A stretch of 56,542 nt of DNA, the filler included, from Platydemus manokwari (Eukaryota): the NCBI GenBank assembly GCA_037951405.1. It is 6 parts of 6 records of this genome, joined end to end, with 100 filler letters (N's around TTAATTAATTAA, not from the genome) between each part and the next. Parts side by side here need not be neighbours in the genome. Positions count along the whole stretch, not along the records: positions 28,611 to 37,402 come from JBBMOY011349205.1; 5 more parts are not named here. One strand, written 5' to 3'. Below the pieces are notes generated by a model. That model was not told the origin of the DNA. It was given only the letters and a program-made list of their open reading frames with translations, and searched no databases. Shown here one piece after another: positions 1 through 56,542 of the stretch. The position numbers were made by a program, and so were the translations under genes. Every line of letters starts with the position of its first letter. Positions within the stretch are counted from its first letter, which is position 1.

Positions 1-173
1 ACCGAGATATTGATTAATCTCCGATTTAAATTTCTAATTCTACACGCATAAGACCTGGATGTAATAGATGATTGATTCCTATCTTGATAATAATAATTTC
101 TTTAAATTATGTTGCTTGAGTTAATATAATATTTATGGATTTATTATCTCTTTATAACTTGGAAATCTTACAG

Positions 174-3140
174 ATGAAAATAACACCAAATGACGACCAT
201 TTAGTGACAATTTCTGATGATTGTGTCGTGATGATTTGGCGAGTACAGGATAAAGAAGGAAGATCGGTGAAAAGAGATAAAGACATAGGTTGGGCTGAAG
301 AAATTCTCATCACAAAATCTGATCTGGAAGAGAAGGTAAAATCAAAGAAAAAAATGTAGAGATTAACAAAATTAATTGTACTCTTTTTTAGAATTCAACA
401 ATGGCTGAATTGAGAACGAGGGTGGATGAATTGAAAATGGAAAATGAATATCAGTTACGATTGAAAGATATGAATTACAATGAGAAAATCAAAGAGCTCA
501 CAGAGAAGTTCATTCAGGAAATGGAATCGTTGAAAACCAAGAACCAAGTGTTGAAAACTGAAAAAGATAAGGAAGAAGCTAAACACGAAGAGAAACTCCA
601 TGAGATGATGGAAAAACATAGTAAAGAACTTCAAGACATCGAGTCAGCCAATAATCAAAAGTTGATGTTGGAATACGAGAAATATCAAGAATTACAAGCT
701 AAATCCCAACGTATGCAAGAGGACTACGAAAGGCAATTACAAGAGTTGGAATCACAGAAAGAGCAAGCATTGGAAGAATTAACTGAATACTATGAAACGA
801 AACAAGCGGAAAAGTCGACAATTTTAGACAATCTCAACAAGGATATCAGGGATCAGACGATGGAATATGAAGAAACAAAGCGATTGATTGAAGAAGATGC
901 CGATCGGGAAATATTGGACACGAAAATAAAATACGAGCGACGTCTTCGTGAAGAGCGAGAAAGTAATGCCCGATTAAAAGGAGAAACTGGAATTATGAAA
1001 AAGAAATTTGCCAGCCTTCAAAAGGAGATCGATGATCAAAAAGAAGAAATCAAGAAATTCCAAGCAGAAACTCAAAAACTGGAGAATGTAATTCGAAATT
1101 TAGAAAAGGATAAAATTGGCCTGAAGAAGGAAATACAGGAAAGAGATGAAACAATTCAGGATAAGGTTGGTGTTGCCTTGACTACATGATACCATTGATA
1201 TTTCTATTTTTATTAGGAAAAGCGAATATACGATCTGAAAAAGAAGAACCAAGAGCTGGATAAATTCAAATTCGTTTTGGATTATAAAATCAAAGAACTT
1301 AAGAAGCAAATCGAACCGAGGGAACATGAAATATCAAGTGCAAAAGAACAAATTCAAGAGGTTAATATCAGTGAAGGTTTTTGACAATTTTTAACTAATG
1401 TTTTCACAGATGGAATCTGAGCTTGAGAGATTCCACAAGCAGAACAATCAGCTGGCCTTGAACATTGATGAATTAAAACAAAAACTCAAATCCACTGAAA
1501 AAGAATTGAAATCAGAACGACAAGCCACACGAGATGTGGAAGCACAAGTCAGGCGATTCAAAACCGACCTGTACAATTGCGTTAGCTATATCCAGGATCC
1601 GAAAGGTTTAAAGGAGAGCATCGTAGCTCTGTATAAAAAACACATCCAAGAAGACGTGGTAAAATATTGATTTCTATTGATAATATTAACTGGTCTATTA
1701 TTTGTGATTTAAAATTGTTATCTAGGCGGTGCGACAAAATCAGGTTATATGATTATCATTGAAGTTACATTGATTTGTTGTTCTAGTTTTTTAGTTTGTA
1801 ACTCGAAATGTTTGAAATTATTGATTGATAATCCATTATTTTGTTATCCCTTTTGCTAGTTTAGCTTATCAACGATGATTGGAGTGTTCTGCATGCTTGT
1901 ATCCATGACAACCTTTTTTTCTGACCCACTTAGTTAAAAAAGTCATTCTTAGAAGAGTTATGTTTCCGTTTCTTAGATTTTTTTGTTTATATTTATGGTT
2001 TTTTCTTTTATATCTAAATTCTTTCGCAATAAAAATGAGATATTATTGTGAAAATTCCCGCAAATTGTTTTTTTAATTTCTATATACGCCAAGTGTATTT
2101 ACGAGGTTATGAGTATTTCCTTTTCAATTCTTTACCAATTACAGCAGATATTCCACCGGTTTAGTGGTCTCTTCTTTTCATGAATACCTATCAGGACCTC
2201 AAATCCACATTCAAATCATGTAACATTAGACTATGGACACAAGTGCATTTTGGTTTCATCTCAGCATTTCTCTCACTGTTTGTCTTGCTAAGTGAATCCG
2301 TTTAGCTACTGGGGCGAATTAGTCAACTTCCGTGTAATTGTATTGTCCGTATCTTCCTCGTCATCCTAAATATCTACAATAAAATCAGAAACAAAAAATA
2401 TTTACAATATCAAATTAGAGTTTGTCGTTTCTAAATTTGTGGTCAACTCCTTTCCCATTACTTACAAACCTAATTTGTTAGCCAATTTATTTTTGTATCT
2501 TTTAATTTAACATGGATTCAAAATAAAAAATATGATTGCAGACAATATGAATATGGTAGTTAACGGTCCTATTTAGACTAGTGAAGCATCGGTCGATGCT
2601 GATATACAGAAAGAATTTACTCGACAAAGAGAACACCTTGAACGATCTGTGGCGTCGTTGAGAAAGAAGTTGACAAAGGATTCTGAAATCCATCGTGCAG
2701 ATTATGTTCGAATAATGCAAGTATGAAAAAATGATTTATCTCCTCGTTAATTTTATTAAACCTTTCTCTGCCAGGAAAATGTTTCCTTGATTAAAGAGAT
2801 AAACGATCTTCGGAAAGAGTTGAAGAACTGCCGCACACACATTCATGATTTAGAAGCTGCACTTGGATTGCATAGAAAACAAGGTGATGTCGCTAGACAA
2901 TTGGTTGCAACAATTACGTCGAATAAGCCTCAACCACTGGTGGAGAAGGAATTAGAGGAAGCTGGCCGAGTGATGGAAATGCAACGAGCTCTCATAGGGC
3001 AACTGAGAGATAAAATTGTCAACATGGAGGCCGGACGGATTATCTATCAGAGCAATGAAAATAACGAAAATGAGGTTGTTCCAAGAACTAGTCTCAGTGC
3101 CAATGAGCGATTGCCGCCTATTGATGGTGGATTGCAATGA
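174..3140 (+). CDS. CFAP57: Cilia- and flagella-associated protein 57 (WDR65), 3' part; 5' exons lie outside the window
   Basis: Spliced exons with GT-AG ends: 174-335, 392-1165, 1217-1360, 1410-1658, 2577-2720, 2775-3140 (TGA). The translation gives the last WD40 repeat ([14 protein letters not shown]), then [89 protein letters not shown] and [17 protein letters not shown], which match the CFAP57 coiled-coil tail as recalled. Confidence 0.93.
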
Positions 3141-3193
3141 AAATGATTCTACAAACAATGTAGGGTGCGTTGTAAACTAGAATTAGATTACAG

Positions 3194-3199
3194 AATAAA
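3194..3199 (+). terminator. Candidate polyadenylation signal AATAAA for CFAP57
   Basis: AATAAA ~55 nt after the stop, followed by a T-rich tract. The motif is common by chance in AT-rich DNA. Confidence 0.4.
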
Positions 3200-5557
3200 T
3201 TATCTTTGTTTTTTTGGTTGATACTCATTTTATTTGCTTTATTTTCATCAAAAATATGTTCATTTATTTTGCCGTAACCGTTTATTTTGTAGATATTCTA
3301 ATATAATATGATAAAGAAAATAACCGCTACACCAGGTTTGCATATTAATATGGGCAACTGTTACCATAGAAAGGCAAGCTACAAAATTCATTCTGCATTC
3401 TTTTCATTTATTAGATTTGAGAGAACTGTGAAGTACTTTTTCAAAAATGAAATAACTGCAAAAAAATTATTAAAAATTATCGCATATTCGAAGTTTTTCA
3501 ATTTACCAGGAGTCAAGCATTGTTAAAATCTTGCTGCGGAGCTATGTGTTGAAAATGAAACAATTAAACTCTAAATCTCAACATTTCTCTCATTTTAGAC
3601 TCACTTTAAACTCTCATCATACAGATTGGACGAAAACACAAAAAATTGTTTCAACCAATCACAAATTAGAGAAACATTTCATTACATAATTACTCACCAA
3701 GATAAATACGGGTCACCGAAATTGAGAAATATGTTGCAATGAAAATATGTGCACCCCTCCTTTACTCACAAAGGTCTACAGAGCCATACTTGCACAGTTT
3801 GTGTCGGAGCCTACAAATTCTGAACCAATGATAAAACTATAATTTCCGGAATAGATATGATGTAATGGTTTCGATTTGAACTCAAACATGGGTTATATTT
3901 TAGCACGGAAAGTGAATTAACATCTCCACAAGTATCATTCATTTTTTTAATCAATACAATACAAACGATAAACCTTAGATGACATCACAGGCTTATTCAT
4001 GATATCATATGGGAAAATATTTGGTAAAATAAGCATTTTATTTTCAAAATAATATGGTTACTAACAATTACTATTTTCTATTTTGAGTGACCCACAGAAT
4101 TTTATAAGTTTGATGTGAATGTTCACGAATTTGACTTGATAGAAATCACATAGCAACATTTTGATCAAATCCGTTGTCATTAGATTTTATTCTAAGCGCG
4201 TAATTGTATGACATACTCTAAGACAATATTATATTATTTTAGTCTTATCAACATAAATGGGTAGATATTTATTTCATTGAATGCAACATTATCTATAGGC
4301 AGCATAAATGTTAACAATATTATAACATTAATTGTTCTCATAATATTAGTTGCTAGGGTAACTGTGGTAATATTGTTTATATGCCTCTCCTAATATAATA
4401 TGCTATCGATGCAGTCCACCAGACTAGCAAGAAAAAAATCATTGAACATTGACCATTGGTTGTTAGTTTGTTTGCCTTGTAATGCTTGATTGAATTTTTG
4501 GAGCTTGGTAAAAATTTTCAAGATTTTGTTCCTGGTAGCCAATCAGAGCATGAAATTGAAGAATCCTATGATTATGGTAAATATTTAAATGATATTTGTA
4601 AATTATGATTTTTCTCTCTTTTTATCGGCGAGATTTTTTAGATGTTTTAAAATATTTTATTCAAAAATATTTAGAACAATCATCGTAGCACGGGATTTTG
4701 AAATATGTTATTTCAACATTCTAAAAACGAACATCTCACCGTGTTGATCGAAAATTTCTCAATATTCATGATTCGAACCCTTCAGTATATAGACCAGTAT
4801 ATAGATTTTTGGTGAACAATCGGACCTCAACAAAATTTTAATTATTACATCAATCACCATAAAATATTTTAACTGTATACGGTTGTCACATCTAACGATG
4901 TGATACTACATCTCCAAGCAGCTCTTGAAATTAAATTACATTCATTTGTTCAGTTGATAGTAGCATGTTGCTTGATTGGCAAAACAAAATTCATATTATT
5001 TATTGAAATATTTGGTGCAACATGCATTGAAAATGAGAAAGATTCGGAATAATTAAACGTGCAATATGAATTAATTAACATTACAGCGCTGGTAAATTTA
5101 AGCTTCGTTGGAAGCGACCACTGAAAACTAACATCACAAACCCTCAGCGTGTCATCAGGATTCATAGTGTGTATGTGTACATTGTCACACCGGATACGTG
5201 TGTCCAATCTCACACACACACGCATTTAACAAATTGAATCACCCAATCACAAACGTTTATGATTCATTATTATTTAAATATCGATCTTATGACAGGATCG
5301 ATAAATTTGGTTTCAACTATGTGAGTTCACTTTCAAGCGAATATTTTTACAATTTATGAGAAAGTGTAAAACAAGTCTTATTTTTATTGCTTAGTTTGCT
5401 TGCGCCCATGAAGATTTATCGAATTAGCTCGCTTGCATGGCGATCATTCTATGTTTCTGTTTGAAATTTATCATTTTTCAACTTATAACTTTGCTGCTTC
5501 AGTCTTTGATTGTTGGCTAAGTGTTCAATTATGTCTTGATTGCAGTCCAAATCAGAA

Positions 5558-7435
5558 ATGAACCACAATTCCAGCGATCAGCTCATTGAAATCGATGAGT
5601 GCTCTATCGATGATGAACGAGATTTCGTACGGAAACACAGTTTCAATCAGAAAACCCAGGCATTCATGTTTATGTGCTTTTATCGATTATTATTGATGTG
5701 AAAATTTCAGAAGATTTTATCCAACTTATCGAAATTCGGTCAATCAATCGTTCAATCAACGACTCGCCAAAAGAAAACAGAACTGAAAAAAGAGAAGCGA
5801 CCAACATCAATGTATGTCATGAATCATTCTAAAGATCCACTTAATCTCGACCAATACATGCATGATTCCACCTTATTAATGGCTCTAAGAGAAACAGAAA
5901 ACAAAGTGAATTTTTATCTATTTATTTAGCATGATGTTCATGGTATCATTTATTCACATCATACCAGGAATATGTTGATATGGAACTAAAATGTTATCAC
6001 AATATATGATCACAGCTTAGTGATGAGTGATAAGGAAGTTGAGAAATAGATTCTTGAGTTTGAATTCATCAGTGGAGCGAATTATGATACTCGATGTTCC
6101 ATCAACTGAGCTAGAGTCCTAAAGCTACGAAACCAGTCTGTCGATGTAATTCTATTTGAGATTAACAAAGGTTCATTGTCAGAAAGTCATCAGAACCCTT
6201 GCATTATTGATTTTTTTTATTACTCATTACTCTTAATCAAAAATCTGGTACTTTTATTTTACTAACTAAACCAGCTGATGAAAACTTGTCCAATTTTAAT
6301 TTCAACTCTATTTTGGTCCAAATAAATATATAGTTGATAACAATTAATTGATTTGATGGTCCTGAATAAGATGATATCAATATCTAATAAATATTAAGAA
6401 TACAAACAAATAAAGAATCAAGACAACTCCAAAAATGCCTTACATCAAAATTAAATAAACTAAACCTCAACCTTGATCTCTTGATTATTCATAAAATTAT
6501 CCTGATGTGCACGTTGGTTACCAATAAATAAACGGCATTAAAAAATAATAGTAGAGCACTATTATTTTATGACTGTGATGTAAGATTTAATGTTCAATCG
6601 TACCCTAGTGACCTCCATGAGCTGAATTTTGAATATTATAATCTAACCTTTATTCTTTCAGGATCCCATACATAATGATTATTGTTCCTAGAATCAAGGT
6701 GGAATATAAAAGACAAGAGATTCAGTTTTACAAACCGTATTTTGGATTTATTTTTTCCACGCACGCGGTTTTCGCGTAAAAATCTTGATTTTCTTCTATT
6801 TTCAGTTGCTTGAGTCAGAGACTGCTCGATCGAGAATGGAATCCAAAATCGAAGTATTGGAGAAAGAAGTGTCTTCACTACAAAATGAGAACGATCAATA
6901 TTTGAGCAGAGAGCGAAATATGCTACATCAAATTCAGGATTTAGATAGGAAATACCAATCGAAAGTTGCAGAAGTATAAAGAATTCAACAATTTTTTGAT
7001 TTGAATTTCATGGTTTGATAAGGCTCAAGAATACTCTTTGAATGCCAGAATTAAGGAGATGGAATTATTGTCGGAAATCGCAACGATGACTCAGAAGCTG
7101 ACGAGTATTGATACGGAGAGGCAGGAAAGAAAAATACAAAAAATCATGGATTGTCAGAGTCGAATAATGGAACAAACATTACCTTATACAGCATCCGTAG
7201 AGAATATCTATGATAACGAAGACGGTCTTTTCAATGCAGGTCTTTTTGGTGAGGTAAATTAAGTGAGGTGGTAATAGAAGTTGGATTTATAATTTAGATT
7301 TTGAAAGAGCATTCCCAAAGTCTAGAACAAGTAGACATGTTTAGGAAGTTGTCATCTCCAAAGATTGAAGATGAAGAAAATTATCAAAATTTGCTTCTTA
7401 CAGATTCAGTAATCAAATCTTCCGATGCAGATTGA
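5558..7435 (+). CDS. Coiled-coil protein of ~270-280 aa, weakly similar to the EVI5/RabGAP C-terminal coiled coil; no TBC domain seen
   Basis: Phase-0 exons join into one frame: 5558-5659 (GC donor; alternative GT donor after 5626), 5711-5905, 6806-6973, 7023-7253, 7298-7435 (TGA). Heptad-rich segment LRETENKLLESETARSRMESKIEVLEKEVSSLQNE..QEYSLNARIKEMELLSEIATMTQKLTSIDTERQE. The gene structure is well supported; the EVI5 likeness is tentative. Confidence 0.7.
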
Positions 7436-9193
7436 ATTTTTCCAGATATTTTTATCCATTGTAATCCAATGATTTTTTACTTTTGTTGACTTCATAATCT
7501 TGTGATAACTCAAGAATCTATTTATTTATTTATTATACATTTCCATAACATAATATTGGCCATGGTTTATTTGATAACATATTTTAGTTGTAAATTCAAT
7601 CCATTTCATATCCTTGATACAACGATAAATACCGGATTGGAATAGTATCCGGTGATTTTACGATAAATTTTCTGATCTTTATGAATGTATTTCTATCTTA
7701 TACAAATGCAAACCATGAAAATTGCGATATAGAAGTGCATAAATACTTGATGTTGTCAATTTCTGATTTGGAAGTGATTAATTCAAAAGTTCAGTTAACC
7801 TGCCTTTTAGTCTATAATTTTATTATGGATATCAACTATTAGATAGCCATAAATAATAAACTTATGTTAGATGAAAATGTCATATTCACCATTGACAATT
7901 GACGCGGTGTTTTAAAACGAAGCATTGATATTATAGATTATATCAGAAATATTATCCTGATAAATCTTCCTCTAATAAATTGGTCAGTATCTTTCTCATA
8001 TTTTTTTATCGTCTTAAGTGACTACTTATTTTAAATTACATCATTTTTTCATCCATAATATTAAAACGATACTTTCATATCTTGCTCCTTGCTATTTTAT
8101 TCGATCTTCTAATATGTTTAAATTTTTATCTTAACCAATGTCTCAAGATTTCAAATATTGAAAATACTAAAAATGTAAATAATAATTATAATAATTGTTA
8201 TTATTAGTAGTATTATTATTATTACGAATAAGACAAAACGACTTGAAATTAGGACCAAAACGTGCGAATTAAGCCTTTAAAAGGTATACTGCTTGACACG
8301 CAACACACATTGCCTTGCCTGATTGGACTTCGGCTTTCAATCGAGATATGTCAACAGGAAATAATGAACTATCAGATGGGCCAGCGACAGTGGAAAATGA
8401 ACACAAACTTGCAAACGAAACAGGATTTGGAAATCTTGAACAAATAAAAGACATTGATTGCTATACATAAATTTAACACTAAATAACGATTGAGATCTTG
8501 ACAGATATTGATAGTCTTTTATGGTTGGTATAGTTGAGACTAATCCTATTGTGGTAATTATGACTTTGGTTTATTGTGTATGGCTTTGTATTGAGTTACA
8601 TTTTAATAATCTGGTAATAAAACCAAATAAACACAAGATCCAGCCAGATAATATTTTAATACTTATTGTTACCACTTCTGGTAGAACTTCAGTAGAAATA
8701 TTTTTCTTATGGATATTTTCATATAAAACCGTTTTCGTATCGATGCGATTTACTAACATCAATCTCTAAATTTTGCTAGTTTAGTTAAAATAAAGGCGTG
8801 TCTTGTTTAATGTTTTGTTTATTTCTCTTAATTAAACTTGAATGTATTTTGAAATGTCGATGGAATGTAAGTCAATATCAGAGTATCTTCTCGAGCAGCT
8901 GTAAGAATATTTCACTCTCAATCATCTAATTGTTATTGGTTGTCATTAACGGATTCTCTTTTTGGCAGTATTGGATTTATTGAATACTCTTCATTATGCT
9001 GTCAGTTGACAATTCAATTCTAATGGTGATTAGAATTTTGATTTCATTTTTATAGCGAAAAATTTTTACGCATTAACCTGAATATCCATATATAATATTT
9101 AATTGGATTGTCATTTCTGAAATAGAACGTTTCTTATATAATAACAATTAATTCAATTCATTCGAAATATGGCAGATATTAATATTATTATCA

Positions 9194-9199
9194 ATAATA

Positions 9200-9266
<67 letters not shown>
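9194..9266 (+). repeat. (AAT)n microsatellite at contig end
   Basis: A run of aat repeats with one phase slip near 9203 leads into the N spacer. Confidence 0.95.
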
Positions 9267-9366
9267 NNNNNNNNNNNNNNNNNNNNNNNNNNNNNNNNNN
9301 NNNNNNNNNNTTAATTAATTAANNNNNNNNNNNNNNNNNNNNNNNNNNNNNNNNNNNNNNNNNNNN
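9267..9366. other. Artificial contig-joining spacer N44-TTAATTAATTAA-N44
   Basis: Exactly 100 bp; the central 12-mer is palindromic and gives stops in all six frames. Occurs five times in the window. Confidence 0.97.
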
Positions 9367-9543
9367 TTTAATAGTAATTGATTTATAAACATCTATTATT
9401 CCTTCTACTCTAGAAGTACTTGGTTGTTCTCTATTATTAATATAATATACTCTTTCAGCATGAGCTTTAGATTTCTCATGACCTTTCAGTCCTTGTATAT
9501 TCTTAAACATCTTCTCGCAAAATTGACAAAATTTATGTGCCAT
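9367..9543 (-). CDS. N-terminus of a C2H2 zinc-finger protein, truncated by the contig end; possibly Polinton-encoded
   Basis: ATG at 9543 in a TAAAAATG context. MAHKFCQFCEKMFKNIQGLKGHEKSKAH fits C-x2-C-x12-H-x5-H. The frame stays open into the gap. Confidence 0.6.
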
Positions 9544-9588
9544 TTTTATGCAGACTTTTTTTATGAAGACCTTTAATTATTGAATTGA

Positions 9589-9861
9589 AGTAGTATGTAT
9601 GGTCAGTGTTTGACGCCGGTTAAAGATTTTCCCAATTGCTAAATAGCGCAAATCGGGGGTTTTTCATTAGATTGAAAAAATTATCAAATTGCAAAATTAC
9701 GGGTTTTTAATTTGTTTGATTATCTATTTGTAAATTGCTAAATTAAGCCCCCGTATAGTATACTAGAGTAATAGTTTTTTCAATTGCGAAATGCATGAAT
9801 CATGAATCATATGTGATTCATTTCAGCCCCCCGGCGTCAAACACTGACCAAACATACTACT
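9589..9861. mobile_element. 273-bp element bounded by 31-bp inverted repeats starting AGTAGT (Polinton/Maverick-like terminus or MITE)
   Basis: 9589-9619 AGTAGTATGTATGGTCAGTGTTTGACGCCGG versus the reverse complement of 9831-9861, AGTAGTATGTTTGGTCAGTGTTTGACGCCGG: 30/31 identical. Four internal AATTGCNAAAT motifs. No clean TSD (flanks aattga / ggtgaa). Confidence 0.75.
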
Positions 9862-10639
9862 GGTGAAAAATTAACAGTTACGAAATAAAATTGTAGTTGA
9901 GAATTCAACCAAAAACTAATGGAGACTGATTAAGGCAACTGTGATCCTAGATGTGAATTCATCCAACAATATATAAATTAAGATAACCAAAAAACCTGAC
10001 CGTAATAAATGGATATAAGATAAATAATAAAATCAATAAACAACTATTAAATAAATAAGTAGAATATTAAATAAAAAGTTAAAATAGAAACAATTATAAT
10101 AAAATATTGAAACGAAAAATGCTATACAGTTTATGAACAAACAAAAGCAGGTAGTAAACTAACAAAGCTAGAAAATTGCAATGTATTCTATGAAAAAACA
10201 TTTAAAATAGAGACATGACAATCGATAACATCGATAAAAATGGTATATAAGGTTAGTGCAGTTCTTAGCATTCATCCACTTAAATCTTAAAACTACTTGG
10301 AAGCAGTGACCTTAAGAAGAAAATTTTTTTTTTACACTGGAAGAAAATGTAAAGTTTTTAAACTATGAAGCTTAACGGGCTTTTGAAAGAGTGAAAAACC
10401 AACTTTTAATACCAGTTATATATAGAACTTTATCAATAATTCATAACATTAGAGGCTTCATTTGATTTTCTAATATCCTTCGTGTGGATATTTAGCATCA
10501 ACCTACTAAACTAGTGCTTCTCGCTTTGCAAACCTTTGTTGTTCTTCTGTATCTCGTTAAATTATCTGGTTTCTTAAATAGGTCTCACGAATATAAATTG
10601 TGGTTATTATTAATCTTTACTCCAAGCAAATAATAATAT

Positions 10640-10886
10640 TAAAATTTATTGACTGTTGTGTACATAGAGTACCAAAACAATTTGTTGAAGCTGGATAAAG
10701 AATCATTGTGTCAACAGTTAACCCATTTAAATTCTTTAGTAAAAATTCACATAAATTTGTTGGAGTTTCGGCCAAAAGACATTTTGAAATGTGCAAACAA
10801 CCATCTATAAATGTTGATGAAAATTTATCTTTCTTTGATTCTATGATTAAGTCCAATTTTCTTGTTTTGTAGCAACGTATGGTCAT
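10640..10886 (-). pseudogene. Possible protein kinase fragment (subdomain V-VIa-like)
   Basis: HISKCLLAETPTNLCEFLLKNLNGLTVDTMILY followed, after a frameshift, by LQQIVLVLYVH. Loosely resembles the CLVFE..NLYEFLKKN..GL..I..QI..AL.YLH pattern of CMGC kinases. Confidence 0.3.
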
Positions 10887-12282
10887 AATATTTTAATTAA
10901 CTCTCATATTTATCAATGCACTTCTTTCTAGTTGTGTTAATAATAAATAAAATGTTTGACAATAATACCAATAATAATAATGATAATAATATCAATAATA
11001 ATATAATAATTATTATTTTAAAAATTAGTATCCTATATTTTTTTATTTGGCTTGACAACAAAATAACCCTTCAATAAAATATTCCAATGAAATAGCATTA
11101 AATAAAATCATTTGTTAAGAATAACGATGGTGAAATTAATTCTATTGATCCCCCTATATGAGAATAAAGCCGCCGAATAATAAATTAAATAATTCAAATG
11201 AATTGAAACAATATGCCTGCATTAATATGGAAATTTTAATCAACTAAAGAACAGCATAAATAGGCTAACAACGATTAGTTTCCCGAACCATATGTTACAA
11301 TAAACTGTCCTTAATTTGGAAACCACTACTGAAGTAAGTTATCCAAAGTCCGTGAATCGAATTGTGTAAGTTATCAAATCAGCCAAACTCCTCAAACATC
11401 TTCGACAATTAAATGCCCAGCAAATAACTTCGAAATCATTTCAATATTGCTATAGCTCTTGAAGGCTACGAGAGATCGTCCTATATATCTCTGTACCGAG
11501 ATACTGATGAGGCCTATGGAAAGCCGAAATAGGACTAATTTTTAAACAAAAGGTAATTTATTTATTATATCTTGATCACTTAACAATGTTATTAACCATT
11601 AGCTTTTCCAGAAGTTGTAGTCAATCTCCTGTCGTTCAAGTGTATAAAAGCATTCGTAAATTTCATATTAAGTGTATAACTATATTTTAGTAGCAATAAA
11701 ACTGTATTTAAAACAAAAAGTCACTTCAATAATGAAGTTGGCAAGTGCCATAAGGTAACATCTCATGTACAATAAATTCATAACATTAAGTATCAAATTA
11801 TTACCTTTTGATAAGGCTCGATCGATGCAATTAGGAATAAAAAGTCTTCATCGCCTAATCGAGTTTATTGAGGTGAAAAAACATCGTATTATTATGTTCG
11901 TGATTACCTGTGGATCATTAGAGCTCCAGAGTACGGATTAGAATCAGACATTGTGAAATTGTGCCAATAATAATTGTAATAACAAACGTCAAAAAAACAA
12001 AGACCCAAAATAAGCTGCAAATTTATCAGTAAAGCCAACTTGGTATGTGTAACTGGTGAATTATTTTTAACTTATTTTACTGGCATAAAAAGATACTTAG
12101 ATTCATTCCAAAAGGGTTGATATGGTAAAATAAAAAAATGTCAGAATATTTACCAGCTACATATCGGAACCATAAAAATTTTATAAAAATGATTATGTGG
12201 AAAGGAAAAATTGTAAATATAAGAATAAGATCTGGTTAACCAAATAAAACGGTGAATGTTTTCTTAAAATCTTGTTTAGTTA

Positions 12283-12848
12283 TCACTCAAACTTTTGTAA
12301 AAATTTATGGTTAAGCAAATCATCTACAGGTGTTCTCAATACCGGATTAGGAATCTTCCAAACCTCTTTCAGGCAGAAACCTCCTTCAGGTAATTTATAA
12401 TCTATTCTTCGAAAAAGTTTGATTTTGTTCAAAATATCGATTTCTTCTTTACCATTGAAATGAGAAATACCTTATTAATTCAATATAGAAATATCGATTA
12501 TATTAAATAATTTGATACTGGTTGCTATGGCAATCATTTTTGCCCCAAACGACCATATGTCTGATTGAATCACAAATGGTTGCTTATTACATACATTTTA
12601 TTTTGTTCACCATCACTCCAACCAACTCCGATGAGGTCCTTCACATATCATCTTTTCACAAACATAAAGTTTGTCAAATATTAGATGATGTTGTTTGCAA
12701 AGGTTTATTTCCATCGTTAGACCAAATGTATATATCAGGGGTAATCCAATATTTTCTTTTACTTTCACCAAAAAGACATAGAGTTCTCAAAGGTTCTGGT
12801 CCCCGCCTTGAAATTTGGGAATTTATCATTAGTGGTAGGAATGATCTT
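12283..12848 (-). pseudogene. Protein kinase pseudogene, C-lobe
   Basis: Minus-strand reading LRTLCLLV..PLIYTFGL..EGPHRSWLE*W*TK*NVCNKQPFVIQSDIWSFGAKMIAIAT, a ~48-nt intron (~12472-12519), then SHFNGKEEIDILNKIK..PNPVLRTPVDDLLNHKFL. Subdomain IX (SDIWSFG) and XI (R..LL.H.F) are visible; there are in-frame stops, and HRD/DFG/APE are degraded. Confidence 0.7.
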
Positions 12849-12888
12849 CTGAAATTAAATTCTTATGTTATTGATTGAATTATTATTA

Positions 12889-13311
12889 NNNNNNNNNNNN
12901 NNNNNNNNNNNNNNNNNNNNNNNNNNNNNNNNNNNNNNNNNNNNNNNNNNNNNNNNNNNNNNNNNNNNNNNNNNNNNNNNNNNNNNNNNNNNNNNNNNNN
13001 NNNNNNNNNNNNNNNNNNNNNNNNNNNNNNNNNNNNNNNNNNNNNNNNNNNNNNNNNNNNNNNNNNNNNNNNNNNTTATTATTAATNNNNNNNNNNNNNN
13101 NNNNNNNNNNNNNNNNNNNNNNNNNNNNNNNNNNNNNNNNNNNNNNNNNNNNNNNNNNNNNNNNNNNNNNNNNNNNNNNNNNNNNNNNNNNNNNNNNNNN
13201 NNNNNNNNNNNNNNNNNNNNNNNNNNNNNNNNNNNNNNNNNNNNNNNNNNNNNNNNNNNNNNNNNNNNNNNNNNNNNNNNNNNNNNNNNNNNNNNNNNNN
13301 NNNNNNNNNNN
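12889..13311. repeat. N-run, probably masked or unresolved (AAT/TTA)n low-complexity sequence
   Basis: Flanked by tattatta and contains an island ttattattaat. Format differs from the 100-bp spacers. Confidence 0.5.
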
Positions 13312-13314
13312 TAG

Positions 13315-16300
13315 ATTTAATGACAAAAATGTTCAAGCATAAAATTACGGTGTGTGAAGCATGCACGACATATATCAAATATTTAGAAGATATATTTGAT
13401 ACTTCCAAACCACCGGTGAGTTTAAATTGAAAAAACCCAATGATATCTATGTTAAAGTGTATCTTGTTTTATACAGCAAGTAGTAATAAAAACGATATCA
13501 GATGCATGTGATATCTTTGTACCGGACGTTAAGAAATCATGTCACCAATATTATAACGGTATTGGCGGTTTGATAATTAAAGCAATCTTGAAAAAGGAAG
13601 ATCCTAAAAAGATATGCATTGCATTGGGATATTGTAATCGTGTGAATTCTGATTTGGGTTAGATTTAATAGTTGTATGATAATTTCCAGTTATAATTATA
13701 TTTATTGTCTTTTGTAATCATGTTTCATTATCGCTTATAATTGTATTGTTTTCTGGTATAATTTACTCTGGAAAATCTATTATTTTCTGATCATTTGATT
13801 TGCTAAATAATGTTTATAACTCACACTGATTATAATATTACTATGCTTGATATGAATAATATTTAAAATGAATTGAAATTATTTATTTTATTATTAAATA
13901 TTTTTATATTTATAAACGAACTATTGTTCAATTATTATTATTATAAATTATCCATGATAGATTTATCATATAAACATCGATAAATGTTGTGTAAGTCACT
14001 ATTGTTTTGATAAAATACGTATTGAAAACTCACGGCATCAAATTATATTTGTATTACAATTATTCCAACAAATTGATATCTTATAAAAATCCGATTTTAA
14101 AATTGTTTTAATTTCAGTTCATTATTAATTCTCTTATATCTCGCTGCCCTTTAAAATCTGTGATTCCCACTTAATTCTTAAATATCTCGGTTTCCAACCT
14201 CATAGATATTTATCTATTTGAAAGATTCTATTTTATTTATATAATCTCTATATCTTTTTTATATCTTATTTACATATTCTCCATATTTTCTTTATAATTT
14301 ATCTATATCTTCTTTTCATATTTAAGTGTTCTACTCTATATCTTTAATAAAACTTCACTACATCTGCTTTATATCTCTTCTATCCTTCAATGGCATTTAC
14401 TTTACACCCTACTATTTAATAAAGCACAGATTGTAAACAAACTGAAAAATCACAACACTAAATTATATTTTAATTAAATTTTTTTTGGGAAAATCTGATT
14501 TGAAAATTTTCCTAATTTCAATTCATTATAAAATCCCACATGTTTATTTTCTTTTTCTATGCTTTATTTTAAAAAAATCAAGAATAAAATTTGGAAAACA
14601 ATTGGAATGAGTGAATTCGTGATTGATAAAAATCGATAATTGGTGTATTTTTCAAATTTAGTTATTCCATGGGTCAGTGTATCGAAACCAGAGAAAGACC
14701 AATGTTGTGTTTGTAAACATATTGTAGCACGTATTGAAAAGGTCATTGACAAATCTGTAGCACCCGTATGATGTTGTTATTTATTCTCGTCGTTATTTTA
14801 ACGATATTTTTACAGGCTGCTTTTCAGAAAAAAGTTCTTGATATTTGTGAAATATATAATAATCCAATCAAAGATCAATGTATCTCATTCTATAAAGGAG
14901 TAGGTTTCGATGTGATTAAAGCAATTCTTGCATCGAAAGACCCCAAAGAAGTCTGTCAAATTGTAAAGCTGTGTAAGGAAATGAATGTTAACAAGGCTCA
15001 TCTGGAGTTTTTAGGTTGGTAATACATTTTATTTGATCATTCCAATATTGATTATATGGAACACTGTTATTTACGCTTGTTAACGATCAACATATTCGAT
15101 CTGTTTCCGTTATTTACACAAATTCCAATGTCTTGGTTTTCATTATATCGATTTAGAGAGTTGGTTTGATTTGTACTTTTCTATTAATAACACAAAATAT
15201 GAAAAAATCTTTCTTCAATCAGGATAAAAATATATCAAATTTTGAAAATTTTATGTAAGGAAATATCTTGTAGGTGATTAAGGAAATTATTATTGTAAGG
15301 GTGTTTTGAAACCAGCAATTTTGAAGGAAGAAATGTTAATCAGCTCATTTGTTTTAATAATTTATCTAGCCTTATAAATCATAACAATTATTTGCTATAT
15401 TAAACGAACATGAAAAACCTTCACCCACGGTTTGTTTATTGAGAAAATATATTATAACTATAACATGGAAAATGTTAAAATACCAAATCGAAACTAAAGC
15501 TAAATATTTTTAAAAGATTTCATTGAAATATCGGATGATTTTTCAAAAGATGAGCAAAAATTTTTAGAAAATTTTTATATTTTATCGATCACTAATGGCA
15601 ACAAAAATGAATCAATTTATTGTGCTACTAATAACTGTGAGCCATGTGAAAATTCAAAAATACTCTTAAAATATTGTAATGGGAGATTTTGTTCAAATAC
15701 GAAACAGTTCATGCATAATGATTGTACAACAATAATCATCACAAAGGTATAATGCTACCGAGAATTCTGGATCAAAAGGAAGCCTGTTCTATTCTAATAT
15801 ACAATTTACGGTTGAGATGTAGCAATAACAGATCTTTAGATCATCATGTTATGCAATTTTACTGTTCGAACCAATGAATATCCCAGCCTTCTGATTGATT
15901 TCTTTATCATATACTTTCAATATTATATTTTATAAGTTTACAACTGATGTACATAATATGTGCGTTATAGTTATACATGTTTTATTGATGAGGAATATTT
16001 TTAGACAAATTAATCGATGTTATTGAAGAAGGTAAAAGAAGTGGTTGCAAGAAATGCGTTGTGAGTGTTGAATGGTTTGAAAAGAATATAAACACTTCAA
16101 AAACAGCTGTAAATATTATGATAATATATTAATTTACAATGAAATATAATTAATAATTGGAACAGATTGATGTTCAGAAAAGATTTCTCTCCTATTGTGA
16201 AGTGTACACTGATCGAATAAAGGTTTATTGTAAATTTTTCTATTACACCAGTGGATATGAGGCAATCAAAGATGTTTTACATAAGAAATGTCCATTCAAG

Positions 16301-18529
16301 ATTTGCCAGCGATTACATTTTTGTCGAAAGAGAGATGGTGAAATGGAAAGTAAGCTTGGTTATTATTGTGAATCGCAGATTGAGAGATAATTGAAATATA
16401 TTTTATATAACTTCATGTATACACTTTGTTGAGATAAATCAACTTTTAGAACAAAAAATCTTCTTGTCTTAAGATCCAAGATATTCGTGCTCCTTAAAAG
16501 TTATAAAATTCAATGTTTAATGTAATAATTCTAATTCAAATATAATATTGACAGATGTGTAATAATTATGGGTGGGTTTTTCTCCTCTATTTTAATCTCA
16601 AACATTTATTTAAACACGTTATATGATCGTGAATTATTCCTGAATATGAATTCTTTAAACTAAAATCGAAAGGATAAGCCAATTGGAAAAATACAATCTA
16701 GCAAGAATAACAGTTTATAACATTTCAGGAAAACATAAAACATTCATTAATGTTTTACTTTTATACTGTTCAGAGAGTTGACACTCACAGGTGAAAGTGA
16801 TTTTGAAAAATGTATAAATGCGAGTAATAAAAATTCGTTTAATTTTTCTGAAATTTTGAAGAATAAAATAAAAGAATCGATGGCGAAGATTTTCACCTTA
16901 AAAACTGTAAAATATTATGAAAGAAATACAGAATATTGATTGAGGATATCGAAGAGTTTAATATTTCTCACTTCGAAATATAGAAAGATTAAAACTTGCA
17001 CATTAATGATATTAATGAGATGAACGCAAGTAGAATCGTGTTACGCGGAGTTAAAGTTGGGCACCATTTGGTATATAAGAAGGTAAATACGGTATTTATA
17101 AATGATAATTTGTCTACTGACACTTAAGTTTGGCGGAAGTATTTTGATTTGAAGATATATGTGATATTATAGTTATTATAAAAACACAAATCCTTGATAG
17201 ATTTTCATACAAAAGACCTTTGGCTATACTAATTAAGATAATTACGCCTCTCAACATAGGACAATAATCTCAAGCATATAATTCAATATGTGCAGATTAT
17301 TTTTATCACTGTAGACATTTAGATTAAAATGTTTTAGAAAATTTATTGAAGCTCGAAATAGGAAAATCGAAAAAACCTGACTTAACTGAAATAAAGAAAA
17401 TAGATAGGTGGTTATTTATGGTAATCTGATCATTAAAAATTAATATGCAAAATCTACAAAAATATGTGTAAATTTACCTGAATGAGTTTTAATAGAAATA
17501 TGGGGAAACAGCAAATAGGCTTTTCTAAAATTTTGTTCAAATCGATGAACGATAGAGTTAATTATGTTTTAAATCTGAGGTGTCCGCTTAAATGTTATCT
17601 CCATTAATTAAAGTTTGATCATTTGCTGTAGATCAAATTTTTATAAAAATTTTCGACAACAAAACGACATTGTGAACAAATTGTAGTCAGAATGTTTGTT
17701 ATAAATGCCTTTGATCTGTATAGATGTCTCTATCATGATATATTTACGTACAAATATTTAAACGTCCATTATTACCAACATTTTATTAATATGTATGTAT
17801 GTGAGTGTGTGTATGCGTGTGTGTGAAACACGTGATTTGGATATTTTCAGAGATATTGAACAATGTATGCTCACATATATTCTAGAATCTTTTGTTTATT
17901 CATCAGCTATTTTCATTAAATTATTATTTTATAACGTTATTAATAATAACTTCACTTATATTATTATTATGATAATTTAAATATTATGTATAATTATATT
18001 ATTCGATATAAAAATATTTATTCGTTCGTTATTTATGTTTTATATGTTGTTTCATTTTTTATATTTATCCAATATATTCCATCATCATTATTAAATTTAA
18101 TGAAATATTATCTTGGATTAATTATAATTTATAATTTAATAATAGATGATCAACAGAAAGATGTTTCCAACAATTTGAATTCTAATCACATAGCGCACAT
18201 TCAATCTACTGTTAGTGTCACTCCTTTATAAATATCATGTTTTACAGCCATGTTTTGTTTAGCATAATAAAATCGTGGAGATTTGTTCGATTCTCACATC
18301 ACCTATGAAAGATAAATGCATTGAATTTATGAAAACTTACGGAATTAAACTTTTGGAACTGGTTTTGGGAAAAGAAAATATACATCAATTACATAACAAC
18401 ATTTTATCTAATAAGGTTAATAATGATGTAGATAAAAGCGAAAATCAATTAGATAATCCAATCGAATGTTATTTGTGTAAAGAGATTATGAAGGAGCTTG
18501 CTAAATTTTTGGTTAAAAATCGTACAAAA
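13315..18529 (+). CDS. Multi-domain saposin-like protein (SAPLIP/prosaposin-like), partial at both ends
   Basis: Exon pairs 13315-13415+13477-13657, 14662-14765+14816-15014 and 16005-16108+16166-16349 each encode a six-Cys SapB domain (e.g. CEAC..ACD..SCHQY..DPKKICIALGYC; CCVC..ICE..QCISFY..DPKEVCQIVKLC). 18146-18210+18263-18529 encode a reduced domain plus the start of a fifth (IECYLCKEIM). Introns are phase 1 between domains and phase 0 within them. Confidence 0.88.
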
Positions 18530-19048
18530 GTAAGTGGAGAATGATTTGAAAAATAACCAATCGAAAATTGCCGTACACTTTATTATTTATGTTGTGGCTT
18601 TTAAAATATTCTGTCAAATATTTATTATTATTATTGTTTGAATAACTGATCAATTATTTTGTTGTAATCAATTTATCTAAGATCTGTATATCAAAATTGA
18701 ATTACTCAAAAATTGGTCTTGTATTGATTTTCCCACGTTTAAAGGAAACCTCTGTAATATTGTGAGAATATGAAAATTGGATTACATTTTCGAAGATTTA
18801 ATTTAATATAGAATTTAATTTAGTATTAAATTAAATTAATTTGTTTAATTAATTGTGTTTAAATATAATTTAGTGTCGTGCCTTTTCAGTTCGTTTACAA
18901 TGCGTGCTTTATAAAATAGTAGCAGTTAACAAATATATTAATATTATTTATTTATATGTAATTTTTTGAGCTATATTGTCAATCAAAATGATAATCAATA
19001 ATTATTTTTCTATTTTATATGATTATTAAATATTTTATTAAATATTAT

Positions 19049-19148
19049 NNNNNNNNNNNNNNNNNNNNNNNNNNNNNNNNNNNNNNNNNNNNTTAATTAA
19101 TTAANNNNNNNNNNNNNNNNNNNNNNNNNNNNNNNNNNNNNNNNNNNN
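19049..19148. other. Artificial contig-joining spacer
   Basis: N44-TTAATTAATTAA-N44. Confidence 0.97.
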
Positions 19149-20627
19149 TCTGATCATACTAATTTATATTTCGTATTTTAAAATTCTTTATTTTTACATA
19201 TCATAAAAATTGAAAATAATTACATGTTACAAATGATCTTACAAATGAAATTACATAATAATATTGATCAAAAATACATATGTTAAGAGTCAAATCAACA
19301 AGAGTCAAATGATTATCAAGTTATCATAACAGTTGAAAGAATCAAGTTTTTCAAGAATCAAGATATCATCACAATAATCAAGTTTTCCGTAAAAGTTATT
19401 TTTGGGAATTGTCTGGATTCGAAGTTCGTAGATTTTCAGAATGAATTCTCGACGACATCAGGCGTCCAAATCTATGCTCCAGCTCTGGGTGGCCCACGTT
19501 TCCCATTTTGGCTTAATAACTATTGGTTTAATATATAGGTCTTTGTTGCCTTGTTTTTGGTTTTTTAAATTAAGGGTTTCTGGGTTTTTTGAATGATGGT
19601 TGTTGGAGTGGCTGCTTTTGTCTCCATTCGCTATAGGATTTAAGTGTGTAAGGAGTATTTTATTCTTTGCTCTCCTCACTGTCTGAGTAGAGCACTAGAC
19701 GTTCCATATCGTTTTCCCAACAATATATACAATTGAAAATTAGAGATGACCCCTTCTTTTAACATTAGAAGCAATCAGAACGATATCTGAGATTTTTAGA
19801 GTTATTTATAAAAAAGTGACTTCGAAATTATTGAGAAGTTCCAAGAACAAGGTACTTGTGTTTTATCTCAAATTAAGTATTTTAATATCTATTTAATAGA
19901 TTGGAAACACAGATGCAAAACCTGTCGATGTTGTAATGAAATGAATATTTAATCCAAATCAAATAAATGGTACAGGTGAAGATGCCACAAATATATAAGT
20001 TTCGGAATTCAAATAGTGGCATGGTTCAACAATTCAGCCTTGTCCCTTTTCGACATTCTTAATACAGTATTTTTGGTGCACGGAGCTCACACAAAAATTA
20101 TATTTAAAAATATATTATATTTACAAATTTATTAGTAAACTAACAATCAACAAATATTGACAATTTTTAGTAAAATAAAACCAACAATTAAAAATTATTT
20201 ATAGAGATACAGCAGAATTTGTAGATTCCTTGCCAATGAGGAAATATCTTGACATAGAACATCATTGAAGGTCTGAATATCGTCGTATAAATTATCGAGG
20301 AATATTTTGAAAGTGCCAAATATAGTAACAGGCATCGAATACATGGTTTTTGATTGTTAGAGTTGATTTTTGGTTTTTAATCTAAAATCGAATTTTATGT
20401 AATAATTTCAATAAAATATGATTACAAATAAATTCTAATATCAAATAACTCACGAAAAGTCATTAATTTAAAATTGGGTCAAATGACTCTTTTCCTTAAC
20501 TTAACCCCAAAATTCTATTATATAAATTTGGTATTGAAGGGTTATTTAAATTTTTCTGTATTTTGAATCACATTTTTAATATTTATGTTTTCTTCTATTG
20601 ATTTTTATATGATTTTTATTCGATTAG

Positions 20628-21367
20628 GCATTATTACGGAAATTTAAAAGACGAGTTATTAATACGATCAATGATTTTGGATTTTGCAAAGAGAAGGTTA
20701 TATAAACATTCTTTAAAAATTATTTTAAAAATTAAGTTAAAAATTAATAAGAATAAGAATCAATATTACTATTAAATTCTTAATCATAATACTGTTAATA
20801 ACGACAATTATAACTTATTACATCAACGATACTAAAGAGACGAATTTGTTTTACTGAACTATTGTATAGTTACATCGGATTATAATTGAAGTGAAATTGA
20901 AAATGGAAACCAAATATCAGGTTTATATTAATATTATGAATATAGTTTTTATTAAAAAACTCTAAAAAATTTAAAATTTTATTGATTTTTTAAAGAATTA
21001 TTGTCCAAATTCATTTTCATTTCACCGAGAAGCGTCAAATATTTCACAAAGAATCTTAAAACAGCGAAAAGCTGCTGACAAAAATGAATTAAAATTATTG
21101 GAAATAGAGAGCTGTGATCAAATGAAAGTTAAAGCAATAAATCGTGAAAATCTAACGAAATGCATATTTGATAAACCAGTTATTCAAAATATTACCAACA
21201 TAAAACCGGTCTATGGTACAAAACACCCTTATTCAATTATGCATAGAAATTTGGACAACAGTCCTCATGATCAAATGTGGTCAATTTTCTACCACGAAAA
21301 CAGTTATCAAATGGAAACGTCTGATTTAAAACAACGAAAATCCGCAGTTAAACATTTTAAATATTGA
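20628..21367 (+). CDS. Hypothetical protein, terminal exons; upstream exon-like blocks (19744-20355) contain stops, so possibly a pseudogene
   Basis: AG/GT-bounded block ~20628-20696 (HYYGNLKDELLIRSMILDFAKRR) and a stop-free last exon ~20995-21367 (NYCPNSFSFHREAS..SAVKHFKY*). No family recognised. Confidence 0.4.
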
Positions 21368-23858
21368 AAATATTTTCCCCCATATTTGTTGACGTGATTC
21401 TTGTTTTCTTAAAGACATTATTTTCTCGAATTATTTGATAATGATAATGATTTGCAGTGGATTTTTGTTTTTTGTGTGACAGTTTTCAATTTTCAAAATA
21501 AATGTGTGTGTGTAAATTTTGATTGGTCAATTCTGATTAGCTGATTTTTTTAATTTGTAATCGATTTTCTAAGATGTGTGTGAATTTTATGGAGATATTA
21601 TTTTGCTATAGCTTTAATTTGATTTGTATTTTTAATGTTATATGTTCACATTTGACCTTGGAATAGAAATTTAAATTATTTTACGGATTTGTTTAAATAT
21701 AGTCTTGGTTTAAATAATAAAATAATAGGATTTATGAAATAAACTGTCAGTATATTATTAGGCAATGTTAGGAGCGAGTTCTGTAAAAACAAATGAATTA
21801 TTAAGTGCATAGGGTCCTTTTAACTTCAGAAAACCAGATATAAACGTCCCAATTAACTTACCAAGAAGCCTTTCAGTTCGACCTGGAGGTAGAGTTTGAC
21901 TAACTTATTATATGAAATCAATAAAGACTGATAACATTCGATTAATTAAACAGCTTCAACAATTATTTACTTTGTCTGTTACGTTGAACCTTATACATGA
22001 ATTAATAACTGACTTTAATCACTATATCGAAAACAGTGATATGAAACCAAGATTCAATTACATCGGGTGCACAACACTCAATGAGTCAGTAATAGTGTAT
22101 GCGTGTGAAATTGATGGTGTGCATTTGAAAGAATAATTTTATCGAATTCTAAACTGAAAGGCAAGCAAAATCGAAATCACGAAATAACTGAAATATATTC
22201 AATCAATATTTTTTCGTATAAACGGCAGACCATATTATTATTGTGATATTCGTAAAATCTTCGTGGAAATTGTTCACAATTAATAAAGGTTCATGATGGA
22301 AAACTAAAGCTACTGTCAGGGAATTGTTTTATGATATTATGCGTTTATATTCAGTATTTAATTTTATTAGATTTACATATTAATGGTCAATTTTTTCATG
22401 AAATCATAAACCTTATACTTTTCTACAAATCGCTAAAATCTTACCTACATTTCAACTATTCGTTATTGTTACCGATTTTTTTGGTGCCAGAAAAATATTT
22501 ATTGGACTCAAACTTTAACAGAAAATTAATAGTAACAGGAGAAGAATAAACCAAATGTATCTCTGCCTGAATATATTGTTGGAGTTTATTAAAATAAGCG
22601 CAGGTTGTAAATTTTATTCACAGATAAAACTGTAGTGCTTAGTATATCAGTAAACTAAAAAGCAATTATAGTCGGCTTACAACTGGCAATATACCATCTT
22701 TGTGTCGCCATTTATACTTGAAGATTGTGTCTATTTTTTATGATGCTTTTTAATTTGATATTTTATTTTTCCAATTCCAATTATATCCATTGATTTTTTA
22801 TGATCGGAATGGATCAATCAATATGGTGTATTGTTATTGGAATTTTTAACATGTAATATTTAATTGACTGGCTAATATGCCTGGGTGGTCGTGTAGGCAT
22901 GTACATGTGTAAGACAAGGGCTCCAAACCGGCAAAATCGTATTTTGTGAGATGTTCATCATGACTGGACAATATTCATGGTCAGAAAATAAACAAGAAAT
23001 CATTCTCAGCTCAACAGGGATAGTCATATCGAAATTTTTAATCGTGAAACTTCGATATCAAAAGACTTCTGTCCAAATACTTCCAAACTGGTGTTATTAC
23101 TAATTCGTCAAGATTTGTGACAGAATATTGGACACGGAATTATTGAATACCGAATTCAATAAAACAACAAACATTTTAATCTCATCATTAAGTGAAAAGA
23201 TGAAATCTAAAATTAAAAATTTTTGATTGAATTTTAATTTCAAAATAAAATTTAATAGATTCATAAAATTTTAATTCAATTCTTTCTATTCGGAGAAGAT
23301 TATGTTTCATATTTGGCTTCCTCCTCAAGCATAACATAGTCATCATCAATGGTTGAGTACTCGGAGTTGTCAGTTCTAATGTCAACTGTGACACTTTAAT
23401 GATTTAATTTTCTTGGCTGTTCATTTATGTTAGATGGCGAATGATTTTAGGTTTCTATTTTCAATTTGTTTGTGACACAACGATGATCGATTTTGGAAGC
23501 TGTGGTCTCATTTAATTTTTATTGATGCGCTACAATAATCATCATTGATTTATAATTTCAAATCTCAGGTGTTTCTTGATGTCCTTCCGCTTTTCGTAAT
23601 TATCAGTATGAGAGTAATTATTTTATAACTTCATAATATTATAAATAAATACATAAATCCTTATCGCAATGACAACATTAATTAAAAAATAATTATTTTA
23701 TATTAATAATTTTTTGTTATAATTATTGCAGTATTATGGTGTTACAATATTTTATTATATTTTCATTTAATTTTATCAATTTTTACTTAAATTGACAATT
23801 TTTTCATATAATTTTCTAGCGATTTCATATACTATGAAACACACGAACATTATGACAA

Positions 23859-24025
23859 AAATCTTGCTACAGGTCGCGGTTGTCTGATGAACATTTAAAT
23901 GACTTATTAATGATTTCAACTACTCATTTTGAACCACAATTTTTGTCAACCTATCATGGTTTTGGCCCTCAAATTTTAAAAAATCAGCAATGTGGCCCTT
24001 TGCTGAAAAAGTTTGTAGACCCCTA
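23859..24025 (+). mobile_element. hAT (Buster/Charlie/SPIN-type) transposon 3' remnant
   Basis: KSCYRSRLSDEHLNDLLMISTTHFEPQF matches the tail of the hAT dimerisation domain. It is followed by repeated TGGCCC subterminal motifs and AAAAGTTTGTAGACCCCT, resembling hAT right termini. Confidence 0.75.
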
Positions 24026-24977
24026 GCATAGAATATGATTAAGCTTTATAAAATAATAATGGAGACAATAGCATTTATTATTATATATAATTACATAATA
24101 ACATCTGTATGGAATATACAATGAAATATGTTTTTTGTGCGGCTGACGCCTATTAAGGTCCGAATAAACCAATGTCATGAATTATTTTCACTAAAATCGC
24201 AGAAAATGGTCAATTTATGTTTAAAATTTTTATTATGAGAATATTAACGAGATTAAGTACAATGAAGCTAATTTCAAGCATAGTCATTGTTTAGGTGCAC
24301 GGGTAAACGGTGAATACGGATCCCTGGTGTTACTTATTTTAACCACTAAAAGCAATCAATTACAAACTTTAACAAACTTAAAGCAGGTGAAAAACATTGA
24401 CTCAAAATGTATTAAAAGAGTATTGCGAGAAAATCTAAAATATATAACAGTATGACATAAATTATTTAAAAGATTAAGAACAACATAGAAACACTTCACA
24501 ATTTACTAATGCATATTCAAGTACTTAAATGAAATTTTCCATTAGTTATTTTTATCTTTCAATAAGTTAATTCGTCCACTGATTTATATATTCTTATTTT
24601 TACTCCATTACTAAGACATCTTCGAGTTTATGAGTGATCTGTTAAAAACAAATGATTTCTAAGCGACTGCAAATCCAAAATAAAAATTTCGAATTAAAGA
24701 TAATATTTAGAAAACCTTAATGTTTAAGCATGAATAAGATCTTGTGAAACCGTGGTTTTCTGTAAATCACATTGACGAAAATTTCTTTTTAAAAAATCGA
24801 TATTGTTTGAAAACGTTCATGAAACAATGAATGTCAATTACTCTGTTACTGAAATAACCGTACAATATCTTTCACTATTTTATGTGTACAGTGTGTGTTA
24901 TTTTAGTCATATAAATAATTAAAAATCGAACAGATATTCCCATTATTTTCTGACTTCAAAGAACTGACTTATCGATA

Positions 24978-26359
24978 ATGACTGATAAATGTGATTTTGG
25001 AAAAATTAGCGATTCATCGAAACAATTCGCTATTAATGAATTTAATGAAGATCCAGCAATGATTAACACACAAATTGAACAACTCAGAAATTGGGCGATT
25101 TCAATGCCACATTTCAATTGTCCAACAGGTATGATGATGAAATGATATTCATTATTATAAAATAAATGAAATAAATAGATTCTAATTTCTTACTTCGATT
25201 TCTACGGTCGGCAAAATATGATATGAAAGCAGCTCAAAAACAATTGGATTCGTTTTGTACAACGAGATGTTCACATAGAGGAATTCCTGAATATTTTGAT
25301 TATACCAGCATTGATGACGCAATGATTGATGAATTTCTGGACTCACAGTAAATTAAATAATGAAATCTTTAATCAAAACCTGAAATATTTAGAACTCTCA
25401 TTCCATTGGGGAGGAATAAAGATGGAGAATCAATAATCTTTTTTCCGCTGAGTAATAATTTTTTAATGTCGTTCATACCCACTGTTGTTGAATGAATTCC
25501 TACCTTGTTTATTGTAATTAATTTATTGTATTTGAATTTTAGAAAACTGGAATCCTGACAGAATTCCAAGAAAAATATGGTCTCTATTGGTTTTTATGAG
25601 TTATGATCTCATTCAAAATGAAGAAGAGTCTCAAATCTATGGAGTGAGAGTATATTTCGATATGACAAACGCTTCAGTAAAAGTAGCAGAAGCATTTACT
25701 GATAATAAATTTTTAATGAGCATAGCGAGGAGCTTACAAGTGAGGTTTAGAATAAGTGTTGAGCTAATGAACTCATATTTAGGATGCTTTTAAATGGCAA
25801 TTCAAAAATCACGTGCTTTACAACATGACAAAAGATTATGATGATGCATTCAAGATTTGGTCTTTTCATATGAGTAAATACTTCAACGGCAAAGTAAGTA
25901 AAAAGTTAATTTATTGTTTTACATCTTTGACTTTTTTATATTTTTATCAATTTGTTATTATAATCATTTTATAAATGTTATTATCTTATATATAATCATG
26001 ATATTTGTTGTTTCTATTTTCATTACTAGTCCCGATGATGTTATCATTTATATTTGTATTATAACTTATAGATTATTCGGACAAATAATCTGGAAGAGGT
26101 ATTTGAATGTATTTCTGGATTGAGAGATCTTTTACCAAGTGAATATGGTGGATGTGGAGCTCCATTAAATAAGCAATCAGGTTATTTATATTTTCATTAA
26201 AATTAATTAATTACTCATTTCTTTACAGAAATATGGAAAGAAAAATTCAAAAGCTTTTATAAAGATGAACATCCATTAAAGCACGTTACTGTCGATGAAT
26301 CTATTCGTCCAGAAGAAACAATAAATTATTTAGATGAATATCCAGATTATGAAGAATAA
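24978..26359 (+). CDS. CRAL-TRIO lipid-binding protein (alpha-tocopherol transfer protein-like/clavesin family)
   Basis: Seven exons: 24978-25128, 25179-25347, 25393-25451, 25543-25739, 25783-25893, 26072-26180, 26229-26359 (TAA), all GT-AG and in frame. Motifs AINEFNED..LRNW..PH, DSNFLLRFLRSAKYD, EESQIYGVRVYFDM, LLPSEYGG, VDESIRP. Confidence 0.9.
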
Positions 26360-27169
26360 TAGGCTGTGGCTGGATTTATTATGGATAAAAATAGCTCTAA
26401 TGCCTAATGTGTTTGGTGATATTTTAGAAAACTATCAATATACTTGTTAACTTTATATTATACAAGTTGCATATAATTATATAATCAAGCTTCATTAATA
26501 TTCTTCCATAAATCAGCACTGAACTAATATAGTAATTATTATCATTGCCCAAACTTCAATACATTATTGAAGTAGATTATTTATTGTTGTACTTGTTCAC
26601 AATCAAATAATTTTTTTTGCTGCTTATATTTTATTATTGAAAATCATCAACACAATAACTATTGGCAACTTTGTGAGCAAATTTTCAAAAAATATCTGAT
26701 GTACCTCTTATTTCATCTAGATATGGTTAACGGTTTACTTTCGAAATATTTGGTTTGATGCATTTTCTCAAGTTTCTCCAAAATTTTAAAAAATTTTAAA
26801 AATTTATTAAAGGAAATTGTGATCAATATAGTTTTGTTATTATATACTTTTTATCATTTTTGTAATTCTGAGTTTCTATGGTTTCTTCTTTACCAAAACT
26901 GTTTATTTCATAGAGAATTGATTTGTTTATCTGGGATTTGTGTTATTGATCTAAATTTCCATGCTTAACTTTGGCAATATTCCAATTTCTACAATATTTT
27001 GACGACTCTATAAATACAACGAAAATATCGAAGCAAATTTGAATCCAAAAATTTAAATATGCTATGGGATCTGAAACATATAAAATTAGAGGAAAAGGCC
27101 AGTGGTTGACATGACTTGTTTCAAGTGTAAACAAAAGGCATTATTTTTTTTTTGTAAGACAATTAAATT

Positions 27170-28510
27170 TTTTCAATGTGGTAGTCTCTATCTACAAAGA
27201 TTCTGTCTTAGAAATGTGTAGGATGTCAAATACCTAAATACTGAAAAATGAAACATCACATCGGAAGAAAACAATGTCTCAAGCTTAGACACACGTTCTG
27301 AGAAAGATTGTAATATGTTGGACAAAGAAGATTGGAAAGAAATTAATCCAAGAAACTCTAGGGGCAATCAATTCAATTTGTTTGAGAAAAGCTATGCACA
27401 GTTTGTGTATAGTCAAGGAGCTAAACGAAGCCGAATGTTGGCGAAAATAGTTAAGAAAATAACGAATCACAGACCAGAAAAGGCAAAAAATAAACCAATA
27501 GTATATTGTAAAGTTGAAGATGAGAAAGTGAAGGTACTGTTAGACACGGGAGCTGAGCTTAATGTAATTAGCAAAGATTAAGTTATTACCTAATGAAGAG
27601 ATGATCAAAATAAAGAGACCTCCTTACAGATTTAGATTTGCAAATAGATCAATGATAAGACCTTTAAAGCAGGTTAATTTAAGAGTTATAATTGGCGCAG
27701 AGGAATAGTTTCAATATTTTGGTGTAATGCCAAAAATATTCCCAGAATGTTTCATTGGAATATGTGATTTGAAAGTAAATGAATTTCCGTCGTACTGACT
27801 AAGGATTACATTAAGATAAAAGGAATTGAGACACCTTTTGTTTCTCAAACCCAGATAAAATCTTTAAACAGTTAAAGGTCGCGTTTGCGGTGAGAATACG
27901 ACAGAAGTAGAAAAATATTCAGAATAATAAAAGAGTAATATTAGCGAATGATATGATGTTAGGAGATAGTGAATACTTTGTAAAAGCTATGTTTGTTGAC
28001 GGATATAGCAGAAAAATGGATAGATTTTTGGAGTATGTGTTTGTGGCAGATAAGAAAAACATAGTGAAGAAGGATTTGATTATAACCGATTCGTTGCTTA
28101 AGCAAATAACTGATATTTTTGATAAGGTTAAGGCAAATTGAGAATGGCATTAAAAATTTTTTACTGTAATAAATGCAGGTTGGATAGAAAGGATTTAGGA
28201 AATAAACGAAGACTGCCTTGGAAATTCAATTGGGTTGTATGATTTATGTTCCGAAAAGAGAGACACTAAACTAGATTAAATACTAAAAAAAACATTGAAC
28301 AGAACTTATATGATAAACTGAATCCTGAGAATATGAATAATCTTCTAAGGGTTCTGTTGAAATACAGAAATAGTTATAGTACAGGTCCAGAGGACTTAGG
28401 AAAATGCGAGATCGAGAAACATAGTATAAAAAGAAATATTGATCACCCAATAGCTGTCAAACCTCGTAGAATTCCATTGGGATTAGAAGAAGAAGTTAAA
28501 CATCTAATAG
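27170..28510 (+). mobile_element. Degenerate Ty3/Gypsy LTR retrotransposon gag-pol fragment
   Basis: Retroviral aspartic protease motif VKVLLDTGAELNVIS (~27527-27572), and the pre-RT region DLGKCEIEKHSIKRNIDHPIAVKPRRIPLGLEEEV (~28393-28500). Many stops and frameshifts; cut by the contig end. Confidence 0.85.
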
Positions 28511-28610
28511 NNNNNNNNNNNNNNNNNNNNNNNNNNNNNNNNNNNNNNNNNNNNTTAATTAATTAANNNNNNNNNNNNNNNNNNNNNNNNNNNNNNNNNN
28601 NNNNNNNNNN
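28511..28610. other. Artificial contig-joining spacer
   Basis: N44-TTAATTAATTAA-N44. Confidence 0.97.
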
Positions 28611-29064
28611 ATTTTGTTTTGTTTGTGTTTTGTTTTTTTTGTTTAGCGAAAAAACCGGAAAGGAATTACCGACACACCTGGTATATCGGAATCAGAAACT
28701 AATCATAAATTTATGATCTAATGCTTGCTGATTGGATCTCAATCGTTTGTCGATTGAAACAAAAAGGTACAAACGTTTCAATACACTGATAGAAATTGAA
28801 AATGAAACCGACATATAAAATCTTTTGGTTAAGATCTAAAACATTAGCAACAACTGAAAAATCAATACCGTTATACCAAATGAACATAGATTTTGGGCTT
28901 TAAAATTAGGTTACTCGTGAAGAAATACATCAAATAATGTTGTGGTGATGTGTTTTATCTTTCAAGTGCGGAACCCTTTCTTGTTGTGATTCGATCTTAA
29001 TATTTTAGACTTTCTTTGATCAAATAAACCTTTTCTTTTATAATTTTGCTTACACGTCCTAATG

Positions 29065-29513
29065 TGTCACAATAATTTTGATGAGTTTAAAAATAAGCAA
29101 GAAAGATAAGTCAAATAAGTATAAAAGATAAAGTAAAAAATAAACAAGTAAATGCAATTTGATAACAAGTAATATTAACAATTACCGTCTATCTAGGGTA
29201 ATTAAAATAAATAAATACTAGGTTAATGCTGTAGTAAGTATGAACAACAGGATGTTCACATAAGGGATGTACATAGTGAAAATAAGTATATAAAGAGCGA
29301 GTTAACTCTTTATTTTCGTCTGGAGACTTCAATAGGTTTATTTGATAGTCCTGCAACAAATGTAGTTGTACGGGATTAAAAGTGTATTAGAAGGTATTTT
29401 TGATATTAGCAGTGCGCTAATTCGTACAGTAGAGTATTTTAGTATAATATTAGCTAGGACTAGATTCTCAGCTAAGGTATTCAGAAGAAGTATCGGGACT
29501 TGGTAACGTAACA
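29065..29513 (+). mobile_element. Putative LTR (~450 bp) followed by a degraded primer-binding site
   Basis: Starts TGTCAC and ends GTAACA (near-inverted TG..CA ends), with an internal TATATAAAG at ~29287. Followed by TTTTAGGGATTCGT, loosely like a tRNA-Pro PBS. No second copy in the window. Confidence 0.4.
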
Positions 29514-30617
29514 TTTTAGGGATTCGTGTTCCCTCAACGTTAATCTTTCATATATACATATCTTCGTCAAAAAGACGTATTTATTTTTACTTTGTGCCTA
29601 CCAGAATTTGAATAGGAGTCAAATAAGTAGGATAAGACAGCGCCATCAAGTGACAGTAGTTCTAAACTTAACAATTTTGTCAGTAAAAGTCACTTTCACA
29701 ATGAAAATCTACTGATAATTCATATTTTGTAGTAATGAGCTAAGAATTTATTGAAAATTAAACCTTTTACAGGATCACCTTCACAATCTACCTAAATACA
29801 AATGTGACTTCATTAAATAAATATTGTTGTTTATTATATTTAGTTTTCCGTTTTCACCGCGCACTAGTTTGGATAAATTATTTAATACGTTAAGATATAA
29901 ATTACCAAAATTACACGTTTTTAAAATTGAAGATAGTCAGTACAATAATAAAGGATAGTCACATCAAGAACAAAGAATAATCAATGAAAGTTTGGCAATT
30001 TTTCTCAATAATAAGAATGTGCTTCATACATTTACTTGTTGCTTAAAGTTTTACTTTTCATATGTTAGATTCATTTGAAGATTTGTCCGCATATTTAATT
30101 GATTGGTTTTATTTTCTCTTATGTCATTGAATCATTTTAGTGCAATTTTAATCCAATCGGACAGTGGTAATTTGAAAATAAAAAAAATTGATTAATTAAT
30201 GATGGTTGCGTCTATTGGGATTTATTGTCTATCCTTTTTGAAGATTGTCCAATGGTTTATGAGAATTATCAAGATGAGAATTATCTACATCAACGGCCAC
30301 ATTGAATGAAACTGTATTCAATTGAGAAAATATCTCAAACGACAAAAACATCAAATAATTTTTTACATTTATAATTTTAGGTAATTGCTCAGACTTCTCA
30401 ATATCCAAGAAAAAAAATAGATAGGAACCAAATAAATATGATATTAATTATCAGGGGGGTTTATTTTCCGACAGAGAAATAGTGAAATAACATTCTAAGA
30501 TGAATCAATGAATAAAACTATAGTCACATTATTTAAAATCTTTTATACTTTCAAAAATGTATCCAAGAATACGTTCCAGAACCAGTAACAATGACTCAGA
30601 ATTTAATTTTTAAATCA

Positions 30618-32455
30618 CACTAAAAGCATTTTTTGCTATGGAATATTTATATCCTCAATTGAATGTGTTAAAAATTCCTGTATGAGGATTGTTTATAATG
30701 ACATCTTTCATAAAATGTGATATTGTTGCTCATTACTTATTTATTTATGGTAGAAATTAATAATTTTCTTCAATATTATTCAACAACAATTATGTCAGTG
30801 TGAAGAAAACATATTTCAGTTTGTCGGAACTCAAAAATAGTATTGATATTTTCTCAAATTGAACACATCACCAACAGAAGTTATTATATTTAATAAGTTG
30901 GAAGATGTCAAGATAAGGTTTACAGCCAATAGAATTATACACAATTGTTCATATGTATTTTGATGTTTTTGGAAAATGTAAATAAATGATCTTGTTTCAA
31001 AAGAATATGCAGCAAGCTTTGGAAACAAGCTGATAGATCACATTGGAAATTGAACGCCGTGTAGTGTCTGCAAGTATTTGACCAAAAAGACATGAAATAT
31101 TATAAATTTAATTATAACAATGGAAAGAAAGTAGTCTTATAATTTTGTGCTTTAAATCTGAAGGGTATTAATTTGGTATGATCAACACAGACTTGTGCAT
31201 CATAATGTTTTTTACTATTATATTTATACCAAATATTGTAAAGCTCTATTTTTCAACATTTGAGAGAACTGTGGCCTCAGACAGTTCATCATATGAATAT
31301 GATATTGAAGATCTAAGCTAAATAGATTAGGTCATACATGAAACAATTCTAATAGTTCAGACTAAATTATTTAGTTTACGACTTAAGCCTTCCGAAAAAA
31401 GAATTACGATTGAAATGGAAAAAAGACTTTATAATAGTGTATATAACTTTATATCACAGGCTATTCATTTATTTTGTCACTAAATAGAGTCAATTTATTG
31501 CAGAGATATCAGTGAACCTTCAAATATCTTTAATAACCAGGAATACAAACCTCAAGAATTTTACCTCTTTATCGATAATTGAAAGGGTATTATAAAATGT
31601 ATATTAATGCTTAACATGAATTATTTTATCCGAAATCTGAAAGAATCATGTTAAGATACATACATATACATACATACACATGAAAGATATTACATATCAC
31701 CATAAATGGGGCATCTACATAGACTTGAAAATTATGAATTTTCTCTTGGAACAACAATCTGGGTATGCAAAATACCCCTCTTTTGCATGTAAAATTGTAA
31801 ATATTGAGTGAAGAAAGCCTGGGCACCATCAGAAAGCTTGGTTTCACGCTGTCAATATTTTTGAAGAGACAAAGTAAGATTGAAGATTGCAGCAAAGTTT
31901 GATACAGCAGTTTTTGCTAAAATATTCAATTGACCTAAATAAAAAATATTTACTGGTCATTGCTATTATTAATTTATCGAAGTGTAATTGTCAACTATTT
32001 ATAGATTTCTACAGAAATCTTTAATTCTTATGTCATAAAGGACTGAAGAATTTTTGAAATGCAATTATATCGTAAATAGAATAAGATAGACTCAGTTAAT
32101 ATATTAATAAAAAGAATTAAAACTTTTGATATATTAAATGAAATATGATGATAATCGAAATAAACGAAAATTTTTGATTACGTAACCACCAGTTAAAGAT
32201 GTAATCAATCAGTAAGGTCTAGTCATAACAATTGTTATAATTTATAACAATGTATTTTTAAAGTATTGATTATGAGAAACACTATTTCAATAATTTTGTG
32301 ACACATTTGATAAGATCAATTTGATTTACCCAAAATTGTTAATGGTAAAAATTCAATTTTTTTTACTGATAACATATTGTCTAATTTTTAAGTTAAGAAT
32401 TTTGTTTAAATCTTAACTTCAGTTATCGTGGTGTAATCAAAATATTATTACAGTG
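30618..32455 (+). mobile_element. Highly decayed Chapaev3-type (CMC superfamily) DNA transposon
   Basis: Collinear transposase motifs: KEYAASFGNKLIDHIGN*TPCSVC (~31000-31070), LVYDLSLPKK (~31371), IYCRDIS..EYKPQEFYLFID (~31492-31576), ITYHHKWGIYIDLKIMNFLLEQQSGYAKYP (~31689-31778), *VKKAW (~31805). Candidate termini CACT (30618) and CAGTG (ending 32455) are less certain. Confidence 0.7.
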
Positions 32456-33625
32456 TTTTAAAGGTTGATTTGTAACCTTTATTTAGATTTTACTAAGCTG
32501 ACTATTGTGTTGAATCTCAATTCAAAATACTTGTTTATTTAGTACTGACCTTCAACGATTATGCTTTGTATTATTTAATATGATAGAATAATTTAGCCAT
32601 CTTCATACAGTTGAAAGGTCATTTCGTTCTTGTAAATCGATATTGCATAATTAAACAATCGGCATGAATATTTTAGAAAATCTTTTCCTACACTTTTGAT
32701 TTTATTAATTAATACTGTATAGATCCAGTTGAATTTCAATCTAAGGCACTATATATATGTATATATCGAAAAAATAGTAACAATAAATAATCATGAAAAA
32801 ATCCGACGTAAAATAATTGAAAATGCCTCATTTAGTAAATGAAATGTTTTCTATATCTGAAGATAAATTATTTAAATTTCTATTTATAGTTTATGTTTTT
32901 CTTAAAGATTAAAATTTAAATAAAATCTTTCATTAAATAATGGCTGTTTGACCGAAAATAGCAAACAAATACTTTGATGTTTACTTTAAAGTTGGCCATG
33001 TTTAATTTATTATTCGAAATATATGCACTCTAATTTTGATTGATTTTATCAAATGTGTCACAGAATAATTGAAATAAAATTTCTAATAAACAATAGTTAA
33101 CGAATGCATTGTTATAATTACAACAAATCGATTATATAAAATTTAAAATTGAACGAAAGATATAATTTTAACTGACAGATAAAGTGTGGAAGTCGGAACC
33201 GATTATAGGAATGTAATCAGAAATAAATCGAAAATGATTTCATTTGTATTGGTCAGATTAAGCATCCTAAATCAATTGATATATCTAATCGCTGATTAAA
33301 CAGTCATACGACTTGCGAATTATTTCAAATAATGCGATATTATTTCATCAATCTCTCGTCAAAATGATCATTGTAAATACATTTCATTTTCGCATACATG
33401 TCGACAGTTTACACGGCAATCAACACACATCATTCCTTATGACAAAACTTTATTCAGTAAGAAACACAAGCATTTATTCCACGAATTACAACAATTAATT
33501 TAATTGCCGGATCAATGAAGCCAACCAAATTCCAGTGTTTACTTTTCAGATTTATCACATTTAATTGCTAGAAACAAGTCAGAAAATCTAAACATTCTTC
33601 TATTTATGGCCGAAAATATATTGAA

Positions 33626-36600
33626 ATGCCTCTAAAAAAAGATATTTTAAGCTTTATCAAAACCAAAGACTATGACGGATTGGAATATGAATTAAAGAAT
33701 TTAAAAACCAACCAAAAATTTCTTAATGAATCTCTGAAATGGGCATGTTTTCAGGGTGATGCAAAATCGGTGGAAATTCTCATCAAGTTCGGAGCTAATG
33801 CAAATTATTCTGATGAATTCGGTACGACAGTTCTTCATTTTGCTGTCAAGGGTGAAAAAGAAGATGTCATCATTTCTTTGTTGAACTGTGGAGCTGATTT
33901 CCAAGATTGGGAAAATGAAGGAATCAATTTAATGCAATGGTCGATTCGACATGGTTTGGCAGACGTTTTGGATGTCCTTGTGACGAAATTTAACATTGAT
34001 TTGACACAATCCGATGATTTGGGTCGCAGTAATCTTCATTTAGCTTGCATGTTTGGACAAGTGAAAATTGTTCAATATATTCTTGCGACTGGATTGCTCA
34101 GTGTTGATGAAAGAGATGAGAACGGATGGACCCCTCTTCATTATGCCTGTTCGGAAGCTACAACAAGTTTCCGGGAAATGATTCAAGTTCTTTTCAAACA
34201 CAATGCAGATCCAATTTTAATGACAACAAATAATAAAACATCTTTGGATCTGGCCTATGAAGCTGGTCGAGCTCAAGATTTGATCGACGTTTTAACCATT
34301 CATAAAATGCTTCAGCTTTTAATTTCCGTTGACAGTGTTGTAGTGGGCAATTTTCCTGGACGAGAGCCAAATTTGGTGAATCAGAGCAGAACTAGTGAAG
34401 TTGATCATGTTGAGAGACAAATAACCACCAAACATAGAGAATTTCACTCAGCTACGAAATTACAAGAACGCCATGTTACATTGAAATTATCGATATGGAG
34501 AAAGGTTATTTTGAATGATGACATTGAATTGTTGCAAGAATATCGAGATTCCGGAATCTGGTATGATGCTGAGAATCCCTGCAGTTTCGAGGAATGTCAA
34601 GAATTAACTCAACAAAATTTCAGTGAAATCTTTAGAGATTGCTATGAAAATGGAGTTGGACTATTTTCTTATTTCAATGACAATTTTGGAAAACAAATAA
34701 AACGCTCTGATTTTTCCGGAATTCTCATCAATATTAGCCGCATCGGAAAATTCTGCAGTTTAACAACAGAAAATTGTATCTTGTTCAGCAGTTTTCAAGA
34801 ATCGATTCTGTTTTTAGCATATATTACTGGACGATTCAAAGTGGTTGAAATGCTTCTCAAAATGAGACAATTTGATATAATCTCAACATGTCTCATAATT
34901 TGTTTGATAACACATCATTTGGAAAGGAGAAAGAAGTTCCCACTGCAAATTGTCGATAGTCTGCACGCTTTAGCTCATAAATCGGAACTCATTGCTGTTG
35001 ATGTCTTGAACAGGGTTTATTTCAAAGACAATTCTCCAGAAAAACAAGTTACACTCCATTTTTTAAATACACAACTTAGTTCGTATGGAAACAAGAGTCT
35101 TATCGATTTGGCCGATGCTGCAAATTGTTCTAATTTCCTCAGTCTTCCTTGTTGTCAGCTTATTTTAGATAAAAGATGGTATGGGAATTTACGACCGTTG
35201 CGATCTCATTTAAAATGGGTTATACGGTTTTTACCAGTCACGATATTGTTGTACAATCCCTACAACAATAAACCTGTACCTATGTTGAATGGACTGATTA
35301 AAACAAAGTTTGACCAGATAGATGAAGTCAAAATTGTACTCACAGACAAATCAAAGAAAGTAGCACAATTAAATAAAAATGGTTTGCAAGATAACCATGT
35401 TGACTCGTTAAATAGATTCCAAGTACTTTATGCAGTTGTCAATGCACCTGGAACGAAATTCTTTTATCATTCGGTAGCGCATTTTATTTTTCTATTAATA
35501 ATGTCTTACATAATGCTTTTTGATTTTCATATAATTGTTGAATGGGAAGAAATTCTTTGTTATTCATTTGTTTTAGGATATGCTATTGAAGAATCTCGTC
35601 AATGTTTTCTTGTATCCATACAAACATCGATTAAGGATTATATAAACGATAAATGGAATTGGTTAGATATTTCTGCAATTTTGGCAACAGTAATTGGATT
35701 AGTTTTGCGATTGATTACGCAGCACTATGTTGAAGTTAAAAACATTTCTCGATATGAGGAATCCATGAATGATTTGTTCTACATTTCAAGGGTGGCTCTT
35801 CTAACAAGCCTATTATTATTCTATCTTCGGATTCTTTTCATTGCATCTATCTCAGCAATTTTAGGTCCCAAACTAAGAATGATTGGTGATATGCTGCGGA
35901 AAGATTTCCTTCCACTTTTATTATTATTTGTCATTTTTATTCTAGCTTTTGGTGTTTTATTTCAAGGTCTGTTATATCCAAATGGTTGGTATCACAAAAA
36001 CAATAATACTAAATTACTGCCTCCAAAAATGGTATCGAAATATGAAATTGAGATTGTAGGACTTCTTCTTAAACGAGCTATTTATGGAATATTTGAAGCT
36101 GACTTTCCAATAGAAGAAACAAAGTGTGAATCTCAAGATTATTGTGTCCATCCTCTTGGGCGCAATTTAGTTTTAAGTCTTAGCTTAATTATATACATTG
36201 TCATAGTGTATATTATGCTTATGAATCTTCTGATAGCTTTGTTTAGCAACACTGTAGCGCGTATTAATCAGCGGTCCATTGAACATTGGTTGGCCGATAG
36301 ATATAAATTAGTCGAAGAATATAAAGAACGTAGTATATTTCCGCCACCGTTTAATATTTTTGAACGATTTTTCAACATTCTTTTCCATATATTTCGACTT
36401 GTGAAATCACCTTGTTGCAAATACCACTTCTCTTGTTCGTATAAAATAATCAATCAACCAGAGTCAGAAGTGAATACCGTTGTCAAATTTATAATAATAC
36501 AATCCTTTGCATTGAAAACGTGCCGTTACTTGTTGGGTTCAAAAAGTAGCCGAAATATTCTATCATCTGCCAGTTCTTCAGATAAAATGTCTGAACTTGA

Positions 36601-36913
36601 AATGAAAGTATTGAAAGATAAAATCCATAAAGTTGACATGAAACTGGACAAAATTCTTTCCATAATTGGGATGAGTCGACCATTGGATAATTGTAAAGAA
36701 ACCGAAGAGCAACTGTTCCCTCGAGTTAATAATCTCAAATACCAGGAATTCCCAATCAAGCATGAATCAAAACGAAATAGCAGAATGTCTACAGCAAGTA
36801 GTTACAAACATAAAGATATTGATAATTATTCACCTCGAGAAGGCAAGAATCAAGAATGGAATAACGCAATGGATATATTTAAAAGTATTTTAGATGAAGA
36901 TGACCTGAAATAA
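33626..36913 (+). CDS. TRP cation channel with N-terminal ankyrin repeats and a TRPM-type core; single-exon CDS of 1095 aa
   Basis: About 5-6 ankyrin repeats in aa ~30-220 (GTTVLHFAV, GRSNLHLAC, GWTPLHYAC). MHR4/pre-S1-like YGNKSLIDLADAANCSNFLSLPCCQLILDKRWYGNL and NAPGTKFF; six TM helices with DKWNWLD, LGPKLRMIGDM, MNLLIALFSNT; TRPM-style TRP helix W..RY.LV.EY.ER..FPPPF; short C-terminal coiled coil. Confidence 0.95.
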   Translation: MPLKKDILSFIKTKDYDGLEYELKNLKTNQKFLNESLKWACFQGDAKSVEILIKFGANANYSDEFGTTVLHFAVKGEKEDVIISLLNCGADFQDWENEGINLMQWSIRHGLADVLDVLVTKFNIDLTQSDDLGRSNLHLACMFGQVKIVQYILATGLLSVDERDENGWTPLHYACSEATTSFREMIQVLFKHNADPILMTTNNKTSLDLAYEAGRAQDLIDVLTIHKMLQLLISVDSVVVGNFPGREPNLVNQSRTSEVDHVERQITTKHREFHSATKLQERHVTLKLSIWRKVILNDDIELLQEYRDSGIWYDAENPCSFEECQELTQQNFSEIFRDCYENGVGLFSYFNDNFGKQIKRSDFSGILINISRIGKFCSLTTENCILFSSFQESILFLAYITGRFKVVEMLLKMRQFDIISTCLIICLITHHLERRKKFPLQIVDSLHALAHKSELIAVDVLNRVYFKDNSPEKQVTLHFLNTQLSSYGNKSLIDLADAANCSNFLSLPCCQLILDKRWYGNLRPLRSHLKWVIRFLPVTILLYNPYNNKPVPMLNGLIKTKFDQIDEVKIVLTDKSKKVAQLNKNGLQDNHVDSLNRFQVLYAVVNAPGTKFFYHSVAHFIFLLIMSYIMLFDFHIIVEWEEILCYSFVLGYAIEESRQCFLVSIQTSIKDYINDKWNWLDISAILATVIGLVLRLITQHYVEVKNISRYEESMNDLFYISRVALLTSLLLFYLRILFIASISAILGPKLRMIGDMLRKDFLPLLLLFVIFILAFGVLFQGLLYPNGWYHKNNNTKLLPPKMVSKYEIEIVGLLLKRAIYGIFEADFPIEETKCESQDYCVHPLGRNLVLSLSLIIYIVIVYIMLMNLLIALFSNTVARINQRSIEHWLADRYKLVEEYKERSIFPPPFNIFERFFNILFHIFRLVKSPCCKYHFSCSYKIINQPESEVNTVVKFIIIQSFALKTCRYLLGSKSSRNILSSASSSDKMSELEMKVLKDKIHKVDMKLDKILSIIGMSRPLDNCKETEEQLFPRVNNLKYQEFPIKHESKRNSRMSTASSYKHKDIDNYSPREGKNQEWNNAMDIFKSILDEDDLK

Positions 36914-37402
36914 AGTTTTGTATTTTTTTAAATATTAACTTGTTTATTCTTATAATAGTCATTTTAGAGATGTTCATTATGATTTTATATCGTTTATTTC
37001 GAACTGGTCTAGTGTTTTAAATCGTTTATTTTCAAATATATTTTCAGCTGTTATTATTAACATTTTCCTCTAATTTTGATGAACTTTTCCTGTTGATGCT
37101 GTCCTCTGAATGATTATTTGTAAATAAATTTCGTTGATTTAATAACCGATATGAATTAGTTCTAACGGAACATATATACGAATTAATGTCAAATAGAATT
37201 AATAAAACAAATCAAATATAACTTACTAATGGTTTTTATATTCTATAATTACACACTCGGATTTTATTATTTCGACTCATTCCTACTTAATCATTATGAA
37301 ATTCTTTAAATAATTACTTTAATTTTGTTTTCAATTGAAAAATAAACACTTGATTATTTGAAACAATCAAATTAAAATTTAATTCCAGACATCATAACAA
37401 TA

Positions 37403-37502
37403 NNNNNNNNNNNNNNNNNNNNNNNNNNNNNNNNNNNNNNNNNNNNTTAATTAATTAANNNNNNNNNNNNNNNNNNNNNNNNNNNNNNNNNNNNNNNNNN
37501 NN
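37403..37502. other. Artificial contig-joining spacer
   Basis: N44-TTAATTAATTAA-N44. Confidence 0.97.
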
Positions 37503-37503
37503 G

Positions 37504-37767
37504 TATACAAATAACACAACTTATCAATGTATAATCATCAATGGTCAACAATTTTTACTTCATAAATTAAATAATGAAATTTATTTAAATTTATTTAGTG
37601 AAAGTGTTTTATTAACAAATGGATTATTGGATATAATATTTGGAAATATTGATAATAATAACGATAAAGATAAAGATTTAGTAATTTCTGAAGAAATTGA
37701 GGATTATTTTAAAATTTTAAAGGATCCTAAGAGATTTGTTACTTTATTAAAAGATGTGGAGGCTTAA
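37504..37767 (+). CDS. C-terminal fragment of a hypothetical protein resembling a Polinton accessory ORF
   Basis: Stop-free from the contig start: ..IINGQQFLLHKLNNEIYLNLFSESVLLTNGLLDIIFGNIDNNNDKDKDLVISEEIEDYFKILKDP..*. The T.GL..LIF..D...Y..IL pattern is recalled from Polinton-associated proteins. Confidence 0.4.
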   Translation, partial: YTNNTTYQCIIINGQQFLLHKLNNEIYLNLFSESVLLTNGLLDIIFGNIDNNNDKDKDLVISEEIEDYFKILKDPKRFVTLLKDVEA

Positions 37768-40444
37768 TGAAAAAGTAAATAAAAATTAAATTCTAAACTT
37801 TTCTGACAAATACACATAACACGACGACAGAGAAGATCAAATACAGTCCGCAGAGAATGAAAATAATGACAATTAATGGATTAGATATCGAATAATTTCA
37901 TTGAATTAACTAATATATTCCATTTATTCTCGAAATACAATGTTCATATTTATTTATTGTTTATATGTATTGATTGTTTATATATTATTTATATTTTAAA
38001 ATATATATAAGTAAAATGTTTTTGAAAGTAAATAAATTTTGAAAAATATAAAAACAAATTATTTTATTCGAAAAATTAAGCTAAAAACAAAACCATAACA
38101 ATCAATAAAAAATCAATTAAAATCAAACCTAAAAAATATTTAAGTAATTTTAATGATATCCATGCATAAATTAAGCGGCTTTTAAGTTTGCAATGTTAAG
38201 GTTACCGTATCCTTTTCTGCAATAAATTGATTTGAGATCATAATAATATATATTTCCTCAGAACAAACTTGATAATTCTGCTGGAGACAATTTTGATTGT
38301 AATAATATTAGTATTTAAATAAATAAACAAATAGTTGCATAGAATTAAACAAAATTCAATATCATTCCTTGTGGACAGGTATTTAAAACACATGAATTCT
38401 TAGAAAAAATTATTTTATCAATATTTATGCAACTGTTTTAACTAACGCTTTTCACTTTAAAATCACCGTTAAATTAAGAGAATATTTTAAATTTATTTTA
38501 TTAATCAATTCGGTATTTTGTCAAATTATTAATAACAGCGAAAAATCATTTATAACGAGTATTTCCGTCATTAATGCATTGTGTAGAACTGTTGATAAAG
38601 ATTATGTCCATAATAATAACGCAACGCATTCTTGCTTTTAATTTTTATCAGATATATTTATATTTTAAGTATTTATATCTGAAGGAAGTGAATAGTTGCT
38701 TCAGATTTAATAAAAATTGTCTGAAACAATTAATTAATTAGTTATTATAAAGTTGTTTTGTTTGTGATTATTTGATTGATTGTCGTTGGGCTTATTTTGA
38801 TGATTTAAACACTTTTGTAAAGCCGTGCAATCAGTTATATTAGTTTTTAAAAAATATGTATAAAATCGATAATATAAATATTGATTATTAGAAATTATTT
38901 GTCAATAATATTTAGTTTTTATTTCGAATTTCGATAATTAATCAAATCATCAGCTTTTTCTTACCAATTCTTATACAAAATTTTTTCAAAGACTTTTGTG
39001 ATTCAATTTAATTTATATAGCTATTCCTGTTACCATGGGAATTTCAGTTTTAGAAGCACGTTGTAAAACATTAATCTAAGAAATATATTCTATTTTTATA
39101 AAGTTATTAATGACAGAAAACGAGCTTTCTTTCAGTGTATATCCTTAATGATTGGATTATTTAGCGTTTATTAAAATAATATTTGCTTGCAAAAAAACAG
39201 CCCATGATGATCTTTCAAAGCTTTCAGAAAACAAATAGATTGTCTTTATTCTTAATCGAATGTATATTTATGCCTCACGGAAATGAAGCAACATATTTCT
39301 TAATTTATTAAAAACCTTCGCGATTATAATGTAATTATCTAATTCAACATTTTATTATCAGTAAACATATCGATTTGTTTCTAAAAATATGCAATTCCAC
39401 ATACTGATAATAGGGATATGTTCTCCAATATATAAATTATTTAAAATTGTAATCTTTGAATTATTTCAATGTATATTTAAATAACCAATGAAATCTCTAG
39501 ATTAATTGAGATCTGATTATAAAGCAATTGTGTGAAAATAATAAAATATTAATTAGACATCTAATGATATATATTCAAGATCCATTCATCCAAAAATTAA
39601 AATAAAATGGCTTTTAATTAAGATTCATATTTAAGATATCATTTTGTTTAAATTATTTGATTAAATAGACTTCTGAGTCATGTGACGTTTCGTACTACAT
39701 GGCGACTACAGATTTGCATTTGATTCTCGATATTAGTATTGTAAAATGCATTAAAATAACATAACAAATAAGTAAACAACTGTTTTGTTGTTTGGTTTAA
39801 AATTTTTAAACAATTAACCACTTTTAAATACCCTATATATAATTTGAAAAATGAATTCGGCTTTGCACAGACACATGATGATTGAAAATGTATTTGGAAC
39901 ATCACTTGTTATGGTTCTTGTAGGACATAAATAAATATTTAATAATAATAAATATTTAGTTTTATGAAACTGTGACAAGATTTTATTAAAATTGTGCTTT
40001 GTGTTGTAATAAAATATCTATTGCTCTTTAAGATAAGAGTAACTAGCAGGATAAAACAAATAAATATTTCAATGGTAAACCAGTTATTTATAATAATTAG
40101 TATGAGATTTTTTAAAATTAATAATATTATCAAAAATATCGCTTGATATGCATTAAGAAAATCTTTAAAATAAAATTACAAATTCCTAGTATAAATTCTT
40201 CCTCTTAAATTCCATATATTTTAAGCTGTCTTTTCATGGAATTATCCTAAACTTTGATGTAATAGACCTTCTTAGAATCGCGTTTACCAAATAGAGAATC
40301 AGTCTAAATTAAAATCATTAGAAATATCCATTAAATCGAAATGAGTTGTTTTATTAATACCATACCTAACTAGAAAATTTATTAAATTCATTTTTAAAAA
40401 TTAGACGAATCTTCTTCAACATTCTTTGAGGCCGTATGTCAATC

Positions 40445-41246
40445 TCAGATTTTGTCCGACTTTAAGACTTGCTTGAGATAAAGTCTCAATGATATTCCTT
40501 CTCCACCAAAATTTATTAAATCACCATCTTGATCTATTATTTTAAAGGAAATTTCACTAACACATTTAGTAGATATTGGAAAATAAATTATGTGTTTTAC
40601 TTCTTTATTATATCAATAACCAGGACGAATACTATTGGGTGTAAAACTATAAATAATATTTGATTTTATCGAATCGTATTCGCAACTGAACAACCGAGAT
40701 GAGAATTTTCTGTGCTTTTTCCAGATATATAACTTCCATCAGCTATTGAACATTCAATATTTATTAACGTAAATTCAGAAACATTTATGTTTTTTTCTGA
40801 TAAATGATTTCTGGGAGTTTATATTTTATATTTTTCAAATCCTAAAACAGAACACAAAGTAACAAAATTTAAAAGTCCTTTTGTCATAAGTTTACATTTT
40901 AAAGTAGCATTATCAGGTTCAATTTTTATATCATATACATAGTTTTCATTACTATCAACTTGTGTAATTTTTATAAATCTGAAAATACCAACACATTCTT
41001 GTATACTTTCATTTGTATCAGGAATTTCTCTGACACTAAGAGGAATTTTATATAATTGATTTTAATATTCGAAAGAAGTATTCCCATCATTAATATTATA
41101 TACACTATATAATTATAAACACCTAAAAACATTAAACCAATTTCATATTCAAATCTTCCATCTAACTTTAAAGATACCGCAAAACTAAATTTCCCTTCAG
41201 ATTTTTTACTGGTGGATGTTATTACTGTGATATATTTTTTGGCAAT
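40445..41246 (-). pseudogene. Polinton minor capsid (penton, single jelly-roll) pseudogene
   Basis: Intronless reading with at least two frameshifts and several stops: LKLDGRFEYEIGLMFLGVYN..VYNINDGN..IEPDNATLKCKL..LCSVLGF..SEKNINV..INIECSIADGSYISG..YSFTPNSIRPGY*YNKEVKHIIYFPIS..ISFKIIDQDGDLINFGGEGISLRLYLKQ. Confidence 0.8.
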
Positions 41247-43601
41247 AATATTAATTAACGCACTTTATTTCTCCTCGAATTTTAAATTATCACTTTTTGA
41301 CTATTGTTCATATGGAAGGGAAGGTGAAGTGAAGGAACTCAGACTTCGTCTGACTTAATAAATAATGTCCCTCATCTTTAATCGGTTTCAAAAATGGAAA
41401 ATTTTCATATCCAGTATTTTTTATAAAATTATATATGGCTCTACCGTCATAAGGGGTTCATTAAATACTAGCTCCTTCCTTCGAACTTTGTCCCAGTTTT
41501 TCAGTCCATGCATCAGCTTTACTAGCCTGTTTTGCTTGCAGTTCCAATTAAACCTGCTGTAATTGCCGGTAGTGAGCTAATGACAAGAAACCCCACTTTC
41601 TCTTTGTTTTTATACTCTTCTTCATTATTTAATATTTTTTCAAGTTATAACTTATTTGGTTAGTTATTTTTATTTTTTCTCCCTCATGATAAATTGAGTT
41701 TAACCTCCTAAATTATATTTTTTTAAAGTTTTTCATCATGCATTTTTAAAAAATAAATATGTTCAATTTTAAATGTAAATTTTATTCTTAAATACTTCAA
41801 CATAGAGATAACTGAAAAATTGTTAAGATACTAAAAATAACAAATATTTAATTGAAATAAGATATCCAGATAAAAAAAATATACTCTGCAATAACACATT
41901 TTAAAATATATAATTACAAAGACATAAGGAATCGCCGTAGTATATGTTATACACATGTTGCCCGTCTAATTAATAAAAATCTCAAAGATGTGTGAATAAT
42001 TTAACTTTCACGAGAGACGGTTCGATTAAATAAACAGTTGAAATAATAATGTGTTTATTTGACGGAAAGAAATAAATACTTAATCGCTACAGAAATAATT
42101 TTTAAGCTGATTAATCAAGTACTAAATAAAAGATTGGTAAATAACCAACTTAGGTGTCATTTCGATTCGCATGTACAGAACTGGACAACTGTTTTGTATT
42201 AATTACGAATACAAATTGCATTTAATAAAATATCAATTTACTCAGTGTAATTTAACTATCTCATAAATATGATATGGTTGGCCGATTTCAAATAGACTGA
42301 TCAATCTAGCAACATCTGCTCAAATACTTGAACCCACGTTTAACTCAACAATAGCATGTATATCGATCGTCTTCATTGGTTTAAAATCCCATAGAAGATA
42401 TCTTGTGAACAAAGGGAAACATTGTCTACTCACCGGAAATACAAACTTTAAAAAGTGGAAAAGCCAAAAATAAAATTGCAATAAATAGAAGCATTACGAG
42501 ATACAGCGAAAGTGGTTACTATAGAGCATCAGCAAGAGATTGATCACAGTGATCGTTGAGGTCACTAAACGAAATAACTAATTTAAATGGCAAAACAAAA
42601 TCCAGGACTCAACGGCTAGATTGATTCAGATATTAATCAAGCCTTGTTCACTCAATGATTAACAGGAAATGCAAAAAAAATTATGCTAAATTGCTATAGT
42701 TACCACAGTAACAAACATATCTTACACGTATCAACTTGCAACGATTTATTGACAAAATAGATCCTTCATCTCAACACAATGGAGTTTGATAGAACAACAA
42801 TCGATGTCTATTTTTTGGATAAACACTACTAAAGATGAACGTCAATAATCACAAAAACAGGAAACATCACGTGAAATACATAACACGCCAATAATAGAAA
42901 TAAAGCATCACACTCCTCAAAATTTAAAACAAATAGCTATCGTGAATCTTTTATAAAAGACTCATACTATAATATCAAAGTTAACAGTTTCATAAATAAT
43001 TATAGAGTATTATAAAATAAAATTATAATTTACACACTTTCTTTTCGAAAAATAAAAGGTTGAGAAAATTCAAAACGAAGTACACGAAATTGATATATTT
43101 AAACAATCGTATAGTACATATATATATTAAATGTTATAATTATTGAATTTTATTACTTAATATTCTTAAATTTGAAACAAACTAAATAATGAAGAAATAA
43201 TTATTAAAAATAAGCTATGGAAAATGCAAAAGATATCATATTGTTACTAATTTCAAATTTAGTTTTTATATTTGTGTTAAAAAATAAATTAATCGAATAT
43301 CTTACACATTGGCAACGAAATTTCAATTTTAAAAATATATTTTATACCAATTTAATCCGCTTGGTGTATACAACCGAGTAAATTTAGTTTATTTAATAAT
43401 TGTTAAATTTTAGATTTAATATGATATGCGAAACAATATCAAGGACTGAGAAATGAAATAATTGGATCATTTTTCCAATTGAAATTATCGGTGTATTTGC
43501 ACATCTCCAAAAAATTATTAGTTCATTTTTATATTTATCAAATTAGCAGGATTCGATAAATATATTCTAATATTTATTTAAATATCTAAATTATTGTTCT
43601 C

Positions 43602-44604
43602 TCATAAACGAGGCTGACAAATAACTGGTTGTTGTGCGTTTCAACTTACATCATTTCAAAATCCTAAATCTTCCATTGAACATTCAATACAATTTTCAAT
43701 TCGAAGATTATTTAGTTGTTCCGGATGCTAGTTTTTTAATATGATTCTTTCTTTAACTCGAATGTAAGAATATTGTGTCAACCCAACAGCTCTCAATATC
43801 ATTATCACTAGCAGTTATCAAAAACATACCCAATTTTTTAGATTTAGCATATTGGAAAACCATCATCTAGTGTTATAAAAAGATCACTCTAATATTTTAT
43901 TTTCAAACATATCTCCAACATTTATATAAGCATCATCAATTTTATTCTAAACTCAAGTGAAAATCTTCACAATACGTAATAGCATCACTATAATTCATCA
44001 ACTGTTTGGCTGAGTTATAATTGAGAGGAATCACATTCTCTGTAAATAGATTTAAATAAAATCAACAAAATTATTGAACACAAATAATAATTGATAAAAT
44101 CAGTTTGCTTGAATACTTTTTTGTCTTCACATATCACATCTATTTTGTCAACACAAATAACGTGCTTCCAAACACCATTATGACGAACAACGGCATGTAC
44201 AAAATTTACATATCTTCAACCACATATCTTCCTAAGTACCAATTTCTTTAAAAGTTTACTCCTCAATTCATTACAAATAACAAAAATTATTACCTGTATG
44301 GGTTTTCGATACCATCTGAATCGATCCACACACTCTCTTTTATCAGATCACTTCTATCCATCCTGTAATTTTCGTGTTTATATTTTCTGGCATACTGAAC
44401 CACTAAATCCTTTAAAAACATGAGATTAATAGTAAAGATTGCTAAGAAAATATCATGTACGATTTTTATGGCATCACTTACTTTCAATGAACGTTTATTA
44501 CGTTCTTCGCAATAAACAATTACATTGTCATGAGCCATTCGATATGGAGCATGTTCAAAACTGAAATCTACTGCAGAAATTCAAAATTTTCTCGTTCATT
44601 TGCA
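43602..44604 (-). pseudogene. Tandem C-type lectin domain pseudogene
   Basis: CTLD1: MAHDNVIVYCEE..NGVWKHVICVDKIDVICE. CTLD2: MNYSDAITYCED..N*HPEQLNNLRIENCIECSMEDLGF*NDVS*NAQQPVICQ. Stops sit where conserved W, W and C are expected; a short intron separates the domains. Confidence 0.8.
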
Positions 44605-46508
44605 CTGTATTTTAAGTTATTTAAGTTATAATTTTTCAAAACTCATATGGATAGATTCTTCATGAAGTATTTATGGTGATAGATAAAAATAAATAAAGAT
44701 AAACAAGTTAATAATTATTTCAGTAAATATAATTTGTTATTTTGTTGTGATATCAAGTTGCATTTTGTTGACCAGATAGTTACTGTTATTCAATCAAACG
44801 TGTAATGACTTTTAATATTTATCATATCTAATATCTTGGATGAATTTGGAATTTTTTTTGCCAAAGCTGATTTCAGGATATTATAAGCCAATTAAAATAT
44901 ATCTTGGTCTATTCTTTAATAAAGCTACTGACCATGGAAAACTTTGTTACTCTGGAATGTGATTTAAAAATTTATTTAAATAATGGTCCTTAAATGATTT
45001 TTCAACTTGTAAATCTTCCATTATTTTATATTCCTTAATTAATGTTAAAGTCAATTCAAGGAAAATAAAATTCTGATGAATTAATAGTTAATTTTCTCTC
45101 TGCTTTTTCCCATAAAATATTTTATTATCATTTATATTTCTGTTTAAGATTATTTTAATTTTCATATTTGGTTTTTACTCATTGTAGTTCTTTACATTCC
45201 AAATATGGGTTTTAACGGATATTGCCCTGTGAACTTGTTTTTTTTATTATAAAAGGCTTTGGTTCTTCTATTGTTGTCTTCATCTGGGGCTTAACTGGAA
45301 TTGATGGTGTTAATTCACCAGTTTTTCAGTAGATTGATTTAATTGTATAAAATGTAACATGCTAGATTTATTCATAATGAAGAATTTCAATGAATTGCGA
45401 GAGATTTATTCATTTTACAATGATCCTTAAGACCTGTTTTACAAATGTTACTTCATAACTAGTTCCTCAAAGTATTTATCATGACTTTGTAGGATTAACC
45501 CGGTTGTTACAGCCATTTGTATTTACATTTTTCTATAATTTCGATTGATTAGATTCATAAATAATACTTTTATTGATTGTGATTTACAATTAAAGTGTCA
45601 AAAAAATGTGTCAAATCATGTTTCTTACGTTTCTCTCTTTTGCTAATATCGAATCATATATATGTATTACGTGGTTGGTTGTGGCTATTTTTTACAAAGG
45701 CTTATCGTATGTATGTGAACGATCAGCTTATTTCATTGTCATTAATTAAGTCGACTTTTTATGTAAAGTATTTCATAATATTTGAAACGCTGTCCAACTT
45801 AGCTCATCGGTTCATTTACTTTACTGTGCTTAGATCGATTGCGTGCAATTTCCTTACAAATTTATATGCTGAAATTTGCGTATAAATGAGCAGTAAATAC
45901 TTCACTAGGATTGGTAATTTGTTTTATTATTTAAGCTGTGATTGGTCATTTGACTGTAATAGTAGTAGTAAGTGGATCCAAAATATACTGTTACACAGTA
46001 CCTGGCACTGATAGAAATTGGAAACATTTTATGAAAATTTAGCATATGTTGTTCATCCATTCTAAACTTATTGTATCGAAAATTGTTTTGGTTTAGAAAA
46101 TATATAAACATTATTCAAATGCGAGTAGATTGACTGCAGGAACAATATCAATACCACGAGAAGACAAAGTTAAATTGAATTCATTAATCTTTATCAATCA
46201 TATATGTGATAAGAACATCGCCGGAAATATCGATATATTTTCCTAATTCGTACATGCGATGCAACGCAGCTCAATTAATGGAAGACAACTTCCTATAATT
46301 AGACATTTTATTAAAATTTGCAACCAGCTTTAGTTTTCCAATGAATTTCATAAATTTTTAAGCAGTTATTTGAGAATGAAACTTTTTACAAACGAATACG
46401 ATGAAGTATCGGCATAATGAATCTTTCAATTTTTATTAGGTTGTCCCATATGAAATGTCCGATTTTTATATATTGAACTTTAAATCAAAATTTTTTAAAA
46501 ACTACTTA

Positions 46509-46608
46509 NNNNNNNNNNNNNNNNNNNNNNNNNNNNNNNNNNNNNNNNNNNNTTAATTAATTAANNNNNNNNNNNNNNNNNNNNNNNNNNNNNNNNNNNN
46601 NNNNNNNN
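46509..46608. other. Artificial contig-joining spacer
   Basis: N44-TTAATTAATTAA-N44. Confidence 0.97.
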
Positions 46609-49600
46609 CAATAGTGTCTTGTAGTTACATTTAAATTTGATTTATCAATAAACTTATTTTATCAAATTTGTTTATTATTGATTTTGATATTTTCAGGTAG
46701 ACCCATATTTTACTAATATCTATATTTTAAATATTATTATTATTATAGTTGAGAGTGATTTGAACACTTCCTACGTATCTGATTGGAACAGATTCTGTTG
46801 GGAACCAAATCGCAACCTACCTTCTTATTATATTTAAATCCGAACGTTATATCATATTCGTAATCTTATAACACCAAAATTTCGATTCAATTTTATTTCG
46901 TTAAATCTTATTCGATAAAACCCCAACAGTTTTCAGGTAAGTCGCTTAATGATCCGATCGACAAGTAATACAATGCTGAAGGATACACTAAGCCAAAAAT
47001 GTAACAAACAAAATTTTCTCTATCAACTATATCAGGTTCGAAATGAATCTTAGTACTGATGTCGACTCTCAATCAAATGCGACCAATTAATAACAGATTC
47101 GAAAATCAACTTTAGATTTTGTAAACTCCAACATCTCAATCCAATCCACGCTCAATTGATGGTACCAGAAAGATGAACATTAATATTTTGCTTGCTTTAT
47201 CCTATTTATCTTTTAAGTATAATTATAACAATTATAATTTTAAATATGATTTACAATATTGAATATTGAATATTGAATATTGATTGATTAATTTGAAATG
47301 AAGTCTTTCATAATATCTTGAATTAATATGTCATCTGGAAAGAAATCAAATGGCGACAAATTATAATCTTAATAATTATTATAAATTGCCATGGCCAATA
47401 ATTTTTTGAATAAAATTCTATAGAATTAATAAAGTTAATATTATTATAATGCAGTAATAATGAATGAAAGAGGCTGAGAGATAATTGATAGAAATTATTT
47501 GAGAATATAAATTGGCAGAAAAATAAACAACACAGAATTATTAACAAATAACAGAAAATTAACTAGAAAATCATGACTACGCTTGTTAATAAATAAAATA
47601 TCAAAATGGCAAAACATAAATAAACGTACTAATAAATAAACAAGAACAGGGAAGTCAGTTAAACTCTTAAAATACACGATATAAAGAAGCAGCGGATTAC
47701 ACCACAATAAACCATAACCACACAATAAAGTTTTCTGAGATGCATTGAAACAAGCTTATAAGATAAGTGAAATTGATTATTGGAATCTTTCATTTAACCA
47801 AATTTGTGGTTCTATCATACAGTATCTACAAGTAAAGTTATTATATTTTGCTTTAAAAATATTTTGTTTTAACCTTTAAAAAATTGACTATTCAATTTGG
47901 TTCTTTTGTTGGTTTTGCGGATCACATGTTTGTTTTATTTCAATGTTTTATATCAATAAATGTTAATGTTGTTGCTATAACACTCTATTGTCTGATCAAC
48001 CTCCATAGTTGTAATTTAGACCAAAAAGATAGCAATCTGAACCGAAATTGTTGACGGTCTTCCTTCGTCTTAATCGTTCTGGTCCTAAATAATGACAGCA
48101 AGAACGCAAGATAATGTTTTCATTTTAATTTTATACTTTACTTGGTCTCTAATGCTTCATTCGGTAAATTAATTTTATCTTGTTACCAGGTCAAATGATA
48201 TTACAATGTTTATCAGTCTCTTTAAGTTTTAAATAAAATGAATCAGCTTTAAATTTACAATAATATGGTACTGATTATGATACTGAGTTAACTATAAATC
48301 CGATGATATGATTACTGTCAACACAATGAAATAAAACAAACTAGTTAGTTTTTAAAATATATTTATTATTAAATTAAAATTCTAAATAAAATAATAATAG
48401 CTACAATAATAAATACAAGTTTTCGTATTTGGACACGAATGATTTTTATTCGATGATGAATTTTATTGACTCAAATCATAGTTTTAATCACTATTAGTAA
48501 GCCATCTATCTGATACAGCACAGCAACCAGAAAGAAATATGGCATGTTGAGGATTTCAACATTGCTATAAAAGTATCGGCTGGTTGTCACAATAATGGAG
48601 TAATTGAGTTTAATAATTATAACAAAATGTATACCCAAGTACGCTAGCTTTTAGAATATAGAGTAAGATTCACATAATTTCGACATCACACGAAATTATT
48701 GAAGCCTCCCCCAAAACCGGTGATTAAAAATTTACAAACAGCCTCCACAAAAAATTGTTTCCATAATAAAATTAAAGCCTGAGAAGATTAGATTTCCTAG
48801 GTTATATTAAAGCACAGATACAATACTATAAAAATAGACTTGTCCTTGCATGCAGAAGAGAAAATAATTACTTGCCTATTTTATTGATCCATTGAAATAA
48901 GCTTATCGTAAAGTTTTCTAAATTGAAATCCTATATTTTCGGGTTCGTAAATTATTTAGTCATCCTTAATTGTCGAAGAATAATTAAATTCTGACTGTGA
49001 TACAATAATCTTCAGCTTGTGGTGATACAAATCAGAATTACTTTTTAATGTGATTGATGTAACAAACTTAAGTACATTGTAATAATATGAATATTTGTGC
49101 TGCCAATTGCTCTACAAAACTCGTAATTTCTGTGCAAAATGTAACTATCATTTTTTGTTCTAAGCTATTAAACACTATGTTGCGATGTTTGTTGCCTGAC
49201 TTGTATAATGTTACCCAGTCTATGTAAATGTTTCTTTGTATGTTATTGGTTCTTTCGTGCTTTACTTTATTTATTCGTTCTTAATTGTTTCATTGTCACG
49301 TGTCAAATTCTACATTGTTTTAAGTTTCTTCGTTACTTAAAGCTTTTTGCTTCGAATCTTTGTTTGCAAACAAAACTAAACACAAAGACTTAAAAAAATT
49401 AACATTATATCTTTTATTATTTTCATTGTTCGTAGTTTATTATTGCTACTATTTATAGATAGAAGCAGTATCTCATATATTTATCTCAATTTAACTCAAA
49501 ACAATGGAAAGTCAAATTTATTGTTGGTCATTCAAACAAACATTTATAATCATCCTGTGGTAATAACTTTGTGAGAAGGAAATTCACCATTTATCATATC

Positions 49601-50778
49601 ATTATACATGTTGTGGTTCTGGAGGTCTCTAGAGACACGTATGGAGGTGAAATTACAGAAAAAAATAACTGGATTATCTAAATGTGTGAAACTATATGCA
49701 TAAATTCCTGATATCTGTTTAAAATTGGATGGATTTGATAATGTTGCTGTTTGACGTTTTGATAGTTTTGATATTTTGAATAGATGTATTCCTCAATAAT
49801 ATAATCACGCGCCCTTTCTTAAATTTTCTTTTTAAATATACTTTCCGTTGATATCATTCTATCTTAATTAGCCTCAGATGACAAAACTATGCAATCTTTA
49901 AAAATTAAAAATTTTGATAGTAAATATTATTATCTATTAAAATTACTCTACTGATAAAAGAACTAATTTGAATTTCTATGGTTGATTTTAATCTACTACT
50001 TTATATTTACGCGCGACCTTATCATAGCCAAGAGCCATATTTTTTCCGAGGAAAACTCAGCAAAAATTTAAGAGAAATTACAATTGCAACATGTTAATCT
50101 TATTATCGTCAATCAATTATTGATAAATATTTTGATTTCTGAATATGAGAGCATCTCATATAATCTTTTAATTATAGAGCTCTTAATTTTGAGGAAATAG
50201 AAATTGTAACAACTATCTGCTTTGGATATAATCCAACAAAAGCATGGCTATTTTAAGAGAAACTTAGTTTTCAAATGTATGATGAAAGTTTAGCTATAGA
50301 CTTTAGGTAAATGGATATATTTTGAAATTACAGAATTTTGAACTTTTTCGAAATTTTCGACTGTTCTCAAGGAGATCCACATTCTATTTTTTGTACAGTT
50401 ATTTGTAGAACGCGAATATAAATATTTGAAGTGTTTCTGTTTTTTCATATTTAGTGTTAATTTGAAGTTTATTTTGTTATCGGACTCATTTGTTGGGTTG
50501 AAAGTACCTTAGTAACAGATGTTTCAACATAAATCCAACATAACTATTAATTTTTGATAAGTTTTATCCCATTGTTACATTCTGATTTAATTATTTTCAT
50601 AAAATTATAGAAAACAATTTAAATTAATATTAAAATTATACATGGAATTTTAATTTAATTAATTTAATACCATGATAAAATATTTATCATTGTTTAATAT
50701 TAAATTAATTTTTACTAAATTAAATTTTTTAATTTAATCAATCTCTTGTTTAAATAAATATCAATTTTAATTTTCTTT

Positions 50779-53700
50779 ATGTCTGATAAGACTTTAGCAA
50801 TTAGTTCAGATACCGTCTTCAAGAGGGTTAAAGTACTTTCAAAATGGCTTAATGTTAGTAGATATTATTTAATAATTTGCCATAAAACATTTTCTATTCA
50901 GAACGAGAAAGCTGAATCCCTATTAATTATAAATGGCAATGATAACATGGGTTATTCAAAGACAATGTCTATTCATGTTTGTTATTTATATAAATAATTA
51001 TAGTAAATTATATTATTGTCATTAGCAATGGCTCTTTGGTTATTCATTGCCAAATAGTGCATTTATTATATACGGTAAAAAAATGCACATATTTGCCAGT
51101 AGGAAAGTGTGTAATTTCCTGAAACCAGCTATGTCATCTGAAAAAGATATTGAAATTATTTTATTAGAAAAAAGTAAAACTGAAGACGATAAAGAAAATG
51201 CAAATAAATTTATCAAATTCATTGATAATTTAAATGTATGCTCAGAGTTCCTATCAATCCGTTACTAATATTCAAAATATTTAGATTTCATCCATTGGCC
51301 ATTTATCAAAAGATAATTTTGAGGGAAAATTTTTCGAAACAATGAAAGCAGCTGTTAAAAATATAAAATTAGAATTTGTAACTTTTAAAATAATATTTAT
51401 GAAAGAAAATGAATTTTTATTAATAGATAGATGTATCTGCTAGTATTTCCAATTTGTTTGCTGTTAAAGATGAAGAAGAGCTTGGTAAAATCAAAAAGGC
51501 CAGTGATGCTACATCAACGATTTTCAATAAGGAATTAAAAGAAACAATTCTAAATACCGTTGACGAAGGAAAAGTCCGTTTTATTTCTTAATTTTATTGT
51601 TGTTTAAATTAACATTTGATTATAGAAAATAAAACACAGTGAATTAACCACAAAAACTGAAAAATTCTTGGAAAAGTTTGCCAAAGGTGATATGGAAAGT
51701 TTGGATTTTTGTTATCCACCGATTATCCAAAGTGGAGGAAAATATAATCTTAAATTTAGTGTTGAAAGGTGTGACGATTTGGTATGAAATATGTTGGAAT
51801 TTAATGATTTTGTTTTGATAGTGATGATAACGTGTTACATTCGGGTGTTATTGTTTGTTCGATGGGGTTGAGATATGAATATTATTGTTCCAATGTTATT
51901 CGAACATTAATGATCAATGCCACTCCCGAACAAAAGCAATTGTACGAATATTTAGTGGATAAATTGTATGTTTATGCACTGGAACAAATCCAACCAGGTA
52001 TAAAATTGACTGGAAATTGACTTACGTGATTAACCATTCGAAATCAGGTAAACAATTTGGTGAAGTAAGTAAAGCCATAGAAAAAAAGTTCGCCTCAGAC
52101 AAGCCAGAGTTGTCCAAAAATTTAGTCAATTCATTCGGGTATTGAGTTTTCGTATGAATAATGATGGGATTAATGATTGATATCAGTTTTTCTGCCGGTG
52201 TCGAATTTAAGGACCGATTTCTTGTATTGACCAACAATTCTCAGAGCATTTTCAAAAAGAACATGGTTATAATTTTCAATATTGGAATACAAAATCTGGA
52301 AAATAAACTTGCCACTGATAAAAGGAGCAAAACCTATGCCATTTGGATTGGTGATACGATTGTTGTTGGTGGTGCTGATGTTAAAGGTGAAAATCCCGAA
52401 TTGGAAGTCGGTGGCAATCTCATTCTTACATCGATTGCCAAACGACGAAACAAACAGAATCTGTTTGCATTGAAGGACGATCCGATTGAGGATATTGGGA
52501 CTAATAAACCATTGGTAGATCTCGAGAATTATGGTCGTGGACAACGAAGAACTGCTGCACAAACGACTAAAGTAAGAAAATAACACAATTATTGAAGGAA
52601 TATCGATCAGGTGATTTTATATGGAATTTAGGTCGATGAAACTGATGAGATTAAACGGAAGGCTCATCAACAAGAATTATTCAAGAAACTGCTAGAGGAC
52701 TGTGAGAAACGCTTATTGGGGGTCAAAACATCGGATGATAATTCTAAACGAAAGAAAAATTACATTTCATACAAATCTCGAAATAATTTGCCAAAAGATG
52801 AAGCCATTTATAATTCACATCTGTTTATAGGTTTGAATTGATTATATTGGTGATATTTATGTGTGATTTATGCTATCCATTCTCATTTAGATAAACGCAA
52901 CCATTCAATGTTGCTGTATCCAAACGGGTCGATTTCCCCATTCCATATGAGTATCATTAAAAACGCTTCCTACACAGAAGAAGGAGATAAATCATATTTG
53001 CGACTCAACTTTAATGCTCAAGGATTCAATACTCTCGGTAAAACCATAATGGACGAAGTATATCATTAAATGGTTTCTGTTATGGGGTTCCATTAATAAT
53101 GTGTGTCTATTTTTAGAACACTGAAGATGTCTATCTGAAAGAAATCACCATCAAAACATCAAATTTGAAATTATCCAATTCCGCCGTCAATCTCAGTACT
53201 GCCCTGTCCAATATTTATCACACTTTTAAAGAAGAACAGAGACGATATAAGACATCTGAATTCCAGGCTCAGGAAAATGCTGATCTCGTTGCTCAAGACA
53301 GCATCATAATCAATCCAAGAAAAGAAGTTCCGAAATTGAAAGATCTTTTTATTCGACCAACAATGTCCAAACAGCGCATAACGGGCAATTTGGAATGCCA
53401 TCAAAACGGTTTAAGATTCGTCAGTAATAAAGGAGAAAATATTGATATTATGTTTAACAATATCAAACACGCCTTCTTTCAACCATGTGACAGAGAAATG
53501 ATTGTTTTGCTTCATTTCCATTTGAAGGTATGAGATTGATTAATAATTATTGATTTGTCCCCCCTCCCCCCTTATTATTATGTGAATATTTATTGAATTG
53601 AATGTGATATAGATAAGTTCGGATATATCAACTGTTTCATTTATTATAACAACACACGATCGATATGATTTGTTTGTTTTTTTTTTAATTTTTTAATGAA

Positions 53701-54788
53701 TTTTTATTTATTTTTTCGATGATTATTGTTTTGAGCATTTTGATTGGCGTGTATTTATTGGAGAGATTAACGGGAGATTATCATTTAGAATCCAATCATG
53801 TACAGCAAAAAGAAACAAACCGATATTCAATTCTACACTGAAGTCGGTGAAATGACCACTGATCTGGGCAAATTTAATCATATGCACGACAGAGATGATT
53901 TGGAATCCGAACAAAGAGAAAAGGAAATGCGAAAGAAAATCAATGAAGCTTTCTTGAGATTTTCACAGAAAGTTGAAGAAATATCACAGGGTCGAGTGGA
54001 TTTTGATCAACCATGGAGGAAATTGGGATTTATGGGATGTCCCAATCGATCTACCGTTCTACTTCAACCCTCTACTTCCAGTTTAGTTCAATTGACTGAA
54101 TGGCCACCATTTGTTGTTACCATGGATGAAGTAGAATTGGTTTTCTTTGAACGTGTGAATTTATCGAACAAAAGTTTCGATATGATCATCATTTTCAAAG
54201 ATTATAATGAGAAACCGGTCACGATCACATCGCTTCCGCAAGATAAATTGGATGATATCAAGAATTGGTTAAATCATATTGATTTGTTTTACTCAGAAGG
54301 TGGCAAAAGCTTGAATTGGGTTAAAATTATGAAGAATATCACTGATGATCCGAAGAAATTTCTCGAAGACGGTGGATGGGCTCCGTTATGTGGAGAGAGT
54401 GATGTGATGATTTATTTTGGCATCAATATTTTATTTACTTGTGATATTTTATATTTGTAGGAGGAATCTGAAGATGAAGACATGGAAGAAGATGAGTGTT
54501 ATGAACCTTCGGGTGCCAGTGGTGAGGATGGGTCAGATGAATCTGGTGAATCCGAAGAAGGAGATGATAGTGAATTTGAGGGTGATGAAGAGGAAGAATC
54601 AGACTCAGGAGAAGGTGAATTGGATTCGGATGAATCCAAAGGAATGGATTGGGATGATATGGAAGAGGAAGCTAGAAAGGGTAATTTTTTATTCACCAGA
54701 ATTATGAATGTTATTTAATTTATTATTTCCTCCAGCTGACCTGGAGAAGGACTTTGAAGATCCTCCAAGAAAGAAAAGAAAACACTAA
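50779..54788 (+). CDS. SUPT16H: FACT complex subunit SPT16
   Basis: 15 GT-AG exons: 50779-50853, 50902-50976, 51026-51235, 51285-51377, 51427-51573, 51626-51768, 51822-51997, 52048-52138, 52187-52571, 52632-52830, 52891-53057, 53117-53527, 53789-54403, 54461-54680, 54736-54788. Motifs YSKT..QWLFGY, CYPPIIQSGGKYNLKFS, MGLRYEYYCSNVIRT, PFHMSIIKNAS, GNLECHQNGLRF, IKHAFFQPCDREMIVLLHFHLK, QFYTEVGE, acidic tail GMDWDDMEEEARK, basic NLS-like end. Confidence 0.97.
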
Positions 54789-54841
54789 ATTTCCTGTCAA
54801 TTTTATTGTCTATAGATTTTATAGAGCATTTTTATAAAAAA

Positions 54842-54847
54842 AATAAA
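54842..54847 (+). terminator. Candidate polyadenylation signal AATAAA for SPT16
   Basis: AATAAA ~55 nt after the stop codon. Confidence 0.4.
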
Positions 54848-56542
54848 CATCGTTTGTTATGGCTCATAGATTCTCGAACCAAGCATCGTCGGTACTGGAC
54901 GTTATGTTTCATATCTTTGAAGCTAATTTCAAATATAAATATGATGTTTTAGCAAATTTTCTGTGGCTTACATTTATCATTGTAGATAATTGCTGATCTA
55001 TATTGTGTTAGAATCTATTTGTCATTTAATTTGTTAATAATGATGTCGTTTTTAATGTTTTTTTTAAAAATTCTTTTTAAGTGTGTTCACTAAAACATCC
55101 GTTGCAATGATTGATTGATTTGATAACTTCATGAATTAATGCATTCAAATGTTCGTTGATTTATTATCGTTCAAATTGTCTTGAAGTAACGTTTTTATTT
55201 CATTGATTTATGATCAGATTAATTCATTGAACCGAAAGTATTTATTAGGTTTCATTCGGGATGTCTTAACAGTCAGTTTAAAACATTATTTTTATATTTA
55301 AAAATATGAAAAAATACGATTTAATAGCTATTTGCAGTGTCTCGTTTGAATTATTGATTTTTCTAGGATTGCCTTTATATTCAATAAACAAAACAGAAGT
55401 GATTGGCAATATATAATCAAAAATAATAATATTTCTGCATTTATTGATTTAAAATTTAATTCTAATTGAGGTATTTTATCAAGATAATTTCGAAAACAAT
55501 TTGCTAGTTACTTCAGGATTTCATAAATAACATTAAAATATTAGATAAAACATTTTCACAGTTTGATCAATTGCATGGATGCCAGTTAGGAGATTTCCAT
55601 AAGTAAATTACAATTTGATTTAATCTTTCTAATTTTAATGCTTACCAGTGTCGTGTTTTGGTTATTAAACTGCGTTTTAATGAAAATCTACAAAGTAAGC
55701 CTAACTTTTCTTATGAATGTTATATAATTATAGTAATCTTCATAAAATTTCGAAAGTTGGTATTTCATGCTTGAAATTAGCTTTGGAGTATTCTGACTTA
55801 GATATATTTTTAACGGGTTAGTTTAAAATAATTCTTTGTAATAGTTTTTCATTTATGCGTGAAATGATAATTTGTTTTGGCTATTATTTGTTTTATATGA
55901 ATTTCTTAAACCTACAATAGTTAAACAATTATCTAAGATTTTTCTCTTGTTATCATATTTTATCATTTAAACAACATTTATTTTTAATATTAAATCTTAA
56001 TTATCTTAATGATATTTGTTTGAGTAGACATATTTCAAAGTGATTTTAGTTCATTACTTTAAAGATTTAAAGTTAAATTCAGGTAAATAGCTGTTTAATT
56101 TACATTGTTATACAAAATAAGTTCATACATTATAATAACTCCATAAAACTTATTTCTAAACATTGAAATATTTTAAATACAATCCAATCTTTGCATTTAT
56201 ACCAGATTTGTCAAGTGGTTAAGATTAAAAATCAAAACACATTTGAATTTAAATGAGGTCAATTTTAATTGTTTATCTAGAATAAATAAATGTTTTCATG
56301 AACACTGTAAAAGGAAATTAGACAGATAAAAATCAATACTTAATAATGTTATTAGTCTTTGATTAAGATGAAGAATTGATATATTGATCGAATTTAAATT
56401 TAAAATAATTAATTTCGTTTAATCCTATTCAATTAATAAAAACTAGACAATATATTAAAGTTCTAAGGATTAAACGGTCTCTTAAACTTCAAAAGTAAGA
56501 ATTATTTAATGCAATAATATCATATAACAGAATTCTGAAAAG

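Follow-up and report, generated by a model that had tools for sequence, protein, structure and literature searches.

A probable Polinton end in the planarian Platydemus manokwari with an internal inverted copy of its terminal 31 bp

Background

Between positions 9367 and 9861 of the Platydemus manokwari DNA analysed here, a short zinc-finger ORF lies next to a pair of inverted repeats. This raises the question of whether the repeats mark the end of a large mobile element or form a small element of their own, and why the end of an element should contain an inverted copy of itself. The preliminary description of the locus offered two alternatives: the true end, at 9861, of a young Polinton-like element whose terminal region can fold into a panhandle, or a minimal non-autonomous element derived from a Polinton. 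The analysis points to a known kind of element with an unusual terminus, and we consider it highly probable that 9367-9861 is the polymerase-side end of a Polinton.

The window (the whole stretch of DNA that was analysed, 56,542 nucleotides including filler, joined from six records of assembly GCA_037951405.1) covers one end of the element only, as the contig ends inside the ORF at a linker. The features discussed below are as follows; X1 and X2 are the two public sequencing runs that contain the stretch, both as contigs, and P0002 is a longer protein matched by the ORF.

9267-9366, no strand: linker of 44 N, 12 bp and 44 N, outside the element (same linker five times in the window)
9367-9543, minus strand: ORF, very likely the start of a pPolB-like gene (open frame, zinc finger and match to P0002)
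9544-9588, minus strand: 45-nt spacer from the internal copy to the start codon, differing among copies (variant contigs)
9589-9619, plus strand: internal inverted copy of the terminal 31 bp, 30/31 (arm pairing; X1 contigs of two variants enter 28 of its 31 letters from the ORF side)
9620-9727, no strand: loop segment A, which varies between copies (X2 contig differences; X1 contig of the window's form)
9728-9830, no strand: loop segment B, kept between copies, with a short local hairpin near 9795-9825 (X2 contig comparison; folding)
9831-9861, minus strand: terminal arm, with the element end at 9861 and (AGT)2 reading inward (arm pairing; X1 depth drop across 9861; motif in PMC8097293)
9862-9867, plus strand: host flank, which would be half of a 6-bp target-site duplication (low depth beyond 9861)

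Results

Inverted repeat and fold at 9589-9861

The two arms (9589-9619 and 9831-9861) are complementary at 30 of 31 positions, with a single mismatch at arm position 11 (9599/9851), and have 211 nt between them. The 273 bp previously said to be enclosed by the repeats is thus a span that counts the arms, and the AGTAGT start attributed to the repeat was found as (AGT)2 reading inward from 9861. There is no other such inverted pair in the window, and none of 20 block shuffles contained an inverted repeat of at least 29/31 within 400 nt. Folding of the 273 nt gave z = -9.8, with 0 of 200 shuffles folding as well, while the inner 211 nt alone folded weakly (z = -2.6) and do not form a significant palindrome, 30 of 300 shuffles scoring as high; the fold is due almost wholly to the arms. 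On the same shuffles, an imperfect palindrome extending over all 273 bp was rejected.

Direct repeats of 2-10 bp flanking 9589-9861 were looked for and are absent, in line with the preliminary description, which had found no target-site duplication (TSD). Such an absence is expected if 9589 is not an end. An Rfam search of 9367-10400 returned one chance-level match (E 0.17), a bacterial promoter scan, whose model is not apt for an animal host, remained at chance level, and the arm pattern had no match in viral_contigs or in 134 loci of relatives.

Linkers and limits of the window

The ORF had been described as reading away into a gap. Its frame is indeed open to 9367. The gap consists of 44 N, a 12-bp spacer and 44 N, and this linker occurs five times, about every 9-10 kb (9267-9366, 19049-19148, 28511-28610, 37403-37502 and 46509-46608), with six pieces, each some 9-10 kb long, making up the window. 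The linker has the look of an artificial join of short contigs, and neighbours across linkers may be unrelated. Sequence to the left of the linker was therefore ruled out as the other flank of the element and probably has no bearing on it. No partner of 9862-9867 that would make a 6-bp duplication was found in 8000-9266. In the window there is neither a second copy of the terminal repeat nor a further pPolB or integrase match.

The zinc-finger ORF as the start of a pPolB gene

On the minus strand, the ORF has its ATG at 9543-9541, a distance of 45 nt from the inner arm; the frame then remains open for 59 codons to 9367. A zf-C2H2_jaz match at residues 5-28 (E 4e-07), together with the position of the ATG, bears out the C2H2 zinc-finger ORF placed 45 nt beyond the left repeat. 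When longer proteins were searched with the ORF, two candidates were scored and one was kept, P0002 (649 aa), the start of which is identical to the ORF at 57 of 59 residues (97%) over the whole ORF. The C2H2 finger is present in P0002, as is a match to Endonuclease_7 that falls slightly short of the curated cut-off (E 7.7e-05).

P0002 matches 6816 cluster representatives at E ≤ 0.001 (best 36%). It also matches 19 proteins that are 1151-1449 aa long, at identities of 25-30%. By pattern, one or more family-B polymerase motifs are present in all 19 of these long relatives and a K..NN..FGK-type motif in 17; PF03175 was passed by four and Endonuclease_7 was matched in 13. P0002 aligns with the N-terminal half of the long relatives and the match is lost after about residue 625. 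Three polymerase motifs sought in P0002 were absent, the palm lying outside both P0002 and the window. To judge from the alignment, this copy is cut or broken after about residue 625, and for that reason it is from homology that we infer a working polymerase in the family.

P0002 keeps C200 and H308, which are invariant in the alignment, plus DxE and HNxSxYD motifs. By analogy with the proteins in PMC11161782, C200 and H308 may be read as a vOTU pair. From homology, P0002 would comprise the finger, a terminal-protein domain, a vOTU protease, an endonuclease VII-like insert and the start of the exonuclease of a pPolB. Its structure model (mean pLDDT 73, pTM 0.40) had as best viral fold match a C2H2-domain protein of Drosophila-associated adintovirus 2 (E 7e-27), and also matched the PolB of a MELD virus (E 6e-20) and PolBs of bidna-like viruses. 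Against the PDB the model had no match at E 0.001, the top ones being weak matches to Y-family polymerases (E about 3e-3). As the closest fold reported for the terminal-protein domain is the Y-family polymerases' little-finger domain (PMC11161782), weak matches of this sort are to be expected from a terminal-protein domain. A search of the PDB by sequence gave weak zinc-finger and HNH matches only, a phage collection searched with a full-length relative gave no match, and P0002 alone found no locus in viral_contigs.

A C2H2-like pattern is present in the first 170 aa of 17 of the 68 long relatives with polymerase motifs, and N-terminal fingers are ordinary among these polymerases. Among the 134 loci gathered for such polymerases, some of which are the same contig, a rve-like integrase match was found in 39 loci of distant relatives (29 of 57 among loci of at least 10 kb). 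The homology of P0002, the motifs of the long relatives and the rve-linked loci together make it very likely that a Polinton pPolB begins with this ORF.

Sequencing depth and the end at 9861

Summed X1 contig depth, which is not a copy number, was 3657-4650 in four bins over 9367-9838 (mean 4276), compared with a median of 67 in eight bins of the flank (9957-10900), the element being about 60-fold higher. At a finer scale, depth fell across 9861 from about 2600-4800 to about 26. The ORF and the repeat behave as one repeated unit which stops at 9861, and the depth step and several sequence variants indicate a multicopy interspersed insertion in host DNA. X1 is possibly the window's own source and is not independent. 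In X2, contigs covered the element and one other short stretch of the window only, at a depth of 2-3. No RNA run containing the stretch was listed, which has no bearing on expression.

From the identity of the ORF with P0002 and the depth step at 9861, this is most likely the true end of a multicopy Polinton rather than a stand-alone mini-element, and we take 9367-9861 as very likely forming one end of such a Polinton (Maverick), integrated in the planarian genome. Of the two alternatives in the preliminary description, the true end of a foldable Polinton at 9861 thus gained support from the pPolB start, the depth drop and (AGT)2. The minimal stand-alone element is not supported for this copy, in which depth is continuous from the repeat to the ORF and a contig from the other run links both; stand-alone copies may exist elsewhere. 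It is plausible that the element is 'young', as had been suggested.

Two further observations concern the flank. An X1 contig of 414 nt matches 9863-10080 after 196 unlike letters and may be an unoccupied insertion site or a further copy of the flank. A second repeat lies at 11373-11726, where X1 summed depth was 350-1860.

The internal copy among family members

The window, two variant contigs from X1 and a contig from X2 all have an arm on the inner side, beside the ORF. The X1 variants run from the ORF side into the arm for 28 letters each, against a bridging bar of 31, while the X2 contig links ORF, arm and loop. With the arm beside the ORF in several contigs, the internal copy is common to several members of the family. 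The two halves of the loop differ in their variability. Comparing the window with the X2 contig, segment A had 16 substitutions and 15 gap letters and segment B one substitution and one missing letter, among the 17 of 18 differences listed for the X2 piece. The window's own form was matched exactly by an X1 contig over 9611-9757 (depth 223).

In the X2 contig, which is 384 nt long and has a depth of 2.9, the plus strand of 9615-9861 is followed by 26 letters and then by 9576-9464 on the minus strand. Segment B, not A, adjoins the ORF in it, making it the flip isomer of the window's arrangement. The evidence is weak, and the contig could represent a flip-flop end or an assembly chimera. Contigs of this type come from a graph of 31-letter words; as the arm is itself 31 bp, a chimera is possible, since a path through the arm could join the wrong sides at low depth if the two arms of that copy are identical.

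Ends of relatives

A motif-anchored scan of the 134 loci of relatives for nested terminal copies gave two, in L085 and L122; that in L122 (span 953) was judged on inspection to be due to chance. L085, a metagenome contig, has a pPolB at 2-2968 and a rve-like ORF at 2973-4067. At 5094-5177, 23 nt from the contig end, is an 84-nt stem-loop with (AGT)2 on both sides (z = -8.6). Neither the polymerase nor the arm pattern of L085 had a match in viral_contigs. Of six distinct contigs with an AGT-type motif at the contig end, one had a nested copy, which indicates that this architecture is not needed by Polintons in general. As far as these sequences go, the nested terminal copy appears to recur without being general among Polintons.

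Discussion

Comparison with known systems

Polintons are well known from animals, planarian families are present in Repbase, parvoviruses and AAV have flip-flop hairpin ends, and adenovirus replication follows the same racket/panhandle scheme as has been modelled for Polintons. The end motif of Polintons/Mavericks is 5'-(AGT)2 or (AG)3, of which (AGT)2 is the commonest in vertebrate Mavericks (PMC8097293). Like the element described here, animal Polintons/Mavericks ('adintoviruses'; PMC8097293, PMC8502044, PMC10748475) have a 5'-(AGT)2 end and are integrated and multicopy. They also share a pPolB with vOTU-like and exonuclease motifs, and relatives of the element adjoin rve integrases. The endonuclease VII-like insert is reminiscent of the HNH insert found in pPolB2, and an assignment to 'group 2 / Beta' was dropped, since Beta is paired with group 1 in PMC8502044. 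Long inverted repeats at the two termini, integrase, capsid, ATPase, protease and a 6-bp duplication are features of Polintons; the element here is known from one end.

The difference lies in the terminus. In the accessible portions of these reports, terminal repeats of animal Polintons (46-1447 bp in vertebrates) are described as pairing only with those of the opposite end, whereas here the terminal 31 bp recur in inverted form within the same end, 211 nt further in. The accessible literature on Polinton termini reports no nested terminal copy or flip-flop end for an animal pPolB Polinton; the terminal-repeat supplements of PMC8097293 and of a 2026 preprint (bioRxiv 10.64898/2026.07.28.741278) may bear on this. 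That preprint describes terminal palindromes and a hairpin-priming model for protist virophages and Polinton-like viruses, the proposal being that the self-complementary extreme end folds up and primes replication in the manner of parvoviruses and poxviruses. The end described here is likewise self-complementary. The protist palindromes, in so far as the preprint's available text describes them, are short (52 nt in one subtype, with a gap limit of 10 nt in the search) and mostly accompany replication genes other than pPolB; here, by contrast, a 31-bp stem carries a 211-nt loop, in an animal, 45 nt from the start of a pPolB.

Two better-known schemes may be set beside this end. In the racket/panhandle model of Polinton replication (PMC4196379) the displaced strand regains a duplex end through inverted repeats, as is proposed here, but in the present case pairing would be local, within one end, and the paired 3' end could also self-prime. 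In parvoviruses/AAV and vaccinia (PMC8956199) the fold-back loop occurs in two orientations; here, one contig, possibly a chimera, has the loop reversed relative to the ORF. Parvoviruses and poxviruses use a Rep nickase or a junction resolvase and no terminal protein, in contrast to the protein-primed polymerase with an endonuclease VII-like insert that is predicted here.

Proposed role of the fold-back and its rivals

Polinton replication is a proposed model, derived from sequence and not from observation (bioRxiv 10.64898/2026.07.28.741278, PMC4196379). In the model for the family, pPolB would copy the excised element by protein-primed strand displacement, priming on its own terminal protein at a short terminal repeat; the single-stranded intermediate would become double-stranded at its end again once the two terminal repeats had paired (PMC4196379, PMC11161782), and the rve integrase would reinsert the product. 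With an internal copy present, the 3' end of the displaced strand is predicted to pair first with that copy, at a distance of 211 nt, rather than with the far end, which lies 15-20 kb off. Such local pairing would give a 31-bp duplex where the second strand starts. Priming by the terminal protein on this local panhandle would leave the orientation of the loop fixed. Alternatively, the paired 3' end might prime itself (snap-back), and resolution would then invert the loop.

If the Polinton end is granted, it is predicted that the fold-back has probably been kept for a role in replication; for both together, a Polinton end and a fold-back so kept, we lean only slightly in favour. One form of this role, an animal Polinton with a flip-flop end whose 211-bp loop inverts in each round, we regard as unlikely; its hairpin would perhaps be resolved by the endonuclease VII-like domain inside the element's own polymerase.

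The most immediate rival accepts the same Polinton end but takes the internal copy to be a neutral relic of one ancestral template switch (copy-back), inherited ever since. Five of the six AGT-type contig ends of relatives lack a nested copy, and segment B matches the arm in its conservation between the window and the X2 contig, which means that conservation is not peculiar to the arm. Accidental annealing is also offered by the 2026 preprint as an alternative for its own palindromes (bioRxiv 10.64898/2026.07.28.741278). A relic fits less well with arms that are 30/31 alike while segment A and the spacer diverge widely between copies, and with the same kind of stem-loop at the end of the distant relative L085. 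We hold such a relic to be a tentative explanation, and on the whole a doubtful one. The alternative that the 273 bp are a separate miniature Polinton-derived element, trans-mobilised and inserted beside a pPolB gene that has lost its own end, draws on the presence of (AGT)2 at both ends of the 273 bp and on summed depth, which reached about 3200-6700 in segment B against about 1400-2300 at 9512-9583. A repeat at both ends of a whole element would, however, also give a roughly twofold excess in depth, and the 273 bp have no target-site duplication. Moreover, there is no loose end at 9589 among the loose ends listed, and the link from arm through spacer to ORF was seen in several variants and in a second run. 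This makes a separate miniature element quite improbable.

That the repeat is instead a MITE belonging to some other DDE superfamily, and the zinc-finger ORF part of an unrelated, spliced host gene next to it, is scarcely credible. A C2H2 finger taken by itself does match generic host families, but the ORF starts an uninterrupted pPolB-like protein of 649 aa and shares the high depth of the repeat, and the repeat lacks flanking duplications of the kind expected for another superfamily. The preliminary description had named termini of another superfamily, or a spliced host gene, as what would overturn a Polinton reading; the identity with P0002 and the shared depth contradict both.

An end with its own inverted copy makes Polinton replication testable from sequence alone. 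Young copies that all have the loop in one orientation would be compatible with local panhandle formation and with a relic alike. If both orientations occurred, this would point towards priming by a hairpin that is then resolved, and a function would suggest itself for the endonuclease domain found in many of these polymerases. A flip-flop end, if true, would combine protein priming and hairpin priming in one element and provide a direct route to whole-element palindromes. If the internal copy is a relic, the locus is simply one more planarian Polinton end.

Other features of the window

Two further inverted pairs were noted. One, at 14409-14480 and 18851-18922 (72 nt, 85% complementary, 4.4 kb apart), possibly represents the ends of an older DNA transposon, and the other, at 32232-32320 and 33039-33126 (89 nt, 83%, about 720 nt apart), is MITE-like. 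A short frame at 27252-27581 on the plus strand has a weak match to a retroviral aspartyl protease at its end (E 0.002) and is likely to be the remnant of an LTR retrotransposon.

Host-type genes are also present in the window. An uninterrupted frame of 1113 codons (33572-36913, plus strand) that codes for ankyrin repeats and an ion-transport domain, and that has a TRPM2-like match of low strength, corresponds to an intronless gene for a TRP-type channel. Exons of SPT16 were found at 53117-54460 (plus strand), on a different piece from the Polinton end. They point to a planarian host: over 53789-54409 the match was 92% identical to SPT16 of Schmidtea mediterranea and at most 63% identical to the other matches listed.

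Follow-up and report, generated by a model that had tools for sequence, protein, structure and literature searches.

A single-exon gene of Platydemus manokwari encodes a probable member of the ankyrin-bearing, TRPM-like TRPM_MCLZ family of flatworm channels

Does a flatworm gene that joins ankyrin repeats to a TRPM-like pore represent a new kind of channel, a known one, or an artifact? The question is raised by one locus in the window, by which we mean the whole 56,542-nt stretch of Platydemus manokwari DNA analysed here (assembly GCA_037951405.1). A textbook statement describes TRPM and TRPS as having no ankyrin repeats (PMC7306681), and the first-pass annotation took the locus for a TRPA-like sensor module on a melastatin-type pore, implying a new domain-swapped subfamily. 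We find instead that the open reading frame (ORF) very probably specifies a functional channel of the flatworm "TRPM-like" family, whose type member is TRPM_MCLZ (Smp_333650).

The locus is one unbroken ORF of 1,095 codons, with a candidate signal at either end:

33540-33549 (+): pyrimidine-rich TTTTCAG in the 5' leader, candidate acceptor for cis- or trans-splicing, 76 nt before the ATG (read from the sequence)
33626-36913 (+): complete single-exon coding sequence, 1,095 amino acids (aa), probable TRPM_MCLZ-family (ankyrin-TRPM-like) channel (ORF listing)
36909-36914 (+): AATAAA hexamer overlapping the TAA stop codon, candidate polyadenylation signal by motif (read from the sequence)

Because stop codons are expected at ~0.07 per codon, as estimated from base composition, the chance of an open run this long is ~1e-36; the second-longest ORF in the same piece reaches only 89 aa. 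The ORF has ~33% GC and its flanks 27-30%, a base composition that, together with the tree position given below, would fit a monogenean or a free-living flatworm such as a triclad. Its start and stop match those of an 81%-identical homologue (P0001), and an in-frame stop lies 18 codons 5' of the ATG, at 33569-33571. The protein sequence was absent from public protein sets; its closest match is 81% identical, and a fragment (P0035) is 82% identical to it. Searches for tRNAs and tandem repeats gave no tRNAs and no notable tandem repeats. Upstream in contig L001, which carries a homologue, a 162-aa ORF was rejected as a gene, being of low complexity and not preserved as an open frame in the window.

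The ankyrin-TRPM fusion is not a misassembly, because the ORF lies in full on an independently assembled contig and the fusion recurs in flatworm homologues. The contig, a Logan assembly, covers 32494-37392 with 0 differences. Contigs of the same and of other species carry the joined gene, as do many flatworm homologues, so the fusion assumed in the first-pass annotation is real. A deletion joint from 32070 to 36916 was considered separately and rejected, since we take the 22-letter matches of a 523-nt contig behind it to be a short repeat or chance match.

The cytosolic half that precedes the membrane domain divides into four segments:

33635-34330 (+): ankyrin-repeat domain, residues 4-235, six helix-pair repeats (Pfam Ank_2, Ank_4, Ank, and Ank_3; AF2 pLDDT ~80-89)
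34337-34468 (+): disordered linker, residues 238-281 (pLDDT <50 in the AF2 model)
34478-35275 (+): TRPM MHR3 (part)/MHR4-type helical domain, residues 285-550 (profile search, Foldseek, VIA-align)
35276-35440 (+): variable pre-S1 loop and pre-S1 helix, residues 551-605 (AF2: low pLDDT at 552-592, helix at 593-605)

Pfam Ank families match residues ~23-225 (E 5e-26), and where five to six repeats had been claimed, the AF2 model contains six helix pairs. This domain is the most conserved segment relative to P0001 (90% aa identity, dN 0.055). The claimed low-complexity linker corresponds to the predicted disordered stretch, whose length differs among members in the family alignment. The claimed MHR3/4-like region was also borne out. 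A family profile of residues 285-605 matched TRPM structures only, with E down to 5e-15, and VIA-align and Foldseek comparisons of the region's model gave Z of 15-18 to TRPM3/2/4/7, the VIA-align rmsd being ~3 Å over 200-230 residues. Model residues 1-237 (protein 285-521) align to hTRPM4 423-683, and the model aligns to TRPM3 451-743. Pfam adds a weak TRPM2-like match at residues 412-506. In the pre-S1 loop, the family alignment places large insertions in trematodes and cestodes.

No SLOG, NUDIX, or kinase domain was matched by Pfam in the window protein. Across the family, Ank was matched in 24 of 24 members and SLOG in none of the 24, with canonical TRPM1a (1.6e-113) and TRPM3 (1.2e-25) as positive controls for SLOG. 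The absence of SLOG (MHR1/2), NUDT9-H, and kinase regions reported at first reading thus stands, and the domain profile is the one then expected: Ank, TRPM2-like (weak), and Ion_trans, with no SLOG. At the level of sequence, the lack of SLOG argues against simple membership in TRPS (soromelastatin), the group of ced-11-like channels, which is SLOG-bearing and has a divergent TRP box 2.

TRPA1 has ~14-18 ankyrin repeats, and its electrophile-sensing cysteines sit in the pre-S1 region. The window protein resembles TRPA (TRPA1, painless, pyrexia) in having an N-terminal ankyrin array followed by a six-transmembrane (TM) TRP channel, but it has 6 repeats, its pre-S1 region is TRPM MHR4 and not the TRPA1 coupling domain, and its core has no detectable TRPA1 sequence similarity. 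Generic ankyrins (Ankyrin-1/2, DARPins, NOMPC) are a closer match to the ankyrin part than TRPA1 is, so the label "TRPA-like sensor module" is not supported; judged by these matches, no specific tie of the module to TRPA is apparent. The description of the cytosolic part as Cys-rich is weak as well, with Cys at 2.1% overall and at most 3.0%, in the linker.

The channel core is TRPM-type, judged by sequence and by modelled fold. With phmmer, residues 600-925 matched TRPM2 at E 1.6e-25, and all 60 of the 60 best PDB matches were TRPM; residues 423-923 matched TRPM3 at E 3e-33. All of the 50 best Foldseek matches of the whole model were likewise TRPM. The core scored 121 and 81 bits against two TRPMs and gave no match to two TRPA1 proteins, with filters off. 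The grouping of the TM core, which the first-pass annotation had set beforehand as its refutation, falls with TRPM.

One reading would make the protein an undescribed domain-swapped TRP subfamily, with a TRPA-type ankyrin sensor on a TRPM pore and thermal, electrophile, or mechanical gating. Its architecture does contradict the textbook view of ankyrin-free TRPM/TRPS (PMC7306681), and language-model features (Atlas) put the whole protein closest to TRPA-like clusters (painless, pyrexia, TRPA1). We rejected the Atlas proximity as kinship, there being no alignment behind it and no TRPA1 similarity in the core; it probably reflects the common "Ank + Ion_trans" make-up. Against this reading stand the generic character of the ankyrin part and the published TRPM_MCLZ, which has the same architecture and within whose family the window protein nests. 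The idea is largely refuted on novelty, we consider it highly improbable, and the gating modes it invokes are pure speculation.

TRPM_MCLZ is the target of the anti-schistosome drug meclonazepam, was described in 2023-2026 as "TRPM-like," and has been catalogued in 63 parasitic flatworms; its homologues occur in trematodes, cestodes, and monogeneans. It lacks MHR1/2-SLOG and has N-terminal ankyrin repeats and a short C terminus, and meclonazepam evokes Ca2+ signals through it (PMC11731825, PMC10788528, PMC12861061). Because TRPM_MCLZ was published with the same domain plan, the window protein counts as one more member of a known family and not as a new architecture. It shares with TRPM_MCLZ the ankyrin repeats in place of MHR1/2-SLOG, the TRPM MHR4/S1-S6/TRP core, and the short, enzyme-less C terminus. 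Homologues in Schistosoma, Fasciola, Dicrocoelium, Echinococcus, Taenia, and others are 35-43% identical to it and have the same Pfam make-up. For residue mapping we used the Schistosoma guineensis protein P0184 (1,380 aa), which matches the published Sm.TRPM_MCLZ residue numbers exactly. At 1,095 aa versus 1,380, the window protein is missing the long inserts that trematode and cestode TRPM_MCLZ proteins have within the ankyrin domain, before S1, and after the TRP helix; with few disordered inserts, it may suit cryo-EM better than the schistosome protein.

No new class of system is opened here, but the generalisation that ankyrin repeats never occur in TRPM-type channels is corrected. Modestly new are the sequence itself, the intronless gene, and the presence of the family, expanded and intron-poor, in the free-living Macrostomum. 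Its occurrence in free-living flatworms points to an endogenous function, sensory or homeostatic, that has nothing to do with parasitism.

The membrane domain and C terminus comprise the following parts:

35447-35851 (+): voltage-sensor-like domain S1-S4, residues 608-742 (AF2 helices)
35864-36241 (+): S4-S5 linker, S5, pore helix, filter, and S6, residues 747-872 (AF2 helices 747-756, 762-783, 803-823, and 843-872; Pfam Ion_trans; TRPM matches)
36032-36145 (+): pore helix with Y820 (Sm Y1038), filter F823-E824-A825, and outer-pore cysteines C834/C840 (family alignment, site table)
36245-36352 (+): TRP helix, residues 874-901 (W888, R892, Y899, R902), and PPPF at 906-909 (AF2 helix; hTRPM2 alignment)
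36587-36664 (+): long C-terminal helix, residues 988-1013, candidate tetramerising coiled coil (AF2, moderate confidence)

The S1-S6 and TRP helix with PPPF of TRPM type were recognised correctly at first reading: the region matches TRPM2, and the TRP helix and PPPF align to those of hTRPM2. Within the family alignment, W888, E898, P906, and P908 are invariant. Canonical TRPMs (TRPM2, TRPM3, TRPM4, TRPM8, and the flatworm TRPM_PZQ) share with the window protein the MHR3/4 fold, S1-S6, the TRP helix (W..RY...EY) with PPPF, the Ca2+-site residues E/Q/N/D in S2-S3, and paired cysteines in the pore loop. They differ in that the window protein has canonical ankyrin repeats where SLOG/MHR1-2 would be, no conserved Gly in the filter, and no TRPM_tetra, NUDT9-H, or kinase match. 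The filter, F823-E824-A825, is atypical as claimed, lacking the Gly found in the TRPM motif F/Y-G-Q/E; the Gly is missing because of a three-residue deletion relative to Macrostomum paralogues, and the Gly-less form is common to the window clade, trematodes, and cestodes. Its IFE type, the pore Tyr (Y1038 = Y820), and the outer-pore Cys pair are further features in common with TRPM_MCLZ. The Cys pair had been noticed at first reading; its two residues, C834 and C840, occur in all 24 of 24 family members and are presumably comparable to the pore-loop disulfide of TRPM. The ~190 residues after the TRP helix contain no Pfam domain and are disordered in the AF2 model save for one or two helices. 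Because Pfam TRPM_tetra has no match in the protein, we only infer the coiled-coil role of helix 988-1013, itself modelled at moderate confidence.

In a maximum-likelihood tree, the window clade lies inside the TRPM_MCLZ family with support of 100/96 and 90/90, and the family is split from canonical TRPMs at 100/100, the outgroups being three TRPMs, all long-branched. A different question is whether the window protein is its lineage's TRPM_MCLZ orthologue or an ankyrin-TRPM-like paralogue that has another ligand and another role. In the tree, the window clade sits outside cestodes, trematodes, and Protopolystoma; there is a second divergent ankyrin-bearing clade (P0064/P0088); and in Macrostomum the family is expanded into at least 7 clusters. 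All three points speak for paralogy. Grouping of the window clade with Neodermata at 90/90 argues against it, as do two features that neodermatan TRPM_MCLZ proteins share with the window protein and the Macrostomum paralogues do not: the six residues predicted to contact the drug and the derived deletion of three filter residues. On balance, we regard paralogy as unlikely.

The Macrostomum lignano paralogues (e.g., PAA64338.1 and PAA66045.1) resemble the window protein in their compact plan (P0075, P0117, and P0210 are 1,112-1,125 aa), lack of SLOG, and intronless or one-intron genes. They differ from it in being 23-26% identical, in keeping a TRPM-like V-G-D/E-Y filter, and in having Glu, not Gln, where S2 contributes to the Ca2+ site and Phe in place of the TRP Tyr.

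The residues predicted to contact (S)-meclonazepam are Sm H827, H831, Y864, E868, R943, and Y1117 (PMC12861061). All six are kept, as H615, H619, Y652, E656, R735, and Y899; those in S1-S4, together with F738, form the predicted pocket of that domain. F738 occupies the S4 tuning position, which is His946 in S. mansoni and Phe here, as in cestodes. In the schistosome channel, H946F lowers potency >40-fold, and reciprocal S4 mutations failed to restore sensitivity in Fasciola or Echinococcus channels (PMC12861061); activation by (S)-meclonazepam holds for some schistosomes only. Given Phe738 and the loss of potency in Sm H946F, we therefore predict that the window channel has low sensitivity to meclonazepam.

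Alignment to hTRPM2 identifies putative Ca2+-site residues E656, Q659, N678, and D681 in S1-S4, which we take to be the counterparts of E843, Q846, N869, and D872 of the hTRPM2 Ca2+ site. By homology with the schistosome channel and TRPM2/4/5/8, the protein would assemble as a tetramer and conduct cations including Ca2+. The polypeptide runs from six ankyrin repeats through a flexible linker, MHR3/4, S1-S4, and a pore with a remodelled filter to the TRP helix and a short C terminus. A ligand in the S1-S4/TRP pocket may open the channel, with Ca2+ probably bound at the conserved E656/Q659/N678/D681 during opening, and the natural agonist is predicted to be other than meclonazepam. Two flatworm TRP channels are validated drug targets, TRPM_MCLZ and TRPM_PZQ. 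The window protein, compact, encoded without introns, and placed outside the trematode and cestode clades, offers a natural variant of the ligand pocket: Tyr precedes the first S1 His, S3 has Leu-Asp, S4 has Phe, and the TRP helix has Arg-Ser. Such a variant can help map the residues that set ligand specificity.

The single exon could suggest a dead or dying retrocopy, that is, a processed pseudogene whose multi-exon TRPM_MCLZ parent lies at another locus of the genome. There are three exons in the schistosome and Echinococcus homologues versus one here, three being typical of parasitic flatworms without defining the family, and sequencing-run searches for the gene returned one DNA-type run and no RNA run. 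Several results speak against decay. The 1,095-codon frame is intact in ~33% GC DNA, the homologue of another species is likewise an ORF without introns that begins and ends at the same points, and the key pocket, Ca2+-site, pore, and TRP residues are all kept. Compared with the homologue in contig L001, dN is 0.12 and dS is saturated (NG86), for which reason no dN/dS ratio is given; all segments are conserved, and the window protein is under purifying selection along its whole length. The Macrostomum paralogues, too, are intronless or have one intron, and because of this the lack of introns looks ancestral, not a mark of decay. We find a retrocopy hardly credible and retain the reading of a functional family member.

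How the family arose is a more tentative matter. By comparison, the TRPM_PZQ gene, a canonical TRPM, has 36 exons and the window gene no introns. In the three-exon Echinococcus gene the junctions fall at aa 189/190 and 603/604, and its introns are placed differently from the single Macrostomum intron. When the core of a Macrostomum paralogue was used to look for members outside the flatworms, the search, limited by word sharing, returned only Macrostomum proteins and one canonical flatworm TRPM. The family may predate parasitism and may have lacked introns ancestrally, a possibility to which we give some weight while thinking it rather doubtful. A 5'-truncated TRPM transcript that had lost MHR1/2 would have been retroposed and have gained an ankyrin-repeat N terminus, and parasites would later have gained inserts and introns. 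The presence and expansion of the family in Macrostomum, where genes have no intron or one, the lack of introns here and in the contig of at least one other lineage, and the differing intron positions form a pattern that would fit such an origin, and, if it is true, the window gene keeps the compact ancestral form.

The piece at 28611-37402 holds a single long open reading frame (ORF), which encodes a 1095-residue ankyrin-bearing channel protein and lies among few other features:

28612-28644: tandem array (TTTTG)n
29932-29983: tandem array, 22-mer x2.4
33626-36913, plus strand: ORF of the window gene, 1095 codons, sole long ORF in the piece
36909-36914: AATAAA hexamer overlapping the TAA stop of the window gene

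The second-longest ORF on either strand has 89 codons. At a stop frequency of ~0.07 per codon, estimated from base composition, an open run of 1095 codons has a chance probability of ~1e-36. GC content is 32-38% across the gene versus 22-30% in the flanks, an in-frame TAG lies 18 codons 5' of the ATG, and the gene has no introns. The AATAAA over the stop, if used as a poly(A) signal, would leave an extremely short 3' UTR, and an acceptor-like TTTTCAG at 33540-33549, 76 nt 5' of the ATG, might accept a spliced leader or end a 5'-UTR intron. The ~5 kb 5' of the gene (28611-33600) are very AT-rich (GC 22-30%) and contain only the two short tandem arrays; they hold no tRNA, and neither strand has an ORF longer than 89 aa. 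Searches of the whole piece returned no tRNA and no notable repeats.

We analyzed the domain structure of the protein with Pfam and with an AlphaFold2 model built from a 24-sequence alignment of the family, the flatworm ankyrin-bearing TRPM-like channels (mean pLDDT 69). Pfam placed ankyrin families over residues ~23-225 (E 5e-26), a weak TRPM2-like match at 412-506, and Ion_trans at 620-794; SLOG, NUDIX, kinase, and TRPM_tetra were all absent from the scan. The model resolved these parts:

4-235: six ankyrin-type helix pairs
238-281: disordered stretch
285-550: helical domain
552-592: low-confidence loop
608-632: S1
640-666: S2
676-701: S3
716-742: S4
747-756: S4-S5 linker
762-783: S5
803-823: pore helix
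843-872: S6
874-901: TRP helix
after the TRP helix: further helices, among them a long helix at 988-1013, followed by a disordered tail

In both sequence and fold, the channel core is of TRPM type. A profile of residues 285-605 matched only TRPM chains in the PDB, led by nvTRPM2 (5e-15) and followed by TRPM2, 1, 3, 7, 8, 4, and 5. Modelled separately (pLDDT 73), the helical part from residue 285 onward matched TRPM3, TRPM2, TRPM4, and TRPM7 with Z scores of 15-18 (rmsd ~3 Å over 200-230 residues), and residues 285-521 (model 1-237) correspond to hTRPM4 423-683, part of MHR3 plus MHR4. For the transmembrane part alone (600-925), the best 60 matches were all TRPM (TRPM2, E 1.6e-25), as were the best 50 Foldseek matches of the full model; the NOMPC channel stretch reached only 22.8 bits in a whole-protein PDB search. 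Two canonical TRPMs matched the core (285-935) at 121 and 81 bits, and two TRPA1 proteins gave no match to it with filters off. The first-pass annotation, which had read ankyrin repeats ahead of a melastatin-type pore with neither SLOG region nor enzyme tail, was thus right on every structural point, based on Pfam, models, and PDB and Foldseek matches; its remark on Cys richness is weak, at 2.1% Cys overall.

Its further proposal, a TRPA-like sensor module, found no support. The nearest neighbors of the protein by language model are painless, pyrexia, and TRPA1, a closeness that most likely reflects common domain make-up. The ankyrin region is closer to Ankyrin-1/2, DARPins, and NOMPC than to TRPA1, and its six repeats lead into TRPM MHR3/4 at the place where TRPA1 has a coupling domain after the ankyrin array.

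The architecture, whose earlier description the first-pass annotation had no means to check, is that of the published TRPM_MCLZ (Smp_333650), a schistosome channel activated by meclonazepam. TRPM_MCLZ lacks MHR1/2-SLOG, has N-terminal ankyrin repeats and a short C terminus without an enzyme domain, is encoded by three exons, and clusters beside other TRPMs, hence the label "TRPM-like" (PMC10788528, PMC11731825, PMC12861061). A 2026 paper catalogued 63 trematode, monogenean, and cestode homologues (PMC12861061). This literature settles what the architecture is, and the window gene is an additional member of these channels. The Schistosoma guineensis homologue P0184 (1380 aa) matches all published S. 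mansoni (Sm) positions (L826, H827, H831, Y864, E868, I892, D893, R943, H946, Y1038, Y1117, R1120, and T1121) and thereby ties our family alignment to the channel as published.

A maximum-likelihood tree built from the MHR4-to-TRP region, with three canonical TRPMs as its root, branched in the order seven Macrostomum paralogues, P0064 plus P0088, the window clade (the window protein, its 81%-identical homologue P0001, and the 82%-identical fragment P0035), P0037 plus P0044, and cestodes with Protopolystoma plus trematodes. Support was 100/100 for the family, 100/96 for the group above Macrostomum, and 90/90 for the grouping of the window clade with the remainder. Since our tree covers the family and a mere three outgroups, all canonical TRPMs on long branches, it is the published tree that fixes the exact position with respect to TRPM and TRPS. 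P0064 (826 aa) and P0088 (818 aa), found only in UniParc/MetaClust, make up another, highly divergent clade with ankyrin repeats; it branches off after the Macrostomum paralogues and before the window clade, and may represent a paralogous lineage. Opisthorchis viverrini P0034 (1906 aa) carries two channel domains in succession, as apparently does Paragonimus kellicotti P0183 (1505 aa), judged by length and very high score; both look like the product of reading through exons 3a and 3b, a duplicated alternative pair that these trematodes are reported to have (PMC12861061).

The fusion is present in independent data. A 4899-nt Logan contig, assembled independently from a public run, spans 32494-37392 with zero differences and no joint within the gene; its backing is modest, as the run may be the source sample. 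Homologues in other organisms give stronger support: contig L001 (SRR33002330) has a colinear, uninterrupted ORF with the same start and stop (81% protein, 73% DNA identity), L002 (DRR639838) encodes an uninterrupted 1072-aa homologue, and all 24 aligned members, including trematode, cestode, and Macrostomum proteins, join Ank and Ion_trans on one chain. Between the window gene and L001, dN is 0.12 and synonymous sites are saturated. Thus, the gene is real, intact, and constrained over its full length. The ankyrin segment (33635-34330) is best conserved against P0001/L001, at 90% amino acid identity versus 77.5% for S1-S6, which suggests a constrained role in binding or assembly. The L001 contig has 44% GC versus ~30% for the window piece, a big compositional shift despite the conserved protein.

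In the pore, Y820 occupies the position of the Sm pore mutant Y1038. The filter is F-E-A, the TRPM Gly having been lost through a three-residue deletion; this type is common to the window clade, trematodes, and cestodes, whereas the Macrostomum paralogues retain V-G-D/E-Y. The C834/C840 pair, invariant in the family alignment, resembles the pore-loop disulfide of TRPM channels. Ca2+ passes through the schistosome channel, whose filter is the same (PMC11731825, PMC10788528, PMC12861061); we therefore infer a Ca2+-permeable, non-selective cation channel. The C-terminal helix would tetramerise it.

Residues E656, Q659, N678, and D681 align to the equivalent E, Q, N, and D residues of hTRPM2 (E843, Q846, N869, and D872), which coordinate Ca2+ in TRPM2/4/5/8. 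This match would make Ca2+-assisted gating plausible. All six predicted (S)-meclonazepam contacts are kept in the alignment to Sm numbering (H615, H619, Y652, E656, R735, and Y899), and the sensitivity-tuning residue of S4 is Phe738, as in cestodes. Other pocket positions are a mosaic: Tyr precedes the first His of S1, S3 carries a Leu-Asp pair, and the TRP helix has Arg-Ser. The H946F mutation of the S. mansoni channel cuts potency >40-fold and halves efficacy, and the Echinococcus and Fasciola channels are insensitive, with the S4 residue alone insufficient to explain sensitivity (PMC12861061). By analogy with these channels and the mutant, we predict poor meclonazepam sensitivity. The pocket is strongly remodelled in the compact 1072-aa intronless homologue (P0037, P0192, P0044; Logan, L002 1298-4516), where both S1 His are Tyr, the S2 Gln is lost, and Phe replaces the TRP Tyr.

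With the architecture already known, the novelty is modest: an unrecorded protein, an intronless gene, and the family in a free-living flatworm. Exact look-up did not find the protein among 15 billion, and the nearest public protein, 81% identical, is encoded on a Logan contig that lacks annotation. In Macrostomum, P0117 likewise lacks introns (L005) and P0075 contains a single ~100-nt intron at aa 621 (L003), and Echinococcus introns fall at aa 189/190 and 603/604; in contrast, the canonical flatworm TRPM_PZQ gene has 36 exons (PMC10788528, PMC11731825, PMC12861061). Such a distribution suggests that the ancestor had no introns and raises the hypothesis of a possible origin by retroposition. 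Our searches found no members outside flatworms, which does not prove their absence, and a search of one paper library found no paper joining meclonazepam, planarians, and TRPM. The papers cited here treat the family for parasitic flatworms only (PMC10788528, PMC11731825, PMC12861061), yet it is present and expanded in free-living Macrostomum lignano, with at least seven clusters at 50% identity (P0072, P0075, P0092, P0102, P0117, P0139, P0156, and P0227-P0230).
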